A DNA stretch of 64,000 nt from Verrucomicrobiota bacterium (GTDB taxonomy: Bacteria > Verrucomicrobiota > Verrucomicrobiia > Opitutales > Intestinicryptomonadaceae), in the NCBI GenBank assembly GCA_023450935.1, contig JAEXGH010000023.1:436-64435 (forward strand), written 5' to 3'. How positions within the stretch are numbered: position 1 is the first letter of the stretch; each line of letters starts with the position of its first letter. The translations under genes and the position numbers were made by a program. Positions 1-64,000 of the stretch are shown here, one piece after another. Under the pieces are notes generated by a model. It did no database searches. It was not told the DNA's origin and saw only the letters and a program-made list of their open reading frames with translations.

Positions 1-230
1 AAGCAAGCTTTTGGGGAGAATAAAACACGAAGTGTTTTACCCGTAGGGCGAGAACAGCGCGGATTTTGCGCAAGCAAAACCAAGCGAGCGAGTTCAATCC
101 GAAATAAAATCGAATGATGCCCGAGAGCGTTTGCTTCGACGAGTTTATAAAACAAAAGGCGAAACAAGAGTTTCGCCTTATCAATAAAAAATAAACTCGT
201 CGGCGAAGCAAACGCGCCCTCGCGCTTTTT

Positions 231-1769
231 TTAGAAGAGGCGGTCGAGGGAACGATAGTTTATAGCTTCGAGCAGGTGCGGGGTTTGGATTGTATCGGAG
301 AAGTCGAGGTCGGCAATCGTGCGGGAGACTTTTATTATCCTGTCCCACGCGCGCGCCGAAAGCCCGAGTTCCGTCATCGCCGAAACCAGAAGCGAGTTTT
401 GTTCGTTTGTTAGGGCGCAGTGTTTTCGCAGTAGCGCGGGCGTCATGTCGGCGTTGCAGTGGATTTTCAGTCCCTTGAAGCGTTGCGCTTGTATCTTGCG
501 CGCTTCGACAACGCGGGCGCGGATTTCGGCGGAAGACTCCGCAACCGTGTTTCGCTGAATCTCCTCAATGCCGAGCGCGGCGGCTTCGACGTGAATGTCG
601 ATTCTGTCGAGAAGCGGCCCCGACACGCGCGCGCGATACGCCCGCACCTGTTGCGGCGTGCACTTGCAGGCGCGTTGGGCGGAGCCGTAGTAGCCGCATT
701 TGCAGGGGTTCATCGCCGCTACAAGCATAAATTTGCACGGAAGCGTTATCTTGCCCGCCGCGCGCGAAATTGTGAGCCTGCCGTCCTCCATCGGCTGCCT
801 GAGGTTGTCGAGCACCGAGCCGAATTCGGGCAGCTCGTCGAGAAATAAAACGCCGTTGTGCGCAAGCGAGATTTCCCCGGGCTTTGGATTCGGGCCGCCG
901 CCCGTTAAACCGACTTTGCTTACGGTGTGGTGCGGCGCGCGAAACGGACGTTTAAAGCGGCGGTTGTCGGCGTTTTGTGTAAGCCCCGCGGCGGAATAGA
1001 CGCCGAGAATTTCCAGAAATTCGTCGTAGGTGGGCAGGGGCATAATAGTGGGAATGCGTTTTGCAATCATGCTTTTGCCCGATCCGGGAGGGCCTACCAT
1101 AAGCAGGTTGTGCCCGCCCGCCACGGCGACTTCAACCGCGCGGCGGACTTGGTGTTGCCCCTTAACGTCGGAGAAATCGACGTCGAAAAGGGCGTCGGAT
1201 TCCCCCGCGAAGACGTCGCGTTGCGGCTTTAGTTTTTCGAGTTGTGCGCGCCCGAGAAAGAAATCGACGGTTTCGCGCAATGTCTGCGGTGCAATCACGT
1301 CAACGCCGTCTACAAGGCTTGCTTCGTGGGCCGATTCGGGCGGCAGAATAACTCCTTTCTTGCCGCTTTTTTTGGCAAGCAACGCCATGGAAACCCCGCC
1401 GCAAATCGCCCGCAAACGCCCCGAAAGACTGAGCTCTCCCGCAATGATGTAGTCGAAAAACGGCTCCTGCGGAATGTGCCCGAGCGACGCCAGCACCGCA
1501 AGCGAAATAGGCAGGTCGTAAATTGGTCCCTCTTTTTTTATGTCTCCCGGGGCGAGATTTACGGTGGTTTTTGTTGTGGGCATTGAAAAGCCGCTGTTTG
1601 CCATTGCCGAAGAAACGCGGTTAACCGACTCCTTTACTGCGGCATCGGGCAAACCCACTATGAAAATTTTGGGTTCGCCGCTTTCGCCCGAATTTACCTC
1701 TATGTCAACGGGCAAAGCCTCCACGCCGCAAAGCGAACCCGAATGTAATTTGGAAAACATAAAAATCAT
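231..1769 (-). CDS. comM: Mg-chelatase-like AAA+ protein, YifB/ComM family
   Basis: 512-aa ORF with an ATG at 1767-1769. Walker A '[11 protein letters not shown]' and Walker B '[10 protein letters not shown]'. The N-terminal Lon-like domain and C-terminal '[15 protein letters not shown]' are typical of ComM. Confidence 0.85.
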
Positions 1770-1839
1770 TAAAAAAAATTTCGTTGGGCGGGCAAGCTAT
1801 ATTTGTTGCTTGCGCGCACAAATGTGTTAAAAAGGGGAA

Positions 1840-2340
1840 ATGGAAAATATTGAAGGGCGAATATCGGCGGCGGCTAAGGAAATAGTGCGCGCAGCGGCGG
1901 GGAATTTTTCCGTGTGCGGGGCGGAGTCGTGCACGGGCGGGGGGATAGCCTCGGCGGTTGTCTCGATTGGCGGCGCGAGCGCGGTCTTTAAGGGCGCGGC
2001 AGTCTGCTATTGCGACGAAGCAAAAATGCGCATTCTGGGCGTGAAGGAATCGACCCTGCGCGAGCATTTCGCCGAAAGCACAGAATGTGCCGCCGAAATG
2101 GCGGAGGGCGCGCGCAAAATCTACAACGCCGACATTGCTTTTGCCTCCACGGGCTTTTTGGACGCCAACACGGGCACAAAGCCCGCCGAGCTTGCGGGCA
2201 CTGTGTTTCTGGCATTCGCCACGAAAGACGGAACTTCGGTTCAAACGCTGAAGCTCGACTCCGCCGCCGAACGCAACTTAAACAGAAAGCTATGCGTGCT
2301 TGCCGCTCTTAAAAAGATTTTGACTTTTGGGTGTATATGA
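1840..2340 (+). CDS. pncC: CinA C-terminal domain protein / nicotinamide-nucleotide amidohydrolase (PncC-like)
   Basis: 166 aa. 'CGAESCTGGGIASAV' and 'KGAAVCYCDEAK' match the stand-alone CinA/PncC domain. SD-like 'aaagggg' lies before the ATG. Confidence 0.75.
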   Translation: MENIEGRISAAAKEIVRAAAGNFSVCGAESCTGGGIASAVVSIGGASAVFKGAAVCYCDEAKMRILGVKESTLREHFAESTECAAEMAEGARKIYNADIAFASTGFLDANTGTKPAELAGTVFLAFATKDGTSVQTLKLDSAAERNLNRKLCVLAALKKILTFGCI

Positions 2341-2387
2341 TTTGTTCTATTTTCAGGTGGCGAGTTAATCGGGAGAAAGGTGAACTT

Positions 2388-3500
2388 ATGGATAGGAGAT
2401 TTTTTGCAAAAACGGCATTGGGATTTGTTGCGGGAACAGTAGGGCTTTCGGCTGCTCCCTCGGGTTCGGGTGTAAAAAAAATGCAGACAAACTTCAAAAA
2501 AGACAATTCGCGTTTTGCGACAAATTCTGACGAGGACGAAGTTAAGGTTATTCAGTCCAAAAGATTTTATAAACAACCGAGCAAAAAAGCACAGGGTAAG
2601 TGCACATCGATTCTGTTTTTTGCCGACGTGCATCTTGTTGTTGGCAATCTTCTTAAAATAAAAGATTTCGCGCAAAAACATAAAAAATACATAGACGATG
2701 TTGTCCACTTGGGGGACGCAGTCGGCAATGCATACAAAGGAAATTTCGCACTCTGGGATAATTATCCTAATGCTCTTAATATCATAGGCAATCACGATGT
2801 ATACGATGGAAACTATAAAAAAATCCTTTCGGATAAATCAAAATATTCTATATACTTCGAAAAATATATAAAATTGTGGAATGTCGTTCAACCCGAGGAC
2901 GCACAAGCAAACGGAATTTGCTATTTTTACAAAGACTACAACGATGATGTCCGCCTGATTGCCATTGACTGTATGAATCCGAACAACGCCCAGTTCGATT
3001 GGTTTGTCAAGGCGTTGTCGGGCGCAAGAAAAGCGGGTTTGAAAGTGGTTATAGCAACCCATATCCCCCCGACAGGCGACGCCGGTTTGGATTGCAACTT
3101 CAATTCAATCGACTATGCGTTTGAGCATGCTTCAACGGAAACGTCAGGCAAAAATTTCACGCGGTTTGTAGACGCGGTTGACGAATTTATATCGCAAGGC
3201 GGCGGTTTTGTGGCGTGGATTTGCGGGCATTTCCATCACGACAGATTTATGCACACTACGGGCACAAAGCACAAGCAGCTAATAGTAGTTATGGAGTGCG
3301 CAACCGACTTTGATTATTGGACTGACGCCGACCACGTCCGCGATACGCCCACGGGCACATGTTGGGAGATTATTTCGATAGAAAGCGTTTCAAACGTTCT
3401 AAAAATTGCACGCTTCGGCAATAATTTCGACCACTACTTACGCCACAAAGGAACACTGTGTTACGACTTCAAAAATCACAAACTCATTTCCCAATATTGA
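2388..3500 (+). CDS. Calcineurin-like metallophosphoesterase with a twin-arginine (Tat) signal
   Basis: Metallophosphoesterase motifs in order: 'FFADVHL', 'HLGDAVGN', 'IIGNHD', 'ATHIPP', 'CGHFHHD'. The N-terminus 'MDRRFFAKTALGFVAGTVGLSAAP' has an RRxF Tat motif. Start taken at the ATG at 2388 (GGAGAAAGG upstream), not at the ORF-track start 2331. Markedly AT-richer than its neighbours. Confidence 0.7.
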   Translation: MDRRFFAKTALGFVAGTVGLSAAPSGSGVKKMQTNFKKDNSRFATNSDEDEVKVIQSKRFYKQPSKKAQGKCTSILFFADVHLVVGNLLKIKDFAQKHKKYIDDVVHLGDAVGNAYKGNFALWDNYPNALNIIGNHDVYDGNYKKILSDKSKYSIYFEKYIKLWNVVQPEDAQANGICYFYKDYNDDVRLIAIDCMNPNNAQFDWFVKALSGARKAGLKVVIATHIPPTGDAGLDCNFNSIDYAFEHASTETSGKNFTRFVDAVDEFISQGGGFVAWICGHFHHDRFMHTTGTKHKQLIVVMECATDFDYWTDADHVRDTPTGTCWEIISIESVSNVLKIARFGNNFDHYLRHKGTLCYDFKNHKLISQY

Positions 3501-3635
3501 TTTTTTTAAATTCCTAAAGCGGGTTTTTTATAATTCCTAAAGTGGCGGCGATTGCGAAGCAATACGCCTTTGTTTGGTTGTTAAAGACGAGATGTATTCG
3601 CCTGCGCCCAAAGAAATAGCCCCACTTTAACCCAT

Positions 3636-3664
3636 AAAAAAAGCGGGATTGGCAAAGCCAATCC
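3636..3664 (-). terminator. Rho-independent terminator downstream of rplS
   Basis: 8-bp stem ggattggc/gccaatcc (3646-3653 / 3657-3664) with a 3-nt loop. On the minus strand it is followed by a run of 7 T (3636-3642). Confidence 0.6.
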
Positions 3665-3763
3665 GCGCCGCTTGGAAAGATTTAAGATTCTTTTTTACAG
3701 AGGAGCGTTGAATATAATTCAACCTCCGACGGTGCCCAAATAATGGAAACCCGCCCTTGCGGG

Positions 3764-4126
3764 TTAGTAGTTGACCAAACGTTTTTCTTTGACCTTGGAA
3801 GCCTGCTTGCCGATGCGGTCGCGCAAGTAGTAGAGGCGGGCGCGCATGGGGACGGAGTCTCTGTCGACTTCAATCTTGGCGATGTTGGGGGAGTTTACGG
3901 GGAAAACGCGTTCCACGCCTTCGCCGTAGGAGAGACGGCGGACGGTAAATGTTTCGTGAATGCCGCTGCCCTTTCTCGCGATTACGATGCCCGCAAAAAC
4001 CTGAATACGTTCCTTGTCGCCTTCGCGAACTTTTGCATGCACTTTAACACCGTCGCCCACTTTGAATTTGGCGACGTCAGACTTGATTTGGTCTTTCGTG
4101 ATTTCTTTCAACAATTCTTGGTTCAT
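3764..4126 (-). CDS. rplS: 50S ribosomal protein L19
   Basis: '[30 protein letters not shown]...[18 protein letters not shown]' is an unmistakable L19. The ATG at 4124-4126 overlaps the trmD stop (ATGA). Confidence 0.95.
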
Positions 4127-4818
4127 TGTTCTTCTCCTTTGTTTAAAATGTCTTGTCTGCGTTGCTTTGTTTTCTCCACCTGTTGCTGCCGCCGCCATTG
4201 CTGTATTTTAGCGTGATTGCCTGACATCAGAATCTGCGGAACTTCCATTCCCCTGAAAACGGCGGGTCTTGTCCATTGTGGAAAAGAAAGGAGATTGTCA
4301 TTAAAAGAGTCAAACGTCAAGGAATTTTCTTCGCCTAAAACGCCTTTTACGTATCTTGCCACAGCGTCTGCCAAGACAGCCGCGGGAAGCGTGCCGTTGG
4401 TTAGGACGTAGTCTCCTATGGAAATCTCCCTGTCAATAATGCAGTCGCGGACGCGTTGGTCGATGCCTTCGTAGTGCCCGCTCAGGATTATCAGATGCTT
4501 TTTTTGCGACAGTTCCGCGGCTATTTTGGGCGAAAGTTTTTCGCCGTCGGGGCACATGTAAATGCGGGTGCATTCGGGGGTTTGAAGCGCCTCTATTGCA
4601 GCGAAAATTGGTTCGGGCATAAGCAGCATTCCGGGGCCGCCGCCGAAGGGGCGGTCGTCAACGTTTTTGTGTTTGCTTGTTGCCCAGTCGCGAATGTCGT
4701 GGACTTTTAAATCGAGAATTCCAGCTTCCTGCGCGCGCGCAAGCATACTTTCGCCCAAAAATCCGGAGAGCATATTTGGGAAAAGGGTGAGGAAGTCGAT
4801 TTTTAGTTTTGCGTCCAT
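4123..4818 (-). CDS. trmD: tRNA (guanine37-N1)-methyltransferase
   Basis: '[11 protein letters not shown]', '[13 protein letters not shown]', '[21 protein letters not shown]'. The first ATG is at 4816-4818. The ORF-track start at 4824 is a TTG. Confidence 0.9.
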
Positions 4819-4882
4819 ATACAAAAACCCGTTGAGAGCCTGAAACGACCGTCAGCGGGTTTGGAAGGGGACAATTCTCCGA

Positions 4883-5140
4883 TTACGCCTGAGCCTGAGC
4901 TTTTGCTTTCTTGATGAGAGCCTTTACTGTGTCGGAGGGTTGTGCGCCTACGCTTACCCAATAGTCGGCGCGTTCAACGTTGATGTTGCAGGCAATGTCC
5001 TTACCTCTCGGGCTGGGATTATACATACCGAGCGTTTCAACGAACTTACCGTCGCGGCGTGCCGAACTTTCGGCTACTACAACTCTGTAGACGGGGTTGT
5101 GCGTTGAGCCGTGTCTTTGTAATCTGATTTTAAGTGCCAT
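4883..5140 (-). CDS. rpsP: 30S ribosomal protein S16
   Basis: 'MALKIRLQRHGSTHNPVYRVVVAESSARRDGKFVETLGMYNP'. Confidence 0.95.
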   Translation of the reverse strand: MALKIRLQRHGSTHNPVYRVVVAESSARRDGKFVETLGMYNPSPRGKDIACNINVERADYWVSVGAQPSDTVKALIKKAKAQAQA

Positions 5141-5222
5141 ATTTCCTATTCTTTAAAAAAGTTAAACCGTTTATGAAATATCACATTTTTTTTTTGTCAA
5201 CCACTTTTTGTCGCTAAAATTT

Positions 5223-5264
5223 CGCCCGACTCCTGACTTGTGCGCGCGGCGACGGAGTCGGGCG
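5223..5264 (-). terminator. Long hairpin downstream of the HMGL-like gene
   Basis: Perfect 11-bp stem cgcccgactcc / ggagtcgggcg (5223-5233 / 5254-5264) with a 20-nt loop, 32 nt past the stop at 5296. The U-tract on the minus strand is only weak. Confidence 0.45.
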
Positions 5265-5295
5265 GAAGATTCATGCCGCGTCGCGCAAGCGGAGG

Positions 5296-6279
5296 TTAGC
5301 GCATCATTTCGTCGTAGAAGGCAACTATCTTCCCTTTGTCGGGGCCTTCGTTGTGCTCCATCGCGCTTTTTGGGTGGCGGTTCATGAAACCCGTAATCAT
5401 ATACGGGTAGTCGAAGCCCCAGCCGAGCTTTGCGCGCATAGGTTCGATGTATTTTTCGATGCACTCGAGAATCGGGCGCGCCCTGTATTTGGGGTTGTGC
5501 AGGAAACCTACAAGGAGCTCGAGAGGGCAGTTGCCCGCGCCTCTGCCCAAGCCAGCGAACGTGCCGTCGATGAGGTTTGCTCCCGCGACGATTGCCTCTA
5601 TCGTGTTTGCGAAAGCCAGCTGCAGGTTATTGTGCGCGTGAATGCCAATGCGTTTGTTGCCCGCAATCGACATATACTTGTGCATCATCTGCCTGATTTG
5701 CTCGCCGTAGAGCGAGCCGAAGCTGTCCACGAGGTAGATTGTGCCCACGTCTGTTTTCGAGAGCATTTCAAGCCCTTCGTCAAGCTGTTCTTCGTTGACG
5801 GTGGAGACCGCCATTACGTTGACAGTTGTTTCGTAGCCCTTGTCTGCTGCGTCCTTAATCATATCCATAGCCAGCGGAATCTGGTGGATATAGGTTGCAA
5901 CGCGTATCATATCGACGGGGCTTTGCGACTTGTCTACGATATCGGTTTTGTAGTCGCATTTTTCGGCGTCCGCCATGACGGAGATTTTCACGTCGCGTTT
6001 GTTGTCGCCGACGATGCGCTTGATGTCGTCTTCTTCGCAGAAACGCCACGCACCGAACTTTTCGGGGGAATAGATTTTTTTGCTGTTTTTGTAGCCTATT
6101 TCCATGTAGTCGATGCCCGAGTCTGCGCAGGCGTCGTATACGGCGCGGACAGTGGCGTCGTCAAAACGGCTGGAATTCATCAACCCGCCGTCGCGGATAG
6201 TGCAGTCCAAGACCTTTAGTTCTTTTCTGAAGCCCACCCATCTTTCAGCGGCGGACGTTTCCTCTTTTTTTGTATCCAT
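5296..6279 (-). CDS. HMGL-like / pyruvate carboxyltransferase-fold aldolase family protein
   Basis: 'LDCTIRDGG' (DxTxRDG-type motif), 'GIHAHNNLQLAFANT' (HxH metal site) and a TIM-barrel-length protein. Start at the ATG at 6277-6279 ('MDTKKEE'). Confidence 0.7.
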   Translation of the reverse strand: MDTKKEETSAAERWVGFRKELKVLDCTIRDGGLMNSSRFDDATVRAVYDACADSGIDYMEIGYKNSKKIYSPEKFGAWRFCEEDDIKRIVGDNKRDVKISVMADAEKCDYKTDIVDKSQSPVDMIRVATYIHQIPLAMDMIKDAADKGYETTVNVMAVSTVNEEQLDEGLEMLSKTDVGTIYLVDSFGSLYGEQIRQMMHKYMSIAGNKRIGIHAHNNLQLAFANTIEAIVAGANLIDGTFAGLGRGAGNCPLELLVGFLHNPKYRARPILECIEKYIEPMRAKLGWGFDYPYMITGFMNRHPKSAMEHNEGPDKGKIVAFYDEMMR

Positions 6280-6500
6280 TGTTTTCCTTGTTTGAAAAAT
6301 AAAAAACCCGAACGCTTTTTTGTGCATTCGGGTTTTATAATGCCAACACATTTACATGCGCTTACCGAATGCCAAGCGGGACACCGTAGTAATAATAGCC
6401 TGTAAAATACTGAGTCATTATGGCAAATGAGATATTATTTTTTGCGTATTGCAAGCGTTTTTTTTGGATTTTTTTAACCCGAAGGCGTTTGCGGCGTTTT

Positions 6501-7667
6501 TTACGCGTTTACCCCCAGCGTTTGGGCTACCATTTTGTGGAAGTCGCCGAAGAGCGCGGAGGCTTCGTTCGGGCCGGGGGCGGCTTCGGGGTGGTATTGA
6601 ACCGAGAACACGGGAAGTTCTTTGTGGCGCAAGCCCTCTACAGTGTTGTCGTTGAGGTTGATTTCCGTGACAATCGCGCCTGCGTTTTCAAGCGACTTCG
6701 CGTCGGCGGCGAACCCGTGGTTTTGCGACGTTATCGAAACAAGCCCCGTTTCGAGGTTCTTTACAGGCTGGTTTCCGCCTCTGTGTCCGAATTTGAGCTT
6801 GTATGTTTTCGCTCCCAGCGCGTGCGTTATCACCTGATGTCCGAAGCAGATTCCGAAAGTCGGATATTTCTGCAGCAGCGCGGCTACGGTTTTGTGCGCG
6901 TAGTCAACCGCCGAGGGGTCTCCCGGGCCGTTTGAAAGGAATACGCATTGCGGGTCGAAATCTGCTATCTCCGCGGCGGAGACAGTCGCGGGGAAAACCG
7001 TTACGTCGAAGCCGTTGAACGCGAGCCTTTTGAAAATAGAAGTTTTTGCGCCGAAGTCTATTGCCGCGCATTTAAAAAGCGGTTTTGCTCTTTCGAAATT
7101 ATAGAGCTTTGTTCCGCAGACAGTGAAGGGTTTTAAATCGTCTTCGGGAACGTCGAACTTATACGCTTTTTTGCAGGATACCTCCTTTACGTAGTCAACG
7201 CCCACGAGCCCCGCCCAGTTCTGGGCGCGCGCAACGGCGTCTTCGGCGGAGATGTCCTCGGTTGTAAGGCATGCTTTCATTGCGCCCGCGTCGCGTATTT
7301 TCTTTGTGATTGCGCGCGTGTCCACGCCGCTGATTGCCGGAACGCCCGCGTTTTCGAGATACTGCTGAAGCATCATCTTGCTGCGCCAGCTGCTTGCAAC
7401 GGGGCTTACCTCGCGCACGACGAACCCCGAAACTTTCACTCCGTCGGATTCCTCGTCTTCGGGATTTACGCCGTAATTGCCCACCTCGACTGCCGTCATC
7501 GTGACTATCTGTCCGAAATACGAAGGGTCTGTGAGCACTTCCTGATATCCCGTCATCGACGTGTTAAAGACCGCCTCGCCGACTGCCGTTTTTGTTGCTC
7601 CGAACGCTCTTCCCTCAAACACGCTGCCGTCTTCAAACGCCAAAATTGCTTTTCGATTCTCACTCAT
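6501..7667 (-). CDS. carA: Carbamoyl-phosphate synthase small (glutaminase) subunit
   Basis: 'AILAFEDGSVFEGRAFG', the GATase nucleophile region 'GICFGHQV' and 'VQYHPEA'. Confidence 0.92.
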   Translation of the reverse strand: MSENRKAILAFEDGSVFEGRAFGATKTAVGEAVFNTSMTGYQEVLTDPSYFGQIVTMTAVEVGNYGVNPEDEESDGVKVSGFVVREVSPVASSWRSKMMLQQYLENAGVPAISGVDTRAITKKIRDAGAMKACLTTEDISAEDAVARAQNWAGLVGVDYVKEVSCKKAYKFDVPEDDLKPFTVCGTKLYNFERAKPLFKCAAIDFGAKTSIFKRLAFNGFDVTVFPATVSAAEIADFDPQCVFLSNGPGDPSAVDYAHKTVAALLQKYPTFGICFGHQVITHALGAKTYKLKFGHRGGNQPVKNLETGLVSITSQNHGFAADAKSLENAGAIVTEINLNDNTVEGLRHKELPVFSVQYHPEAAPGPNEASALFGDFHKMVAQTLGVNA

Positions 7668-7806
7668 ATTTTTTTAACCCTCCAACTAAATATGATTGCC
7701 CGCGCTTTTCAACCAAATTTTTAACGGACATCGCGGTATTCTTTGCGCGGAAGCAGGCGTGCGAACTTGCGCCGCGCCGGCAAACGACGGCGTTTTGGCG
7801 GGCTAC

Positions 7807-7834
7807 AAAAAAGGCGAACCCGAACGGGTTCGCC
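7807..7834 (-). terminator. Rho-independent terminator of fba
   Basis: 9-bp stem ggcgaaccc/gggttcgcc (7813-7821 / 7826-7834) with a 4-nt loop, followed on the minus strand by TTTTTT (7807-7812). It lies 30 nt after the fba stop. Confidence 0.8.
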
Positions 7835-7863
7835 TCCGAAAGATATGATTTTCCCCGGCCGAA

Positions 7864-8856
7864 TTACGCCTTGCCTGCCGAGCCGAGGACGTTTTCGACC
7901 TTGTGCATGTAGAGCTTTTTGAGCTCGTCGCGCGCGGGGCCGAGGTATTTGCGGGGGTCGAATTCCGCGGGCTTTGTCGCGAAAACTTCGCGGACTGCCG
8001 CAGTCATAGCCAAACGGCCGTCGCTGTCGATGTTGATTTTGCAGACGGCAGATTCAGCCGCCTTGCGGAGCTGTTCTTCGGGGATACCCACGGCCGCTTC
8101 GAGCTTGCCGCCGAACTTGTTGATTGTATCGACATACTGCTGCGGAACTGAGGACGAACCGTGCAGGACAATCGGGAATCCGGGGATACGTTTTTCGACT
8201 TCCTGCAAGATGTCGAAGCGCAACGGCGGGGGAACAAGTCTGCCGTCGGCGTCGCGCGTGCACTGTTCGGGCTTGAACTTGTATGCGCCGTGCGATGTGC
8301 CGATGGAAATCGCCAAAGAATCGACACCCGTCTTCTTTACGAAGTCTTCGACTTCTTCGGGGCGCGTATACGAGTGGGTTTCGTGCGAAACTTCGTCTTC
8401 GATACCCGCCAAAACGCCGAGTTCGCCTTCGACTGTAACGTCGTATTTATGGGCGTATTCCACGACTTTTGCGGTCAACTCCACGTTTTCGTCATAGGGG
8501 TGCGCCGAACCGTCAATCATAACCGAGGAGAAGCCGTATTCGATGCACGATTTGCACAATTCGAAAGAGTCTCCGTGGTCGAGGTGCAGGACAATCGGGA
8601 TTGCGCAGCCGAGTTCCTTGGAATACTCGCACGCGCCCTGCGCCATGTATCTGAGCAAAGTCTGGTTCGCATACTTGCGGGCTCCGCTTGAAACCTGCAA
8701 GATAACGGGCGACTTTTTCTCTACGCAGGCCTGAATGATGGCCTGCATCTGTTCCATATTATTGAAGTTAAACGCCGGAATTGCATATTTGCCTGCAATC
8801 GCTTTTTTGAAAAGCTCGCGCGAGTTAACCAAACCGAGTTCTTTATAAGATACCAT
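7864..8856 (-). CDS. fba: Class II fructose-1,6-bisphosphate aldolase
   Basis: 'AIPAFNFNNMEQMQAI', 'VLHLDHG', 'VMIDGS', 'VEGELGVL', 'LHGSSSVP'. Start at the ATG at 8854-8856 ('MVSYKELG'). The 98-codon in-frame upstream extension is rejected. Confidence 0.9.
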   Translation of the reverse strand: MVSYKELGLVNSRELFKKAIAGKYAIPAFNFNNMEQMQAIIQACVEKKSPVILQVSSGARKYANQTLLRYMAQGACEYSKELGCAIPIVLHLDHGDSFELCKSCIEYGFSSVMIDGSAHPYDENVELTAKVVEYAHKYDVTVEGELGVLAGIEDEVSHETHSYTRPEEVEDFVKKTGVDSLAISIGTSHGAYKFKPEQCTRDADGRLVPPPLRFDILQEVEKRIPGFPIVLHGSSSVPQQYVDTINKFGGKLEAAVGIPEEQLRKAAESAVCKINIDSDGRLAMTAAVREVFATKPAEFDPRKYLGPARDELKKLYMHKVENVLGSAGKA

Positions 8857-9158
8857 AATTGTTATTTTGATTGAACCTTCATTAAAAAAAATCGGGTTTT
8901 CAAATGCAATCAAAAAATCAACTTTAATTTCGGCCGATTCGTTCGGCGTGGAGGAGGGGCGCGCCGGCGGGGGAAACGGGCGAAGTCGGCTGGGCGGCGC
9001 GGAGAATGCGGGGCGGAAGGTGTCGGATTGCGCTGAAAGATTGTTTTGCCCTCCGACAGGCATCGCCGGTCTAAAACTAAAAAACGGGGGAATATCTGTT
9101 TGACAAGTCGGCGGAGGTTTTTGTAGGCTTCCTCCCTGTATATACAGCATTCCAATTT

Positions 9159-12100
9159 ATGAAAAGACTACTACCAACACTCGCCGCGTTGTCGGCTCTG
9201 TTTCAGACGGCGTTTGCGGCCGATTTGACCGAAAACGCGTGGCTTGACTACCAAGTCGTGAAAATCAACAAGGAAAGCCCGTCGGCGGCAATGAAAGTTT
9301 TTGGAAAGGCGTCCGACGCGGAAAAACCCGTTTCAATTGCCGATGTCGATAAAATCCACGAAGGCGACCGCTACAAGCTTCTTAACGGGCAGTGGAAGTT
9401 CTTCTTTGCCGACACTCCCAAGCAGGTAAAGAAGGAGTTTTTCGCCGAAAAGTTCGACGACTCCAAATGGAAGTTCATCAAAGTGCCCAACTCTTGGCAG
9501 AGCGAAGGCTACGACACCATTTTCTACAACAACACCACCCTCGAGTTCATGTATGACAAAAAGGGCAATATGTTGCCAGATTTCGTCAACGGCCCGAGTA
9601 TGTTCAAGCGCAATGTCTACGCGCCCGTAGTAAAGAAATTCTACATTCCCGAAGGGCACAAGCAGTCGGGCATCTACCGCCGCACGTTCACGGTTCCCGC
9701 CGACTGGAAGGGCGAAAACGTGTTCATACGCTTCGACGGCGTCCGCACGGGCTTCCGCTTCTTCGTAAACGGAAAGTTCATCGGCTACAGCGAAGACAGC
9801 TTCACGCCCGCGGAATTCAATATTACCGACTACATCAAGCGCGGCGCGGAAAACACGCTTGCAGTCCAAGTCTACAAATACTCGACCGGCGCGTATAACG
9901 AAATGCAGGATATGCCCCATGTTATGGGAATTATCCGCGACGTGTTCCTGCTGGCGCGTCCCGATGTCTATGTAAAAGACTACCACGCCCCCGCGGAGCT
10001 TTCCGCCGACCTCGATTCCGCGACAATAGACCTGACCGTAACGTTGCGCAACCTATCCGACAAGCCGCAAAACGGCGTCAATGTGGAGGCGTATCTGCTG
10101 GACGAAGACGGTAAAATCTTCAGAAAAAGCTTCTGGAGCGCGCCGCTTTTGGACGAAACCGCCGATGTCAAGCCCGATTCGCTTGCGCAAATCAACAAGA
10201 AAATCGACGTTTCGGGCTTCAAGCTTTGGAGTCCCGACAAGCCCAACTTCTACACGCTTTGCATAAAGCTCTCCAAAAACGGCAAAGAGCTTGAAACAGT
10301 CCGCGCCGACTTCGGCTTCAGAAAGTTCAAAATCGTCAACAGGCACCTCGAGCTAAACAACAAGAAAATGCTCATAAAGGGGGTCAACCGCCACGACTGG
10401 TCGCCCAAAACGGGCAAGGCGGTGAGTTTCGACGAAATGAAGCAGGACGTGGAGTTGATGAAGCGCGCCAACGTGAACTTCGTCCGCGCCTCGCACTACC
10501 CCAACGACGACCGTTTCTACATGCTTTGCAACCGCTACGGTTTGGCGGTTCTGGACGAAAACAACCACGAACAGCACGCGTTTTTGCGCAACCCCGCAAT
10601 CAATCTGCCAAACCACGTTCCGCAGATGGTTGACAGAGCCGAAAATATGGTATTCCGCGACAGAAACATTCCGTCGATTATGATTTTCTCGGTCGGCAAC
10701 GAGTCGTCGTTGCTCTACACGCTCGGGCACAAGGCTACGGAGCAGGTTGTGCGCAAGAATTCGCCCCAGCACTACTTCATGTCGCACGGCGAAACATACG
10801 ACATCATCAACGGCGCGCCCAACGGCACTTCCGACTTCGTAACGCCGATGTATCGCGACATCACCCAGATGGAACGCTATCTGGAAATGGACACAAAAAA
10901 ACCCTTCTTCCACGCCGAATACGCCCACGCAATGGGCAATTCAATCGGCAATTTGGAGGGAATGTGGAAGTTCCTGCGCAAGCACGAGGGCACAAACGGC
11001 GGCTTCATTTGGGACTGGGTTGACCAGTCTTTCTACCTGCCCTGCGAAAACGACAAAACAAAGAAATACCTCTCCGACGGGCGCGACTGGAATACAATCC
11101 CGACACAGCAAAACTTCTGCTGCAACGGCATAATCTTCGCCGACAGAACGGTATCGGCAAAGTATTTCGAAGTCCAAAAAGTCTACCAGCCGTTCTTTAT
11201 CGAGCAGCTCGGCAAATGCCCCCTCAAGATAACAATCACAAACGACCTCATTTCCTCGAACCTCGACGAATACACGCCCGAAGTGTCGGTTGCGCGCAAC
11301 GGGCGCGTTGTGGCAAAGAAGACGCTAAAGCCGATGTCGCTGGAAGCGGGCAAGACAAAGACGTTCGAAATCGAGCTTCCCGAATTCGACGCAACGCAGA
11401 CGGGCGAATACTTCTACACGCTCGCGTTCAAATATCCGCACAAGCTTCCCTACGCAGAGAAGGGCGAAGTTGCGGCGCAGCAGCAGTTCTTCCTCAAGAA
11501 AGTTGCCGACAAAGAATACGCGGCGCGCGGCAAAATTTCCGTGAGCGAGTCCGACACCAAGGTTGTAGTAAAGGCGGGCAAGGCGGAAATAGTCTTCAAC
11601 GCAGTGCAGAACGCGGAGCTTGTCTCCTACAAGTTCGACGGCAAAGACGTGATTGTCTCGCCCGTGGTGTTCGACTTCAAGGGCGCGGGCACCGACAATC
11701 AGCGCAGAATTTTCGCCAACGAAATCCGCAAAAACAAGCTCGGCAAACTTGTGAATGTCGATTCGAGTTTGCGCGTTCAAAAATTGGGCGAAAACGGCAA
11801 AGTTGACGCCGTCCGCATTACTTGCGAAAACGTCCTCAACAACGGCGCGGACGCGGGCTTTAAAACCACGTTCGTCTACACCATTCTGCCCGACGGCTCA
11901 ATGCAGGTCTCCTCGCAGCTTGTAAAACTCAACAAAATGCCGCGCTATTTGATGGTTGCGCGTTTCGGGCTCAGAATGGGTATAAACAAGAAATTCGACA
12001 ACGTAGAATACTTCGGCAAAGGCCCGTTTGCAAACTATATCGACAGAGCCGCCGCGGCGAACGTCGGCTTGTATAGCTCGAAAGTGGCCGACTGGTTCGA

Positions 12101-12581
12101 GCCGTTCACCTACACGCAGGATACGGGCAACCGCGAACAGGTTCGCTGGCTCGCGCTCTCAAACGGCAAACAAGGCGTGTTGTTCTCGGCGCAGACTCCG
12201 CTTGCAATGGCGGTTTTGCCCAATACTCAGGAGGAAATCGCCAAGGCGAAACACCCGTATCTGCTTCCCGAAAGTTCCGCAACCGACTTGCGCATTTCCG
12301 CAAAAGTCCCCGGGTTGGGCAACGCTTCTTGCGGACTGCCCGTGCGCGACGAATTCAGAATCGACTTCAAGGGTTCGATTGAATGGAAGTTCAACATCCG
12401 CCCCGTTGAAAATATGGCGGACGTGGAAAAAATGGGCGCGGAATTGTTCCCCCAAAAGTTCGATTTCTCGTTCAAGCACTTCGACAAGAACCAGAAGTTC
12501 GACCTCAGGAAGTTCGACTCGATTCTCAATTCCGCCGACAAGCCCGCAAAGAAGGGTATCGGCGAGGGTAGCGCATACTAA
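9159..12581 (+). CDS. Secreted GH2 family beta-galactosidase-like glycoside hydrolase
   Basis: 1140 aa with the signal peptide 'MKRLLPTLAALSALFQTAFA'. The LacZ-type acid/base region is 'FSVGNES' and the nucleophile region is 'FHAEYAHAMGNS'. The C-terminal half looks like a Bgal small-chain domain. Confidence 0.85.
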   Translation: MKRLLPTLAALSALFQTAFAADLTENAWLDYQVVKINKESPSAAMKVFGKASDAEKPVSIADVDKIHEGDRYKLLNGQWKFFFADTPKQVKKEFFAEKFDDSKWKFIKVPNSWQSEGYDTIFYNNTTLEFMYDKKGNMLPDFVNGPSMFKRNVYAPVVKKFYIPEGHKQSGIYRRTFTVPADWKGENVFIRFDGVRTGFRFFVNGKFIGYSEDSFTPAEFNITDYIKRGAENTLAVQVYKYSTGAYNEMQDMPHVMGIIRDVFLLARPDVYVKDYHAPAELSADLDSATIDLTVTLRNLSDKPQNGVNVEAYLLDEDGKIFRKSFWSAPLLDETADVKPDSLAQINKKIDVSGFKLWSPDKPNFYTLCIKLSKNGKELETVRADFGFRKFKIVNRHLELNNKKMLIKGVNRHDWSPKTGKAVSFDEMKQDVELMKRANVNFVRASHYPNDDRFYMLCNRYGLAVLDENNHEQHAFLRNPAINLPNHVPQMVDRAENMVFRDRNIPSIMIFSVGNESSLLYTLGHKATEQVVRKNSPQHYFMSHGETYDIINGAPNGTSDFVTPMYRDITQMERYLEMDTKKPFFHAEYAHAMGNSIGNLEGMWKFLRKHEGTNGGFIWDWVDQSFYLPCENDKTKKYLSDGRDWNTIPTQQNFCCNGIIFADRTVSAKYFEVQKVYQPFFIEQLGKCPLKITITNDLISSNLDEYTPEVSVARNGRVVAKKTLKPMSLEAGKTKTFEIELPEFDATQTGEYFYTLAFKYPHKLPYAEKGEVAAQQQFFLKKVADKEYAARGKISVSESDTKVVVKAGKAEIVFNAVQNAELVSYKFDGKDVIVSPVVFDFKGAGTDNQRRIFANEIRKNKLGKLVNVDSSLRVQKLGENGKVDAVRITCENVLNNGADAGFKTTFVYTILPDGSMQVSSQLVKLNKMPRYLMVARFGLRMGINKKFDNVEYFGKGPFANYIDRAAAANVGLYSSKVADWFEPFTYTQDTGNREQVRWLALSNGKQGVLFSAQTPLAMAVLPNTQEEIAKAKHPYLLPESSATDLRISAKVPGLGNASCGLPVRDEFRIDFKGSIEWKFNIRPVENMADVEKMGAELFPQKFDFSFKHFDKNQKFDLRKFDSILNSADKPAKKGIGEGSAY

Positions 12582-12620
12582 TATCAAGCCCGCAAGCGGG
12601 CAATCCACCGCATTTTCGGC

Positions 12621-12653
12621 GGACGCACATTTCAAACGTGCGTTCGTTTTTTT
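12621..12653 (+). terminator. Rho-independent terminator of the GH2 gene
   Basis: Stem ggacgcac / gtgcgttc (one G-U pair) with a 9-nt loop, then gTTTTTTT (12646-12653). Confidence 0.7.
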
Positions 12654-12808
12654 GTCGCGGATAAAAACTTGGTTTGGCGGCAGCAAAAAATATCGGGGGA
12701 AACTACATTTCGGCAGTTGCGTGTTTGCGGAAGCGTTTGCCGCCGAATAAGCTGCGGCGGTGCTTCCGTCCGGTCGTCCCCGAGGGAAGTTAGGCGGGAG
12801 CGTCTTTT

Positions 12809-14017
12809 CTACTTGTTTTGCGCGCCTTTCGAGGCATCGTCTCCGCCGAGCCGATAGCGCATAAACGGGGCTATAATTGAAACAAACAGCCCCACGAACG
12901 CCATTGTCGCAAACGACACTCTCAGGCTCAATGCGTGTGCTATGAAACCGATTAGCGGCGGGCCCATCAAAAAGCCGATAAACCCTATGCTCGAAACAGT
13001 CGCTATGGCGACTCCCGCGGGTATGCGTTTAGACTTCCCCGCCGAGCTGTAGCAAATCGGCACAACCGAGGAAACGCCTATTCCCACAAGGAAAAATCCC
13101 AACGCCGCCGTTATCGGATAGGGGAAAAACACGGCGGTCATCATGCCCGCCATAATAGTTATTCCGTTGAATTGCAGCACGCGGATTGGCCCGTATTTGT
13201 TCACGAAGTAGTCCGACGAAAATCTGCCCGTCGCCATCATAGACATAAAACAAATGTAGCCTATGCTGCTTATTTCGACGGGCACGCGGACAACGTCCCT
13301 GAAGTAGATTACGCTCCAATCGAACATAGTGCCCTCGCAGCTCATGCTTCCGAACGCCGTAGCGCCCAACATCAAAATAAACGGCGTGGGCGAGAAAAAT
13401 CCGCGCGTTTTGCCCGCATCGGCGGCGGCGTTTTCCCCGCTGCGCGGAGTGTCGTTTGCAAGCAGCAGTTTGCCGAAAACCGCCAAGTTTACAAATGCGT
13501 AGGCTATGACAATCAGAAAATGCGCCGTGATGCCTATCCCCAGATTTATCAGCCCCATCGTAATGAAACCGCCGAATACGCACGCCAAACTCCAGGTGCC
13601 GTGGAACATTCCCATGCTTGTGCGCCCATTTATATTTTCGACCGAAACTCCCTGCGTGTTTATCGAAATATTGTTTATGTTTGCCGCCACACCGAAGCAA
13701 ATCAGACTTGCAAAAAGCTGCCATTTATTTTGCGCCGCATCGATAAGCAGCAGGAAGGTGGGATACAACGCCGTGCCCAAATAAATACACTTTTTGCTCG
13801 AAAAGCGCGAGACAAGATATCCCGAAAGCGGCATTGTAAGCAGCTGGCCTATCGGCAGCCCCAGAAGAATCACCCCCAAGTCGGCTTCGGAAAAACCGAG
13901 AGCCGTTCTGATGTCGGCAATGCGGTTCGACCACGTCGAAAAAATTATGCCCTGCATGAAAAAAAACGCGCAGGCGGCGAGCTTGAATGCCGTAATTTGT
14001 TTTTTGTCGTATTCCAT
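12809..14017 (-). CDS. MFS transporter
   Basis: About 400 aa with 12 predicted hydrophobic spans and an MFS-like loop 'LSGYLVSRFSSKK'. The first ATG is at 14015-14017 ('MEYDKKQ'). The ORF-track start at 14044 is a TTG and remains an alternative. Confidence 0.7.
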   Translation of the reverse strand: MEYDKKQITAFKLAACAFFFMQGIIFSTWSNRIADIRTALGFSEADLGVILLGLPIGQLLTMPLSGYLVSRFSSKKCIYLGTALYPTFLLLIDAAQNKWQLFASLICFGVAANINNISINTQGVSVENINGRTSMGMFHGTWSLACVFGGFITMGLINLGIGITAHFLIVIAYAFVNLAVFGKLLLANDTPRSGENAAADAGKTRGFFSPTPFILMLGATAFGSMSCEGTMFDWSVIYFRDVVRVPVEISSIGYICFMSMMATGRFSSDYFVNKYGPIRVLQFNGITIMAGMMTAVFFPYPITAALGFFLVGIGVSSVVPICYSSAGKSKRIPAGVAIATVSSIGFIGFLMGPPLIGFIAHALSLRVSFATMAFVGLFVSIIAPFMRYRLGGDDASKGAQNK

Positions 14018-14089
14018 CGGTGTGTTATTTTTGCGCGTATTCAACCCCTTTCCAAAAATAATTCAACAATTTTATCCGGATTGCGGGCG

Positions 14090-14116
14090 TAAAAAAACGC
14101 GGAAAAAAACCGCGTT
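14090..14116 (-). terminator. Rho-independent terminator after the ACP/GcvT-like operon
   Basis: On the minus strand: AACGCGG-TTTTTTT-CCGCGTT followed by a T-run (14096-14102 / 14110-14116, tail 14090-14095). It separates the GcvT-like gene from the MFS gene. Confidence 0.7.
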
Positions 14117-14142
14117 GCAAAAGGGCTGTTGCCATTCCGCGC

Positions 14143-15189
14143 TCAGAATCCGTCCATTCCGCGCAGCAGACTTTGGGCGAGTATTGCGGGGCGCGCGACG
14201 GTCGCAAACGCGGGCTGCCCGTCTGAGTTGTCGAAGACAAGTCCCGCGTAGGCTACGGTTTCGTCTATGAGCGCGAGGGCGAACGAGGGGTCGGATTCGT
14301 CAACGGCGGCAATTTCGCCGACTTGTTGCGCGCCGTTGAAGATTCCGTCCGAAACTTTCGGCGCGGCGGCGTTTACCGCAATGAGCTTGCGTTTTTTTGC
14401 TGCTCTGGCGGCGGCGAATCTTTCTGCAAACGCGTCTTTGTGCATGTCCATTTGCCACTGCAATCCGAGTTCGAAGGGGTTTGCCGTCCTTCGCCCCTCC
14501 GCGAAAATGTTGAAAAAATTGCCTTTTGCGCGGGCGGCTAAAACCGCGCGCGTTCCCGCAAGCGCGCCTCCGAGCTCCAGCACGGCGTTTTTGAGGTCTT
14601 CGAACAACTGCGCGGCGGCGTCGTTTTCAACGAGGATTTGGTAGCCGAATTCGCCAGTTTTTCCCGCGCGCACCACTACCGCGCCGCTTCCGCGAAAATC
14701 GTATTTTCCCGCCGACATAAACGACATATTGAATATGTCCGCGCCGAAGAGCTTTTTTACCGCCTTCCACGCATCTGGGCCGTCAACGGAGAGCAATGTG
14801 TGGGTGCCGTCGATATCCGCGCCGTTTTGCGCGAATGCGTTGCGGACTTGCTCCGGAAAGTCGGTTTCTGCGAAGACGAAAATTTTGTCGTCGATATCCG
14901 CAAGCGTCGTCGCCGCGCTGACGAACCCGTTCCCGTCGGGCAAAAACGTTTCCATAGCCCTGCCGTAGCGTAGCTTCAGCACGTTGCCCGCGAGCTTTCC
15001 GTCGAGAAACTCCGCACCGTCGGCTTCGTCGAACGCGAATTTTTGGACGAACGACATATCCCAGAGCACCGCCGAATTACGCAAAGCCTCCGTTTCGCGC
15101 GCCAAGCCCGCAACGGTATCGACGCATTCCGCCGCGCCGAGCGAGCCGAGTTTTGCCCCGTTTGAAATCCACTGTTTTTCGAGCGTCAT
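14143..15189 (-). CDS. GcvT-like (aminomethyltransferase / YgfZ folate-binding fold) protein
   Basis: 348 aa. 'AVLWDMSFVQKFAFDEADGAEFLDGKLAGNVLKL..GRAMETFLPDGNGFV' follows the GcvT N-terminal pattern (lfDvSh..i.v.G.da..fL..l.tndv). A C-terminal barrel-like region ends 'AILAQSLLRG'. The ATG at 15187-15189 overlaps the stop of the upstream ACP (ATGA). Confidence 0.65.
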   Translation of the reverse strand: MTLEKQWISNGAKLGSLGAAECVDTVAGLARETEALRNSAVLWDMSFVQKFAFDEADGAEFLDGKLAGNVLKLRYGRAMETFLPDGNGFVSAATTLADIDDKIFVFAETDFPEQVRNAFAQNGADIDGTHTLLSVDGPDAWKAVKKLFGADIFNMSFMSAGKYDFRGSGAVVVRAGKTGEFGYQILVENDAAAQLFEDLKNAVLELGGALAGTRAVLAARAKGNFFNIFAEGRRTANPFELGLQWQMDMHKDAFAERFAAARAAKKRKLIAVNAAAPKVSDGIFNGAQQVGEIAAVDESDPSFALALIDETVAYAGLVFDNSDGQPAFATVARPAILAQSLLRGMDGF

Positions 15190-15467
15190 TGAGCCTCCTT
15201 TTGCGCGTTTATTATGAAGTCCACAAGCGTGTTGAACGAGCGCAGAACCGAAAGGTCGCCTTCGGGAATCTTCACTCCGAATACCGACTCGGCGCACGAA
15301 ACTATCTCGAGAATGTCGAGCGAATCAAGCCCCAGCCCCGAGCCCACAAGCGCGATGTCTTCATGTATGTCGCGCGGGTCGATATCCAAGTCGAGGCTTT
15401 CGGCGAGTTTCGCCTTCAGCTGTTCCGACACTTCCCTGCGTCGTTTCAGTTTGAGTTGGTCTATCAT
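15186..15467 (-). CDS. Acyl carrier protein (cluster ACP 1)
   Basis: 93 aa from the ATG at 15465-15467. Phosphopantetheine attachment motif 'GLGLDSLDILEIV'. Confidence 0.8.
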   Translation of the reverse strand: MIDQLKLKRRREVSEQLKAKLAESLDLDIDPRDIHEDIALVGSGLGLDSLDILEIVSCAESVFGVKIPEGDLSVLRSFNTLVDFIINAQKEAQ

Positions 15468-15548
15468 AAAAATAATGTCGAATTTCTCAAAAAAAAGGTC
15501 GATTATGCCAACATAATTGGCACGATATTTCAAGCATAAACACAAGTT

Positions 15549-16256
15549 ATGAAATTTTGCATAGTCATTCCCTGCTACAACCACGAGGAAACGCTCGCCG
15601 CCGCAGTGGCGTCGCTGCCCGCGGGCGTTGACGTAGTTGTTGTGGACGATGGCAGCAACACTCCCATAGGGGCTGTCGGCGGGGCGGAGGTTTTGCGGCT
15701 GGAAAAAAATTCGGGCAAGGCGGCCGCGTTAAGGGCTGGGTTTGCGCGGGCGCGTTCGCTGGGCGCAACGCACGTTATTTCAATGGACGCCGACGGTCAG
15801 CACCCCGCCGAATATCTCGGGAAAATTATGGACGCCGCGCGGGAAAATCCCGAAAACATAGTTGTTGCCGTGCGCGATTTCGACAATCCCGCAGTGCCTG
15901 CGGGGCGGCGGTTTCTGAACCGTTTTTCCAATTTCTGGTTTCGGGCGGAAACGGGAAAAACATTGGGCGACACGCAGTGCGGCTTCCGCTGCTATCCGCT
16001 GGAGGTGCTTGAAAGACTCGATTTGCGCTTGGGCGGATTCGCCTTCGAAGTCGAACTTCTCGTCAAGGCGGCGTGGGCGGGAACGGATTTTTGCGAAGTG
16101 CCCATTCCCGCAATATACACGGCGCAGACGCTTGCAAAGTCGCATTACAAGCCGTTTTCGGACACGCTGAAATTTTCGGCTATGAACACGCGCCTGTTTT
16201 TCGAATCGGTTTTTCTGTCGAAAAGCGCGCTGAAAAAAATCGTCCTTAAAAAATGA
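15549..16256 (+). CDS. Family 2 glycosyltransferase
   Basis: 'CIVIPCYNHEETL', 'VVVDDGSNTP' and 'SMDADGQH' (DxD). 235 aa. Confidence 0.8.
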   Translation: MKFCIVIPCYNHEETLAAAVASLPAGVDVVVVDDGSNTPIGAVGGAEVLRLEKNSGKAAALRAGFARARSLGATHVISMDADGQHPAEYLGKIMDAARENPENIVVAVRDFDNPAVPAGRRFLNRFSNFWFRAETGKTLGDTQCGFRCYPLEVLERLDLRLGGFAFEVELLVKAAWAGTDFCEVPIPAIYTAQTLAKSHYKPFSDTLKFSAMNTRLFFESVFLSKSALKKIVLKK

Positions 16257-18625
16257 ACATTCGGGCGGCTACGGATTTTGTGATGCGCTTCAAGGCGGCT
16301 GTCGTTGCGACGGCGGTTGCGGTTGCGTGCGCGGCGGCGGTTGTTGTTTCCCGCGCGGATTTCGCCGAAAACATATACGACGCCGTCCCGAAGTCGGACG
16401 CCGTGATACAGTCGCACATTTGGGCGAACAAAATTTTCAACCGCGCCGACGCCCTTTTTTTCGACGTCGAAAAATCCGTCAACGCGCCCGCGTTCGTTGC
16501 CGAACTCGCCGCGCGCCTTGCCAAAGTAGACGGCATTTCGCGCGTTTCTGGGGCGGCTTCTTCCGCCAAATTCGACCCGCGCATACTCGCATACGTTCCC
16601 GCGGTTTTCGACGCCGCCGCGGCGGAATCGCTTTCGCAAAAATTGACGGAATCCGCGCTTGCCGAACGCTTCCTTTCGCTTAAAAAGGCCGTTTTGGGCA
16701 ACGACTACGCCGCAAAATTCGCCCTGAAATACGACGCCCTCGGCGTTTTTGCCGCCGCCGCGCAAAACCTCAAAACGCGCGCGCTGCCCGCGGGCGTATC
16801 GACGGAGGGCTCGCGCATTGTTTCGGCATCGGGCGGCTCGTATTTGGTCGTCGCGGAAGGTTCGTTTGCGTGTTCCGATTCCGGACGAAGCGGGCGTCTT
16901 GTTGCCGATGTCTTAAAAATCCTCGACGACCTCAAAGCCCGCTATCCCGATGTCAGCGCGGCGTTCGCGGGCGGATACAGAGTGGCTGCCGACAACGCCG
17001 CAATAGCCAAAGCCGACTCCTTCAAATGTCTTTGGCTTACAATCGCAGTTATGGCGGTGCTGTGTGCGTTTTCGTTCGGCAACAGGGTTTTCGCGCTCGT
17101 AGCCCCGTTGCCTTCGGTGTTCGGCTCGGCGGTTGCGTTCGCTGTTGTGTGCGCGTTTTTCCCGACCGTTTCGGCGGTGTCCGTCGCGTTCGCGGGAATC
17201 GCAATAGGGGTGAGCATTGACTACGCGATACACGTTTTGTCGGCAATCGACGCGCGCTCGGGCGAATACCGCGCCGCCGACGCCCGCGCAGACTTTGCAG
17301 GGCTGGCGCGCCCCATAGGCGTCGTCTCCGCAACTACGGCGGCGGCCTTCGCGCTGATGTTGTGCTTCGGCGGCGACGGCTTTTTGCAGCTCGGAATTTT
17401 CGGGGTGGCGGGCATATTCGTTTCGGCGGCGGCAAGTTTGACGCTGCCCGCGCTGTTCTCGGGAATGCGGCTTAAAAACAGGGTTCGGCGGACGCTGCCC
17501 GAAATTGCCGGAGCTGCGCTGGCGCGTTTTTCGCGGTCGAGACTTTCGCTTGTTGTGTTTGTTTTGCTGAGCGTTTTTGCGGCGGCGAACGTTTCGAAAG
17601 TCGGCTTCAACGGCGACTTGTCTTCGTTCAACATAAGAACCTCCGCCGCGCGCGCAGACTACGACTGCATTCGAAAAAATTGGGACGGCGTGCTCGGCGG
17701 CAAAAGCGTTGTTTTGCGCGCCGAAAATTTCGGGGAATTGCTTGCGGCGAAGGAGCGGCTCGACGTATTTTTCGAATCGCGCGGCATTGCAGCCTCGGGG
17801 TTGCAGACTGCGTTGCAGCCCGTGCGGATACAGCGCGAAAACGCCGAACGCTGGCGCGCGTTCTTTGCCGACCCCGCGTTGCGCGAACGTGTGCGCGATG
17901 CATGCAAAAAAGCGGGGCTGAATTTCGGACGCATTTATTCGGCATACGAAAAGAATCCCGAAATGCTCGCCGATACTGCCGCGTTCGCCGCCTCGCCGCT
18001 CGCCGAAATTATGCGCGGCTGCGTCCGCGCCGACGGCGGGGTTTGCGCGCTTTCGGCTTCTTTTGCTCCGCCCGAGGGCTTCGACGCGCCCGCGTTCGCC
18101 GCCGCACTTGCGCGGTCGGTTCCCGAAGCGTCGCTTGTCGATGCCGCATACCTCGGTTCGCGCATAGCCGACATTTCATTTGAATGGCTCGCGAAGTTTG
18201 CCGCGGCGGCCTTCGCGTTTGCGGGCGTTTATTTGTTCGCGGTTTACGGCTGTTGTGTTCGCGCGGTGGCGGCGGTCTTGATTCCCGTTGCGGTAGGGCT
18301 TTTCTGGAGCTTCGGCGCGATGGGCTTTTTCGGAATACAAATCAACATAATAAATTCCGTGTTCGTGGTGTTTGCCGTGTGCATGGCGCAGGATTACGCC
18401 GTGTTTGTCTTCAACGGCGTGCGGCGCGGCGGCGGGATTGCGCGTGTGTTCGCGCCCGTATTTTTGTCGGCGGCGACAACGGTGTCGGCGTTCGGGGTTT
18501 TGTGCGTTTCAAAACACCCCGTTATAAACGGTCTAGGCGCGGCTTCGGCGATTTCGATTTTCGGAATATTTTTGGCTTGCGCGTGTCTTGCGGAAAGGAT
18601 TTCCCGATATGGAAAAAAATCTTAA
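16253..18625 (+). CDS. MMPL / RND-superfamily lipid exporter
   Basis: 790 aa arranged as two blocks, each a periplasmic loop followed by about 5-6 hydrophobic helices. The size and topology are typical of MMPL exporters found in aryl-polyene-type loci. ATGA overlap with the GT2 gene. Confidence 0.7.
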   Translation: MNIRAATDFVMRFKAAVVATAVAVACAAAVVVSRADFAENIYDAVPKSDAVIQSHIWANKIFNRADALFFDVEKSVNAPAFVAELAARLAKVDGISRVSGAASSAKFDPRILAYVPAVFDAAAAESLSQKLTESALAERFLSLKKAVLGNDYAAKFALKYDALGVFAAAAQNLKTRALPAGVSTEGSRIVSASGGSYLVVAEGSFACSDSGRSGRLVADVLKILDDLKARYPDVSAAFAGGYRVAADNAAIAKADSFKCLWLTIAVMAVLCAFSFGNRVFALVAPLPSVFGSAVAFAVVCAFFPTVSAVSVAFAGIAIGVSIDYAIHVLSAIDARSGEYRAADARADFAGLARPIGVVSATTAAAFALMLCFGGDGFLQLGIFGVAGIFVSAAASLTLPALFSGMRLKNRVRRTLPEIAGAALARFSRSRLSLVVFVLLSVFAAANVSKVGFNGDLSSFNIRTSAARADYDCIRKNWDGVLGGKSVVLRAENFGELLAAKERLDVFFESRGIAASGLQTALQPVRIQRENAERWRAFFADPALRERVRDACKKAGLNFGRIYSAYEKNPEMLADTAAFAASPLAEIMRGCVRADGGVCALSASFAPPEGFDAPAFAAALARSVPEASLVDAAYLGSRIADISFEWLAKFAAAAFAFAGVYLFAVYGCCVRAVAAVLIPVAVGLFWSFGAMGFFGIQINIINSVFVVFAVCMAQDYAVFVFNGVRRGGGIARVFAPVFLSAATTVSAFGVLCVSKHPVINGLGAASAISIFGIFLACACLAERISRYGKKS

Positions 18626-19496
18626 ATGGAACGGACGCTCCTACGGCGGGCGTTTCGGCAACGGAGTTTTCGCGGTGTTGCTGCGCTTCGGGCGAATGCC
18701 CGCGTATGTGCTGATGGCGTTTGTCGCCCTGTTTTTTATGCTTTTCAGGCGCAGGCAGTGCGCGGCAAGTTCCGAGTATTTAAGCGCGCGGTTCGGCGAA
18801 AAAGTAGGCGCGGTTTCGTGGCGGGCATACAGACATTTGTTTTCGTTCGGAATGGCGATAATCGACAAATACGCATACTTCTCGGGCGCAAAAATGGAGA
18901 TTTTCGATGAATGCGGCGCGCAGATACGCAAGTCGCTTTCGCGCGGGAAGGGGGCAGTTTTGGTGGTCTCGCACATAGGCGGCTGGGCTATTTCGGGCGG
19001 GCGTCTTGCCGAATACGACTGCCCCGTGGGCGTAGTCGGCATTTCGGCTGAGCACGACTACATCGAGAAAATGAAGAACAGGCGTCTTGTCCGCAAAGAG
19101 CCCGCAATGATAGCCTCCGCCTCCGACCCGTTTTCGATGGTGGCAGCGATGTCGCTTTTGCGCAAAAACGGAATTGTTGCAATGCACGGCGACAGATACG
19201 TCGGAGGAAAATTCGCGCGCGTGCGGTTCCTGGGGCGGGAGGCGCGCCTGCCTGTTTCGGCGTTCGCCCTCGCCGCCAAAACGGGGGCTACGGTCTTCAA
19301 TGTTTTCTGCGTGCGCACGCGTTCGGGAGGATATAAAATGACGGCGTCTTGCGGGCTGACAATTCCGGATTTGCGCGGCGCGGAACTTGACGCCGCCCTT
19401 GCCGACGTCGCGCGCGCATACGCCGCCGACATCGAGGACGTTTTGCGCGAACACCCGTTTGAGTGGTTCAACTTTTATCCCTTTTGGCAGCAGTGA
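18609..19496 (+). CDS. Lipid-A-biosynthesis-type (LpxL/HtrB family) lysophospholipid acyltransferase
   Basis: N-terminal TM segment, 'GAVLVVSHIGGWAISG' (HxGxW motif region) and 'IVAMHGDRY'. The ATG at 18609 overlaps the MMPL end by 17 nt. The ORF-track start at 18588 is a TTG. Confidence 0.6.
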   Translation: MEKNLKWNGRSYGGRFGNGVFAVLLRFGRMPAYVLMAFVALFFMLFRRRQCAASSEYLSARFGEKVGAVSWRAYRHLFSFGMAIIDKYAYFSGAKMEIFDECGAQIRKSLSRGKGAVLVVSHIGGWAISGGRLAEYDCPVGVVGISAEHDYIEKMKNRRLVRKEPAMIASASDPFSMVAAMSLLRKNGIVAMHGDRYVGGKFARVRFLGREARLPVSAFALAAKTGATVFNVFCVRTRSGGYKMTASCGLTIPDLRGAELDAALADVARAYAADIEDVLREHPFEWFNFYPFWQQ

Positions 19497-19541
19497 TTTT
19501 TCTTGCAAGGGTCGGCGCATTGCCTTAGCTTTGCGGACAGA

Positions 19542-19805
19542 ATGGATAGAAATACTTTGATTGCCGACCTAAAGCGAAACATCATAAAATCGCTCAACCT
19601 CCCAGACGTGTCTCCCGAAGACATCGGCGACGATTTGCCGCTGTTCGAGGCCGAAGGGCTGGGGCTCGACTCGGTTGACGCGCTCGAGCTTGTGGTCATG
19701 GCGGAGCGCGACTACGGCGTTTCAATCGACGACAAGGACGAGGCAAAATCGGTCTTCGGCTCTGTTTCGGCACTTGCCGACTACATAATTGCGCACAAGA
19801 AATAG
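19542..19805 (+). CDS. Acyl carrier protein (cluster ACP 2)
   Basis: 87 aa from the ATG at 19542. 'GLGLDSVDALELV'. Confidence 0.8.
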   Translation: MDRNTLIADLKRNIIKSLNLPDVSPEDIGDDLPLFEAEGLGLDSVDALELVVMAERDYGVSIDDKDEAKSVFGSVSALADYIIAHKK

Positions 19806-19807
19806 GT

Positions 19808-21928
19808 ATGCAAAGGGGCGTATGCGTTGTGTCTGTCGGCGTTTGCGCCTGCTCGGGAAATACTCCGCAGTCCGCGCTTGAGTGCGCGCTCGGCAAAACA
19901 CGCGATTTTTTCGCGCCCGTTTCGAGTTTCGAAAGCCCGCGCCACTCGGCGAAAATGGTGGGCTATGCGCGCCCCGCGTCGGACTTCGGCGGAAAGTTGC
20001 TGCCTCATTGCGCCAAGATTTTGTTTTCGGCACTTGATGGCGCGCTTGAAGGGCTTGATTTTTCTGAAGTCGATTCGGGGCGTAAATCGCTTTATTTGGG
20101 CACGAGTATCGGCGGAGTTTTCGAGTCCGAAAATATGCTTGCGCGCAATATGGCTTCGCCCGAAAACGGGTCGTGGCGCGAGCTGAAGTTTTACGAGTGC
20201 TCCGCGCTTTCCGAGTTGGCGGCAAAACGCTGCGGCTTCGGCGGAGAGTGCGCCGCGTATTCAACCGCGTGCTCCAGCTCATACATAGCGCTTGCCGATG
20301 CCTGCAACGCAATAGTTCAGGGCGACTGCGATGTCGCCGCCGTGTGCGGAGCCGACGCGCTTTCGCGCATAACCCTCAACGGGTTCGGCTCGCTTTTGCT
20401 GTTGTCGCAGTCGCGCGCGCGCCCGTTCGACAGGCTGCGCGACGGCATCAATTTGGGCGAGGCCGCCGCCGTCCTGATTTTGGCGTCGGAGCGTTTCGCC
20501 GAAAAAATTTCGCGCAAAAAGCCGCTTGCGTATGTTTCGGGTTGGGCGTGCACCGCCGACGCATACCACGCAACCGCACCTCACCCGCGCGGAGAAGGGG
20601 CGGCAAGGGCGATGAAAAACGCGCTCGACTTCGCCGGAATTGCGCCCGAAAAAATTTCTTATTACAACGCCCACGGCACGGGCACAAAGGGCAACGATAC
20701 CGCCGAATACGCCGCGATTGAGTCGGTTTTCGGCGCGGGCGGCGTCCCGTATTCTTCAATCAAACGCGCGTTCGGGCACACGCTCGGGGCGAGTGGCGCG
20801 CTCAATGCGGCAGTGTCGATTTCGTCGATGAATGCGGGCGTGCTTGTTCCCAATTTGGGCTATTCCGACGGCGGCGGCGAATTTGCGCGCGCGCCGATTA
20901 CAGAGCCTTCCCGCGCGGAGCTTGAAAACGTTTTGAGCGTTTCGCTCGGTTTCGGTGGCAACAACGCGGCGGCGGTTTTTTCGAAAAAAGACGTTCCGCA
21001 TTCGGCGCGGAAGCGCAGACTGTTTGTGTATTCGGCGGCGGAGGTAGCCCCGTTCGCTTCGGGCGGGCAGACCGTCCGGCTTCCCGATTTGCTGCCGAAC
21101 GTCGCCGCCCTAAAAAAACGCCGCTGGGCGAAACTCCAGCAAATGGTTTTGGATTGCGCCGAAAGATGTCTGGACGGGCTCGACATTTCGAACGCGGAAA
21201 AAATCGGCGTGTGCTTCGGCACGGGCGCGGGAATGGTATCGGAGACGCGCAGGTTCATCGAGGCCACGATTTCCAAGCGCGAAGCCGAGCCCATACCGAG
21301 CGCGTTTGCAAATTCGGTGCACAATGCGGCTGCTTCGGCGATTTCGCTGAAGTTCGGACTGAAGGGTTTGAACAGCGCGGTCAGCGCGAAGGAGGTTTCC
21401 TTTGAGGCGGCCTTGAAACAGGCTTGGCGCGCCGTCTGCGCGGGCGCGCTCGACTCCGCCGTGGTTTGCGCGGGCGACGAATATTCAGACCTCGCCGAAA
21501 AGTTTGTCGGGCAAAACGCGGTTTTCGCGAAGCCCTCCAAACCGCTTACCGACTATGCATGCGCGTATTTTGTAGGCGCGGAAAACGTCGGCCTGTCGGG
21601 CGGCGGGGCGGCGAAACCGCTTGCCGAAATAAAATCGCTCGAAGTATTCCGCAGAAAATCGGCGCGTGAGACGGCTGAATTGCTTGCGGGTTGCGCTCGC
21701 GCGTATTTGTCAGCTCCCGACAACGCGAATCTGCGCGCCTTTGCCGATTCGGTTTTCGCGCTTGCGGGCGTCGGGCGCGTGTGCGATGTTTCGGAGCATT
21801 GCGGCGCGAACTATTCGGCTTCGGGCGCGGCGTTTGCGGCGGCCTTGCGCGACGGCGCGGGGCTTGCGGCTTCGGTCTCGCTTTCGAGCGCGGGAATGTG
21901 CGCGGTTACGGTTTTCGAGGTTTTATGA
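19808..21928 (+). CDS. Beta-ketoacyl synthase fused to a CLF-like second KS-fold domain
   Basis: 706 aa. The N-terminal half has the Cys-His-His triad contexts 'YSTACSSSYIAL', 'YNAHGTGTKGND' and 'FGHTLGASG'. The C-terminal ~300 aa ('FANSVHNAAASAISLKFGLKGLNSAVSAKEVSFEAAL', 'VVCAGDEY') is KS-like but has no TACSS-type cysteine. Confidence 0.8.
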   Translation: MQRGVCVVSVGVCACSGNTPQSALECALGKTRDFFAPVSSFESPRHSAKMVGYARPASDFGGKLLPHCAKILFSALDGALEGLDFSEVDSGRKSLYLGTSIGGVFESENMLARNMASPENGSWRELKFYECSALSELAAKRCGFGGECAAYSTACSSSYIALADACNAIVQGDCDVAAVCGADALSRITLNGFGSLLLLSQSRARPFDRLRDGINLGEAAAVLILASERFAEKISRKKPLAYVSGWACTADAYHATAPHPRGEGAARAMKNALDFAGIAPEKISYYNAHGTGTKGNDTAEYAAIESVFGAGGVPYSSIKRAFGHTLGASGALNAAVSISSMNAGVLVPNLGYSDGGGEFARAPITEPSRAELENVLSVSLGFGGNNAAAVFSKKDVPHSARKRRLFVYSAAEVAPFASGGQTVRLPDLLPNVAALKKRRWAKLQQMVLDCAERCLDGLDISNAEKIGVCFGTGAGMVSETRRFIEATISKREAEPIPSAFANSVHNAAASAISLKFGLKGLNSAVSAKEVSFEAALKQAWRAVCAGALDSAVVCAGDEYSDLAEKFVGQNAVFAKPSKPLTDYACAYFVGAENVGLSGGGAAKPLAEIKSLEVFRRKSARETAELLAGCARAYLSAPDNANLRAFADSVFALAGVGRVCDVSEHCGANYSASGAAFAAALRDGAGLAASVSLSSAGMCAVTVFEVL

Positions 21929-22536
21929 AATTTGCGGTGAACATTTTTTTGCTTTGCGCTGTCTTTTCGGCTTCGGCATTCGGTTCGGTAGCCGCCGACC
22001 TCGCGCGAGCGTCGAAAAAACACCCGTTTACGCTGCTTGAGGCCGAGCAGACAAAAACAGTTTCGTTCTTCGACGAACGGCTGCAAAGCGAAATTGTAAT
22101 TGCCGTTTCGTCCGACGGGAAAATGCGCATGCAAACGCTTTCGCCGTTCGAGGCGGCTACCGTTTTCGACGGCAAGACCACCGCCCGATACGAAAAAACG
22201 TCGGGCGTTTGGCGCAGGCTTGATTCCGACGGCGGCGCGCTTGCAAAGCGCGTGTTCGAGCAAATCGGCGGGCTTTTCACCGCTTCGGGCGGCGGCGACT
22301 ACGATGTTTCGGAAAACGGCGCGGTGCTCACGCTCGTTCCCAAAAGCGCGTTCGTCCGCGCGGCGGTCTCCAAAATCGAAGTGGGCACATCTGGCGCGGG
22401 CGAAAACACCGCAGTCTCTTTCGTCAAAATAACGGATTCCGATTCCGACATTACCGAACTGCGAGTGAAAAAAATTTCGCATGCCCAACCCGACGGAATA
22501 TTCGATGTTTCCAAACCCGACTGGAGGGCGAAATGA
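21925..22536 (+). CDS. Exported LolA-like lipid/lipoprotein carrier protein (tentative)
   Basis: 203 aa with the signal peptide 'MKFAVNIFLLCAVFSASAFG'. The size, a beta-rich sequence ('ATVFDGKTTARYEKTSGVWRRL') and the position between KS genes match LolA-like proteins of aryl-polyene loci. ATGA overlap at both ends. Confidence 0.45.
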   Translation: MKFAVNIFLLCAVFSASAFGSVAADLARASKKHPFTLLEAEQTKTVSFFDERLQSEIVIAVSSDGKMRMQTLSPFEAATVFDGKTTARYEKTSGVWRRLDSDGGALAKRVFEQIGGLFTASGGGDYDVSENGAVLTLVPKSAFVRAAVSKIEVGTSGAGENTAVSFVKITDSDSDITELRVKKISHAQPDGIFDVSKPDWRAK

Positions 22537-23048
22537 GAAGGCTTCCCGCATTTGCGGCGTTTGTTTTTTTTGCGGTTTCGGCATATTGCCAAGTAGCCGA
22601 ATTCGGCTTGCGTTCGGCTTCTTTGCGGCAGAGGGGCGTGTGCAAAACGCAGTCCGCGGAGTTTGCCGTAGACTTGATGTTGTCGGTTTCCGACACCCTC
22701 AAAATCGTTTTGCGCAACGATTTTGCAACGCTTGCAAAGCTCGAGTTTTCGAAGTCGGGCGAATTGCTGAAATCGTCGGCGGGCGCGTGGGGAAACGGCG
22801 GAGATGTCCGCGAGTTCGCCGCACTGATGAAGCTTGCGCTCGGCTTTTATCCCGCTCCGCCCGCGGTTGTCCACACGGTTTCCGACGCCGCGGGCAATCC
22901 GCTTAAAATAGTAGATTTTGACGGCGGGCGCGAAATCGATTTTTCGTATGCGCCAAACGCCCGCGCGGGCGCAGTGCCCGATTCGCTGGAAATAAAAAGC
23001 GGCGGGTGCATTTTGAAACTGAAAACAGTGCAGATTTTAAGAAAATGA
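22533..23048 (+). CDS. Small exported protein of unknown function (cluster-associated)
   Basis: 171 aa with the signal-like N-terminus 'MRRLPAFAAFVFFAVSAYC'. ATGA overlaps to both neighbours argue that it is translated. I recognise no motif in it. Confidence 0.5.
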   Translation: MRRLPAFAAFVFFAVSAYCQVAEFGLRSASLRQRGVCKTQSAEFAVDLMLSVSDTLKIVLRNDFATLAKLEFSKSGELLKSSAGAWGNGGDVREFAALMKLALGFYPAPPAVVHTVSDAAGNPLKIVDFDGGREIDFSYAPNARAGAVPDSLEIKSGGCILKLKTVQILRK

Positions 23049-25435
23049 ACCCGATACAACCGACGGCCGCAATAAGCGGCATTGGCATTTTTTCCCCCAT
23101 AGGAAATTCCCCGCGCGAAGTTGAGGCTTCGCTGCGCGCGCAAAAAGACGGCATAGCGCTGGTATCGAAAATAGACACTTCAAAATTTGCGTCGCACATT
23201 GCCGCCGAAGTGCGCGGCGTGGACTTTTCAAAGGAGCTTTCCGCGCGCGAACTGGAGGATTTTACCGACCCTTTTTTGCGCCTTGCCCTTGTCGCCGCCA
23301 AGGCGGCAATGCGCGACGCGAAAATCGAAACGTCCCGCCGACGCGACGACATAGCAATGGTTCTTGCAACGTGCAATGCGGGCATGACAAAGCAGGAGCT
23401 TGAATACAGGGCGTTGAACGGCTTCGACGAACCCTTCTCGCGCCGCGACTCAATGCAGGGAGAGTTCTACGCGATAGCCCGCGCGTTCGCTTCGGCGTTG
23501 AATTTGGGCGGGGCGTGCTTTGTCATAAACACGGCGTGTTCGGGCTCTACCGCGGCGGTCGGCTTGGCGCAGACTCTCGTTCGGCAGGGTAAATACAAGA
23601 CGGTTTTGGCGGGCGGAGCCGACGCGCTCGCGCTTGCGAATTTTGCGGGCTTTAGCGCGCTCAAAGTTGTTTCGCCCGAAAAGACCGCGCCGTTTTCGAA
23701 CCCCGCGGGAATGAACATAGGAGAGGGCGCGGCGTTCTGGATTGTGGAGGAATCGGGCTCGGCGAAATCGCGCGGGGCGAAAGTCTACGGAAAGATAATC
23801 GGCCGCGCCACTGCGGGCGACGCCCACCACCCCACCCAGCCCGATCCCCGCGGCGACGGCGCGTTCAGGACAATGCGCGCGGCTTTGGAAAATTCGGGCG
23901 CGGCGTTGGAGGATATCGGCTGCATAAACGCGCACGCTTCGGGAACGTCGGCGAACGACAGGGCGGAGTCGAAGGCGGTTGCAAAGTTTGTAGGCGCGTC
24001 GGGCGTTCCGTTCACCTGCACAAAGTCATACCACGGGCATTGCATGGGCGCTACGGGCATAATAGAGGCAACCTGCCAGCTGCTTGCAATGAACGGCGGC
24101 TTCATTCCGCCCACGCTGCGCTTCGGCGAATTGCGCGCGGGTTGCGCGGTTGCGCCCGTTTCCGAATTGCGCGAAGTTGAATATAACTGTTTCCTTTCGG
24201 CAAACTACGCGTTTGCGGGCAACAACGCCGCAGTTGTGGTTGCGCGCAACGGCTTCGAAAAATACGCACCGCGAGCCGAGAAAAAACTCCGCAAGGTGAT
24301 TTCGGGGCTGTCGGCGGTTTCGCCGCTCGGGCTTGGCATGGACGCCAATCTGGAGCGTTTGGGCGAAGGTTTTTGCGCCGTGGGCGGTGTTTCACGCTTT
24401 GAATGTGCCGCGAAAGCTGGAACGGTTTGCCTGCCGAATCCGCGCACGCTCGACCGCCGCATAGATTTTTCGGGAATGAATTTCATCGGCGTGTGTTCCA
24501 CGCTTGCCTGCGCCCGCGCGCTGGAGTCGGCTAAACTGCGCGCCGCCCGCGACGATTCAGTCGGGCTTGTCGCCGCCGTTTCGCGCGGGGCAAGCCGACA
24601 GGCGCATATGGCGGGTGTTTTTTCCGACCCGCAAATGCGTGGCGACATTGCCTGCTTTTCCAACGTGACGCCGAACTCCACTGCGGGCTGGGTTTCGAAA
24701 GCTCTGGAAATCAGGGGCGCGAACACGACTTTCACTTCGGGGCACAACTGCGGTTTGCAGACGCTCGAATACGCCTCCATGTTAATCGACGGCGGCGACG
24801 CCCGCGCGCTTGCCGTTTTTGCCGCCGACGAGCTTTCCGCCGAGCAGATGAACGCCTACGAAAGAATCGGCTATCTGCGTTCGGGCGACAAATTCAATTT
24901 GCGCTACGCCGACGAATACGCTACGTTTTTCGGCGAAGGCTCTTGCGCGGCGGTTGTGGAAAGTCTCGAGAGTGCGCAGGCGCGCGGCGCGGAGATTTTC
25001 GGCGAAATTTTGGGCGCGGCATCGACTATGGACGGCGGCGATTTCTTCGACGCCGACATGGCCTCCGACGGGCTGCAACACGCCGCAGAGGCGGCGGTTT
25101 CGCAGGCGGGATTGGATTTTGCCGACATTGATTTGATTGTGTGGTCTCCGCGCGGCAGTGCGGTTGACTCAACCGCCGTGAACGTGCGCGACAGGCTTTT
25201 CGGCGGCGTTCCGATGGCGACGACCGTTTTCAACACGGGCTATATGGAAACGGCGTCTTCGCTGTTTTCGCTTGCGTGTGCGCTTTATTCATACGCGCGG
25301 GGTGGTTGTTTGTGGCGGCAGCTCACTGGCGTGGAGGGCTTCGACGGCGCGGTTTTTCCGAAAAATCCGAAACATATTTTGGCTTTGGCAAATTCGTTTA
25401 CGGGCGCGAACTACGCAGTTGTTGTGGGGCGTTAG
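23045..25435 (+). CDS. Beta-ketoacyl synthase fused to a CLF-like second KS-fold domain
   Basis: 796 aa from the ATG at 23045. The N-terminal half has 'INTACSGSTAAVGL', 'INAHASGTSAND' and 'YHGHCMGATG'. The C-terminal ~380 aa is KS-like ('FFGEGSCAAVVESLESAQARGAEIFGEI') but lacks the His-His motifs and a canonical active-site context. Confidence 0.8.
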   Translation: MNPIQPTAAISGIGIFSPIGNSPREVEASLRAQKDGIALVSKIDTSKFASHIAAEVRGVDFSKELSARELEDFTDPFLRLALVAAKAAMRDAKIETSRRRDDIAMVLATCNAGMTKQELEYRALNGFDEPFSRRDSMQGEFYAIARAFASALNLGGACFVINTACSGSTAAVGLAQTLVRQGKYKTVLAGGADALALANFAGFSALKVVSPEKTAPFSNPAGMNIGEGAAFWIVEESGSAKSRGAKVYGKIIGRATAGDAHHPTQPDPRGDGAFRTMRAALENSGAALEDIGCINAHASGTSANDRAESKAVAKFVGASGVPFTCTKSYHGHCMGATGIIEATCQLLAMNGGFIPPTLRFGELRAGCAVAPVSELREVEYNCFLSANYAFAGNNAAVVVARNGFEKYAPRAEKKLRKVISGLSAVSPLGLGMDANLERLGEGFCAVGGVSRFECAAKAGTVCLPNPRTLDRRIDFSGMNFIGVCSTLACARALESAKLRAARDDSVGLVAAVSRGASRQAHMAGVFSDPQMRGDIACFSNVTPNSTAGWVSKALEIRGANTTFTSGHNCGLQTLEYASMLIDGGDARALAVFAADELSAEQMNAYERIGYLRSGDKFNLRYADEYATFFGEGSCAAVVESLESAQARGAEIFGEILGAASTMDGGDFFDADMASDGLQHAAEAAVSQAGLDFADIDLIVWSPRGSAVDSTAVNVRDRLFGGVPMATTVFNTGYMETASSLFSLACALYSYARGGCLWRQLTGVEGFDGAVFPKNPKHILALANSFTGANYAVVVGR

Positions 25436-25543
25436 AGCTTGGCGCGGCGCGCAGGGCGGACGGTCGTTTCGCGGAAGTCCTACTGAAAAACGTTGGGGCG
25501 TTTTGCGGGCACGGGGCAAGACCGAAAAATAGTTGGGCGCAAG

Positions 25544-26575
25544 CTATGCGTGCGGGTATACCGACGGCAGAGCGTCGGCGAAGTCGAGCACCGTTCCGCC
25601 CCACGAAAGCCCCACGCCGAACGCGCATACAAGCACTTTCATTCCGCGCTTTATTCTGCCCGCCGCCACCGCGTCGGCGATTGCTATTGCGGGGCTGCTC
25701 CCGCCGCAGTTGCCGATATTGCGCACGTCCAGATAGACTTTTTCGGCGTCCAGTTTCAGGCGTCGGGCGGCGGCGCGCACAATCATTTCGCCCGCCTGAT
25801 GGAACACGAACAAGTCGATGTCTGCCTTGGAAAGCGCGTTGCGTTTCAGCGTCTGCTCAACACACTGCGGGATTGTTTTGAACGCGAACGAGAAAATTTT
25901 CAGCCCGTCAACAAACAGGTCTGCAGCCGCGCGGACGTTGCCGTTGCCGTCGTCGCGTTCGATGTAGTCTTCGGGACGGGGCGGGCGGCGCATTCCCGAG
26001 GCGGGGCAAATCAGGTCGGCGTAGCCGCCGCCGTCGGTTCCCAGCGAAAATTTGCCCAAGCGCGCCCCCCTACCGCGCTCCACAACGCATGCGCAGGCGG
26101 CGTCGGAGAAGAGCGACACCGCGCTCTTGTCTTTGGGGTTGATTAGTTTCGAGGGGGTGTCGCCGCAAAGAAGCAGCACTTTTTCCGCCATTGAAGAGTC
26201 CACATATGCCGCGGCGGTCGCCAGCCCGTAGATAAATTGCGTGCAGCCGAGGTTGATGTCGAACGCGGCTGCGGAAGTTTTCAGACCCAGTCTGTCCTGC
26301 AGAATGCAGGCGGTTGACGGCAGGAGGTAGTCGGGCGTTTGGGTCGCGAAAAAGAGGGCGTCGAAAGAATCGGGCGCGTGCGTTTCGAGAATGCGTTTTG
26401 CCGCCGCAAACGCGAGGTCGGAGGCGCACTCGTCGGGCGCGGCAATTCGCCGTTCGTATATGCCCGAAGCGGCGGCTACTTTCTCCATCACCTCCGCGCC
26501 GAAACGTTTGCAGAGTTCGGCGTGCGTGAGCGTCGCGTTCGGGAGCGCGTATGAAATTGCCGTTAGCGACGCCAT
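25544..26575 (-). CDS. FabH-like 3-oxoacyl-ACP synthase III (KAS III family)
   Basis: 343 aa. The Cys-His-Asn triad contexts are 'FDINLGCTQFIYGL', 'FVFHQAGEMI' and 'IGNCGGSS'. The C-terminus is 'CAFGVGLSWGG'. The ATG lies 2 nt after the tonB-like stop. Confidence 0.8.
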   Translation of the reverse strand: MASLTAISYALPNATLTHAELCKRFGAEVMEKVAAASGIYERRIAAPDECASDLAFAAAKRILETHAPDSFDALFFATQTPDYLLPSTACILQDRLGLKTSAAAFDINLGCTQFIYGLATAAAYVDSSMAEKVLLLCGDTPSKLINPKDKSAVSLFSDAACACVVERGRGARLGKFSLGTDGGGYADLICPASGMRRPPRPEDYIERDDGNGNVRAAADLFVDGLKIFSFAFKTIPQCVEQTLKRNALSKADIDLFVFHQAGEMIVRAAARRLKLDAEKVYLDVRNIGNCGGSSPAIAIADAVAAGRIKRGMKVLVCAFGVGLSWGGTVLDFADALPSVYPHA

Positions 26576-26577
26576 GA

Positions 26578-27390
26578 TTATTTTGCCGTAAACGTTATGG
26601 AAATTGTGTGCGGTTTGTTGTCGGGCGGCGCGGGGATTGTGATTGCCCTGAGCACTTGGATAACCGATTTGTCGAAGTCGTCGTCGCCGCTTGATTCAAT
26701 GATTCTGACGTTGCTGATTGCCCCCAGCCTGCTTACGCTGAACGCCACTTTGGCATAGAGCGAGTCGCTCGAAATTGTGGGCACTTTCCAGTTGCGCTTT
26801 GCAAGCATCAAGATTTCCTGACTGTATGCGGCAAGCATATCAACAACTGCGCCCGCGTTCGGCCCCGCCGACGGGCGCGGGTTTTGCGAGAGACTGTCGA
26901 GATTGCTTGTTTGCGAAGTGATTTTGCCGATTTTTACGGGCTTTTGTTGCGGGCGTTTTGTCGGCTTTTTTTGCGAAGTCTTTTTGTTCTTCTTTTTCCA
27001 CTCGTCGAACAAAACGGTTTTTTGCGCGGGTTTTCTCTCGACTTTTTTAGGCTCGGGTTTCGGAGCTGGCTTGGGCGAAGGTTCGGGGTCGGGCGGCGTG
27101 GGCTGCGGTTCCGGCTCGGGCTGCGGCGGGACGGGTTCCGGAATTTCCAGCGGGTCGATTTCCTCTATTTTTTCGACGTTCAATTCCGGCTCGGCGGGCT
27201 CGGGCTGTTGCGGGGAGCTTACCGCCGACTGCGGCTCGGGGTCTACCATTTCGAAAACAACCTTGTTTTCCACGTTTTTTTCTTTCGGGAAAAGCGTGTT
27301 TACGAGCGCGTATGCGAACATTGCAACCGCCACGATTACATGCAACGCCGCCGAATAACAGTAGCCGAGCTTTGTGTTATCGACGCTCAT
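26578..27390 (-). CDS. TonB-family energy transducer
   Basis: N-terminal TM anchor, a Pro/Glu/Lys-rich spacer 'PEPVPPQPEPEPQPTPPDPEPSPKPAPKPEPKK' and a C-terminal TonB_C-like domain 'VAFSVSRLGAISNVRIIESSGDDDFDKSV'. ATGA overlap with exbD. Confidence 0.7.
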   Translation of the reverse strand: MSVDNTKLGYCYSAALHVIVAVAMFAYALVNTLFPKEKNVENKVVFEMVDPEPQSAVSSPQQPEPAEPELNVEKIEEIDPLEIPEPVPPQPEPEPQPTPPDPEPSPKPAPKPEPKKVERKPAQKTVLFDEWKKKNKKTSQKKPTKRPQQKPVKIGKITSQTSNLDSLSQNPRPSAGPNAGAVVDMLAAYSQEILMLAKRNWKVPTISSDSLYAKVAFSVSRLGAISNVRIIESSGDDDFDKSVIQVLRAITIPAPPDNKPHTISITFTAK

Positions 27391-27797
27391 TTCACTTCGG
27401 TGTCGAGGTGCAGTTTTGTGAGATTGTGGCGTTTGATTGCGTCTATTACGTCCACAATTTTCTGGTAGGGAAGTATGAAATCGGCGCGCAGGCTGATTGC
27501 GGGCGGGTCTTTATCGTTGGCGAGCATTCCGAGCAGTCTGTCAAGCTCCGCCATATCCACGGGCTGTTTGCCCCAGTAGATCTGCCCCGCCTTTGTAATG
27601 GAGATTACCTGAAACTTGATTTCGGGGCGTTGGCTTGCCGAATTTTTTTCCTGCTTGGGCAGGTTAATCGGGATTGTCTGCTCCAAAAGCGGCGTGCTTA
27701 TCATGAAGATGATGAGCAAAGAGAACGCCAAGTCCATAAGCGGGGTAACGTTCAATTCCGTCATTACGGAGAGAGACTGTCGGCGTTTTAATTTCAT
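27387..27797 (-). CDS. exbD: ExbD/TolR biopolymer transport protein
   Basis: 136 aa. 'ELNVTPLMDLAFSLLIIFMI' is the typical ExbD N-terminus. ATGA overlap with exbB. Confidence 0.8.
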   Translation of the reverse strand: MKLKRRQSLSVMTELNVTPLMDLAFSLLIIFMISTPLLEQTIPINLPKQEKNSASQRPEIKFQVISITKAGQIYWGKQPVDMAELDRLLGMLANDKDPPAISLRADFILPYQKIVDVIDAIKRHNLTKLHLDTEVK

Positions 27798-28630
27798 TCT
27801 TCGTCGAAGTTCGAAATTTCTTCGGAGTCGTCGTCGAGGCTGAAGTCTATGATTTTAGAGGCGTCGGGCGAAGTTGTCATTCTGCCCGAAACGGAAGCCG
27901 TTTTCGGCTCCCTCGTAGCGGCGGCTACGGGTGCGGCCGCCACCGATTCTATTTCGATTTTGTCGGAGAGCAGTCCCGCGTAGTTCTCTATATCAATGGT
28001 CATCTGCTTGATTTTCGAGCTTAGGTAGTTGTAGCCGAAAACCGACGGAATTGCTACAACCAGACCGGCAACCGTGGTAAGAAGCGCGCCAGCAACGCCG
28101 GGGGCGAGCTGCTGGAGCGTAACCGAAGTCTGCCCGCTCATCGACCCGAAGCAGTCCATAACGCCCCACGCCGTTCCGAGCAGCCCCAAGAACGGCGCGC
28201 CGCTTATAATTGTCCCCAGCAGAACCATTTTTGACTCGTATTTTTCGAGCTGTTCCGAGACGCTTCTGTTGAGCGCGTTTTCAATCATTGCCGTGCGCGT
28301 CGCCGCGGGCACGCGCGCCGCGTTTCCGAGCGACGCCAGCGTGTTGATTGCGTCTTTGAGAAGCTTCCCGAAGGGGCTTGCGCCCTGCAGCGCACCCGCC
28401 GCCTCAATCAGCGAGCGGTATTTCGCCACTTTCCTGTGCGCCGACTTGTTCATTTCGTCAATCGAAACTAAGTCCGAATACTTGCAGAACATAACTCCCC
28501 AAGCCATAACGCTCAGAACAAGAAGAATTACCACAATTACCTGTCCCGCAAAATTCGACTGGAAAAAGTAGTCGGTCAGCGTGTCTCCCACGACGTTTGT
28601 TTTCAAAGCAAAGTTTACAAAAAAGTTCAT
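27794..28630 (-). CDS. exbB: MotA/TolQ/ExbB proton-channel protein with an acidic C-terminal tail
   Basis: 278 aa. 'GTIISGAPFLGLLGTAWGVMDCF' and 'LAPGVAGALLTTVAGLVVAIP' are signature helices. It has a ~60-aa tail ending 'DFSLDDDSEEISNFDEE'. Confidence 0.8.
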   Translation of the reverse strand: MNFFVNFALKTNVVGDTLTDYFFQSNFAGQVIVVILLVLSVMAWGVMFCKYSDLVSIDEMNKSAHRKVAKYRSLIEAAGALQGASPFGKLLKDAINTLASLGNAARVPAATRTAMIENALNRSVSEQLEKYESKMVLLGTIISGAPFLGLLGTAWGVMDCFGSMSGQTSVTLQQLAPGVAGALLTTVAGLVVAIPSVFGYNYLSSKIKQMTIDIENYAGLLSDKIEIESVAAAPVAAATREPKTASVSGRMTTSPDASKIIDFSLDDDSEEISNFDEE

Positions 28631-28724
28631 ACAAACGGGTAGTATTGTCGCAGCTTTGGAAAAATCGAGATTTTTTTTTTGCGAAACAGCGATTTTTTAC
28701 GCCGCGTCCCGTTTCGGGCGGAAA

Positions 28725-29507
28725 TTACGCAATGAAAGACGACAACGCAATAACAGCCATTCCCAAAAACACGCCTACAATCGCCCCATGTTGGCGGTCG
28801 TATTCCTTCGCCATCGGAAGGAGCTCGTCGAGGGCAATGAACACCATAATGCCCGCCGTTGCCGCCATGCACGCGCCCACGAGCGACGGCGACATCACAC
28901 TTCCGAGCGCGAAATACGCAGCCACCGCGCCGAGCGGCTCCGCAAGCCCCGAAAACGTCGAAATCCAAAAAGCCTTTTGGCGGCTGCCTGTAGAGTGGTA
29001 GACGGGCAGTGCCACCGAGACTCCCTCCGGAATGTTGTGCAGTAAAATCGCAAGCCCCAGGGCAAGCCCCATTCGGGTATCCTCCACGGCGGAGAAAAAT
29101 ACGGAAAGCCCCTCGGGGAAGTTGTGTATTGCAAGCGCGGCGGCTGTCATTGTTGCGGCCTTGCTGAAGCGCGAACGCGACACGTCGCCTTCGAGCATTT
29201 CGGTATGGACGTGTTCGGGCACGAACGCATCGATGATTCCCGCAATCAGCGCGCCCGCAAAAAACATTGCAAGCATTTGTGCGCGCGCCGTTTCGGCGGA
29301 TTCGGCGGCTCTTGCAAGCAGCTGCGCCGACATCGGCATAATGTCGGCAAACGACACGAAAATCATCACGCCCGCCGAAAAACTCATCGCCATTGCCATC
29401 GTCCTGAGGTCCTGCTTTCTGACGAAAAACGCCAGCAGCGCGCCTATCGACGTTGACGCGCCCGCTACGAACGTTATGGCAAACGCTGTTAGAATATTGT
29501 TATCCAT
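28725..29507 (-). CDS. zupT: ZIP-family zinc transporter
   Basis: 260 aa. 'AIHNFPEGL' and 'LLHNIPEGV' are the ZupT metal-binding helices. Confidence 0.85.
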   Translation of the reverse strand: MDNNILTAFAITFVAGASTSIGALLAFFVRKQDLRTMAMAMSFSAGVMIFVSFADIMPMSAQLLARAAESAETARAQMLAMFFAGALIAGIIDAFVPEHVHTEMLEGDVSRSRFSKAATMTAAALAIHNFPEGLSVFFSAVEDTRMGLALGLAILLHNIPEGVSVALPVYHSTGSRQKAFWISTFSGLAEPLGAVAAYFALGSVMSPSLVGACMAATAGIMVFIALDELLPMAKEYDRQHGAIVGVFLGMAVIALSSFIA

Positions 29508-29610
29508 TTCCGCAATAATCCACGTTTCGGATTTTTTTTCAAGAGTTTATAATCGGTATTTCCCATTTTGGCTTGACTATTTCCGCGTTTTTTTAACCTA
29601 CTGTCGGTGT

Positions 29611-29994
29611 ATGGTTTGCAAATCCAGATTTTCACCAAAGCGCGCGGCGTTGCTTTCGCTGCTCAGGTCGGGGCGGCTCGACCACCCGACGGCTATGGAA
29701 ATCTATTCGGCAATGCGCCGGACGTATCCCAACATAAGTATGGGAACCGTTTACAGAAATCTGAAGTTTTTGAGCAGGCAGGGCGAAATACTCGTTGTGG
29801 GCGCGCCCGACGAATCGGAGAGGTTCGACCACAACACGTTTGCGCACTCGCATTTCTTCTGTAAAAAGTGCGGGAGGATTATGGACATACCCATTCCCGA
29901 AAAATTCGTCGAGACTGCCGAGGCGTCGTCGGGCGTTAAAATACAGTCGTTGCGGGTCGTGGCGGAGGGCGTCTGCAACAGGTGCGGCAAGTAG
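29611..29994 (+). CDS. zur: Fur-family metalloregulator (Zur-like by context)
   Basis: 127 aa from the ATG at 29611. Winged helix 'MGTVYRNLKFLSRQG', 'HSHFFCKKCG' and 'GVCNRCGK' (two CxxC pairs). Divergent from zupT. The longer 320-aa ORF is antisense to zupT and is rejected. Confidence 0.75.
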   Translation: MVCKSRFSPKRAALLSLLRSGRLDHPTAMEIYSAMRRTYPNISMGTVYRNLKFLSRQGEILVVGAPDESERFDHNTFAHSHFFCKKCGRIMDIPIPEKFVETAEASSGVKIQSLRVVAEGVCNRCGK

Positions 29995-30031
29995 TTTTTT
30001 GCCCTTGCCGAAGCGGGCGCGTTTTCGTGTT

Positions 30032-30910
30032 TCAGCCTATGCACGCAATCGCTACGGCGACCAGAATCATTATCGAGCCGAAAATGCGGCGTTGCGCCGA
30101 TGCGCGCGAAAGTTTTTCCAATTCGGGATATTTATCCGCCAAAAAATACACCAGCGCAATGGACATCAATCCGCGCGTGTTGTAGAAGATGTTGCACAGT
30201 CCCACGTCGAGTCCCCCCGCCAACGCTCTGAACATCAGCATTGATTCGAACGCCATCAACGCCGCCGCAGCCAAGCCCGCGCCGAACGACTTGTTCGACG
30301 GGCGGAAATCGGCGCACATTTGCGGCATAAACGGGAGCGAAGATACCACCAAAACAATGCTTGTCATTCCCAGAAACGCGAACGGATCGAACGCCTTCCC
30401 CAAAAAAGACACGAGAACGTCGCACAATGCGTAAAACGTGCATGTAATAAGCGCGAGGCTTATTGTCGGCAGAAGCTTACCGCCCGCAAGCGAAGACTTG
30501 TCGAAGCCCATGACAAATACCGCCGCGCAGCAGAGCACTCCCGCGGCGAGCATTATGGGCGAACACGCAACGTCGGTAATTACCGCCGCTGCCGCAAGCA
30601 CCAGCAAAACCTTTACGCCCATGATGGGAGTCATAAGGCTCACTTCTCCGTAGTGGGCGCATAGAAAGGTCGTGTAGTTCGCAAGGGCGAAAAACGTTCC
30701 CACAATCAGCGGTTTCCAAAGCTCGCCCGCGGGCGGAAGTTCTCCGCACAACGCTACGGGCGCAAAAACCGCCGCCAGCATGAGGTTTGTCGCCGCAAGC
30801 ATCGACGTTGCGCGGACGCCGCCCTCGCGCGAAGCCACTTTTACAAGCACCACGCTAAACGAGTAAAATAGAGCCGCAATTATCGGCAATATAGACAATT
30901 TCCAATCCAT
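30032..30910 (-). CDS. EamA/DMT-superfamily transporter
   Basis: 293 aa from the ATG at 30908-30910 ('MDWKLSILPIIAALFYSF'), about 10 hydrophobic helices. The 707-aa ORF-track model is an antisense run-on. Confidence 0.7.
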   Translation of the reverse strand: MDWKLSILPIIAALFYSFSVVLVKVASREGGVRATSMLAATNLMLAAVFAPVALCGELPPAGELWKPLIVGTFFALANYTTFLCAHYGEVSLMTPIMGVKVLLVLAAAAVITDVACSPIMLAAGVLCCAAVFVMGFDKSSLAGGKLLPTISLALITCTFYALCDVLVSFLGKAFDPFAFLGMTSIVLVVSSLPFMPQMCADFRPSNKSFGAGLAAAALMAFESMLMFRALAGGLDVGLCNIFYNTRGLMSIALVYFLADKYPELEKLSRASAQRRIFGSIMILVAVAIACIG

Positions 30911-31069
30911 AAAAAATGCGGATACTACGCCGGCGTCCCAGTTTGTAAAGTTTTTTGTGGCGGCAGCGCGACAGACATCGGTTGTCGGCGAAATACCGTG
31001 CCAAACAATACTAATTTTTCTTGACTTCCCCTCGGGTTCGGGCAAAATCTCCATTGAAAAAATAAAGTC

Positions 31070-32407
31070 ATGAAAAATCTTAAAAAACCATTTTTTGCGG
31101 TGGCGGCGGCGTTCGTTTTGACCTCCTGTTCTTCCGGAAAGGCGTTGGTTTTCGACAACCCCGCCGACGAAGCCAACAGGCTCAAGACGTTGAATTCCGA
31201 AATTTTCGTGCCCTATAAAAAGCTCACAACACCCCCCGGCTTCCATTGGTTCGCCTACTACGACAAGCTTGAAACCGACCCGTCGGGCAGGTATGTGCTT
31301 GCGATGAAAACAGATTTCGAAGGGCGCAGTCCCAAAGCGGGCGACGAAATCGAAATAGGAATGGTTGACACACAGGACGGCTGCAAGTGGGTCAAGCTCG
31401 GAACGTCGAAGGCGTGGGGGTGGCAGCAGGGTTGCCAGCTGCAGTTTATTCCGCAGTCGAAGTCGGAGGTGATTTGGAACGACCGCGAGGGCGGCAAATT
31501 CGTGTCGCGAATTGTCGATGTGCAAACGCGGAAAATGCGCACCATAAATACCCCCGTATACGCGCTTTCGCCCGACGGCAAATGGGCGGTCACGGTTGAC
31601 TATTCGCGCGTGAACGACATGCGCAAAGGCTACGGCTACAGCGGCATTCCCGACAAATTCGCCGCCGAAAAATTCCCGAGCAACGCGGGCATTTGGAAGG
31701 TCGATTTGAAGACGGGGCAGAAAAAGCTTATTGTCTCGCACGCCGATGCGATGAAAATTCCCAATCCGCTCGACCCCGAATTTGCCGACGCCAAGCACTG
31801 GTTCAACCACCTGCTTGTTTCGCCCGACGGCAAACGCTTCATATTCCTCCACCGCTGGCGTTATCCCGACGCCGCGCGCACGGCAAAATACAAAGATGTG
31901 GGCGGATTCGGCACGCGAATGTTTACCGCGTCTGTTGACGGCGGCGACTTGCGCGCAATAGACCCCTACAACTATACTTCGCACTTTATTTGGGATACCG
32001 AAAGCAAAAACGTCGTAGCGTGGACGCGCATTCCCCGCAACGGTGAAATGCGCAAGGGGTTCTATGTAATCGCCGACTCCCCGACCGAAAAAATTTCGCT
32101 CATAGGCGAAGGCGTTATGACCGACAACGGACACAATACCTTCCTGAGCAACCACCCCGAATGGATTTTAAACGACACCTATCCCAGAGAGTGGACGCAA
32201 CACAGACAGGAAGTCTACATTTACAACGTCAAAACGGGCGAAAAGAAGGTCATAGCGCGGCTTAATTCCCCAAAAGGCTATAAGGGCGAACTCCGCTGCG
32301 ACACCCACCCGCGCTCGACGCCCGACGGCACGAAAGTTATCGTAGATTCCGCGCACGACGGCGGCAGGCAAATCTATATGTTCGATATTTCCGAATTGAT
32401 AAGGTAG
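31070..32407 (+). CDS. TolB-like beta-propeller lipoprotein (PD40-type repeats; possibly oligogalacturonide-lyase-like)
   Basis: Lipobox 'AAAFVLTSCSS'. Repeated 'SPDG' blades: 'ALSPDGKWAV', 'LVSPDGKRFIFLH', 'STPDGTKVIVDS'. The functional subclass was not verified. Confidence 0.55.
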   Translation: MKNLKKPFFAVAAAFVLTSCSSGKALVFDNPADEANRLKTLNSEIFVPYKKLTTPPGFHWFAYYDKLETDPSGRYVLAMKTDFEGRSPKAGDEIEIGMVDTQDGCKWVKLGTSKAWGWQQGCQLQFIPQSKSEVIWNDREGGKFVSRIVDVQTRKMRTINTPVYALSPDGKWAVTVDYSRVNDMRKGYGYSGIPDKFAAEKFPSNAGIWKVDLKTGQKKLIVSHADAMKIPNPLDPEFADAKHWFNHLLVSPDGKRFIFLHRWRYPDAARTAKYKDVGGFGTRMFTASVDGGDLRAIDPYNYTSHFIWDTESKNVVAWTRIPRNGEMRKGFYVIADSPTEKISLIGEGVMTDNGHNTFLSNHPEWILNDTYPREWTQHRQEVYIYNVKTGEKKVIARLNSPKGYKGELRCDTHPRSTPDGTKVIVDSAHDGGRQIYMFDISELIR

Positions 32408-32437
32408 TAGTAAACCAATTGATAAAGTAGTAGTAAA
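32394..32437 (+). repeat. Tandem 21-bp direct repeat spanning the stop codon of the preceding gene
   Basis: aattgataaGgtagtagtaaa (32394-32414), cc, aattgataaAgtagtagtaaa (32417-32437). One mismatch. Confidence 0.9.
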
Positions 32438-32713
32438 TTCATATGTAATCCAACGCGGCGGGGGCTTCGGCTCTCCGCTGCTTTCTTTTGCGGATTGAAG
32501 CATTTCCCCCTTTTATCTCCCGCGGCAGTTCTCCCCGTTCCCGCCGCGGGGTGCTCCTTTGGAAAGGCTCTGGGGCTGCGTTTACGCTCTTTTCGGAACG
32601 TTGCCGACAGAATCTAATACGCCGCCTTGCGCGTTAAAACGCGGAGGAAAACGCGCGATAAAAAACGCGGCGGACAAAAGCCCGTCGCGCTTGAATGTTT
32701 GTTGGGGTATCGG

Positions 32714-36631
<3,918 letters not shown>

Positions 36632-36697
36632 TCAAGGATTTTTTTTTAATATCCCGCGTTTTTTCCCGAATGTAATACTTGTAAAGGAAAGGTTTTT

Positions 36698-37054
36698 ATG
36701 GAGAACTTCGAAAAGGGAAAAATACTGGACATTGCGGGCTCGGTTTCATACGAATCTGCCGGAGTTGTAAGCAAGCAGATTCTCAAAAACGCGGCGGGAA
36801 ACATAACGGTGTTTTCGTTCGCAAAAGGGCAGGGGCTGAGCACCCACAGCGCACCGTTCGACGCGCTCGTTCAGGTGCTTGACGGCGAGGCCGAAATACT
36901 CATAGGCGGCGTCCCGCGCAGACTCAAAAGCGGCGATTTCATCATACTGCCCGCGAACGTTCCGCATTCGGTCTTCGCGGTGGACAGCTTCAAGATGCTG
37001 CTTACGATGATTTACGCGTCGGAATCGCCGGCCAAGGTGTGCCGTTGTTCGTAG
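36698..37054 (+). CDS. Cupin-domain protein
   Basis: 118 aa. 'GLSTHSAPFDALVQVLDGEAEILIGG..LKSGDFIILPANVPHSV' has the cupin_2 two-motif layout. Confidence 0.7.
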   Translation: MENFEKGKILDIAGSVSYESAGVVSKQILKNAAGNITVFSFAKGQGLSTHSAPFDALVQVLDGEAEILIGGVPRRLKSGDFIILPANVPHSVFAVDSFKMLLTMIYASESPAKVCRCS

Positions 37055-37094
37055 CCCGCGCGGGTTTTTGTGCGCCACAAAGGCGCGCACAAAG

Positions 37095-38465
37095 CTATTG
37101 CGGCGCGAGAATGTGGTATGAAATGGTGCGCCCCTTGAGCACCTGAATGAGCGTTTTTACGGGTTTTTTTTCGTATTTTTCATACTCTTTCTCCACATCG
37201 GAAAAGGAGCGAATGGGTGTATCGCCTATTTTCAGCAGAATGTCGCCCTCTTCGACGCCCGCGATGTCGAACGGGAACGCGCGCCTGACGCTCGATATTA
37301 TTACGGGGCTTTGGACGGTGATTTTCTTTTCGCGTCTGAGTGCCTTGGTGATTTCGCGCAACCCCGCGCCCCACTTTTCGAGCGCGTATTCGCGCCCGAC
37401 GCGGCTTTCAAGCGTTTCGGTTTTCACGGAAATCCGTCTTGTTTCGCCGTTTCGCAGAATTTCGAACACGACGTTTTCACCCACTTTCATTCGGGCTATT
37501 TTGTTCATAATTGCGGGCAGTTGTTCGGGGTAGCGGCCGTCTATCGGCTCCGAGTTTATTTGCGTGATAACGTCTCCCGCGAAAATTCCCGCAACCGCCG
37601 CGGGCGAGCCCACATCGACATTCCCCACAAGCGCGCCGCGCGCGTCTCCGGCATCGGTGTCGCCGTTGGGCAGCAACCCTATTCCCGTGTAGGCGCGTTC
37701 GACTCTTCCGTCCTTTAAAATGCGTCCGATGACCTCTTTTGCGACGTTCGAAGGCACCGCAAAAGACAGGTTGTTCGATTCAAGCACCGTGCGCGTGTTT
37801 ATTCCAACAACCGTTCCGTCTGGCAGCGAAAGCGGGCCGCCGCTGTTGCCGGGGTTGATTGCGGCATCGGTTTGAAGCCAAGTGTTGAACTGCCCCGTTT
37901 CGTAGCCGCGTTCGGTAAGCTCTCCGGCAAAGTAGCGTTTTGTGTTCGATATTATTCCGCGCGTCACCGTTCTTGCGAAACCGTGCGGCGTGCCGACGGC
38001 GTAGACTTCCGCCGCGCTTTTTAGTTTGTCGGAGTCGCCGAAACGGGAGAATTTGAAGCGCAGGTTGCGCCGTTTGATTTCGTCGGCGTCGATTTTTACA
38101 ACCGCCAAATCGGTCCAGTGGTCCCAGCCCGCAAAGTGTGCCTTTACGCGTTCGAGCGAAGGCAAAATCACTTCGATTTTTTCCGCATACGGATTTACAA
38201 CGTGGGCATTTGTGGCTACAAGCCCGTCGGGCGAAATAATTACGCCCGAACCGAGACTGCGCACGAGGTCTTTTTGCCCGTTCGCCGCCGCCGACTCCCA
38301 AACGTCGATTTTTACCACGCTGTCGAGCAGGTTTTCGAAGCCCGCTCCCAGCGAATCCGCTTCGCCGCCGGCGGCGGGGCAATGTTCCGCGCAGCCGCAA
38401 CCGCCCGCGCACCCCGAAATAGCCGCCGCGAACGCGCACATCAAAAAGACCGCAACCCTAAACAT
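37095..38465 (-). CDS. htrA: HtrA/DegP-family serine protease with PDZ domains
   Basis: Catalytic triad contexts 'VATNAHVV', 'TDLAVVKI' and 'INPGNSGGPL'. Lipoprotein-like N-terminus 'AAISGC'. PDZ-like C-terminal regions. Confidence 0.85.
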   Translation of the reverse strand: MFRVAVFLMCAFAAAISGCAGGCGCAEHCPAAGGEADSLGAGFENLLDSVVKIDVWESAAANGQKDLVRSLGSGVIISPDGLVATNAHVVNPYAEKIEVILPSLERVKAHFAGWDHWTDLAVVKIDADEIKRRNLRFKFSRFGDSDKLKSAAEVYAVGTPHGFARTVTRGIISNTKRYFAGELTERGYETGQFNTWLQTDAAINPGNSGGPLSLPDGTVVGINTRTVLESNNLSFAVPSNVAKEVIGRILKDGRVERAYTGIGLLPNGDTDAGDARGALVGNVDVGSPAAVAGIFAGDVITQINSEPIDGRYPEQLPAIMNKIARMKVGENVVFEILRNGETRRISVKTETLESRVGREYALEKWGAGLREITKALRREKKITVQSPVIISSVRRAFPFDIAGVEEGDILLKIGDTPIRSFSDVEKEYEKYEKKPVKTLIQVLKGRTISYHILAPQ

Positions 38466-38883
38466 CGTCGGGACGTTTGCCGCTTTGGGCTATAACTTTT
38501 ATACCTATGCCGCCCCTTATGTTGAAGTCGCCCTCAACCTTGCACCAGACGGGCTTGAGTGCGTCGGTGAGGTCTTGCAGAATCACGTTTGTGAGGTGTT
38601 CGTGGAAGCACCCCTCGTTGCGGAACGACCACAAATAAAGCTTCAGCGACTTGCTTTCCACGATTCTTTCGGCGGGCACATACGAAATTTTTATTTTCGC
38701 GAAATCCGGCTGCCCCGTGGCGGGGCATAGGCATGTGAATTCGTCGGTAAAAAGCTCCACCAAGTAGTGGTTTTTTGTCTTGTTCGGGAACGTCTCCAGC
38801 TTTTTGGAGGGTTTTGCCTTCGTTTTGCGCCCCGCACCCAAAAGTGTCAGAGACGACAAATCTTTTTTTTGCGTTTTATTCAT
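38458..38883 (-). CDS. queF: NADPH-dependent 7-cyano-7-deazaguanine (preQ0) reductase, type I
   Basis: 'CLCPATGQPDFAKIKISYVP' and the QueF motif 'ESKSLKLYLWSFR'. ATG at 38881-38883 (the upstream TTG at 38895 is an alternative). It overlaps the htrA start by 8 nt. Confidence 0.85.
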   Translation of the reverse strand: MNKTQKKDLSSLTLLGAGRKTKAKPSKKLETFPNKTKNHYLVELFTDEFTCLCPATGQPDFAKIKISYVPAERIVESKSLKLYLWSFRNEGCFHEHLTNVILQDLTDALKPVWCKVEGDFNIRGGIGIKVIAQSGKRPDDV

Positions 38884-38884
38884 T

Positions 38885-39865
38885 TTAAAATTCAATCATC
38901 ACTTTGCCGTTGCGCGAATTTTCGCACGCGCGCGCCAACGCCTTCGAGATGTCCCCCACCTTGAAACTCGAATCCACGGGGGCTTTGAGCGTCCCGTCTG
39001 CAATCAGCGCGAAAACCTTTTCGAAAACGGCGTCAACCTCCGCTTTGGGGGCGGTGCGGCGGAATTTGTCCCACCAGAAGCCGCGCAGACGAAGGTCGTT
39101 GAAAATGAGGAAGCGCGTCGGGAAGCGGATTGGGTCGGAGGTCATCGCGCCAATCGTTACGATTGTCGCCGAATTCCCCGCCGCCTTGATCATGTTCGAC
39201 ACGCTTTCGCCGCCTATTTGATTGAGCCCGAGAAGTATTTTCCCGTCGGTGAGCGTTTTGATTTTTTTTGCGTCGAATTCGTTTTCGTCAACTATGATGT
39301 CAGCGCCGATTTTTTCGAGAGCCGCCTTTTTCGCGGCGGCGTTGCGCAGCATATTCACGGTTTTCACTCCGCGCGCTGCGCACATCTGAATGAGGAAGTA
39401 GCCAAGCGCGCTGCCCGCGCCGTTTTGGATAATCCAGTCGCCCTCCCCGAGTTTTGCGAATTTCTCCAAGAAACACAGGGCGGTGGGCGGGTTTATGAAC
39501 GCCATTGCAAGCGCGCCCAAGTCGAGGCCTTCCGGCACGCGCATGAGCGCGTCGGAATCGGCAACCTGATACTGCTGCCACGTCCCAAGTTCGGACGAAA
39601 GCGCGACTTTGTCGCCGACTTTCAGCACCGCGCCCGCTGCAGCCTCCACGACTTCGCCCACGCCCTCGCGCCCCGCTATTGCCGGCAGCTGTTTGAGCGT
39701 TCCGTATGAGCCCCCAATCATTCCCAAATCGGACGGATTGACTGGGGCCCTGAGGAGTTTCACAAGAACCTGCCCCTGCCTGAGGGCGGGCACTTCGAGC
39801 GTTTCGGCAGCCACGACTTCCGCGGGCTTGCCGTATTGTCTGTAGACGGCGGCTATGTTTTTCAT
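38885..39865 (-). CDS. MDR-superfamily NAD(P)H-dependent oxidoreductase (quinone/enoyl-reductase-like)
   Basis: 326 aa. 'PVNPSDLGMIGGSYG' and the nucleotide-binding 'IQNGAGSALGYFLIQ'. Confidence 0.75.
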   Translation of the reverse strand: MKNIAAVYRQYGKPAEVVAAETLEVPALRQGQVLVKLLRAPVNPSDLGMIGGSYGTLKQLPAIAGREGVGEVVEAAAGAVLKVGDKVALSSELGTWQQYQVADSDALMRVPEGLDLGALAMAFINPPTALCFLEKFAKLGEGDWIIQNGAGSALGYFLIQMCAARGVKTVNMLRNAAAKKAALEKIGADIIVDENEFDAKKIKTLTDGKILLGLNQIGGESVSNMIKAAGNSATIVTIGAMTSDPIRFPTRFLIFNDLRLRGFWWDKFRRTAPKAEVDAVFEKVFALIADGTLKAPVDSSFKVGDISKALARACENSRNGKVMIEF

Positions 39866-39889
39866 TCTGTCGCTATCGGAAAAATTCGT

Positions 39890-40711
39890 CTATTTGGAGG
39901 ATTTTTTTTCGAGATTTTTCGAAAAGGCCGCGTCGATTTCCGCAATGGTTGCGGGCTTCTTTTCGGCTTCAATTTGCGCCCGCGTAGGAACCGCATTTTG
40001 CGGCGCGCCGTTTTTTTCGAGCTTTTGTTTTGCCCTGATTTCCGCATTGCGCTGTTGGATTTGCGCCGTTTTTTGTTCCTGCAACTGGCGTTCCTTCACC
40101 CTTTCCTCTCTGGCGGCAAGCTCGCCTTTTGTGACAGACGACGACGTGAAAATGTCGAGAATCGGGACGGAGGGTTCGGGGTATTTTTCGGGCGGGAAAA
40201 ATTCCAACGCCCAGACAATCTGGTCTTTTATTGCGGCTGTCGTGGCGGATTCGGGGTCGATTTCCATCGGCGAGAAGCCCCTCCAGCCCCAGCGCGAATC
40301 GCCCTTGCGGAACGCCTGAATCTCGAGGGTGGCGTAGTAGCGGACTTCGCCCGAGCGCAAGAACGCCGCGCCGCTCTCCTGCAGGGGCTTTATTGTGAGC
40401 GATTCGTTGAGTTTGTCGGAATCGCGTATGGCCGCGCTCCAAACGGGGACGAACACGATTTCCGCGTCCTCCTTTGCGGTTTGGACAAAGCCCTTTCCCT
40501 TCAGGTTTACCGCTATTTCATCGACTACCGTCTTGTTTATCGAAGCATCGTTGCGGTATTTGCGGAATATTTCCGAGCCGTTTTGCGGGGCGTCTACATA
40601 GAACGTTTTAAGCCCTTCGAAGCTGACGCCTTCGCGTTTGATTTGCGGGGCGACGCACGAGCACAAAAACGACACAACCGCCGCGGACAAAAGAATGATT
40701 GATTTTTTCAT
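39890..40711 (-). CDS. Lipoprotein (DUF4136-like N-domain plus a charged coiled-coil tail)
   Basis: Lipobox 'VVSFLCSC'. The ATG is at 40709-40711. The C-terminus 'EERVKERQLQEQKTAQIQQRNAEIRAKQKLEK' is predicted to be helical. The family assignment is tentative. Confidence 0.5.
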   Translation of the reverse strand: MKKSIILLSAAVVSFLCSCVAPQIKREGVSFEGLKTFYVDAPQNGSEIFRKYRNDASINKTVVDEIAVNLKGKGFVQTAKEDAEIVFVPVWSAAIRDSDKLNESLTIKPLQESGAAFLRSGEVRYYATLEIQAFRKGDSRWGWRGFSPMEIDPESATTAAIKDQIVWALEFFPPEKYPEPSVPILDIFTSSSVTKGELAAREERVKERQLQEQKTAQIQQRNAEIRAKQKLEKNGAPQNAVPTRAQIEAEKKPATIAEIDAAFSKNLEKKSSK

Positions 40712-40942
40712 GCCACACACAATGGCGCGTCGGGCGTTTTTTTCAACAATTTTTTATGCGCGCCCGTCCGCCCGAAAAGCGGACGGTATGGCTGGGCTGG
40801 GTTCGGCGCAAAAAAGGCGCGTTGAAAGGGCGCGTTTTTGGGAGGTTGGCTGTGCGTCGGAACGTCGCGCGGGAAATTGTCGGGAAATGCGTCGGAATTT
40901 TTATGGTTGAAAAAAAAGCCGTTAATATCGTATATTGCGGAT

Positions 40943-41731
40943 ATGTTTAATTCAACGGAAGTCGAGAACGTTTGGAAGTCGGTGTCGGAAGAGGCGCGGG
41001 CCGCGCGCGAATCCGACCCCGTTATGGCCGGGCTGCTCGACGAGGTTTTTTCGGAGAGCGAAGGTCTTTTCGATTCTGTATGCAGAAGAATAGCGGGCAA
41101 GTTGGAGTCGCGCACGAAACGCGCATTGGGGCTTTTGGATACGTTCAAAGAGGCGTTCGAAACCGACGAATCAATATGCCGCAACGTTTTGCGCGACATC
41201 GTGGCTGTTCGCGAGCGCGACCCCGCCGCGCGCTTTTACATAGCACCGATTCTCTATTTTAAAGGCTTCCATGCCATTACAACCCACCGCGTTTCGCACT
41301 GGCTCTGGAACAACGGCAAGATACATTCGGCATACTATCTGCAAAGTCTGATGAGCGAAGTTTTCGCCGTAGACATACACCCCGCGGCGCGTTTCGGCGG
41401 CGGCATTTTGCTCGACCACGCAACGTCTTTTGTTGCGGGCGAAACGAGTGTCGTTGAAGACAACGTCTCCATTTTGCACGAGGTTACGCTCGGCGGAACG
41501 GGCAACGAAGTGGGCGACCGCCACCCGAAAGTAAAGTCGGGCGTGCTCATCGGCGCGGGCGCGAAACTGATTGGGAACATTACAATAGGAAGGTGCGCGA
41601 AAATCGGCGCGGGAAGCGTCGTCCTTTCCGATGTCCCCGCTCATGCGACCGTAGCGGGCGTTCCCGCACGGATAGTCGCCGTTTCTGCGGAGTCGGAACC
41701 CGCCATTTGTATGGACCAAAAACTCCGGTAG
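40943..41731 (+). CDS. cysE: Serine O-acetyltransferase
   Basis: 'LYFKGFHAITTHRVSHWLW' and hexapeptide repeats 'IHPAARFGGGILLDHATSFVAGETSVV..VTLGGTG'. ATG at 40943. Confidence 0.85.
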   Translation: MFNSTEVENVWKSVSEEARAARESDPVMAGLLDEVFSESEGLFDSVCRRIAGKLESRTKRALGLLDTFKEAFETDESICRNVLRDIVAVRERDPAARFYIAPILYFKGFHAITTHRVSHWLWNNGKIHSAYYLQSLMSEVFAVDIHPAARFGGGILLDHATSFVAGETSVVEDNVSILHEVTLGGTGNEVGDRHPKVKSGVLIGAGAKLIGNITIGRCAKIGAGSVVLSDVPAHATVAGVPARIVAVSAESEPAICMDQKLR

Positions 41732-41831
41732 AGCTTTTCGGACGCGGAAATTTTTTGGCGGGGCGCACTCGAGGCACATTCCATTCGGGCGTTTTCAGGC
41801 GCACCGGAATTTCTCGGGCGCGGGCGTCCGC

Positions 41832-41861
41832 AAAAAAAGCGGCGCGCGCGCCGCTTTTTTT
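41832..41861. terminator. Bidirectional rho-independent terminator between the convergent cysE and the secretion operon
   Basis: AAAAAAA-gcggcgcgcgcgccgc-TTTTTTT, a perfect 16-nt GC palindrome flanked by A7 and T7. Confidence 0.8.
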
Positions 41862-41868
41862 AACCCCG

Positions 41869-43611
41869 CTATTTTAGGAAGAAGAGTTTTTTGTAGGCTT
41901 CGAATTTCCCTTTCGCCTCTTCGTATTTTTGCACAAAAATCCGCCTCTCGGCTTCGGGTAACAGGACAAATTTGTCGGAATAGGGGTTCATTTCGGGGGC
42001 AAGCATTATCTTTATCGGGCAGCGGACGCCTTCCGCCGCGGCGAGTTTGGCTGCGGCGCAAACATCGCCCGATTCCGCGTAGAGCGCAATAAGCCGCGAA
42101 TCGACCTGCGGGCGCGCCAGACCGTTTTCTTTCGCCCTCGAAAGCAGGCGCGCCGCGCTTCTTGTCCAGCCGCGTTTTGCAAGAATCGACGCCAGCGGCA
42201 TTATCCTTTCGGACTTGTTTATTTGCAGGAGTTTTTCTATTGCGGATTCGCCGAAATACGATTCGTTTTCGGCGTTGAGCATCGAAAGCGTTTCAAGCGC
42301 GCTCTCTCTCCCGCCGCTTTTATTTGTGGATTTGAGCGAAATCAGCAACTGCTCCGCCTCGCGCGTTTTTGCTGCGCGCACGAGCGTTTCGGCGTATGCC
42401 AGAAGCATTTCGTCTTTTTGCCGCGGGGGCAGGGCGTCGATGTGCGGCTTGCAAAGCTCCGCCAATCGGTCGTCGTCCCGCTCCATTGACGTTTTCAGCA
42501 GAACCGCAAGCGACGCCTCCGACGGGTTGCGCCCAAGCATTTGTTCTATCTGCGCGTAGTTGCCGTTACGCGCGGCGGAGACAAGCGACGGAATTTCGCC
42601 CGCGTCAGCCGATGTCAGGCTTGCGAGAGTATCCGTCTGCCTTTGCAGGGTTTCGTTGCCGAAATCTTTGTGCGCCGCCGCCAAGAACGAGTATATGCGC
42701 GAGTTCGCCTTCCTCTGCCGCAACAGAGCAAGGGCGTTTTTCATTGCGGCAATTTCCTCCCCGCGCGCGTATAGGTCGGAAATGCGCACGTATGCGTAGA
42801 TGTCGCCCGATTTTATTCCGTTTGATTCGAGAATTTCCACCGCCTTTTTGCTTTGTCCTTCGCCGAGGAGGTCTATCGCCTCCATCTTTGCGCAGAACGA
42901 GCGCACGGGCGCGTTGCTTGCAAACTGCTCCAAAATGAACGCCGACTGGCGGCGCGCCGCTTGGCGGGCGGTTCGCGACGAACGGAACACCATGAGCATG
43001 TCTACCGCCTCCCTTGAGGAGAGGATTTTGTCGTCAACGGCTTTTTTGAGGGCAAGCACCGATTTTCTGGCATATTTTTCGTCGCCCATAAACGCGGCTA
43101 TCGATGTTGTAATATACGCCTTGTCGCGTTCGGCGAACGCCTGCGGAAGGGCGTTTTCAAGCAGTTGCGCGGCATATTGGCGGTTTCCGAGAATCTTTAT
43201 GTGGATTTCCGCAAGCAGGCGGCGCGCCTGCGAATCGTCGGGATTGCGCGCCACTCCCTTCGAAAGAAGCCTGATTGCCTCCGGAAAACGCTGCTGCTCG
43301 AACATTTTTTTCGAGCTTGCGATGTCAGCCTCGCCCACTTTTTTGCGGATATTTTTGGGCGAAAAAAACAGCGTGTCCGTAAAGCCCACTGTATGGTAGC
43401 CGCGCCCGTGGCGCAGGAATGCAAAAAGCGCGGTTGCGCCCGCAACCCACAAAATCGCCGCCGTTGCGAGCGAAACCGCCGCTATGCGCATGTAGTTAGG
43501 GACAACCCGCCAGCGGTTTTCGCGGCTGTCGAATTTCCGCGCAAACATTTTAAAAAGAAAATATTTCGGTTTTGGCGCGCCGTTTGCGTTTTTTTTTGTA
43601 AATTTGTTCAT
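41869..43611 (-). CDS. Membrane-anchored TPR-like protein, last gene of the Gsp-like operon
   Basis: 580 aa with one TM ('IAAVSLATAAILWVAGATALFAF') followed by helical-repeat sequence. Its ATG overlaps the gspF stop (ATGA). Confidence 0.6.
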   Translation of the reverse strand: MNKFTKKNANGAPKPKYFLFKMFARKFDSRENRWRVVPNYMRIAAVSLATAAILWVAGATALFAFLRHGRGYHTVGFTDTLFFSPKNIRKKVGEADIASSKKMFEQQRFPEAIRLLSKGVARNPDDSQARRLLAEIHIKILGNRQYAAQLLENALPQAFAERDKAYITTSIAAFMGDEKYARKSVLALKKAVDDKILSSREAVDMLMVFRSSRTARQAARRQSAFILEQFASNAPVRSFCAKMEAIDLLGEGQSKKAVEILESNGIKSGDIYAYVRISDLYARGEEIAAMKNALALLRQRKANSRIYSFLAAAHKDFGNETLQRQTDTLASLTSADAGEIPSLVSAARNGNYAQIEQMLGRNPSEASLAVLLKTSMERDDDRLAELCKPHIDALPPRQKDEMLLAYAETLVRAAKTREAEQLLISLKSTNKSGGRESALETLSMLNAENESYFGESAIEKLLQINKSERIMPLASILAKRGWTRSAARLLSRAKENGLARPQVDSRLIALYAESGDVCAAAKLAAAEGVRCPIKIMLAPEMNPYSDKFVLLPEAERRIFVQKYEEAKGKFEAYKKLFFLK

Positions 43612-44828
43612 TTTGCTATGCTTTGACTTAACCCCAATATGCTCAAGACGATACCCGTCGCGAATATGAATACAAGCACAAAAGCCGCCGCCAACGCCGC
43701 CGCGCCCAAAACGGCGGTTGCCGTCTTTATCCGCCGCTGGAGCTCGTCGGCGCGTATTTGCGCTATTTCCGAAAACGCCCCCACAAGGCTGCCCGTCTTT
43801 TCGCCCACCGCTATTATGTCGATGTCTTCGTCGGGCAGTATCTTGAATTTTTGCAGGGCCGGCGCAATCTGCGCGCCGTCGTTTACCGCCGTTCTAAAAT
43901 CCCTGAAACGCGCTCTCAGGTCTTCGTTTTTTACCGCCTTCTCCGACATGGCGAACACTTCGGTAGTCGGCACCCCCGACGCCAGCAACACCGATGCCAG
44001 CGAGCACATGCGCGCGCTTTCGGCGTCGAGGATTATGCGCGAAACAACGGGGATTCTCAACACGAACGCGTCGGTTTTTACGCGCCCTTGGCGCGTGCGC
44101 CGCAGCGTCTTTACAAAGACTGCCGCCGCCGCCGCCATTGCCGCCGCCGCGGGGGTTGCCGTAGCAAGAAAATTCCCGAGGAAGTCCATCATAGCCATCG
44201 GGAAGTTTTCCTTCGCGCCCATATTGGACATCATCTCCTTTATTTTCGGCAGCATAAAGAACATAAAAAGCGCAACAACCCCGCCCGCAAAAACGCACAA
44301 AAACACGGGATACGCCAGTGCCGAGACAATCGTCTTGCGCAGATTGCGGCGGTCTTCTATGTATTTTATGAGGTTTTTGAAGACGAACGGCAGGTTGGCC
44401 GTTGCCTCGCCGGCCTCCACAAGATGCCGCGCGCAGACGTCGAACATTTCGGGAAAACGCTCGAGCGCGGCGGCGAGCGTCCGACCCTCTCCGATGTCTT
44501 TGTAGAGCGATTTTGCAACTTCCTTCACGCGCGGGTCGAGACTGCGCGCCGCAAGCGATTTCAGCGCGTCGCTTACGGGCATTGCGCCGCTTCCGCACAG
44601 TTGTGCGAGCTTTTTAAACAGCCCGAGCGCGGTCGTTTCCCCGCCGGATTTTACGCTTTTTTGCACGCCGCGCGCCGCCGAATCGGTTCCGCTTTTTACG
44701 GGCTCGAGCGACACTATTCTAAGCCCGCCTCCCTCAAGTTGAGCCTTTGCGCTCCGTCGATCGGCGGCCTCCGTTTCTCCCGAGGCAATTGTGCTGTCGG
44801 GAGCGATTGCCCTGTATCGGAAAATCAT
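43608..44828 (-). CDS. gspF: Type II secretion / type IV pilus platform protein (GspF/PilC family)
   Basis: 406 aa from the ATG at 44826-44828. Two T2SSF-like repeats and three TM segments. ATGA overlap with gspE. Confidence 0.8.
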   Translation of the reverse strand: MIFRYRAIAPDSTIASGETEAADRRSAKAQLEGGGLRIVSLEPVKSGTDSAARGVQKSVKSGGETTALGLFKKLAQLCGSGAMPVSDALKSLAARSLDPRVKEVAKSLYKDIGEGRTLAAALERFPEMFDVCARHLVEAGEATANLPFVFKNLIKYIEDRRNLRKTIVSALAYPVFLCVFAGGVVALFMFFMLPKIKEMMSNMGAKENFPMAMMDFLGNFLATATPAAAAMAAAAAVFVKTLRRTRQGRVKTDAFVLRIPVVSRIILDAESARMCSLASVLLASGVPTTEVFAMSEKAVKNEDLRARFRDFRTAVNDGAQIAPALQKFKILPDEDIDIIAVGEKTGSLVGAFSEIAQIRADELQRRIKTATAVLGAAALAAAFVLVFIFATGIVLSILGLSQSIAK

Positions 44829-46510
44829 TTTTTCTCTTCCTGTAAGTCGGCGTAAAGCATGATTTCGTCGAGCGTAGTCGCGCCGTTTTTGACGAGCTCC
44901 CAGCCGCATTCCTGCATTGTGCGCATTCCGCGCAGGCATGCCGCGCGCCTTATCTGTCGGGCGGTTTTGCGCGAAACCACCATTGAGTGGATTTCCTCGT
45001 TCATTGTCAGAATTTCGAAAATTCCGATGCGCCCGAAGTAGCCCGAATTTCTGCATTTGTCGCACCCGAACGGCCTTTTGACGAGGTCGGCAAAACGCGT
45101 CTGCCGCGCGTCAACCCCGAGCGCGTCGAGACACGAAGCCAGCTGCTCCGGCGAAATTCCCGCGCGCTTTGCGCATGAGCACAACCTGCGCACGAGCCTT
45201 TGGGCGAGTATCATTTCCACCGACGACGCAATCAGGAAAGGTTCTATATCCATGTCAATCAGGCGCGTGAGCGCGCCGGCGGCGTCGTTTGTATGGAGCG
45301 TGCTCAGCACCAAGTGCCCCGTAAGCGAGGCGCGTATTGCGATGTCGGCGGTTTCGCGGTCGCGGATTTCGCCCACCATGATTATGTCGGGGTCTTGGCG
45401 CAGAACCGACCTTAGCACCGACGAAAACGTAAGCCCTATTTCGGGCTGGACTTGCGTCTGGATTACGCCGTCCATTTCATATTCCACGGGGTCTTCCACC
45501 GTCATTATGCGGATTTCGGGAGTCATTATCTTACGGATAAAAGCCGTAAGCGAGGTCGATTTCCCCGAGCCCGTAGGCCCCGTTACAAGTATGATTCCGT
45601 GCGGGCGCGCAAGCGGCGCGGCGATTTTTTCGGAGTCGTCGGGCAGCAGACCCAAGTCTTCTATTGTAAGTTCTTGCGCCTTCTGGTTGAGCAGACGCAG
45701 AGAAACGCTTTCGCCGTAGAGCATCGGCAGCGACGACACGCGTATGTCTATTTCCGCGCCGCGTTTATCGGTAAATGTTATGCGGCCGTCCTGCGGCCGG
45801 CGTTTTTCGGAAATATTAAGCCGCGCCATGATTTTCACGCGCGAAACAACAGCGTCCCTGAATTGCGAAAGAGAGTCTGGAAGCTTTACGGGAACGAGGT
45901 TGCCGTCTATGCGGAAGCGCACCGAAAGCGAGTCTTTCGACGGCTCTATATGTATGTCGGTAGCCCTGTCGGCGACTGCTTTGGCGATTATTTCGTTGAC
46001 GAATTTTATGATTGCCGCGTTTTCGTCCTCTTCAATTTCCTCGCTACCGATGTCGGCAAAATCCGCCGCGTCGGGCTGGTCTTGCATTGTTTCCGCGCCC
46101 ACGCCGAAGCGTTGCGCGAGCTTCTCGGAAAGCCTGTTTGCGGGAACTACCACCCAGCGCGGGAACGACCGCGTTTGCGCGACAATCCATTTTGCGGCGT
46201 CTTGGTCGGGCAGCCACGCAACGGCGGTTCTGCCGTCGGCGGCGGGCATGCAGAAAAAGCTGTTGATTATTTTAAGCGGCAGGATTTGTTCGGGATTTTC
46301 CGCCTGAACGAAGTCTTCGGCGAAATCGGTTTTTGCGGCGTCTGCTATGCGTCGGGCAACCTGCGTTTCGTCGAGTTCGGAATGCTCTATCACGAAGCGC
46401 GCCTTGCGCGAGTCGGGCAGGCTTTCAAGCAGCGCGATGTCGTCTTGGGCGAGAACGTCGGCGAAGATGTTTTTTTGCAGATCCGCCTTTGCTTGGCTTG
46501 TAAAAGTCAT
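44825..46510 (-). CDS. gspE: Type II secretion ATPase (GspE/PulE family)
   Basis: Walker A 'LVTGPTGSGKST', 'DPDIIMVGEIRD', 'TGHLVLSTLHTND' and a tetracysteine 'CSCAK...CDKC'. ATG at 46508-46510 (ATGA overlap with the upstream gene). Confidence 0.87.
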   Translation of the reverse strand: MTFTSQAKADLQKNIFADVLAQDDIALLESLPDSRKARFVIEHSELDETQVARRIADAAKTDFAEDFVQAENPEQILPLKIINSFFCMPAADGRTAVAWLPDQDAAKWIVAQTRSFPRWVVVPANRLSEKLAQRFGVGAETMQDQPDAADFADIGSEEIEEDENAAIIKFVNEIIAKAVADRATDIHIEPSKDSLSVRFRIDGNLVPVKLPDSLSQFRDAVVSRVKIMARLNISEKRRPQDGRITFTDKRGAEIDIRVSSLPMLYGESVSLRLLNQKAQELTIEDLGLLPDDSEKIAAPLARPHGIILVTGPTGSGKSTSLTAFIRKIMTPEIRIMTVEDPVEYEMDGVIQTQVQPEIGLTFSSVLRSVLRQDPDIIMVGEIRDRETADIAIRASLTGHLVLSTLHTNDAAGALTRLIDMDIEPFLIASSVEMILAQRLVRRLCSCAKRAGISPEQLASCLDALGVDARQTRFADLVKRPFGCDKCRNSGYFGRIGIFEILTMNEEIHSMVVSRKTARQIRRAACLRGMRTMQECGWELVKNGATTLDEIMLYADLQEEKK

Positions 46511-47064
46511 TTGGGAGCGCCTCTCTGAATGTTTACTATCATCGGTTTTTGCATCGTCTGCTTTTTGGAAGCGTCCTTTGTTTTGGGCGCGCCCACTACG
46601 GACGGCGCGGTGAGCTGGTCGCGTTCTTTGAGCGTGAGCGTCCACGTCCCGAGAGCCGACGAAACGCTTACGGAGTTTGTTTCGTCGTCGAAAAAGTCCA
46701 CCGAATACGGCGAGTTTTCCGAGTATCTTTCGCCCAGTTTTACCGTGTAGTTTTTCTTTTGGACAGTATCCGAAAGCGCGAAATACCACGCGCCGTCAAT
46801 GCAATAGATTCCGTTCAGCTGCAATCCATTGGGCGCGGCGTTGTCGAATTGTCCCGAAGCCGCCGCCGCTCCGCCCGAAACGCCCGCGGGCGCGAACGGG
46901 TTTTTCTCCAGAAGCTGTTTGATTTGGGCGTCGCAATTCGCCGGCGTTTCTTCGCCCGCTTTCCGGGGCAACGCGGATTGCGCGGGCGCGCGAATGCCCG
47001 CCGCAGCGGCATATGCGGCGGCGGAGAGCAGGGCAAGCAGGACTGTGGCGCAAAATTTCGGCAT
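46507..47064 (-). CDS. Exported PilP/GspC-HR-like secretin-associated protein (tentative)
   Basis: 185 aa from the ATG at 47062-47064 with a signal peptide. 'EKNPFAP' followed by 'LQLNGIYCIDGAWYFALSD..KNYTVKLGE' resembles the PilP/GspC homology region. It sits 4 nt after gspD. Confidence 0.45.
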   Translation of the reverse strand: MPKFCATVLLALLSAAAYAAAAGIRAPAQSALPRKAGEETPANCDAQIKQLLEKNPFAPAGVSGGAAAASGQFDNAAPNGLQLNGIYCIDGAWYFALSDTVQKKNYTVKLGERYSENSPYSVDFFDDETNSVSVSSALGTWTLTLKERDQLTAPSVVGAPKTKDASKKQTMQKPMIVNIQRGAPK

Positions 47065-47068
47065 GCGG

Positions 47069-49204
47069 TTATTTGTCGTTCGTTTGTGCGGGCTCTTCGT
47101 TTTGCGGAGTGGGCTTTTTGGGCTTGTCGGCGGGGAATATTGTCCTTGCGAAAGAGCTTTGCGCGTTCGAGCCTTTTTGAAGCGGGTCGTTGTTGCGGTC
47201 GTGCAAAATGCCGTCTTTGGCGAAGCGTTCAACCTCTCTGCGCGTTTCGGCGTCGAGCGATTTGTCGCGCCCGAGGAATTTTTCGAGCGATTCGCTTTTG
47301 ACTACCGTCGGCCTTATGAAAATCACAAGTTCGGTGCGCTCGTAGTTGTCGCGCGCGGGTTTGAAAAGTTCGCCCAGAAGTGGAATGTCGGAGAGCAGCC
47401 AGACCGCGCCCGTAGACTGGTTCGCGGTTGTCTGCTGAAGCCCCGCAAGCACTATGATTTCGTCGGTCATTGCGCTTACGTAGCTGATGGCCTCGCGCGT
47501 GCCGATAATGGGCTGCTTGTTGCGGTCGATTTCCACGTTGTCTACAACCGATTCCACCGTCTGCTTTATCTCCATTTGCACCACGCCGTTGTCGCCTATG
47601 CGGGGGGTGACCTCCAAAATTATGCCGACATCGCGCCACTCTATCTCGCTTTTTGTTGTCGGATACGACGTGCCGTCGTATGAGGTAGAACCTTTGAGCA
47701 GGGGGTATTTTTTCGAGACGTTTATGGAGGCCTTTTTGTTGTGGGTTGTTGTAACAGACGGCGCGGAGAGGATTTTTACGCGGTTGTTTTGCTCCGCCAC
47801 ATTGAACACCGCCGAAAACCCCTTTTCGCCCAATTCGAGCGCGAACGCCGAGTTTGAGTCGGAATCCGACAACGCCCAAGTGCTTGTCGTGCCCGACCAC
47901 CCCTTGTCGACCGCCGCCGAGCCCGTTCTGCCCTCTTTGGCGTAGGTAAGCCCGAACGTGGAAAGCCCCGAAACCTGTTTGTCGGAAAGCGAAACTTCCG
48001 TTATGATTACGTCGATTTTCACCTGCGCCAAAACGACATCGATTTGCTTGATGATGTTTTCAATCTGCTTGATGTCCGTCTGCGTTCCGTAGACTACAAT
48101 CGAGTTGCTGCGTTCGTCGGGGACTATCGTTATGAAGTCGCTGAATTGCAGGCTTGCGCCCGTAGTGTCGGCTTTTATGTTCGTGGGCAGGCGCGCAGCG
48201 TTTTTGTTGTTTCTGTTTCTGGCGTTTGCCATTCTGTTTTGCGAATTTTGGCGCGCCGCGGCGTTTATTTTAGCCGTCTTTGCGTTTTTCGACGCCGTTT
48301 GCTGCCCCTTGATTATTTCGTTTAAAACGGATGCGACGTCTTTGGCTTCGCCGTGTTTGACGTAGAAGACTTTACTGGAGGTGAGCGGTTCGGAGTCGAT
48401 GTCGAGCTTGTCGATAATCGCCTTGATTTTTTCGAGGTTGCCGTGCTGCGTAACCACTATTATCTGGTTTGTGCGTTCGTCGGCCTCTATGATCGTTTTG
48501 TCGAAATATTTTTTGAGAATCTCCCCGTTGATTGCGTTCAGCCGCGTTTTCATATCGTCGGCGGAAACGTGTTTGAGCTGGAAAAAGCCGGTTTCCTCCT
48601 TGATTTTCGCGGGAACGTCGAGCTTTTCCACGAGCATTTCAACGCGTTTCTGGTTAGAAAGCGTGTCGGTGAGCATAAATGCGTTGCTGCGCGGAAAGTA
48701 GACTATTGCGGCTATGTCGTTCGGCGTGATGAAGGGTTTGAGGATTTCCTTTAAGTCGGCGGTGTCTAGGTATTTCAGTTCGTAGAGCTTTGTGTAGAAA
48801 AACTGGTTGTCTTTGATGTCGGCGGCGCGCCCCGCGATGAACGCGGGGGCTTGCGCGTTGACCGCCTTCGCCGCGCCGACGCGGAAAAAGTTGTCGTTAA
48901 GCGGCGTGACTGCTATGCCGTTTACCGACAGCAGCGACTTTATCGACAAGATTGCCTCTTCGCGCGTGAATCTTTTCGATGTCTGGAAATTGATTTTCAC
49001 GTTCGGCAGGTCGGGCGATTGAAGCGAGGTCTTTCCCGAGAGCGTTTCGAGAATCTTTATCACCTGAATCGGGCTTTCGTCCACGAGGTAAAATGGCCCC
49101 TGCAAATCGGTTTCGGCGGGGCGTTTGACATCGGAGTTGTGTGCCGCCGCCGCCGAAATTACGGCGGCAGCGCACAGTAAACAAAAAGCTATTTTCTTTC
49201 TCAT
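47069..49204 (-). CDS. gspD: Type II secretion system secretin
   Basis: 711 aa with a signal peptide. N0/N1-type repeats and a secretin core ending 'VLAGLQQ...LLSDIPLLGELFKP'. ATG at 49202-49204 (the ORF-track TTG is at 49207). Confidence 0.85.
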   Translation of the reverse strand: MRKKIAFCLLCAAAVISAAAAHNSDVKRPAETDLQGPFYLVDESPIQVIKILETLSGKTSLQSPDLPNVKINFQTSKRFTREEAILSIKSLLSVNGIAVTPLNDNFFRVGAAKAVNAQAPAFIAGRAADIKDNQFFYTKLYELKYLDTADLKEILKPFITPNDIAAIVYFPRSNAFMLTDTLSNQKRVEMLVEKLDVPAKIKEETGFFQLKHVSADDMKTRLNAINGEILKKYFDKTIIEADERTNQIIVVTQHGNLEKIKAIIDKLDIDSEPLTSSKVFYVKHGEAKDVASVLNEIIKGQQTASKNAKTAKINAAARQNSQNRMANARNRNNKNAARLPTNIKADTTGASLQFSDFITIVPDERSNSIVVYGTQTDIKQIENIIKQIDVVLAQVKIDVIITEVSLSDKQVSGLSTFGLTYAKEGRTGSAAVDKGWSGTTSTWALSDSDSNSAFALELGEKGFSAVFNVAEQNNRVKILSAPSVTTTHNKKASINVSKKYPLLKGSTSYDGTSYPTTKSEIEWRDVGIILEVTPRIGDNGVVQMEIKQTVESVVDNVEIDRNKQPIIGTREAISYVSAMTDEIIVLAGLQQTTANQSTGAVWLLSDIPLLGELFKPARDNYERTELVIFIRPTVVKSESLEKFLGRDKSLDAETRREVERFAKDGILHDRNNDPLQKGSNAQSSFARTIFPADKPKKPTPQNEEPAQTNDK

Positions 49205-49547
49205 CAAAAAAATTCTCCCCGCTGTATTCTACAATAAACGCATTTTCTTTCGCAAAAGTTTCCGATAAGTGTAAGACAAATTGTGTCGTTTAGGCAACCC
49301 CATTTTTACATTTTTTACACGCCGCACACCGGCGTTTTTATATGCCGTGCACCGGCGCAAATTGGCTAAAGCCAATATTGCTTTGCTTTGGGCTATAGTC
49401 AAAGGCATAGATTGGCGTAGCAATACCGTTTTACTTTAACAAATGTTCAAAGCGGAATCGGCATAGCCAATCCGCCCCGTTTTCGAAAAACTAAAAAATT
49501 AAAAAATTTAGTTGATTTTTTGCGAATGTAGCATAGGTTCGGTCTCT

Positions 49548-49805
49548 ATGAAACCTCGTAAATTAGCAATTTTGTTTTCGGCAGTGTTGGCTTCCGTGTT
49601 TATGAGCGCATGCTCATCGAGCAATGACGCGGTTGCAGACAAGGGCTTCAACTTCCTCGGTTTGGTTAGCTACGAACCCGCAAGTTTTGCTCCCTCCGGC
49701 GAATACTCTTCGGTTATCAGAACCAAAGACGTGTTCGGTTGCACGCTGCCCTCGGGCGATAGAACCCAGTTCCTCTGGGGGGCAATCGTTATTGAAGACT
49801 ACTAA
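49548..49805 (+). CDS. Small lipoprotein of unknown function
   Basis: 85 aa from the ATG at 49548. Lipobox 'VFMSACSS'. Confidence 0.5.
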   Translation: MKPRKLAILFSAVLASVFMSACSSSNDAVADKGFNFLGLVSYEPASFAPSGEYSSVIRTKDVFGCTLPSGDRTQFLWGAIVIEDY

Positions 49806-49872
49806 TTCATACCCCAAGATGACTTTTTACCGCCTTCCCGCGATTTAGCATCGTCGGGGGGCTTTTTTTTGC

Positions 49873-50634
49873 ATGAAACTTTATTGCGTAGATATAGGTA
49901 ATACCAGAACCCATTGCGCCGTGGTAGAGTCGGCGGGTGGACAACTGCGCGTGCTTGATTCTGCCGACTATAAAAGCGGGGATTTTGTCGGGATTTTTGA
50001 GAAACAACGTCTTTTCGAAACGTCGGGGGCGTGCGCCATCAGTTGGTGCTCGGTCGTGCCAGCGTATTCGGCGGCGTTTAAGGCGGTGTCGGACCGAATT
50101 GACGCGTTCCAGTTGACGTGCAGAACTTCGCCAATGGAAATCGACATACGCGAGCCCGAGCAGCTCGGGCAGGACAGAATTGCCGACGCAGTCGGCGCGG
50201 GATATTTGCTGAGTCCGCCGTATATCGTGGTCGATATGGGCACGGCGGTTACCATTGATTTGGTCGATGCGCGCGGACGCTATGCGGGCGGGGCAATCGC
50301 TCCCGGAATGAACGCGTTTGCGTCGTATTTGGGCGAGCGCGCGGCGCAGTTGCCGTCGATAAATCTCGCCGACGCCGATTGTTCGCTTTGCATAGGGAAA
50401 GATACGGTGGAGGCGATGTATGTGGGGTGCGCAAAGGGCTTTTGCAAGCTTGTAGACGGCATTATCGCCGACATAGCCGACGAGTATTTCGGCGGGGAAA
50501 ATATCGCCCAAAAGACGATTTTCACGGGCGGAAGCGTTCGGTTGCTCCCTCAAAAGTGGCTCGGCGACAGGTTGGTGAATGCAAATTTGGCGCATTTAGG
50601 GCTTGCAATGGCGTTTATGAAAAACAGATTTTAA
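49873..50634 (+). CDS. coaX: Type III pantothenate kinase
   Basis: 'LYCVDIGNTRTHCAVV', 'VVDMGTAVTIDLV', 'GGAIAPG'. Confidence 0.85.
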   Translation: MKLYCVDIGNTRTHCAVVESAGGQLRVLDSADYKSGDFVGIFEKQRLFETSGACAISWCSVVPAYSAAFKAVSDRIDAFQLTCRTSPMEIDIREPEQLGQDRIADAVGAGYLLSPPYIVVDMGTAVTIDLVDARGRYAGGAIAPGMNAFASYLGERAAQLPSINLADADCSLCIGKDTVEAMYVGCAKGFCKLVDGIIADIADEYFGGENIAQKTIFTGGSVRLLPQKWLGDRLVNANLAHLGLAMAFMKNRF

Positions 50635-50638
50635 CGTT

Positions 50639-51826
50639 ATGAAAAAAATATTGATTTTGATTTCGGCGGTTTTTGCGGCGTCGCTTTTGGGCGCGGACGT
50701 CCAAAAAACGCCAGATTTGCTGAAAAACACGGAGTTGTTCGACAACGTAGAAATGTTCGAGGCGCGGAGTATTTATACCGACCAAAAAGCGAACACGCAG
50801 CTGCTTAAAAAATACGCGGCCGACCCAAAAGCCTTCAAGGATTCGCAGCTGTTCCCGATTGCAATCTGCCTGCTTACAACGCGCGATTTCCGCAGCGCAA
50901 TAGACGTTCTCGAGAAACTCGACAGGGCAAAGCCGAACAATGTAGCGGTGTTGCGCACGCTCGGCAGCGTCTATTTCCTCGCCCGCGACATGGACAAGGC
51001 GGTTGCGGTATATAAAAAGGCAGTGGATTTGGGCGACAAACCCTCGGTTGTATACTGTTGCAGCGCGTTGGCGATGTCGGGGAAAACGGCGGAAATAGGG
51101 AAGTATGTTCCGCAGCTTAAGGAGTTGGCCGCATCTAATTTGGAGGCGTTGAACTTGCTTGTATCCTACGCCATACGCGGCAAAGATGCTTCGGCGGAGG
51201 CGGCGGTAAAGGCAGCGCAGGAGAAAATGGACGCGCGCAAAGTTCTGAGGTCGGCAACGCCCGAAACAATGCGCCTTACAATGCGTCTTTATGCGGAAAA
51301 ACCGTCTTTGTGGACCGCGCGCGCGCTGGTTGTTCCCGCACGCGCCGCGGCTTTGTTCGAACAGTGGCCGCTTGCCCTTGACTGCTACGGAAAAGTGCTG
51401 GAACAAAATCCCGCCGATACGCTCGCGCTGCGCGGAATGGGGCTTGTAAACTACCGTCTCGGGGACGTCGGCGCAGCCGCCGAATCAATCAAGAAGGCGT
51501 TCGACAACGGCGACAAAGACGCGGCAATAGACGGCGTGGAGCTGTTTTTGCTCTCGAAATACAAATTCGTGTGGGATATGTTCGCGGATAAGTTCGACGT
51601 GTCGAAGGCTTCGCCCGATGTCCGCGCGGGGTTGCTTGAATACGCCTCGCAAAACGACGGCTGCGCCGATATGTTTTTCGACGCGCTTGAAGGCGACGGC
51701 GCGGATATCTTCTTTAAAAACACGCGGCTGCGCGATTTGGTTAGAAAAGCACTCGACAAATACGGTTCGGATTCGCGTTCGAAGGCGGTCGCCGAACGTT
51801 GGTATAAGACGGGCGCGCAGTTGTAG
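50639..51826 (+). CDS. Secreted TPR-repeat protein
   Basis: 395 aa with the signal peptide 'MKKILILISAVFAASLLGA'. TPR-like helical pairs ('AIDVLEKLDRAKPNNVAVLRTLGSVYFLARDMDKAVAVYKKAV'). Confidence 0.6.
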   Translation: MKKILILISAVFAASLLGADVQKTPDLLKNTELFDNVEMFEARSIYTDQKANTQLLKKYAADPKAFKDSQLFPIAICLLTTRDFRSAIDVLEKLDRAKPNNVAVLRTLGSVYFLARDMDKAVAVYKKAVDLGDKPSVVYCCSALAMSGKTAEIGKYVPQLKELAASNLEALNLLVSYAIRGKDASAEAAVKAAQEKMDARKVLRSATPETMRLTMRLYAEKPSLWTARALVVPARAAALFEQWPLALDCYGKVLEQNPADTLALRGMGLVNYRLGDVGAAAESIKKAFDNGDKDAAIDGVELFLLSKYKFVWDMFADKFDVSKASPDVRAGLLEYASQNDGCADMFFDALEGDGADIFFKNTRLRDLVRKALDKYGSDSRSKAVAERWYKTGAQL

Positions 51827-51827
51827 T

Positions 51828-52067
51828 ATGGCACAGAAGAAGAAAAAGGTTGACTACGCCGCTCTTTCGAGTCCGTTTATGCGCATTCCGCATATGAACG
51901 TGCGTGCGGCGCGCGCGCTTATGGACATCGGAATCCGCGAAGTTTACGAGCTGCGCGGGCGCGACCCGCAGTCGCTGCTTGCCGACTACGCGAAAATCAA
52001 GAAGCCCGACTCCGACTTCGCCGAAAAGTTCGCCGCGGCGGTCGATTTTGCCGACGCCCAGCAATAG
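51828..52067 (+). CDS. Helix-hairpin-helix domain protein (Cdd1 'pathogenicity locus'-like)
   Basis: 79 aa from the ATG at 51828. 'FMRIPHMNVRAARALMDIGIREVYELRGRDPQSLL'. Confidence 0.5.
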   Translation: MAQKKKKVDYAALSSPFMRIPHMNVRAARALMDIGIREVYELRGRDPQSLLADYAKIKKPDSDFAEKFAAAVDFADAQQ

Positions 52068-52092
52068 CGTGCCGATTGGTTCGGACACAAAA

Positions 52093-52122
52093 AACCGCCG
52101 TTTTGGGTTGCGGCGGTTTTTT
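52093..52122. terminator. Bidirectional terminator between convergent genes
   Basis: aaaaaaccgccg-ttttgggttg-cggcggtttttt. 8-bp stem (52093-52100 / 52111-52118) flanked by A- and T-runs. Confidence 0.75.
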
Positions 52123-52152
52123 CGATTCTGCGGGCGCATGTCGAATTTCGCG

Positions 52153-53586
52153 CTACGCCGTCCAAAAGAACACTGCGGCGGCTATGATTGTGGGCACGAG
52201 CGCGCCGAAGAACAGCAAAAGCGGCGAAATGGCGTCGTTGAAGAATTTTTTGATTATTGAAGCTCCCGCGAGGTTCGGGGCATTGGCAATCAACGTCAAG
52301 CCGCCGCCCGTAACCGCGCCCGCAACAATCATGTATTTCGCACTGTCGGAAAACGACGGCGCAAGCGTTGCAAGATACGTTATTGCGGCATTGTCGTTAA
52401 ACGAAGTCAACACTATGCTTCCCAAGAAAATTGAAGTGTCTCCAAGACTTCCGAGTGTCGGGGCAATCCACCACGCCTGAAAAGTGCCGTGGATAACAAG
52501 CGACGCCAGAAATATACACACAAGAAGCGGGCCCTCCACGCTGAACCTGTTTTGAAACGGCAGTGTTATCTTCATTAGTGCCAAGAACATAAAGAACAAA
52601 AATACAATCAGAATCGTGTAGTGCATAAGCAGAATGCTGCCAAGCAAAAAGCACAAGTGGCAAGCAACCAGCCAGTTGGGAGATTTTTCTTCGTCATTGG
52701 AATGCCCTTCGGCATCGCGTATTGCCTGCATTCGCTTGAATTCGTTTCTGAAAATCGTTCCGTAAAGCAGGATTGAAGCGGCAATTATAAGAGCCGACTT
52801 CCACGCAAAATGCGTGAACATAAATGTAAAATTCCAGTCCCACGGCTTCTTTACCATAAGCACGGGCGGAGCTGCGAACGGCGTGAGCGTTCCGCCTATT
52901 GAAATCGCCACAAGCAGCAATCCGAGTGTCGCGTATTTAAAACTTTTTGAGGGTTTGTAGCTGAAAAAGTGCTTTGCAAGCAGCACGGCGCAAATCGTGA
53001 TTGCCGCGGGTTCGGTTATTAACGAACCCATCAGCGAACCCACAAACAGTATGCACGTCCACCACGCAGCCACAGAGTGGCCTCCGAGCTTCGCCAAATG
53101 GGCGATTGAGTTCGAGGCGAAATTAACAATCGGGCGCGTCGCCGAAATGCTCATAATCACAAGCACGAAAACCGGTTCGGCAAAACGTTCGTCTTGATAC
53201 GCCATTTCGTGCAGAAAGTTCGTGAAGTTTTCCCAGCCGTAGTAGTATACATATCCCGCAAATAGCGGAATCAGCCAGATTGCAAACACTATCTCGACCT
53301 CGCTTAAAAAACGCAGAAAGCGGATTGCAACTTCGCGGAAATTGCTTGCGTGCTCCTTGTTGAATTTGATTCTGTTTGAAAGGTATAAAAATTCCGCGTA
53401 AAAGAATGCATGTATGATGGAGAGGAAAAATAACGACGACGCGAACACGTTGAACGGATTTGCTTTAGCCGCCTCTTCCAACGCCTTTATCAACGATTCT
53501 CCGCCGTCCTGATTTTGCGCTCCCAACGCCGCGTTCGCCGCGACAATCGCCGCAAGATATATGAATGCTTTCAGTGTTTTTCTCAT
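52153..53586 (-). CDS. Polytopic membrane protein, putative Na+/H+ antiporter family (DUF1504-like)
   Basis: 477 aa from the ATG at 53584-53586 with a signal-like N-terminus and more than 10 TM helices. 'SLITEPAAITICAVLL' and 'GGTLTPFAAPPVLMV' recall the DUF1504 family. AT-richer than its surroundings. Confidence 0.55.
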   Translation of the reverse strand: MRKTLKAFIYLAAIVAANAALGAQNQDGGESLIKALEEAAKANPFNVFASSLFFLSIIHAFFYAEFLYLSNRIKFNKEHASNFREVAIRFLRFLSEVEIVFAIWLIPLFAGYVYYYGWENFTNFLHEMAYQDERFAEPVFVLVIMSISATRPIVNFASNSIAHLAKLGGHSVAAWWTCILFVGSLMGSLITEPAAITICAVLLAKHFFSYKPSKSFKYATLGLLLVAISIGGTLTPFAAPPVLMVKKPWDWNFTFMFTHFAWKSALIIAASILLYGTIFRNEFKRMQAIRDAEGHSNDEEKSPNWLVACHLCFLLGSILLMHYTILIVFLFFMFLALMKITLPFQNRFSVEGPLLVCIFLASLVIHGTFQAWWIAPTLGSLGDTSIFLGSIVLTSFNDNAAITYLATLAPSFSDSAKYMIVAGAVTGGGLTLIANAPNLAGASIIKKFFNDAISPLLLFFGALVPTIIAAAVFFWTA

Positions 53587-54126
53587 CGCGTTTGTTGATT
53601 TAAAGCTTCTCTTTGTGTCAGTTTTGCATTTTTCATCAAGGAAAATCGGAAACAAAACGCGTTTTTATACAAAATTGGACATTTTTTTGCTTGAATTACA
53701 TTAAAAAGCGAATTTTTCAACAAAAAGCCAATTCTTCGCCTTAATCAATAAATTTGTTTTCAGCTGTCTATTTGGGGTAGTTTTGGGACTTATCCGAAAA
53801 TTGCAACGCGCACGTTTCTTTTCTTTCCGCTCATGAAAAATGCACGCTCAGGCTCGGGCAATTGCTCTAATAAAACGCGCGCAGGCAAAAATAAAAAGGG
53901 AAAGATATGAGCCGGCGCGCGGTGTGCGGCGGGCGGCGCGGTGTTCCAGTGGGACAGGCGTGTGGCGCGCAGAGTCAAAATGTCCCACTTTTCGGGCAAA
54001 AAATACGCTTTATCGGCGGACACAAAAGCCGATTTCTTTGTAATTATCTTATATGTAGCATGTAAATGACGAAATAGAAAAGTGGCATAGATATTGCTAA
54101 AGCAGAAAGCAAAAGGAATAAACATT

Positions 54127-56076
54127 ATGAGTAAGATATTAGGAATAGACTTGGGAACGACAAACTCCTGCATGGCCGTTATGGAAGGCGGCGAAAGCAC
54201 GGTTATCCCGAACAGGGAAGGCGCGAGAACAACTCCGTCGGTCGTTGCATTTACAAAAACGGGCGAAAGGCTCGTTGGTCAGGCGGCAAAACGTCAGGCT
54301 ATTACGAACCCCGGCAACACGATATTTTCGGCGAAACGCCTTATCGGCAGAAAATTCTCCGAAGTTCAGGATATCGCCAAAGAGTTGCCCTACAAGGTAG
54401 TGGAAGGCGCGAACGGCGCGGCAATGATTGAGTGCGAAGTAGGCGGCAAGACGGAAACGTTTTCTCCGCAGCAGATTTCGGCAATCGTTCTGCAGCAGCT
54501 CAAAGCCGACGCGGAAGCATATTTGGGCGAAAAAATCACCGAGGCGGTCATCACCGTTCCCGCGTATTTTAACGACTCCCAGCGTCAGGCAACAAAAGAC
54601 GCGGGCACAATCGCGGGCTTGGAGGTAAAGCGTATCATCAACGAACCTACCGCGGCCTCGCTCGCATACGGTTTGGACAAGAAAAACGACGAAACAATCG
54701 CCGTTTACGACTTGGGCGGCGGCACGTATGATATCTCCATTCTGGAAATCGGCGACGGCGTCTTCGAAGTCAAGGCCACTAACGGCGATACGCAGTTGGG
54801 CGGCGACAACTGGGATACCGCCATCATGAATTGGCTTATAGAAAACTTTAAGGCCGAGAACGGAATCGATCTGCGCAACGACAAAATGGCGTTGCAGCGT
54901 TTGAAGGAGGAGTCCGAAAAGGCGAAGATTGCCCTTTCTACGGCGCAGTCTACCGACATCAATCTGCCGTTTATCACGGCCGACGCAACCGGTCCCAAAC
55001 ACTTGAACGTGACGCTTACGAGGGCGAAACTCGAACAGCTCACCGAAGACCTCATCAACCGCACGGTAAAGCCTTTTGAAGACTGCCTGCGCGACGCGGG
55101 TCTGAAAAAGGGCGACATTGACGAACTTGTTCTCGTCGGCGGTATGACGCGTATGCCCAAAGTGGTCGAGTTGGCGGACCGCCTTTCCGGCAAGGAAGCC
55201 CACAAGGGCGTAAATCCCGACGAAGTCGTAGCTTGCGGCGCGGCAATTCAGGGCGGCGTGTTGCAGGGCGATGTCCGCGACGTTCTGTTGCTCGACGTAA
55301 CACCGCTTACGCTTTCAATCGAAACTGCGGGCGGCGTTTCAACCCCGATGATTGAGCGCAACACGACAATCCCGAAGATGCAGTCGCAGGTGTTCTCGAC
55401 ATACGCCGACAACCAGACGGCGGTTGACATTCACGTTCTGCAGGGCGAGCGTCCGATGGCAAAAGACAACAAGCTTATCGGCAACTTCCGCCTCGACGGT
55501 ATTGCCCCCGCTCCGAGAGGTCTTCCGCAGATTGAAGTTACGTTCGATATCGACGCAAACGGCATATTGAATGTGAGCGCGAAAGACAAAAGCTCGGGCA
55601 AGGAGCAGAAAATTACAATTACAAATTCCGGCGGTTTGAGCAAGGAAGAGGTTGAAAAACTCCGCAAGGAGGCCGAACTGCACGCAGCCGAAGACGCGCT
55701 CCGCAAGGAGACTGTCGAAGCCCGCAACGAGCTTGACAATATGGTCTACGGCGTTGAAAAGCAGATAAAGGAGGCCGGGGACAAGATTCCTGCCGACGCG
55801 AAATCTGCGCTTGAAGCGGAGATCGCCGAAAGCAAAAAAGTTCTCGACAAGCAGGATTCCTCGAAGGACGAATTGACTTCCGCCAAAGACAAACTCATGA
55901 AGGTTGTCGAGGCGAACGCCCAGAATTTGCAGGCGGCGGCGCAGGCAGCCGCAGGCGCGGCTCAGGCGGGCGCACAGTCCGCGGGCGGCGCGCAACAGTC
56001 GGCTTCGCCAAAGAACGGCAAAGACGGCTCGGTTGACGCCGACTTCGAAGTTGTAGACGACGACCCCAAGAAATAA
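54127..56076 (+). CDS. dnaK: Molecular chaperone DnaK (Hsp70)
   Basis: '[15 protein letters not shown]', '[21 protein letters not shown]', '[14 protein letters not shown]', 'LVGGMTRMP'. ATG at 54127. Confidence 0.98.
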
Positions 56077-56087
56077 TCAATTTCGGT

Positions 56088-56122
56088 TTGGCGCGTTTTT
56101 GCCGCGCCAAGCCTTTTGCTTT
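56088..56122 (+). terminator. Terminator after dnaK
   Basis: 8-bp stem ttggcgcg / cgcgccaa (56088-56095 / 56103-56110), followed by the T-rich 'gccttttgcttt'. Confidence 0.6.
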
Positions 56123-56185
56123 CCCCGCGCAACCGCGGGCGGCAAACCTTTAACATAATCACAATAAACATAGAAAGACATAGTT

Positions 56186-56482
56186 ATGGCAAAACCAAAA
56201 ATCCAACCGTTGGGCGACAGAGTCCTGGTAAAACAAGCTGAAGAAAAAGAACAAATCAAGGGCGGAATCATAATTCCCGACGCCGCCAAAGAAAAGTCGC
56301 AGGAGGCTGAAGTAGTTGCAATAGGCAGCGGAAAGCTCGGCAGCGACGGCAAGCGCGTTGCGTTTGAAGTGAAAGTCGGCGACAGGGTTTTAATCTCCAA
56401 ATACGGCGGCACTGAAGTAACCGTCGGCGACGAAAAATACGTCCTCCTCCGCGAAGACGACATCGTTGCAATCTTGAAATAA
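56186..56482 (+). CDS. groES: Co-chaperonin GroES
   Basis: '[27 protein letters not shown]'. Confidence 0.96.
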
Positions 56483-58138
<1,656 letters not shown>

Positions 58139-58157
58139 TCGCCAATCCGAAAAATTT

Positions 58158-58189
58158 GGGACACCCTTTCGGGGTGTCCCTTTTTTTTT
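58158..58189 (+). terminator. Rho-independent terminator of groESL
   Basis: gggacaccc-tttcg-gggtgtccc followed by T9 (58181-58189). Confidence 0.9.
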
Positions 58190-58328
58190 GTGTCCCAATG
58201 CGGCACGGGCGGAGAACCGACTGATTTTTTGCTCCTTTTTGCGCCCGAATCTCAGGCAGAAGCGTTTGGAAGAACCGGCGGAATCTGCCGCGCCTGTGCG
58301 ACGCGCGCGTTGCAGCGAAAAACTACTT

Positions 58329-58514
58329 CTAATCGGACGGCGCGGGCGACCAGTATTGATTGACGCAGAAAATGAGGAGTTCGCCCCGGACTACAAGCGT
58401 TTGCCTTTTGGTGTCGAACCAGACTTCGCATTTATAGGTTTTGCCCGAATCGGGGTCGATTACCCTGCCTGAATAGCGCGCGGAATTGGTCAAGTTTTCT
58501 CGAATTATCCAAAT
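58329..58514 (-). pseudogene. C-terminal remnant of a DUF2147-family gene
   Basis: The minus-strand frame reads '(stop)IWIIRENLTNSARYSGRVIDPDSGKTYKCEVWFDTKRQTLVVRGELLIFCVNQYWSPAPSD(stop)'. 'G..IDP.sGKTYKC......L.VRG.......Q.W' is the conserved C-terminal half of DUF2147. There is no ATG, signal peptide or N-terminal half. The upstream space is occupied by the kef-like gene. Confidence 0.5.
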
Positions 58515-58562
58515 TTATTCTTGAAAAAAATTCCGAATTTTTATGCTTTTTTTCCAAGTTAT

Positions 58563-60890
58563 ATGGCGGAATCATCATCTTATGCACTGTTGGGCGATTT
58601 GGCGGTTATTATCGTTTCGGCGACCGTCTGCATGCGCCTGTTTTCGTTTCTCAAACTCCCGCAGTTGCTCGCGTTTATAGTGGTCGGCATTCTGCTTTCG
58701 CCAGTGTTCGGGGTAATCAAGGAAAAGGAGGCGATAACCGAACTCGGCGAATTGGGCGTTATGCTTATGATGTTCTTCGTGGGAATGGAGTTCGACTTGG
58801 AACGCCTCAAAAAAGTGTTCGCTCCGAGCGTGTTGGGCATAACGTTCCAGATTCTCGGAATGGGCGCGTTGGGTATTGCGATAGCCTCGCTTATGGGGCT
58901 TACGGGCATAGACGGCGTGTTTTTGGGCGGCGTTTTGGCGATGAGTTCCACAATAGTGATTGTGGAAATTTTCGCCCAGCGGCGCGACTTGAACAAGACA
59001 TACGCGCAGATTGCCATCGGCATTCTGATTATAGAAGACCTGTTCGCCGTGTTTTTGCTTGTTATCCTGTCGGGCTTGGCCGACGGCAAGCCCGACATCT
59101 ACAAGCTCGGTCAGTCCACGCTCGTGATGTCGGCGTTCGTGATGTCGATTTTCGTGATAGGCAAGCTCAGCGTCCCGCCGATGCTCAAAAAGCTGGCGTT
59201 TTCCAGAAACCCGCAGGAAATGATAATGTTCACTTTCTGCCTGATTTTGGGGCTGGGTTTTTTGGCGGTTGTTTCCGGGTTGTCGCTTGCGCTGGGGGCG
59301 TTCTTGGCGGGGTCGATTATTTCGGGAACGGTTTTGAGCGAGAAGGTCGAACAGTTCGTAACGCCGCTTAGGAACCTGTTTGTGGCGTTGTTTTTTGTGT
59401 CTGTGGGAACTATGATTGACCCGCGCCAGATTCTCGATTTGTGGCTGCCGATTATCGCCATTTCCGTTTCAGTAATCGTGCTGCAGACGTTGGCGTGTTT
59501 TGCGGGCATAGTTTTGGGCGGCGCGCGCTGCAAAGACGCGTATTTGGCGGCAATCAACAAGGCGCAGATAGGCGAATTCAGCTTTGTTGTGGCCGGGTTG
59601 GGGCTGTCGCTCGGGGTGATGGATTCCTCCATTATGACAATCGCAATGGGCGTGTCGTTTTTGACGGTGTTTGTAAACCCGTTTCTATCCAGCCATTCAG
59701 ACAAGGTTATAGCCTTTTTCGAAAAAATAGTGCCGTCGAGAATCAAAACGGCATTCGACATATACCACGACGGCTTTTGCGCCGTCGCCGAAACCGTGCA
59801 AAAAAGCCAAAATCTCAGGCTTGTACTTTCGCCGCTTGTCAAAATTTTGATATACTCGCTGCTGTTTTGCGCGCTGATGTTCGCCGCCCCGTATCTTAGC
59901 GGCGCAGTGGAAACGAACGCCTCTTTGGCGGAATATTCCAAGCCCATTATGCTTGCAATGTGGGCGGTTGTTGCTGTCGTGGCCCTGCCGATTATTGCCG
60001 GAATAATAATGAATTCGGAGGAGACAATTTCGCGCATTCTCGAAATTTCCACGCTCGGCGGTTCGATGAAGGCACACCACAAGGAGCGGCTGGTGCGCTT
60101 CATAAACGGGGTGTTCTCGTTCGCGATAATATTGACGTTTGCGGCAATCTACTTGGGCATAATTTCGTATTATCTGCCGCTGGGAGAATTGTCGTTGTTG
60201 GGCGCGTCGGTGTTTTTGGTTGCGGGGTTCTTCCTGCGGAAGTTCGTGATAAATATGAAGCAGTCGCTTGAGGGGAGGTTTTCGGGAGTGGTAAAACGCA
60301 ATCTCGAAAATGCAATGCACCACCGACGCGATATGATGCTTGCGCGCATAAAAAAGAACTACAAGTGGGCAATCGAAATTTCGGAAATCGAAATTTCTGA
60401 GCTTGCTGCCGCGGCGGGCAAAAGCGTCGGCGAATTGGGCTTGCGCGCCAAGACGGGTTCGGAAATAGTGGCAATACGCCGCGGCGCGTTCGTAATCTAC
60501 AATATATCTGCGCAGACGTTCATTTTCCCCGACGACGTTGTGGTTTTAAGCGGCACGCCCGATGCGAACGCCAAGGCGGAAAAAATACTTTCGGCCATGG
60601 AGCTTGATTTCGACGAAACCGTGCACGCTCTTTCCACAAACTACGAACTCAAGACTTTCGAAGTGCCGTCCGACTCGGCCCTTGCGGGACAGTCGCTCGG
60701 CGGCGCGGATTTGAACAGGAAATTCGGCGTGAAGATTTTGGCGATTTCCCGCGCGGGCGTCGATGTGCGCCCGTCGGCGGCGTTCACCTTTAAAGCCGAC
60801 GACAAAATGCTTGCAATGGGCGGTTCGGAAAAACTTTCCGACTTCGCCAACGATTTCTCTCTGCGCGAGGTTCAGGGCGAAGTTGCATAG
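58563..60890 (+). CDS. CPA2-family cation:proton antiporter with two C-terminal RCK_C (TrkA-C) domains
   Basis: 'LLGDLAVIIVSATVCMRLFSFLKLPQLLAFIVVGILLSP' is a Kef-type N-terminus. About 12 TM segments. Two 'G.S..EL.LR...G..I.AI.R' type RCK_C repeats near the C-terminus. ATG at 58563 (the ORF-track TTG is at 58521). Confidence 0.8.
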   Translation: MAESSSYALLGDLAVIIVSATVCMRLFSFLKLPQLLAFIVVGILLSPVFGVIKEKEAITELGELGVMLMMFFVGMEFDLERLKKVFAPSVLGITFQILGMGALGIAIASLMGLTGIDGVFLGGVLAMSSTIVIVEIFAQRRDLNKTYAQIAIGILIIEDLFAVFLLVILSGLADGKPDIYKLGQSTLVMSAFVMSIFVIGKLSVPPMLKKLAFSRNPQEMIMFTFCLILGLGFLAVVSGLSLALGAFLAGSIISGTVLSEKVEQFVTPLRNLFVALFFVSVGTMIDPRQILDLWLPIIAISVSVIVLQTLACFAGIVLGGARCKDAYLAAINKAQIGEFSFVVAGLGLSLGVMDSSIMTIAMGVSFLTVFVNPFLSSHSDKVIAFFEKIVPSRIKTAFDIYHDGFCAVAETVQKSQNLRLVLSPLVKILIYSLLFCALMFAAPYLSGAVETNASLAEYSKPIMLAMWAVVAVVALPIIAGIIMNSEETISRILEISTLGGSMKAHHKERLVRFINGVFSFAIILTFAAIYLGIISYYLPLGELSLLGASVFLVAGFFLRKFVINMKQSLEGRFSGVVKRNLENAMHHRRDMMLARIKKNYKWAIEISEIEISELAAAAGKSVGELGLRAKTGSEIVAIRRGAFVIYNISAQTFIFPDDVVVLSGTPDANAKAEKILSAMELDFDETVHALSTNYELKTFEVPSDSALAGQSLGGADLNRKFGVKILAISRAGVDVRPSAAFTFKADDKMLAMGGSEKLSDFANDFSLREVQGEVA

Positions 60891-60934
60891 CGTTTTTTGT
60901 TGAAAAAACAGCCTCCAATCCCGATACTGATTTT

Positions 60935-61462
60935 ATGACACTTGAAGAACGTTTGGAAAAATATCTGGGCAAAAAGCCCGAAATCGACAACAGCGCATAT
61001 GTGAGTAAACACGCCGTTCTCATCGGCGATGTCCGCATAGCAAAGAACGCCAGCGTTTGGCCGGGGTGCGTCTTGCGCGCCGACATCAACACAATCGAAT
61101 TGGGCGAAAACTCCAACCTGCAGGACGGCACAATGGTTCACCTTGCCGACGACGCGGGCGTGAAAATCGGCAAAAACGTCACCGTAGGCCACGGGGCGAT
61201 TTTGCACGCGTGCGAAGTCAAGGACGGCTGCCTTATCGGAATGGGCGCGATTGTCCTCGACAAGGCTGTCATAGGCGAAGGTTCGATAGTCGGCGCGGGC
61301 GCGCTGGTTACAAAGAACACTGTCGTTCCCGCGGGTTCGCTCGTGCTGGGTTCGCCCGCAAAAGTAGTAAAACAGCTTGACGCCGCGACAATCGAAGGGC
61401 TGGCGCACTGGTCGGAAAAATACGTCAAACTTGCGCAGGCAAACAAGAAAGCCGAACAATAA
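60935..61462 (+). CDS. Gamma-carbonic-anhydrase-like hexapeptide-repeat protein (YrdA/PaaY family)
   Basis: 'VWPGCVLRADINTIELGENSNLQDGTMVH' and 'VTVGHGAILHAC'. Confidence 0.8.
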   Translation: MTLEERLEKYLGKKPEIDNSAYVSKHAVLIGDVRIAKNASVWPGCVLRADINTIELGENSNLQDGTMVHLADDAGVKIGKNVTVGHGAILHACEVKDGCLIGMGAIVLDKAVIGEGSIVGAGALVTKNTVVPAGSLVLGSPAKVVKQLDAATIEGLAHWSEKYVKLAQANKKAEQ

Positions 61463-62046
61463 TGAGTCTTGAAGAGGCGTTGCAACGCCGCGCAGAACGC
61501 GTTGCCGAAATAGCGCGCGAAACGGCGTGCGTTTTCGAAAAATCGAAAACAATCACGTTCGAAATCGGGTGCGGAAAGGGGCACTATTTGAGCGCATACG
61601 CCGCCGCGTTCCCGCAGGAGGTGTGCGTGGGAATCGACCTTATTTCCGAACGCGTGCGCGACTCGCGCCGCCGCGCCAAAAACAAAAACGCCGACAACGC
61701 CTTTTTCTTCAAGGCGGAGGCTTCCGAATTTCTCGACGCCCTCCCGCGCGACGCCGTTTTGGGCAAGATTTTCATTTTCTTCCCCGACCCGTGGCCGAAA
61801 GAACGCCACCACAAACGCCGCCTTATCCAGAGCGACTTTCTCGACTACATCAGGCAGTTCGCCCACGCGGGCACGAAGCTGTATTTCAGAACCGACCACG
61901 ACGAATATTTCGAGTGGGCGTGCGAAGTTTTTGCGGCAAACTCCAACTGGGAGCTTGACGCCGACAATGCGCTTCCGTTCGAGGAGGTCTCGCAATTCCA
62001 GCGCATTCTTCCGGTGTTTAACACGCTTGCTGCAACCGCGGTGTAG
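61462..62046 (+). CDS. trmB: tRNA (guanine46-N7)-methyltransferase
   Basis: 'FEIGCGKGHYL' and 'FIFFPDPWPKERHHKRRL'. The start overlaps the previous stop by 1 nt (TAATG). Confidence 0.87.
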   Translation: MSLEEALQRRAERVAEIARETACVFEKSKTITFEIGCGKGHYLSAYAAAFPQEVCVGIDLISERVRDSRRRAKNKNADNAFFFKAEASEFLDALPRDAVLGKIFIFFPDPWPKERHHKRRLIQSDFLDYIRQFAHAGTKLYFRTDHDEYFEWACEVFAANSNWELDADNALPFEEVSQFQRILPVFNTLAATAV

Positions 62047-62086
62047 TGCGGGTGCGGAAATTTTCGGCGCGGCTGAAAGGTTTTTT

Positions 62087-62847
62087 ATGGAGGAAGTTCT
62101 TGCGTTTTTTTCATCGCCGTTTCAGGCAGCTTCGCTGCTTGTGTGCGCGTTCTTCATCGGAATGTCGAAAACGGGAGTGCAGGGCATTACAATGCTGACT
62201 GTCCCGCTTATGGCGATAATTTTCGGGGCGAAAGAGTCGACCGGCGTGATTCTGCCGATGTTGTGTTTCGCCGACTTGATAGCGGTTGTCTACTACAGGC
62301 ACGCAGCGCGGTGGAAATACGTTCTCAAACTGCTGCCCGCCGCCGTTGCGGGCTTGTTTCTGGCGATTGCCGTTGACAGCTATGTTCCGCGCGAGGGCTT
62401 CAAGCACTTGATGGCGTTTTGCATTTTCTTCGGGCTGGCAACTATGGTTTTCAATGAGACCAAAAATCTTCGGCGGAGTCGTGGTCGGGCAAATGGTGGT
62501 ATGCCGCGCTTTTCGGTGTGGCGGGCGGCTTCACCACAATGATAGGCAACGCCGCGGGCGGCGTTATGGCGGTCTACCTGCTTTCGATGCGCTTTGGCAA
62601 GCTGGCTTTTGTCGGCACAAACGCATGGTTTTTCCTCGTGATAAACTATTCGAAAATCCCGCTGCAGATTTTTGCGTGGAACAACATTTCCGCCTATACG
62701 CTCGCGCTCGACGCCGTTTGTATCCCCGTGATTGCGGCGGGCGCGGCGGCGGGCGTGTGGTTCGTCAAAGCCCTTCCCGAGCGTGCATACAGACTGTTCG
62801 TGATTGTGTCCACCGCCGTTTCCACTGTCTTTATGTTGTTTGTGTAG
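62087..62847 (+). pseudogene. TauE/SafE-family sulfite/anion exporter interrupted by a -1 frame break in an A5 run
   Basis: The N-terminal half ('MEEVLAFFSS...MVFNETKN') is in the frame of 62087. The C-terminal half ('..KSSAESWSGKWWYAALFGVAGGFTTMIGNAAGGVMAVYLL...') is in the frame of 62518. Adding one A to aaaaa (62462-62466) gives an uninterrupted ~253-aa TauE-like protein. Confidence 0.7.
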
Positions 62848-62952
62848 CCCGCGCGCCTACGCGCGCTCTCTCTTTCGGGAGACACGGCGCGGCCCGCGCA
62901 ACAAAATTGTGTTGCGTCGGCGCGCGCGTGTGTTAAATTCGATGCCGTATTT

Positions 62953-63447
62953 ATGAAAAATCCACTGGTAAGCATTATTGTCGGCAGCACGAGCGATTGG
63001 GACACAATGCGTTTTTGCGCCGAAACCCTCGAAAAATTTTCAATCCCCTACGAACGCAACGTCGCAAGTGCACATCGCACTCCCGAAAAGGCAATGCAGT
63101 TGGCGTCTGCGGCGAAAGAGCGCGGCGTTAAAGTCGTGATTGCGGCGGCGGGCGGGGCGGCGCATTTGGCGGGCGTTCTTGCCGCGCACACGCGCCTGCC
63201 GATTATCGGTGTGCCGATGAAGGGCTGGGCGTTCGACGGAATGGACTCACTGCTTTCTACAGTCCAGATGCCGCGCGGCGTTCCCGTTTTGACTGTCGCA
63301 GTCGGCAAGGCGGGCGCGGTCAACGCGGCGGTTGCCGCGCTCCAGATTCTCGCCCTCTCCGACGAAAAATTCGACGCCGTTTTGGACGACTTCCGAAAGA
63401 GGCAGACTCAGGACGTTCTCAACGCAAAATTCCCCGACGAACAGTGA
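62953..63447 (+). CDS. purE: N5-carboxyaminoimidazole ribonucleotide mutase
   Basis: 'VSIIVGSTSDWDTM', 'SAHRTPE', 'IIAAAGGAAHLAGVLAA', 'PVIGVP'-type motif ('PIIGVPM'). Confidence 0.9.
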   Translation: MKNPLVSIIVGSTSDWDTMRFCAETLEKFSIPYERNVASAHRTPEKAMQLASAAKERGVKVVIAAAGGAAHLAGVLAAHTRLPIIGVPMKGWAFDGMDSLLSTVQMPRGVPVLTVAVGKAGAVNAAVAALQILALSDEKFDAVLDDFRKRQTQDVLNAKFPDEQ

Positions 63448-64000
63448 GCGACTCCGCCGACAACATTCCGCAGCCACCCCCCAAGATAGGTTTCCCCGAG
63501 GGCGTGTTGGGCGAAGCACCCGTCCGCTTGGACGTGCTCGGCGCATCGTTCGGCAGGTTCGCCGTTATCGACAAGCCCGCCGATTTGCTTTTCGATTCCT
63601 ATTTGGGCTCGCCCAAGCACAAAAGCGTTATGCTTGCCCTGCGCGAACAGCTCGGCAAGGGGGAACTTCAGCGGCTCGGCATCAAAAGCCCCTACGCCGT
63701 TCACCAGATTGACTTTGAATACTCGGGCGCGGCGGTTTTCGCCGCCGACAAGTCTTCCGCCGAGTCAATGCGCAACGCCGTGTGGTCGGGCGCGTGGACG
63801 TTCGAATTCCTCTTTTTGGCGCGCGCTTTCCGCAAGGGCGAGACCGAATTTACCGTAGACCTGCCCGTGCTAATGCACGAGGAACGCCCCGTGTGGATTG
63901 TATCGCACCGCTTCGGCAAAAAGGCGTCAACTTCGTTCAGGCTCGAGGAGCAGTTCGGCGATTTCCAGCTTTGGCGCGCCACGGCAAAGACTATACGCCC
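63444..64000 (+). CDS. RluA-family pseudouridine-synthase-like protein (5' part; runs off the window)
   Basis: My own translation from the GTG at 63444 (GTGA overlap with the purE stop): 'VSDSADNIPQ...FAVIDKPADLLFDS...SPYAVHQIDFEYSGAAVFAADK'. It resembles the RluA 'vidKPaGl' and 'HRLDxxTSG' motifs, although the latter is degenerate (HQIDFEYSG). No stop before the window ends. Confidence 0.55.
   Translation, partial: MSDSADNIPQPPPKIGFPEGVLGEAPVRLDVLGASFGRFAVIDKPADLLFDSYLGSPKHKSVMLALREQLGKGELQRLGIKSPYAVHQIDFEYSGAAVFAADKSSAESMRNAVWSGAWTFEFLFLARAFRKGETEFTVDLPVLMHEERPVWIVSHRFGKKASTSFRLEEQFGDFQLWRATAKTIR

Follow-up and report, generated by a model that had tools for sequence, protein, structure and literature searches.

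A compact relative of aryl-polyene gene clusters carrying an ACP-linked GcvT-like protein in an uncultured gut Opitutales bacterium

Organisation of the locus

The window analysed here is a 64-kb stretch of DNA from an uncultured gut Opitutales bacterium, whose genes were identified by Pfam and NCBIfam profile searches of the predicted proteins. The observations of the original prediction (12 genes, four ATGA overlaps, a 17-nt overlap and a terminator) were all confirmed in the sequence, whereas its interpretation proved right only in part. [quoted passage not shown] They end at an intrinsic-terminator-like structure (14096..14116, minus strand), made up of a 7-bp stem, in which 5 of the pairs are GC, and a TTTTT run behind it. 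An 81-bp divergent intergenic region (15468..15548) separates ACP1 from the glycosyltransferase gene GT2, and a sigma-70-like site facing ACP1 (TTGAGA-16-TATGAT, 15490-15463 on the minus strand) was recognised by its match to the consensus alone. From GT2 onwards the plus-strand genes are tightly packed, with ATGA overlaps at 16253, 21925, 22533 and 23045, a 17-nt overlap between the RND and LpxL-type genes, and gaps of 45 nt between LpxL and ACP2 and 2 nt between ACP2 and KS1.

A FabH-type KAS III gene with its Cys-His-Asn motifs present (25544..26575, minus strand) had been taken as simply closing the locus. It starts 2 nt beyond the tonB stop and is therefore the last gene of an exbB-exbD-tonB-fabH operon, the other members of which (26578..28630, minus strand; TonB_2, ExbD and MotA_ExbB domains) share its orientation. 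The protein narrowly exceeds the cut-off of the FabH subfamily model NF006829 (250.3 vs 249) and falls below that of TIGR00747 (235.6 vs 292.1). FabH adjoins the cluster in six related loci, in two different arrangements, and tonB-exbD-exbB is kept beside it in L082 and L083; the tie of these three genes to the lipid locus is uncertain. Since FabH would be co-transcribed with tonB, it is possibly the housekeeping FabH of the cell.

Genes for anchoring and export

Roles of ApeD, ApeJ, ApeL, ApeM and ApeN in the aryl-polyene (APE) system are taken from PMC8253772. The GT2 glycosyltransferase (15549..16256, plus strand; PF00535, 8.8e-22) is of the polyprenyl-phosphate-sugar-synthase type and occupies the position of ApeJ. 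Its best NCBIfam models, PpgS, AglJ and ArnC, all score under cut-off, and classical clusters show the same synteny between GT2 and the RND gene. The following gene (16253..18625, plus strand) encodes a 790-aa RND/MMPL-like inner-membrane exporter analogous to ApeM. This protein has no Pfam match and weak NCBIfam matches to HpnN, HAE3 and MMPL; its orthologues in L083 and L085 match PF03176 (MMPL), and by BLAST the protein itself is homologous to its RND counterparts in classical clusters.

Next comes an LpxL/PatA-type (Lip_A_acyltrans) acyltransferase (18609..19496, plus strand; PF03279, 2e-19), with NCBIfam matches to PIM acyltransferase and LpxL that fall under cut-off. The His/Glu pair of HxGxWE is the catalytic motif of LpxL-type enzymes. 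Here the motif reads HxGGWA, with Ala replacing the Glu conserved in classical clusters; KR-containing relatives also have HxGGWA, so the change is not tied to loss of the ketoreductase (KR). ACP2 (19542..19805, plus strand; 87 aa, DSV serine motif) is an APE-type ACP that scores 69.6 bits against the cut-off of 70 for NF006617 (PRK09184), and in related loci its gene always lies immediately upstream of the KS-CLF gene.

The LolA-like candidate periplasmic carrier (21925..22536, plus strand), the ApeL analogue, carries a signal peptide. It matches PF03548 at 1.3e-3 and LolA2_flexi at 4.6e-5, and is approximately 27% identical to the protein at the same position in L012, which matches LolA at 1.3e-13. 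At the ApeN position lies a 171-aa exported protein (22533..23048, plus strand), which an iterated HMM search found to be homologous to the lipoprotein following LolA in classical Verrucomicrobia clusters. The two share a QRGV motif, but the lipobox is intact only in the classical clusters and degenerate here. Its orthologues give weak DUF3261/LolB hints, its AF2 model is poor (mean pLDDT 47.8), and a fold search was uninformative. With such low scores, the LolA-like and 171-aa assignments are weak ones.

Two KS-CLF fusions

Both condensing proteins are fusions of a ketosynthase (KS) with a chain-length factor (CLF), 706-796 aa in length. The N-terminal half of KS1 (19808..21928, plus strand) has a Cys155/His289/His324 triad, and its C-terminal half is a PF13723-type CLF with an invariant Glu in place of the active-site Cys. 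KS1 is best matched by the NCBIfam model PRK09185 (276 bits vs 238 bits for FabF) and is approximately 40% identical to the KS-CLF proteins of classical clusters. KS2 (23045..25435, plus strand) pairs an N-terminal KS bearing Cys/His/His motifs with a full-length KS-like C-terminal half, in which His replaces the Cys. The B12-rSAM::KS::CLF proteins of L084 and L086 contain a KS-CLF region to which both halves of KS2 are orthologous (48% and 34% identity). Against the FabF equivalog cut-off of 493.75 bits, KS1 and KS2 score 238 and 306 bits. Among solved structures, FabF enzymes are the best matches for both KS domains, and KS2 matches PDB 9s5h_B at 1e-47, an entry annotated only as a 3-oxoacyl-ACP synthase.

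The fusion of KS and CLF had been regarded as an unusual trait, a view that the homologues contradict. The KS1 search returned 1,251 proteins at E <= 1e-10, and fusions of approximately 700 aa make up most of the 120 listed. KS-CLF fusions occur in Verrucomicrobiota, Desulfobacterota and others.

An ACP-linked GcvT-like protein

The 348-aa GcvT-like protein belongs to an ACP-linked subfamily. It matches PF01571 at 94.7 bits, remains far under cut-off for the NCBIfam GcvT models, and aligns along the entire T-protein of T. maritima (1WOO), indicating a GCV_T fold. The positions equivalent to human GcvT Asp101, Tyr197, Glu204 and Arg233, whose roles in THF binding are taken from PMC9551070, are occupied by Ala, Lys, Gln and Val, respectively. 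Across the KR-less loci examined and the closest homologues, the catalytic-Asp position is Ala, Ser or Thr and two more conserved positions are altered, so that the protein of this clade lacks residues invariant elsewhere in its own subfamily. Because these canonical THF-binding residues are replaced, the protein is probably THF-independent, and its earlier description as a folate-type enzyme is unlikely to hold. Neither gcvH nor gcvP was found in the window.

ACP1 (93 aa, DSL serine motif) has PP-binding and NCBIfam ACP matches, is also supported by a gene call in L001, and is translationally coupled to the GcvT gene through the ATGA overlap. An ACP gene adjoins the GcvT-like gene in every relative examined, and elsewhere the two occur as ACP-GcvT fusion proteins (P0156, P0250, P0331, P0342 and P0360). 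A literature search found no GcvT-like gene tied to APE/flexirubin-type clusters.

Missing enzymes, relatives and selection

The reported lack of KR, dehydratase (DH), thioesterase (TE) and starter enzymes was borne out by HMM and Pfam searches of the 64-kb window. HMMs built from related loci for SDR-type KR, ApeP/ApeI/FabA dehydratases, 4HBT thioesterase, aromatic ammonia-lyase, polysaccharide deacetylase, AAT and PlsC had no match among its six-frame ORFs of at least 50 aa. Queries for malonyl transferase, FMN-reductase and O-methyltransferase likewise had none in the window, and neither an AMP-ligase nor a pathway methyltransferase was found there. The other window ORFs scanned with Pfam, all but a few short ones, are housekeeping genes only, including the tRNA methyltransferases TrmD and TrmB.

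The neighbourhood is conserved, with and without KR. The KR-less 11-gene layout recurs in two Opitutales MAGs (L082 and L083) with approximately 55% KS1 identity. A layout with KR recurs in L002, L003, L005 and L016, at 40-47% identity, and in L085. In the relatives with 40-47% KS1 identity an SDR ketoreductase gene lies directly downstream of the GcvT gene, and some of them, as well as L085, also have a thioesterase, or the trio of FabA-like dehydratase, FMN-reductase and PlsC. The absence of KR is consequently not a trait of the cluster family; since more distant relatives keep KR beside the GcvT gene, the lack of reductive enzymes is a lineage-specific loss from the neighbourhood. All ORFs are intact across lineages sharing only approximately 55% identity. 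Nine cluster genes allowed a comparison with one 88-99% identical relative; their dN/dS ranges from 0.02 to 0.20 (GcvT-like, 0.14; ACP1, 0.09), indicating purifying selection on every one.

A proposed chimeric lipid pathway

Judged by homology and gene order, the locus is a putative chimera of two modules. The likeness to APE and flexirubin loci claimed at the outset stands for seven gene families: GT2, RND exporter, LpxL-type acyltransferase, APE-type ACP, KS with PF13723-type CLF, LolA-like and post-LolA protein. These are homologous, and in the same relative order, to full APE/flexirubin-type clusters of Verrucomicrobiota and Bacteroidota, and in this locus they form module A (with ACP2 and KS1-CLF). 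The likeness fails for KS2-CLF, ACP1 and the GcvT-like protein, which form module B, the remnant of an undescribed FAS-like module. Part of module B may be non-catalytic, given the loss of residues invariant in the GcvT-like subfamily.

We lean towards a functional, streamlined descendant of an APE/flexirubin-type outer-membrane lipid pathway, restricted to one clade of host-associated Opitutales and put together from two modules. FabH would prime with a short acyl-CoA instead of an aryl starter, and KS1-CLF would extend the chain held on ACP2. Because KR and DH are not encoded nearby, we infer that beta-keto processing has to be supplied by housekeeping FAS II (FabG, FabZ) or by genes in another part of the genome. 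The LpxL-type acyltransferase and GT2 could attach the chain to a membrane anchor, or build that anchor, and the RND pump, LolA-like carrier and exported 171-aa protein would carry the lipid to the outer membrane. KS2-CLF would partner ACP1, whose phosphopantetheine arm the GcvT-fold protein might dock without folate chemistry, by analogy with the T-protein docking the lipoyl arm of H-protein. With such priming and outside processing, and given that the locus has lost the reducing, dehydrating and starter enzymes of its own and includes the unstudied GcvT-like protein, a classical aryl polyene is improbable as the product, which is more likely to be an alkyl or partly unsaturated acyl glycolipid.

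It is unlikely, though the best of the alternatives, that KR and DH are truly absent from the pathway, the KS-CLF/ACP pairs acting as minimal type II PKSs whose unreduced poly-beta-keto chains, started by FabH, are cyclised to pyrone or resorcinol heads, acylated or glycosylated, and exported. The window-wide absence of KR, DH and TE, the conservation of the KR-less layout under purifying selection and a weak similarity of FabH to DarB/StlD-type resorcinol ketosynthases are consistent with this. However, KS1 is closest to APE-type KS-CLF proteins, whose relatives always accompany KR and DH; both CLF halves lack the Gln of aromatic-PKS CLFs (Glu in KS1, His in KS2); neither a cyclase nor an aromatase domain was observed; and FabH scores highest as an ordinary FabH.

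Slightly less probable is a partly defunct relic, which has lost KR, TE, DH and PlsC and in which the genes for anchoring and export alone still work, on an ordinary fatty acyl lipid, while the GcvT-like protein, ACP1 and KS2 persist as structural pseudo-enzymes. The altered GcvT-like residues, the acyltransferase motif without its Glu and the degenerate lipobox would fit decay, but the low dN/dS of all nine genes, the intact ORFs, the Cys-His-His motifs kept in both KS domains and the occurrence of HxGGWA in KR-containing relatives argue against it. It is very improbable that ordinary paralogues serving housekeeping FAS II, incidentally clustered with envelope genes, account for the KS proteins, the ACPs and FabH: FabH just exceeds its subfamily cut-off and FabF enzymes are the best structural matches, but both KS proteins are KS-CLF fusions far under the FabF equivalog cut-off, KS1 has an APE-associated top model, and the gene order with APE-type export genes is conserved across phyla.

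Aryl-polyene outer-membrane lipid gene clusters are widespread, and this locus is a compact and conserved relative of them that carries an unstudied ACP-linked GcvT-like protein.

Comparison with known systems

Like the apeA-R cluster of E. coli CFT073 and Xenorhabdus doucetiae (PMC8253772), the window has two ACPs, a KS with a PF13723-type chain-length factor (ApeO/ApeC), counterparts of the lipid-A/lysophospholipid-type acyltransferase ApeD and the GT2 transferase ApeJ, an RND exporter (ApeM), a LolA-like protein (ApeL), a small exported protein at ApeN, and tightly overlapping genes. Unlike that cluster, it lacks the ApeQ ketoreductase, ApeI/ApeP dehydratases, ApeK thioesterase, ApeH aryl-ACP synthetase, ApeB methyltransferase, ApeG and ApeR. 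Its KS and CLF are fused, the Glu of the acyltransferase HxGxWE is lost, and an extra KS-CLF fusion of another lineage, an ACP-GcvT-like pair and FabH are present.

Full flexirubin/APE-like clusters of Verrucomicrobiia and Bacteroidota (for example L012, L020 and L065) have KS-CLF proteins approximately 40% identical to that of the window, the same ACP-KS-CLF-...-LolA-lipoprotein order, and LpxL-type acyltransferase, GT2 and RND genes in common. L020 also has an ACP-GcvT-TE-KR module adjoining PlsC-FabA-FMN-reductase. The full clusters further encode a tyrosine/histidine ammonia-lyase, KR, ApeP- and ApeI-like dehydratases, 4HBT thioesterase, polysaccharide deacetylase, PlsC and an AAT-family protein, frequently with a B12-radical-SAM enzyme as well; the window has none of these.

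The undescribed module B clusters of Chitinivibrionales (L084) and a metagenome (L086) encode B12-rSAM::KS::CLF, a second KS-CLF, ACP, GcvT-like protein, KR and malonyl transferase, with divergent PlsC, FabA/Z-like and FMN-reductase genes. They share the ACP-then-GcvT-like unit with the window, which lacks the radical-SAM domain, KR, malonyl transferase, dehydratase, FMN-reductase and PlsC. The GcvT-like Asp is kept in these clusters but lost in the window, whereas export genes are present in the window and absent from them. The radical-SAM model TIGR04072 is a weak match even in L084.

Putative ladderane Cluster I of anammox bacteria (bioRxiv 10.64898/2026.05.19.726425), with amxACP, amxFabZ, an amxFabF2/amxFabFmut KS-CLF heterodimer and radical SAM enzymes, likewise combines a FAS-like KS, an inactive KS-like CLF and a dedicated ACP in a PVC-superphylum host. 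The likeness is architectural only; the window has neither a radical SAM enzyme nor FabZ, and no mention of a GcvT-like gene was found in the literature on Cluster I.

Finally, the GcvT-like protein shares with the THF-independent Iba57/YgfZ (PMC9551070) the loss of canonical THF-contact residues. With the GcvT T-protein it shares the GCV_T fold over its whole length and a small swinging-arm carrier partner, which is H-protein for the T-protein and an ACP for the protein of the window.

Organisation of the locus

Eleven genes make up the locus. On the minus strand, a GcvT-like gene (14143-15189) with the GCV_T fold overlaps ACP1 (15186-15467) by an ATGA, and a terminator stem can be read in the sequence at 14096-14116. 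The plus strand encodes, in order, a GT2 protein (15549-16256; PF00535, 8.8e-22), a 790-aa RND/MMPL-like protein (16253-18625), an LpxL-type acyltransferase (18609-19496; Lip_A_acyltrans, PF03279, 2e-19), ACP2 (19542-19805), a 706-aa fusion of a ketosynthase (KS) with a chain-length factor (CLF) (KS1; 19808-21928), a LolA-like protein (21925-22536), an exported protein of 171 aa (22533-23048) and a second, 796-aa KS-CLF fusion (KS2; 23045-25435). The minus-strand gene fabH (25544-26575) completes the set. The original prediction had read this locus from sequence as an atypical aryl polyene (APE)-like cluster. Every gene that it named is borne out by the ORF listing and by Pfam and NCBIfam scans, and the ATGA overlaps at 16253, 21925, 22533 and 23045, the 17-nt overlap at 18609 and the terminator are all present.

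No RNA feature was found in the window by Rfam or tRNA scanning. Of the remaining window ORFs, those scanned with Pfam (all but a few short ones) have housekeeping assignments: ComM, CarA, an aldolase, HtrA, GspD/E/F, DnaK, GroEL, antiporters, a Zn-ADH, QueF, PurE, the tRNA methyltransferases TrmD and TrmB, and two GH2 beta-galactosidases. The latter are encoded by large genes (9159-12581 and 32714-36598; 1,140 and 1,294 aa) and, together with the type II secretion gspD/E/F block at 43608-49207, fit a glycan-degrading, host-associated Opitutales lifestyle.

Three tiers of related loci

Scanning a single genome for each species yielded 80 related loci, to which the window proteins were mapped by BLAST and contig look-ups. 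The closest tier lacks a ketoreductase (KR) and comprises, besides the window, two Opitutales MAGs (loci L082 and L083) that have the same 11-gene layout, including fabH-tonB-exbD-exbB, at about 55% KS1 identity. In the second tier, the same core recurs in the more distant Opitutales loci L002, L003, L005 and L016 (40-47% identity) and also in L085, and here an SDR ketoreductase always lies directly downstream of the GcvT gene. The neighbourhood is conserved. Extras in this tier include a 4HBT thioesterase (L016, L085) and a divergent set of PlsC, a FabA-like dehydratase and an FMN-reductase (L003, L085). The third tier consists of full APE/flexirubin-like clusters in other Verrucomicrobiia (e.g. 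L012, L020) and in Bacteroidota (e.g. L065, Phocaeicola vulgatus). These encode a KR, ApeP- and ApeI-like dehydratases (DH) and a thioesterase (TE), as the E. coli APE cluster does, and often a tyrosine/histidine ammonia-lyase. The full loci of Verrucomicrobiia also carry a stand-alone KS, a polysaccharide deacetylase, an AAT-family protein and PlsC, to which L020 adds a B12-radical-SAM enzyme. Directly upstream of the ammonia-lyase gene, the full L020 cluster further contains a gene (2476-4284) for a 602-aa fusion of a FeeM-like N-acyl amino acid synthase (GNAT) with a class I/II aminotransferase domain.

HMMs built from the related loci were searched against the window's six-frame ORFs of at least 50 aa across all 64 kb. 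This search returned no match for ketoreductases (ApeQ/FlxB; an SDR model from 32 related KRs), hot-dog dehydratases (ApeP, ApeI and FabA), the 4HBT thioesterase (ApeK), aromatic ammonia-lyase (TAL), polysaccharide deacetylase, AAT-family proteins or PlsC. Queries for malonyl transferase, FMN-reductase and O-methyltransferase were likewise without a match in the window, and no window ORF of at least 380 aa contained an AMP-binding or lyase domain. An aryl starter route, whether by an ApeH acyl-ACP synthetase, TAL or chorismatase, was not found in the window. The predicted lack of reductive and starter enzymes therefore extends throughout the 64-kb window, but it is not a trait of the cluster family, in which KRs are encoded by L002, L003, L005, L016, L085 and L012. 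Because related tiers possess these enzymes, their absence here is a derived, lineage-specific state rather than a property of the family.

Ketosynthases and a two-module origin

KS1 contains ketoacyl-synt, Ketoacyl-synt_C and PF13723 (2e-10) domains, the composition of an APE-type KS with its chain-length factor (ApeO/ApeC). Its best NCBIfam model is PRK09185, at 276 bits and under the cut-off of 407. Cys155, His289 and His324 are invariant in an alignment of KS1 with 12 homologues, and the Cys/His/His motifs of KS2 read NTACSGS, NAHASGT and YHGHCMG. The C-terminal halves of both proteins are KS-like and have no active-site cysteine: KS1-C is of the PF13723 type with an invariant Glu in its place, and in KS2-C, a KS-like domain of full length, the position is taken by His. 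Neither residue is the CLF active-site Gln by which, along with cyclase/aromatase genes, we recognised aromatic type II PKSs, and Pfam scans of the locus and the other window ORFs scanned found no cyclase or aromatase domain. Both ACPs have the DS(L/V) serine motif of dedicated APE-type ACPs; against NF006617, ACP2 is borderline (69.6 bits, cut-off 70) and ACP1 reaches 40 bits. The KS1 family consists of fused KS-CLF proteins, with 1,251 members at E <= 1e-10, mostly of about 700 aa among the 120 listed.

The two fusions have different relatives. The nearest relative of KS1-N is the KS-CLF found in classical APE-like clusters (about 40% identity), and the halves of KS2 are orthologous, at 48% and 34% identity, to the KS-CLF part of a radical-SAM fusion found in L084 (a Chitinivibrionales MAG, 3524-15193) and L086 (a metagenome contig, 3566-12900). 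These two loci place the GcvT-like gene in a non-Opitutales context, within an operon that encodes a B12-radical-SAM::KS::CLF triple fusion of 1,251-1,276 aa, a second KS-CLF, an ACP, the GcvT-like protein, a KR and a malonyl transferase. A divergent set of PlsC, a FabZ-like dehydratase and an FMN-reductase is present in L084 as well, and neither cluster has export genes. NCBIfam gave these proteins only the generic names FabF, FabG, FabD, FabZ and PlsC, with a weak match to a 'lipid biosynthesis B12/radical SAM' model. We refer to this gene set as module B, apparently an undescribed lipid cluster. Ladderane biosynthesis was considered for it and rejected, the likeness being architectural only. 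In L020, both modules lie side by side. The orthology of KS2 to the radical-SAM fusion, the affinity of KS1 to classical KS-CLFs and the arrangement in L020 together indicate that the locus comprises two joined modules: an APE-type assembly and export module (module A) and the remnant of the second, FAS-like module, represented by KS2-CLF, ACP1 and the GcvT-like protein.

An ACP-linked GcvT-fold family

The GcvT-like protein aligns across the full length of the Thermotoga maritima T-protein (1WOO). Only the Pfam fold domain passes its threshold; the curated GcvT cut-offs are not reached, with a best NCBIfam GcvT score of 71.7 bits against 300, and 55 against 236 for TIGR00528. A word-based search for the distinct subfamily that it defines gave 64 proteins. 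Searching its profile against 1.84 billion representatives gave 458 clusters at E <= 1e-30, a set with a continuous range of scores that includes some canonical GcvT proteins.

In human GcvT, tetrahydrofolate (THF) is contacted by Met56, Asp101, Tyr197, Glu204 and the GcvT-specific Arg233, and substitutions of Asp101 abolish activity (PMC9551070). We mapped these residues onto the subfamily through 1WOO. Met56 is Val in the window's protein. In the ACP-linked subfamily, Tyr197 is replaced by Lys (one Gln, one Arg; Lys in the window), Glu204 by Leu or Gln in nearly all members and never retained as Glu (Gln in the window), and Arg233 by His, Leu or Val in nearly all (Val in the window). The position of Asp101 varies with cluster type. 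It is Asp in every distant member (the 33-39%-identity tier), including L020, L084 and L086, the three distant-tier loci read, all of which also encode a B12-radical-SAM enzyme. The KR-containing Opitutales loci have Glu here, as do the homologues nearest to them apart from an occasional Asp. For the window, L082, L083 and the homologues nearest to these, the residue is Ala, Ser or Thr, with two exceptions, the window itself having Ala. Two more subfamily-conserved positions have changed in this KR-less clade, from His to Leu or Val and from Glu to Lys. The window's protein thus does not have the canonical THF-binding and catalytic residues, and since the THF contacts are replaced, folate-dependent C1 transfer by this protein is unlikely. 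Its initial description as a folate-type enzyme is accordingly unlikely to hold.

T-proteins dock the lipoyl arm of the H-protein. In every locus examined, the neighbour or fusion partner of the GcvT-like gene is an ACP, and the gene accordingly shows no partnership with an H-protein (gcvH/gcvP). At least five independent proteins from separate protein clusters (P0156, P0250, P0331, P0342 and P0360) have an N-terminal ACP (PP-binding domain) fused to a GcvT-like domain. The gene is under purifying selection (dN/dS 0.14). By analogy with the T-protein and its lipoyl arm, the GcvT-like protein may engage the phosphopantetheine arm of ACP1. No paper describing a GcvT-like gene in APE-type clusters, or an ACP-GcvT pairing, was found in the searchable literature.

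Anchoring, export and the fabH operon

The acyltransferase and GT2 are homologous to their counterparts in classical clusters and correspond to the membrane-anchoring proteins ApeD and ApeJ. The His/Glu pair of HxGxWE is the catalytic motif of the LpxL family. Classical clusters retain HxGxWE, and all compact Opitutales clusters have either HxGGWA (window, L002, L003, L016, L082, L083, L085) or HxGGWQ (L005), so that the Glu has been lost across the whole compact lineage and not only in the KR-less clade. The RND and LolA-like proteins, corresponding to ApeM and ApeL, were assigned from weak direct matches and from BLAST homology to classical-cluster genes; the LolA of L012 matches at 1.3e-13, and RND orthologues carry an MMPL Pfam match.

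The 171-aa protein, a candidate counterpart of the DUF3261/LolB-like lipoprotein ApeN, shares homology and a QRGV motif with the lipoprotein encoded after LolA in classical Verrucomicrobia clusters. Pfam scans of ten family members gave hints among the orthologues to DUF3261, LolB and DUF4292 (E = 0.04-0.09). An AF2 model, from an alignment of four near-identical homologues, was poor (mean pLDDT 47.8), and Foldseek found no match to it in the PDB at E <= 0.001. The lipobox is a canonical L-x-G-C in the classical clusters (L008, L009, L012, L013, L018) and degenerate or absent in the window's clade. This points to a change in which the lipoprotein gave way to a form that is soluble or otherwise anchored.

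FabH exceeds the cut-off of NF006829 (250.3 against 249) and falls short of that of TIGR00747 (235.6 against 292.1), and its LGC, HQA and GNCG motifs provide the Cys-His-Asn triad of a KAS III. This gene had been read as closing the locus. It does converge on the end of the plus-strand operon, but it starts 2 nt after the tonB stop and is consequently the last gene of an exbB-exbD-tonB-fabH operon (25544-28630, minus strand), an arrangement conserved in L082 and L083. Co-transcription of fabH with a TonB energising system is an odd pairing, and could be a sign that the lipid locus is connected with transport across the outer membrane. A ZIP zinc transporter gene on the minus strand adjoins a Fur-family regulator at 28725-29994. 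As listed, the regulator's ORF encodes 320 aa on the plus strand, with a FUR domain at residues 199-309 only, and overlaps the ZIP gene; for these reasons its true start is probably much later. The two genes probably form a Zur-type pair next to the TonB system.

Proposed pathway and alternatives

From gene identities and homology, we infer the following chemistry. FabH would prime with a short acyl-CoA, and KS1-CLF with ACP2, and KS2-CLF with ACP1, would add malonyl units to the chains. Beta-keto processing would be provided in trans by FAS II enzymes, or by genes elsewhere in the genome. The acyltransferase and GT2 could then attach the acyl product to a membrane anchor, or build that anchor, and the RND pump, LolA-like carrier and 171-aa protein would deliver the product to the outer membrane. 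The anchoring and export steps are modelled on the proposal for ApeD, ApeJ, ApeL, ApeM and ApeN (PMC8253772). The lack of an aryl starter route makes an aryl polyene an improbable product.

A less likely alternative is an unreduced pyrone- or resorcinol-type lipid, which would agree with a window devoid of KR and DH genes. Alternatively, the locus might be a partly non-catalytic relic, as the substitutions in the acyltransferase and GcvT-like protein could be taken to imply. Against L087 (88-99% protein identity), however, dN/dS was 0.02-0.20 across nine cluster genes (all but KS2 and FabH), with values of about 0.05 for two flanking genes, MFS and GH2, and L082 and L083 retain every ORF intact despite an identity of only about 55%; on this evidence the locus is not a decaying relic. 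That the KS and ACP genes are plain FAS paralogues, a reading that had been allowed for at the outset for the KS proteins, is contradicted by the fusion architecture, where housekeeping FabF/FabB would be a stand-alone protein of about 410 aa passing the FabF equivalog cut-off, and by TIGR03150 scores of 237.6 (KS1) and 306 (KS2) against 493.75.

We speculate that GcvT-fold proteins linked to ACPs form a new class of carrier-protein partner, one that works without folate and either acts on intermediates tethered to phosphopantetheine or chaperones them, and that they mark an undescribed FAS/PKS-like module B, seen here in Verrucomicrobiota and in one MAG of the Chitinivibrionales. The gut Opitutales would have merged this module with APE export and shed its own KR, DH and TE, yielding a non-aryl outer-membrane glycolipid of a kind not known before. 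We hold this joint reading only tentatively, and consider it rather doubtful that all of it is correct.

The conserved gut-Opitutales version has kept the assembly and export scaffold but no longer has the aryl starter or any reductive enzyme, which suggests that the APE scaffold can be turned to making another lipid. At about 12 kb, the locus is compact enough for heterologous expression. Further, the recurrence and repeated fusion of the ACP-GcvT pair in the examined loci and proteins point to an unstudied step, dependent on a carrier protein, that is directly testable.

Comparison with known systems

Papers on Verrucomicrobia APE clusters found by literature search offer antiSMASH counts only. 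The likeness to APE and flexirubin clusters that was first proposed stands for the KS/CLF proteins, the ACPs, membrane anchoring and RND/LolA export, but not for the KR, DH, starter and TE functions. Greater novelty lies in the family of ACP-linked GcvT-fold proteins, with the module B pathway that it marks. Overall, the locus appears to descend from the APE/flexirubin cluster family and to work like it, yet departs from that family in four or five of its defining enzymatic features.

Follow-up and report, generated by a model that had tools for sequence, protein, structure and literature searches.

In the glycine cleavage system, the cavity of the T-protein (GcvT) receives the group carried on the swinging arm of the H-protein. 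Other enzymes of the GCV_T fold, such as DmdA and LigM, have small molecules as substrates and take no part in glycine cleavage, and to our knowledge neither of them works with a carrier protein. YgfZ and Iba57, whose conserved Cys motif is located in the C-terminal part, offer a precedent for a T-protein fold that lacks the canonical folate contacts and has another role, their folate dependence being disputed or refuted; we know of no linkage of either protein to acyl carrier protein (ACP) genes. In human GcvT, tetrahydrofolate (THF) is contacted by Met56, Asp101, Tyr197, Glu204 and Arg233, and the pterin-binding Glu and the stacking Tyr are invariant in folate-binding members of the fold (PMC9551070). 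In Iba57, the tunnel for the carrier arm is reportedly kept and the pterin pocket lost (PMC9551070).

Here we analyse a GcvT-like protein, GcvTL, that is encoded together with an ACP (ACP1) in a 64-kb window (the whole stretch of DNA under study) and appears to represent a hitherto undescribed branch, locked to an ACP, of a fold that has been equated with folate chemistry. This is a large branch, with 80 related loci from a genome scan and relatives confirmed in 277 stretches from several phyla. Like GcvT and the H-protein, GcvTL and ACP1 combine a three-domain fold with a small carrier that has a thiol-ended swinging arm, the link between them here being genetic (coupling and fusion). Unlike in glycine cleavage, the carrier is a four-helix phosphopantetheinyl ACP rather than a lipoylated H-protein, and the genomic context is a polyketide/lipid cluster rather than gcvH/gcvP. 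The cluster resembles the aryl polyene (APE) clusters (ApeA-S) of E. coli, Xenorhabdus and Acinetobacter. No GCV_T-fold component was found in the literature searched on APE clusters, and none of the papers found there connects a protein of this fold with an ACP or with clusters of this kind. A first-pass annotation of this DNA was not aware of any description, for APE-type loci, of one-carbon chemistry on an ACP-tethered intermediate.

The ACP1-GcvTL gene pair and its conservation

The pair and its boundaries comprise the following features:

14096..14116, minus strand: intrinsic-terminator-like hairpin (AACGCGG-TTTTTTT-CCGCGTT) with a T-run, just 3′ of the GcvTL stop and closing the two-gene operon
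14143..15189, minus strand: GcvTL, 348 aa; PF01571 (GCV_T), E 6.6e-27, 94.8 bits, residues 28-245
15186..15189, minus strand: ATGA stop/start overlap formed by the ACP1 TGA and the GcvTL ATG, read from the sequence
15186..15467, minus strand: ACP1, a 93-aa acyl carrier protein; PF00550 (PP-binding), E 1.3e-8
15468..15548, no strand: divergent spacer between ACP1 and a glycosyltransferase gene; 81 bp, 29.6% GC

Both the ATGA overlap and the operon's own terminator, as described in the first-pass annotation, are seen directly in the sequence, and the overlap implies translational coupling of ACP1 and GcvTL. The predicted phosphopantetheine attachment residue of ACP1 is Ser49, within the DSL-type motif GLGLDSLD, and the best NCBIfam match of the protein is the phosphopantetheine-binding family NF006617/PRK09184 (40 bits against a cutoff of 70). 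The same annotation had placed an AT-rich promoter region in the spacer. The spacer itself, its low GC content (against about 55% in surrounding windows) and its divergence from the lipid operon are all confirmed; the promoter is not, as the sole sigma-70-like match sits with its -10 hexamer over the ACP1 start codon and is at chance level (1 found, 0.6 expected), so that the promoters presumed to lie here remain a presumption.

Across the 80 loci, which come from six or more phyla, an ACP gene is found directly 5′ of the GcvTL gene on the same strand in 78, and the remaining two loci are truncated at a contig end. In nearly all loci the two reading frames overlap or lie ≤6 nt apart: 35 have ATGA at the junction, about 12 an apparent GTGA, 4 have TAATG, and 14 a longer overlap (8 or 13 nt). 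Distant members with upstream sequence (P0090, P0100, P0132 and P0108) are likewise all preceded by an ACP gene. At E ≤ 1e-30 the family profile gathers 584 clusters of 50% identity, some of which are canonical T-proteins. Four sequences (P0036, P0128, P0224 and P0232), each representing its own 50%-identity cluster or found separately, are in-frame ACP::GCV_T fusions and are independent events in divergent lineages. For P0036, a frameshift artefact was considered and rejected: the other two frames are stop-rich, the junction is a clean in-frame linker and three more fusions occur in other clusters. In an AlphaFold2 model of this natural fusion (pTM 0.76) the GCV_T part is confident, and the ACP part, over which the alignment had no depth, has a pLDDT of 45-68.

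Relative to an 88%-identical homologue, dN/dS is 0.134 for GcvTL and 0.094 for ACP1, values that indicate purifying selection on both genes. Taken together with the adjacency across phyla, the conserved overlap and the four fusions, this establishes that the pairing is real, ancient and functional and stands above chance. ACP1 and GcvTL are a conserved carrier/partner module, and the analogy to the H- and T-proteins that the first-pass annotation drew is supported.

Fold, family placement and the folate pocket

The AlphaFold2 model of GcvTL (pLDDT 95.9, pTM 0.93) was matched by Foldseek to the T-protein structure 1WOO with a TM-score of 0.86 (E 9e-28), against 0.60 for YgfZ (1VLY) and 0.53 for Iba57. 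Among solved structures, a T-protein is also the best sequence relative of the family profile (E 6e-46), and no YgfZ or Iba57 chain is found among the profile's matches to them. GcvTL retains the T-protein motifs E..R...D.S and RxGxTGE, and it has just one Cys, residue 22, close to the N-terminus. GcvTL therefore groups with true T-proteins and has a three-domain T-protein-like architecture, not a YgfZ-like one. The first-pass annotation had taken grouping with YgfZ-type housekeeping proteins, without conserved ACP adjacency in related genomes, as grounds for rejecting its finding, and neither is observed. At the same time, its scores lie far below the cutoffs of the three GcvT equivalog models used (TIGR00528, NF001567 and NF010093), with 55.6 against 235.85 bits for TIGR00528 and 71.9 against 300 and 63.6 against 459 bits for the others. 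Matches to the demethylases are weak as well (44 against 410 bits for DmdA; 26 against 580 bits for LigM).

These results bear on the simplest reading of the locus, namely that a housekeeping protein of the YgfZ/Iba57 type, or a genuine glycine-cleavage protein, lies beside an ACP gene by accident. The GCV_T Pfam domain would fit such a reading, as would the public records in which some homologues are called ‘glycine cleavage system aminomethyltransferase T’. It is nevertheless highly improbable given the ACP adjacency in nearly all loci, the fusions, the position of the single Cys (the Cys motif of YgfZ and Iba57 being C-terminal) and a gcvT equivalog score far under its cutoff; the profile matches, fold scores and conserved adjacency effectively refute a YgfZ-type housekeeping role. 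The names ‘aminomethyltransferase’ and ‘glycine cleavage T’ carried by several public homologue records are probably wrong for the GcvTL family.

The THF contacts of human GcvT map onto GcvTL as follows, with family counts taken from 143 aligned core-family sequences:

Met56: Val48 in GcvTL, hydrophobicity retained
Asp101 (catalytic): Ala93 in GcvTL; Asp or Glu in 123/143 of the family (86%)
Tyr197 (pterin-stacking): Lys177 in GcvTL; Lys in 138/143
Glu204 (pterin-binding): Gln184 in GcvTL; Leu in 62, Gln in 53, Ser in 14 and Glu in 0 of 143
Arg233 (GcvT-specific): Val216 in GcvTL; His in 112/143

Judged from this alignment, the canonical THF contacts are rebuilt family-wide in GcvTL: unlike in GcvT, the residues at Tyr197, Glu204 and Arg233 are replaced throughout the family, and in the window protein that at Asp101 is replaced too. 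T-proteins, DmdA and dimethylglycine dehydrogenase have an aromatic residue and a Glu at the pterin positions, where GcvTL has Lys and Gln; in the DmdA segment GWSKQGGYE, W....E is aligned to K....Q of GcvTL. When the superfamily was scanned more widely for the motif, the position of Glu204 was highly variable and only occasionally Glu. Sequences in the same search output that have the canonical aromatic-plus-Glu motif retain the Glu. Four of the latter (P0124, P0126, P0180 and P0218) were checked with Pfam and are strong canonical GCV_T domains.

The first-pass annotation had proposed that GcvTL is a folate-dependent analogue of the T-protein, transferring a one-carbon or aminomethyl group to or from a substrate held on the phosphopantetheine thiol of ACP1, or demethylating that substrate. 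Much about the family is compatible with this: its closest relatives in sequence and structure are true folate-dependent T-proteins, the T-protein motifs persist, the coupling to an ACP mirrors the pairing of T- and H-proteins, and most members have an acid at the catalytic Asp position. The pocket argues the other way. The two residues that are invariant in folate-binding members of the fold are Gln and Lys in the window protein, the pterin Glu is absent from every aligned core-family sequence, and the catalytic Asp and GcvT-specific Arg of the window protein have become Ala and Val. The surroundings also speak against it, since an Rfam scan around the operon and spacer gave no family match (glycine and THF riboswitches both being absent), the 64-kb window holds no second GCV_T protein, and no folate or one-carbon metabolism gene adjoins the pair. 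We therefore consider folate-dependent chemistry quite unlikely, and the loss of the folate-binding residues suggests that the function of GcvTL is probably other than one-carbon transfer. Gln184 could form a hydrogen bond to a pterin, which together with the acid at the catalytic Asp position in 86% of the family may leave a non-canonical mode of folate binding conceivable.

Ten core polar residues (Arg174, Lys177, Glu180, Tyr183, Arg220, Asn227, Glu231, Asp248, Lys251 and Arg262) are invariant or nearly so in 76 diverse sequences, and the pair formed by Asp/Glu at the Asp101 position and His at the Arg233 position is retained in 111/143, P0043 and P0061 being two members that have it. All 18 sequences without the acidic residue also lack the His; these make up the clade of the window protein, which overlaps the clade that is missing the downstream ketoreductase gene. 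Since their counterparts in GcvT are all THF contacts, Asp/Glu, His and Lys probably lie near each other in the pocket.

It is also conceivable that GcvTL is, family-wide, a non-catalytic scaffold or chaperone that binds ACP1 one-to-one and shields a reactive tethered intermediate, as the T-protein stabilises the loaded H-protein. The tight translational coupling and the fusions imply one-to-one stoichiometry, the position that once bound the pterin varies freely, and in the window's clade purifying selection continues after loss of the Asp/Glu-His pair. However, the ten (nearly) invariant polar residues, and a pair that is widely kept and lost jointly, are more readily explained by an active site than by a passive surface, and as an account of the whole family this reading is unlikely.

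The lipid cluster around the pair

In the window, the direct neighbours of GcvTL are ACP1 and an MFS transporter, and a lipid operon diverges from the pair across the spacer:

15549..16256, plus strand: family-2 glycosyltransferase, first gene of the divergent operon; PF00535, E 8.8e-22
16253..18625, plus strand: MMPL/RND-like membrane exporter, 790 aa; weak NCBIfam matches to HpnN and HAE3, with PF03176 (MMPL) in the orthologue of locus L081
18588..19496, plus strand: LpxL-type (lipid A/lysophospholipid) acyltransferase; PF03279, E 2e-19
19503..19805, plus strand: ACP2, putatively of the APE-cluster ACP type; PF00550; NF006617/PRK09184 at 69.6 bits against a cutoff of 70
19808..21928, plus strand: ketosynthase and chain-length-factor-like domains in one 706-aa polypeptide; PF00109, PF02801, PF13723; best NCBIfam match NF006618/PRK09185 (276 bits against a cutoff of 407)
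21691..23048, plus strand: two small conserved cluster proteins with homologues at the same position in related loci and no Pfam or NCBIfam family match; the first has an uncertain start codon
23006..25435, plus strand: 809-aa protein joining a second ketosynthase to a ketosynthase-like C-terminal half; PF00109, PF02801

The likeness to APE clusters lies in the ketosynthase/chain-length factor, an ACP that has PRK09184 as its best-scoring family, the LpxL-type acyltransferase, the glycosyltransferase and the MMPL exporter, and in related loci it extends to an ApeI/ApeP-like dehydratase, a ketoreductase and a thioesterase. The lipid-anchoring and export genes expected of an APE cluster are present in the window (PF03279, PF00535 and, by way of the orthologue's PF03176, MMPL), and the divergent position of the glycosyltransferase is common to 28 Opitutales-type loci. 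Unlike in APE clusters, the ketosynthase and chain-length-factor domains are fused and an adenylating starter-loading enzyme is missing from the window, no AMP-binding domain (ApeH-type starter activation) being found among its Pfam-scanned cluster genes.

In related loci, a ketoreductase gene lies directly 3′ of GcvTL in 66 of 75, and genes for a thioesterase, a malonyl transferase, an ApeI/ApeP-like dehydratase and an acyltransferase occur near the pair. A search of the window for the ketoreductase, thioesterase, dehydratase, flavoprotein and PlsC-type acyltransferase genes of these loci found none, and the lack of a ketoreductase, dehydratase and thioesterase means that the pathway is here incomplete or split. 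In other phyla, homologues of the second ketosynthase are encoded directly 5′ of ACP1-GcvTL on the same strand; ketosynthase/chain-length-factor fusions take this position in 35 loci. The ACP had been called ‘dedicated’ in the first-pass annotation, a term that suits the window, where a second ACP is present. In 34 of these 35 loci with co-directional ketosynthase genes, however, no ACP besides the ACP1 homologue occurs within 10 kb. The module is part of an APE-like type II polyketide/fatty-acid lipid pathway of relatives in the Verrucomicrobiota, Fibrobacterota and Lentisphaerota.

Proposed role of GcvTL

From its sequence and context, GcvTL is most likely a repurposed, folate-independent and ACP-dependent subunit of an APE-like type II polyketide/lipid pathway. 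The mechanism that we propose draws on residue patterns and gene order. At its centre would be a switch of client, in which the T-protein cavity serves a phosphopantetheinyl ACP in place of the lipoyl-H-protein. In most members, the Asp/Glu-His pair and the Lys probably carry out folate-independent acid/base chemistry on an ACP-tethered acyl intermediate, at or before the ketoreduction step, the gene for which normally comes next. Specific reactions were also weighed, among them priming by decarboxylation of malonyl-ACP, a dehydration or isomerisation, and release of the chain; none of these is favoured or claimed.

In the window's clade, the pair has been lost (Ala93, Val216), as has the downstream ketoreductase gene, with purifying selection persisting. 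This combination of losses with continued selection suggests that the window copy is most likely an ACP1-binding subunit. It may hold the ACP1-bound chain, or hand it over to the divergently encoded lipid-assembly and export genes, its catalysis being reduced or altered. For the explanation as a whole, in which the carrier has switched to an ACP, the role is folate-independent and the window copy is an ACP1-binding subunit, we estimate the chances as slightly better than even. If true, one enzyme scaffold would have exchanged its carrier client, the lipoyl-H-protein, for a phosphopantetheinyl-ACP. A broader claim is that the T-protein fold, recruited to polyketide/lipid biosynthesis, forms a new class of carrier-protein-dependent enzymes with a Lys/His/acid pocket without folate, acting at an undescribed step of a widespread envelope-lipid pathway in gut Opitutales, Fibrobacterota, Lentisphaerota and relatives; we hold this tentatively, at a little under an even chance.

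The ACP1-GcvTL pair can serve as a marker for the core of this uncharacterised APE-like lipid cluster. Among cultivable bacteria, Puniceicoccaceae bacterium Marseille-Q1082 (L020) carries the pair. The cluster is present in human-gut Verrucomicrobiota and also in other gut and environmental bacteria, and in some versions from other phyla a B12/radical-SAM domain is fused to the ketosynthase. An AMP-binding gene was seen in a single related locus, L083.

The ACP1–GCV_T operon and its conservation

The acyl carrier protein gene (ACP1) and the gene of its GCV_T-like partner lie in tandem on the minus strand of the window:

15186-15467, minus: ACP1, PP-binding acyl carrier protein, 93 aa (PF00550, E 1.3e-8)
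14143-15189, minus: GCV_T-like ORF, 348 aa, next after ACP1 (PF01571, E 6.6e-27)
15186-15189, minus: ATGA, where the stop of ACP1 overlaps the start of GCV_T
14116..14096, minus: hairpin followed by a T-run, operon end

The attachment serine of ACP1 is Ser49, within GLGLDSLD. Both the ATGA overlap and the operon's own terminator, as described in the first-pass annotation, are present. Between ACP1 and the divergently transcribed glycosyltransferase gene, the spacer described there as an 81-bp AT-rich promoter region has that length and is AT-rich (29.6% GC; window mean about 55%). Promoters are presumed to lie in it. The sole sigma-70-like match (TTGAGA-16-TATGAT, 15463-15490, minus strand) is at chance level, and its -10 hexamer covers the ACP1 ATG. 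Either this match arose by chance or transcription there falls outside sigma-70 rules. An Rfam search around the operon gave no element, glycine and THF riboswitches included.

A protein-cluster search returned a family of 350-370-aa GCV_T proteins. Scanning one genome per species, we confirmed 277 related stretches and analysed the best 80 as loci, with six-frame ORFs labelled by matching the window's own proteins. Hosts of these best 80 are Opitutales, other Verrucomicrobiota, Fibrobacterota (Chitinispirillaceae, Chitinivibrionales, Fibrobacter), Victivallales, Kiritimatiellia, Omnitrophota and Planctomycetales; the closest relative (88% identity) is an Opitutales bin from a human-gut metagenome. 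Of the 80 loci, 78 have an ACP1 homologue immediately upstream of the GCV_T-like gene in the same orientation; in the remaining two the GCV_T-like gene starts at a contig end.

ACP/GCV_T junctions in the related loci
ATGA overlap: 35 loci
Apparent GTGA overlap: about 12 loci
8- or 13-nt overlap: 14 loci
TAATG: 4 loci
Gap of 0-6 nt: about 11 loci
Gap above 6 nt: 2 loci

Distant members (P0090, P0100, P0132, P0108; 27-31% identity or other motif variants) likewise have a PP-binding gene directly upstream that overlaps or abuts their start. The pairing is kept well past chance expectation. Relative to the 88%-identical homologue, the GCV_T-like gene has a dN/dS of 0.134 and ACP1 one of 0.094, indicating that the pair is maintained by selection.

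In some members the two proteins are fused. P0036 (428 aa) carries a PP-binding domain at the N-terminus of a GCV_T protein; the fusion is in frame with no sign of a frameshift, which rules out an artefact of that kind. Searching 1.84 billion cluster representatives with a profile added three Pfam-confirmed ACP::GCV_T fusions (P0128, P0224, P0232), making four in all. The first ~30-35 GCV_T-like residues are missing in all ACP fusions and in a roughly 345-aa subfamily (e.g. P0088, P0090, P0123). In the four fusions an ACP and linker take the place of this segment, a hint of an ACP position close to the N-terminal face of the GCV_T-like protein; an AlphaFold2 fusion model placed the ACP without confidence.

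In one locus (L047, 10004-11086) the GCV_T-like gene was matched in two pieces (10004-10498 and 10523-11086), suggesting a frameshift or pseudogene. The module was also seen in bins assigned to lineages distant from the main hosts, an uncultured Bifidobacteriaceae (L051), whose assignment may be a binning error, and Rokuibacteriota (L062).

A T-protein fold without the canonical folate contacts

The best solved relatives of the family profile are the T-proteins 1WOO (E 6e-46) and 1YX2. Next come the folate-binding domains of dimethylglycine dehydrogenase and DmdA, and neither YgfZ nor Iba57 is among the chains matched. The AlphaFold2 model (pLDDT 95.9, pTM 0.93) superposes on T-protein with a TM of 0.86, versus 0.60 for YgfZ and 0.53 for Iba57. 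A YgfZ-type identity, raised earlier as a finding that would, together with a non-conserved ACP adjacency, undo the proposal, was therefore rejected, T-proteins being the best match in both sequence and structure.

In human GcvT, the THF contacts are Met56, Asp101, Tyr197, Glu204 and Arg233, the first four of which are invariant in folate-binding proteins of the fold; Asp101 is essential for catalysis, and Glu204 is doubly hydrogen-bonded to the pterin (PMC9551070). We mapped these positions by HMMER alignment to the T-proteins of T. maritima and B. subtilis, to DmdA and to dimethylglycine dehydrogenase. A MAFFT alignment covering 143 members of the family agreed.

Residues at the THF-contact positions (143 aligned sequences; window protein last)
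Met56: hydrophobic; Val48
Asp101: Asp 86, Glu 37, Ala/Ser/Thr 18; Ala93
Tyr197: Lys 138; Lys177
Glu204: Leu 62, Gln 53, Ser 14, never Glu; Gln184
Arg233: His 112, Leu 21, Val 5; Val216

The T-protein motif G-Y-T-G-E-D-G-F-E has as its counterpart G-K-T-G-E-F-G-Y-Q in the window protein, whereas the aromatic residue and the Glu are both retained in DmdA (GWSKQGGYE) and in dimethylglycine dehydrogenase (SYTGELGWE). In a wider-superfamily motif scan, the Glu204 position held almost any residue and Glu only occasionally; sequences with the canonical aromatic-plus-Glu motif in the same output retain Glu, and four of these, checked against Pfam, gave strong canonical GCV_T scores. That the position is free to vary while canonical-motif sequences keep their Glu argues against canonical folate binding. 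The folate-dependent one-carbon chemistry first proposed, by analogy to T-protein and H-protein, is not supported: the family and the window protein have lost the canonical contacts. Folate might still be bound in a non-canonical way, which we consider unlikely; the family is a new, ACP-locked and probably folate-independent branch of the GCV_T superfamily.

In 111 of 143 sequences, Asp or Glu at the Asp101 position goes with His at the Arg233 position. Where the acidic position holds Ala, Ser or Thr (18 sequences), His is always replaced by Leu or Val; these 18 make up the window's clade (the window protein, proteins from the range P0001-P0016, and loci L001, L003 and L004), which overlaps the loci without a downstream ketoreductase. 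The carrier-arm cavity of the fold probably now takes the phosphopantetheine arm. In most members, the Lys and the acid-His pair in the old pterin pocket probably carry out folate-independent chemistry on a tethered intermediate, near the ketoreduction step. The window copy has lost the pair and would mainly be a subunit for ACP1 binding or hand-over.

NCBIfam holds no specific model for this ACP-coupled family, records naming homologues label them aminomethyltransferases, and a full-text literature search turned up no paper that connects GCV_T-fold proteins with an ACP or with clusters of this kind. The pairing itself is robust and open to testing.

Pathway context

The conserved, stoichiometrically coupled and sometimes fused module belongs to a type II polyketide-like lipid pathway. 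A short-chain ketoreductase gene lies directly downstream of the GCV_T-like gene in 66 of the 75 loci with room for it, often with a 4HBT-type thioesterase gene between them and a malonyl transferase gene following. Two ketosynthase/chain-length-factor fusions are encoded directly upstream on the same strand in 35 loci; in 34 of these the ACP1 homologue is the sole ACP within 10 kb, so in those lineages ACP1 is the main pathway carrier and not an accessory.

The first ketosynthase of the Chitinivibrionales and Verrucomicrobiae loci examined carries a fused B12-binding radical-SAM domain, suggesting radical chemistry (methylation or cyclisation) on the growing chain; genes nearby code for an ApeI/ApeP-like dehydratase, a flavoprotein and a PlsC-type acyltransferase:

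L082 3524-7279 and L083 5588-9343: B12-binding/radical-SAM and ketosynthase/chain-length-factor fusion, 1251 aa
L083 16019-19153: MMPL transporter and SAM-dependent methyltransferase protein, 1044 aa, adjoining a glycosyltransferase-DUF2062 fusion and an AMP-binding gene

The B12/radical-SAM domain is absent from the window's Opitutales version of the cluster, and within the window the cluster's ketoreductase, dehydratase and thioesterase genes are absent too. The divergent lipid operon of the window encodes:

Plus strand: family-2 glycosyltransferase
Plus strand: MMPL-like exporter
Plus strand: LpxL-type acyltransferase
Plus strand: second ACP
19808-21928, plus: ketosynthase/chain-length-factor fusion, 706 aa
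Plus strand: two small proteins with no family match
23006-25435, plus: second ketosynthase fusion, 809 aa

Both ketosynthases are single chains that join a ketosynthase to a second, chain-length-factor-like half, whereas type II systems usually have separate subunits. Aryl polyene clusters have a similar parts list (best NCBIfam families PRK09185 and PRK09184, all scores at or below cutoff), but the window differs from them in having no starter-activating adenylating enzyme.

Convergent with the end of the lipid operon is a gene for a FabH-type ketosynthase III (25544-26575, minus strand; NF006829, 250 bits, cutoff 249), which may prime this pathway or be the housekeeping enzyme. Adjoining the cluster, 26578-29994 holds genes for TonB, ExbD and ExbB, followed by one for a ZIP-family metal transporter and by a long ORF that ends in a Fur-family regulator part; these genes look unrelated to the ACP1–GCV_T pair.
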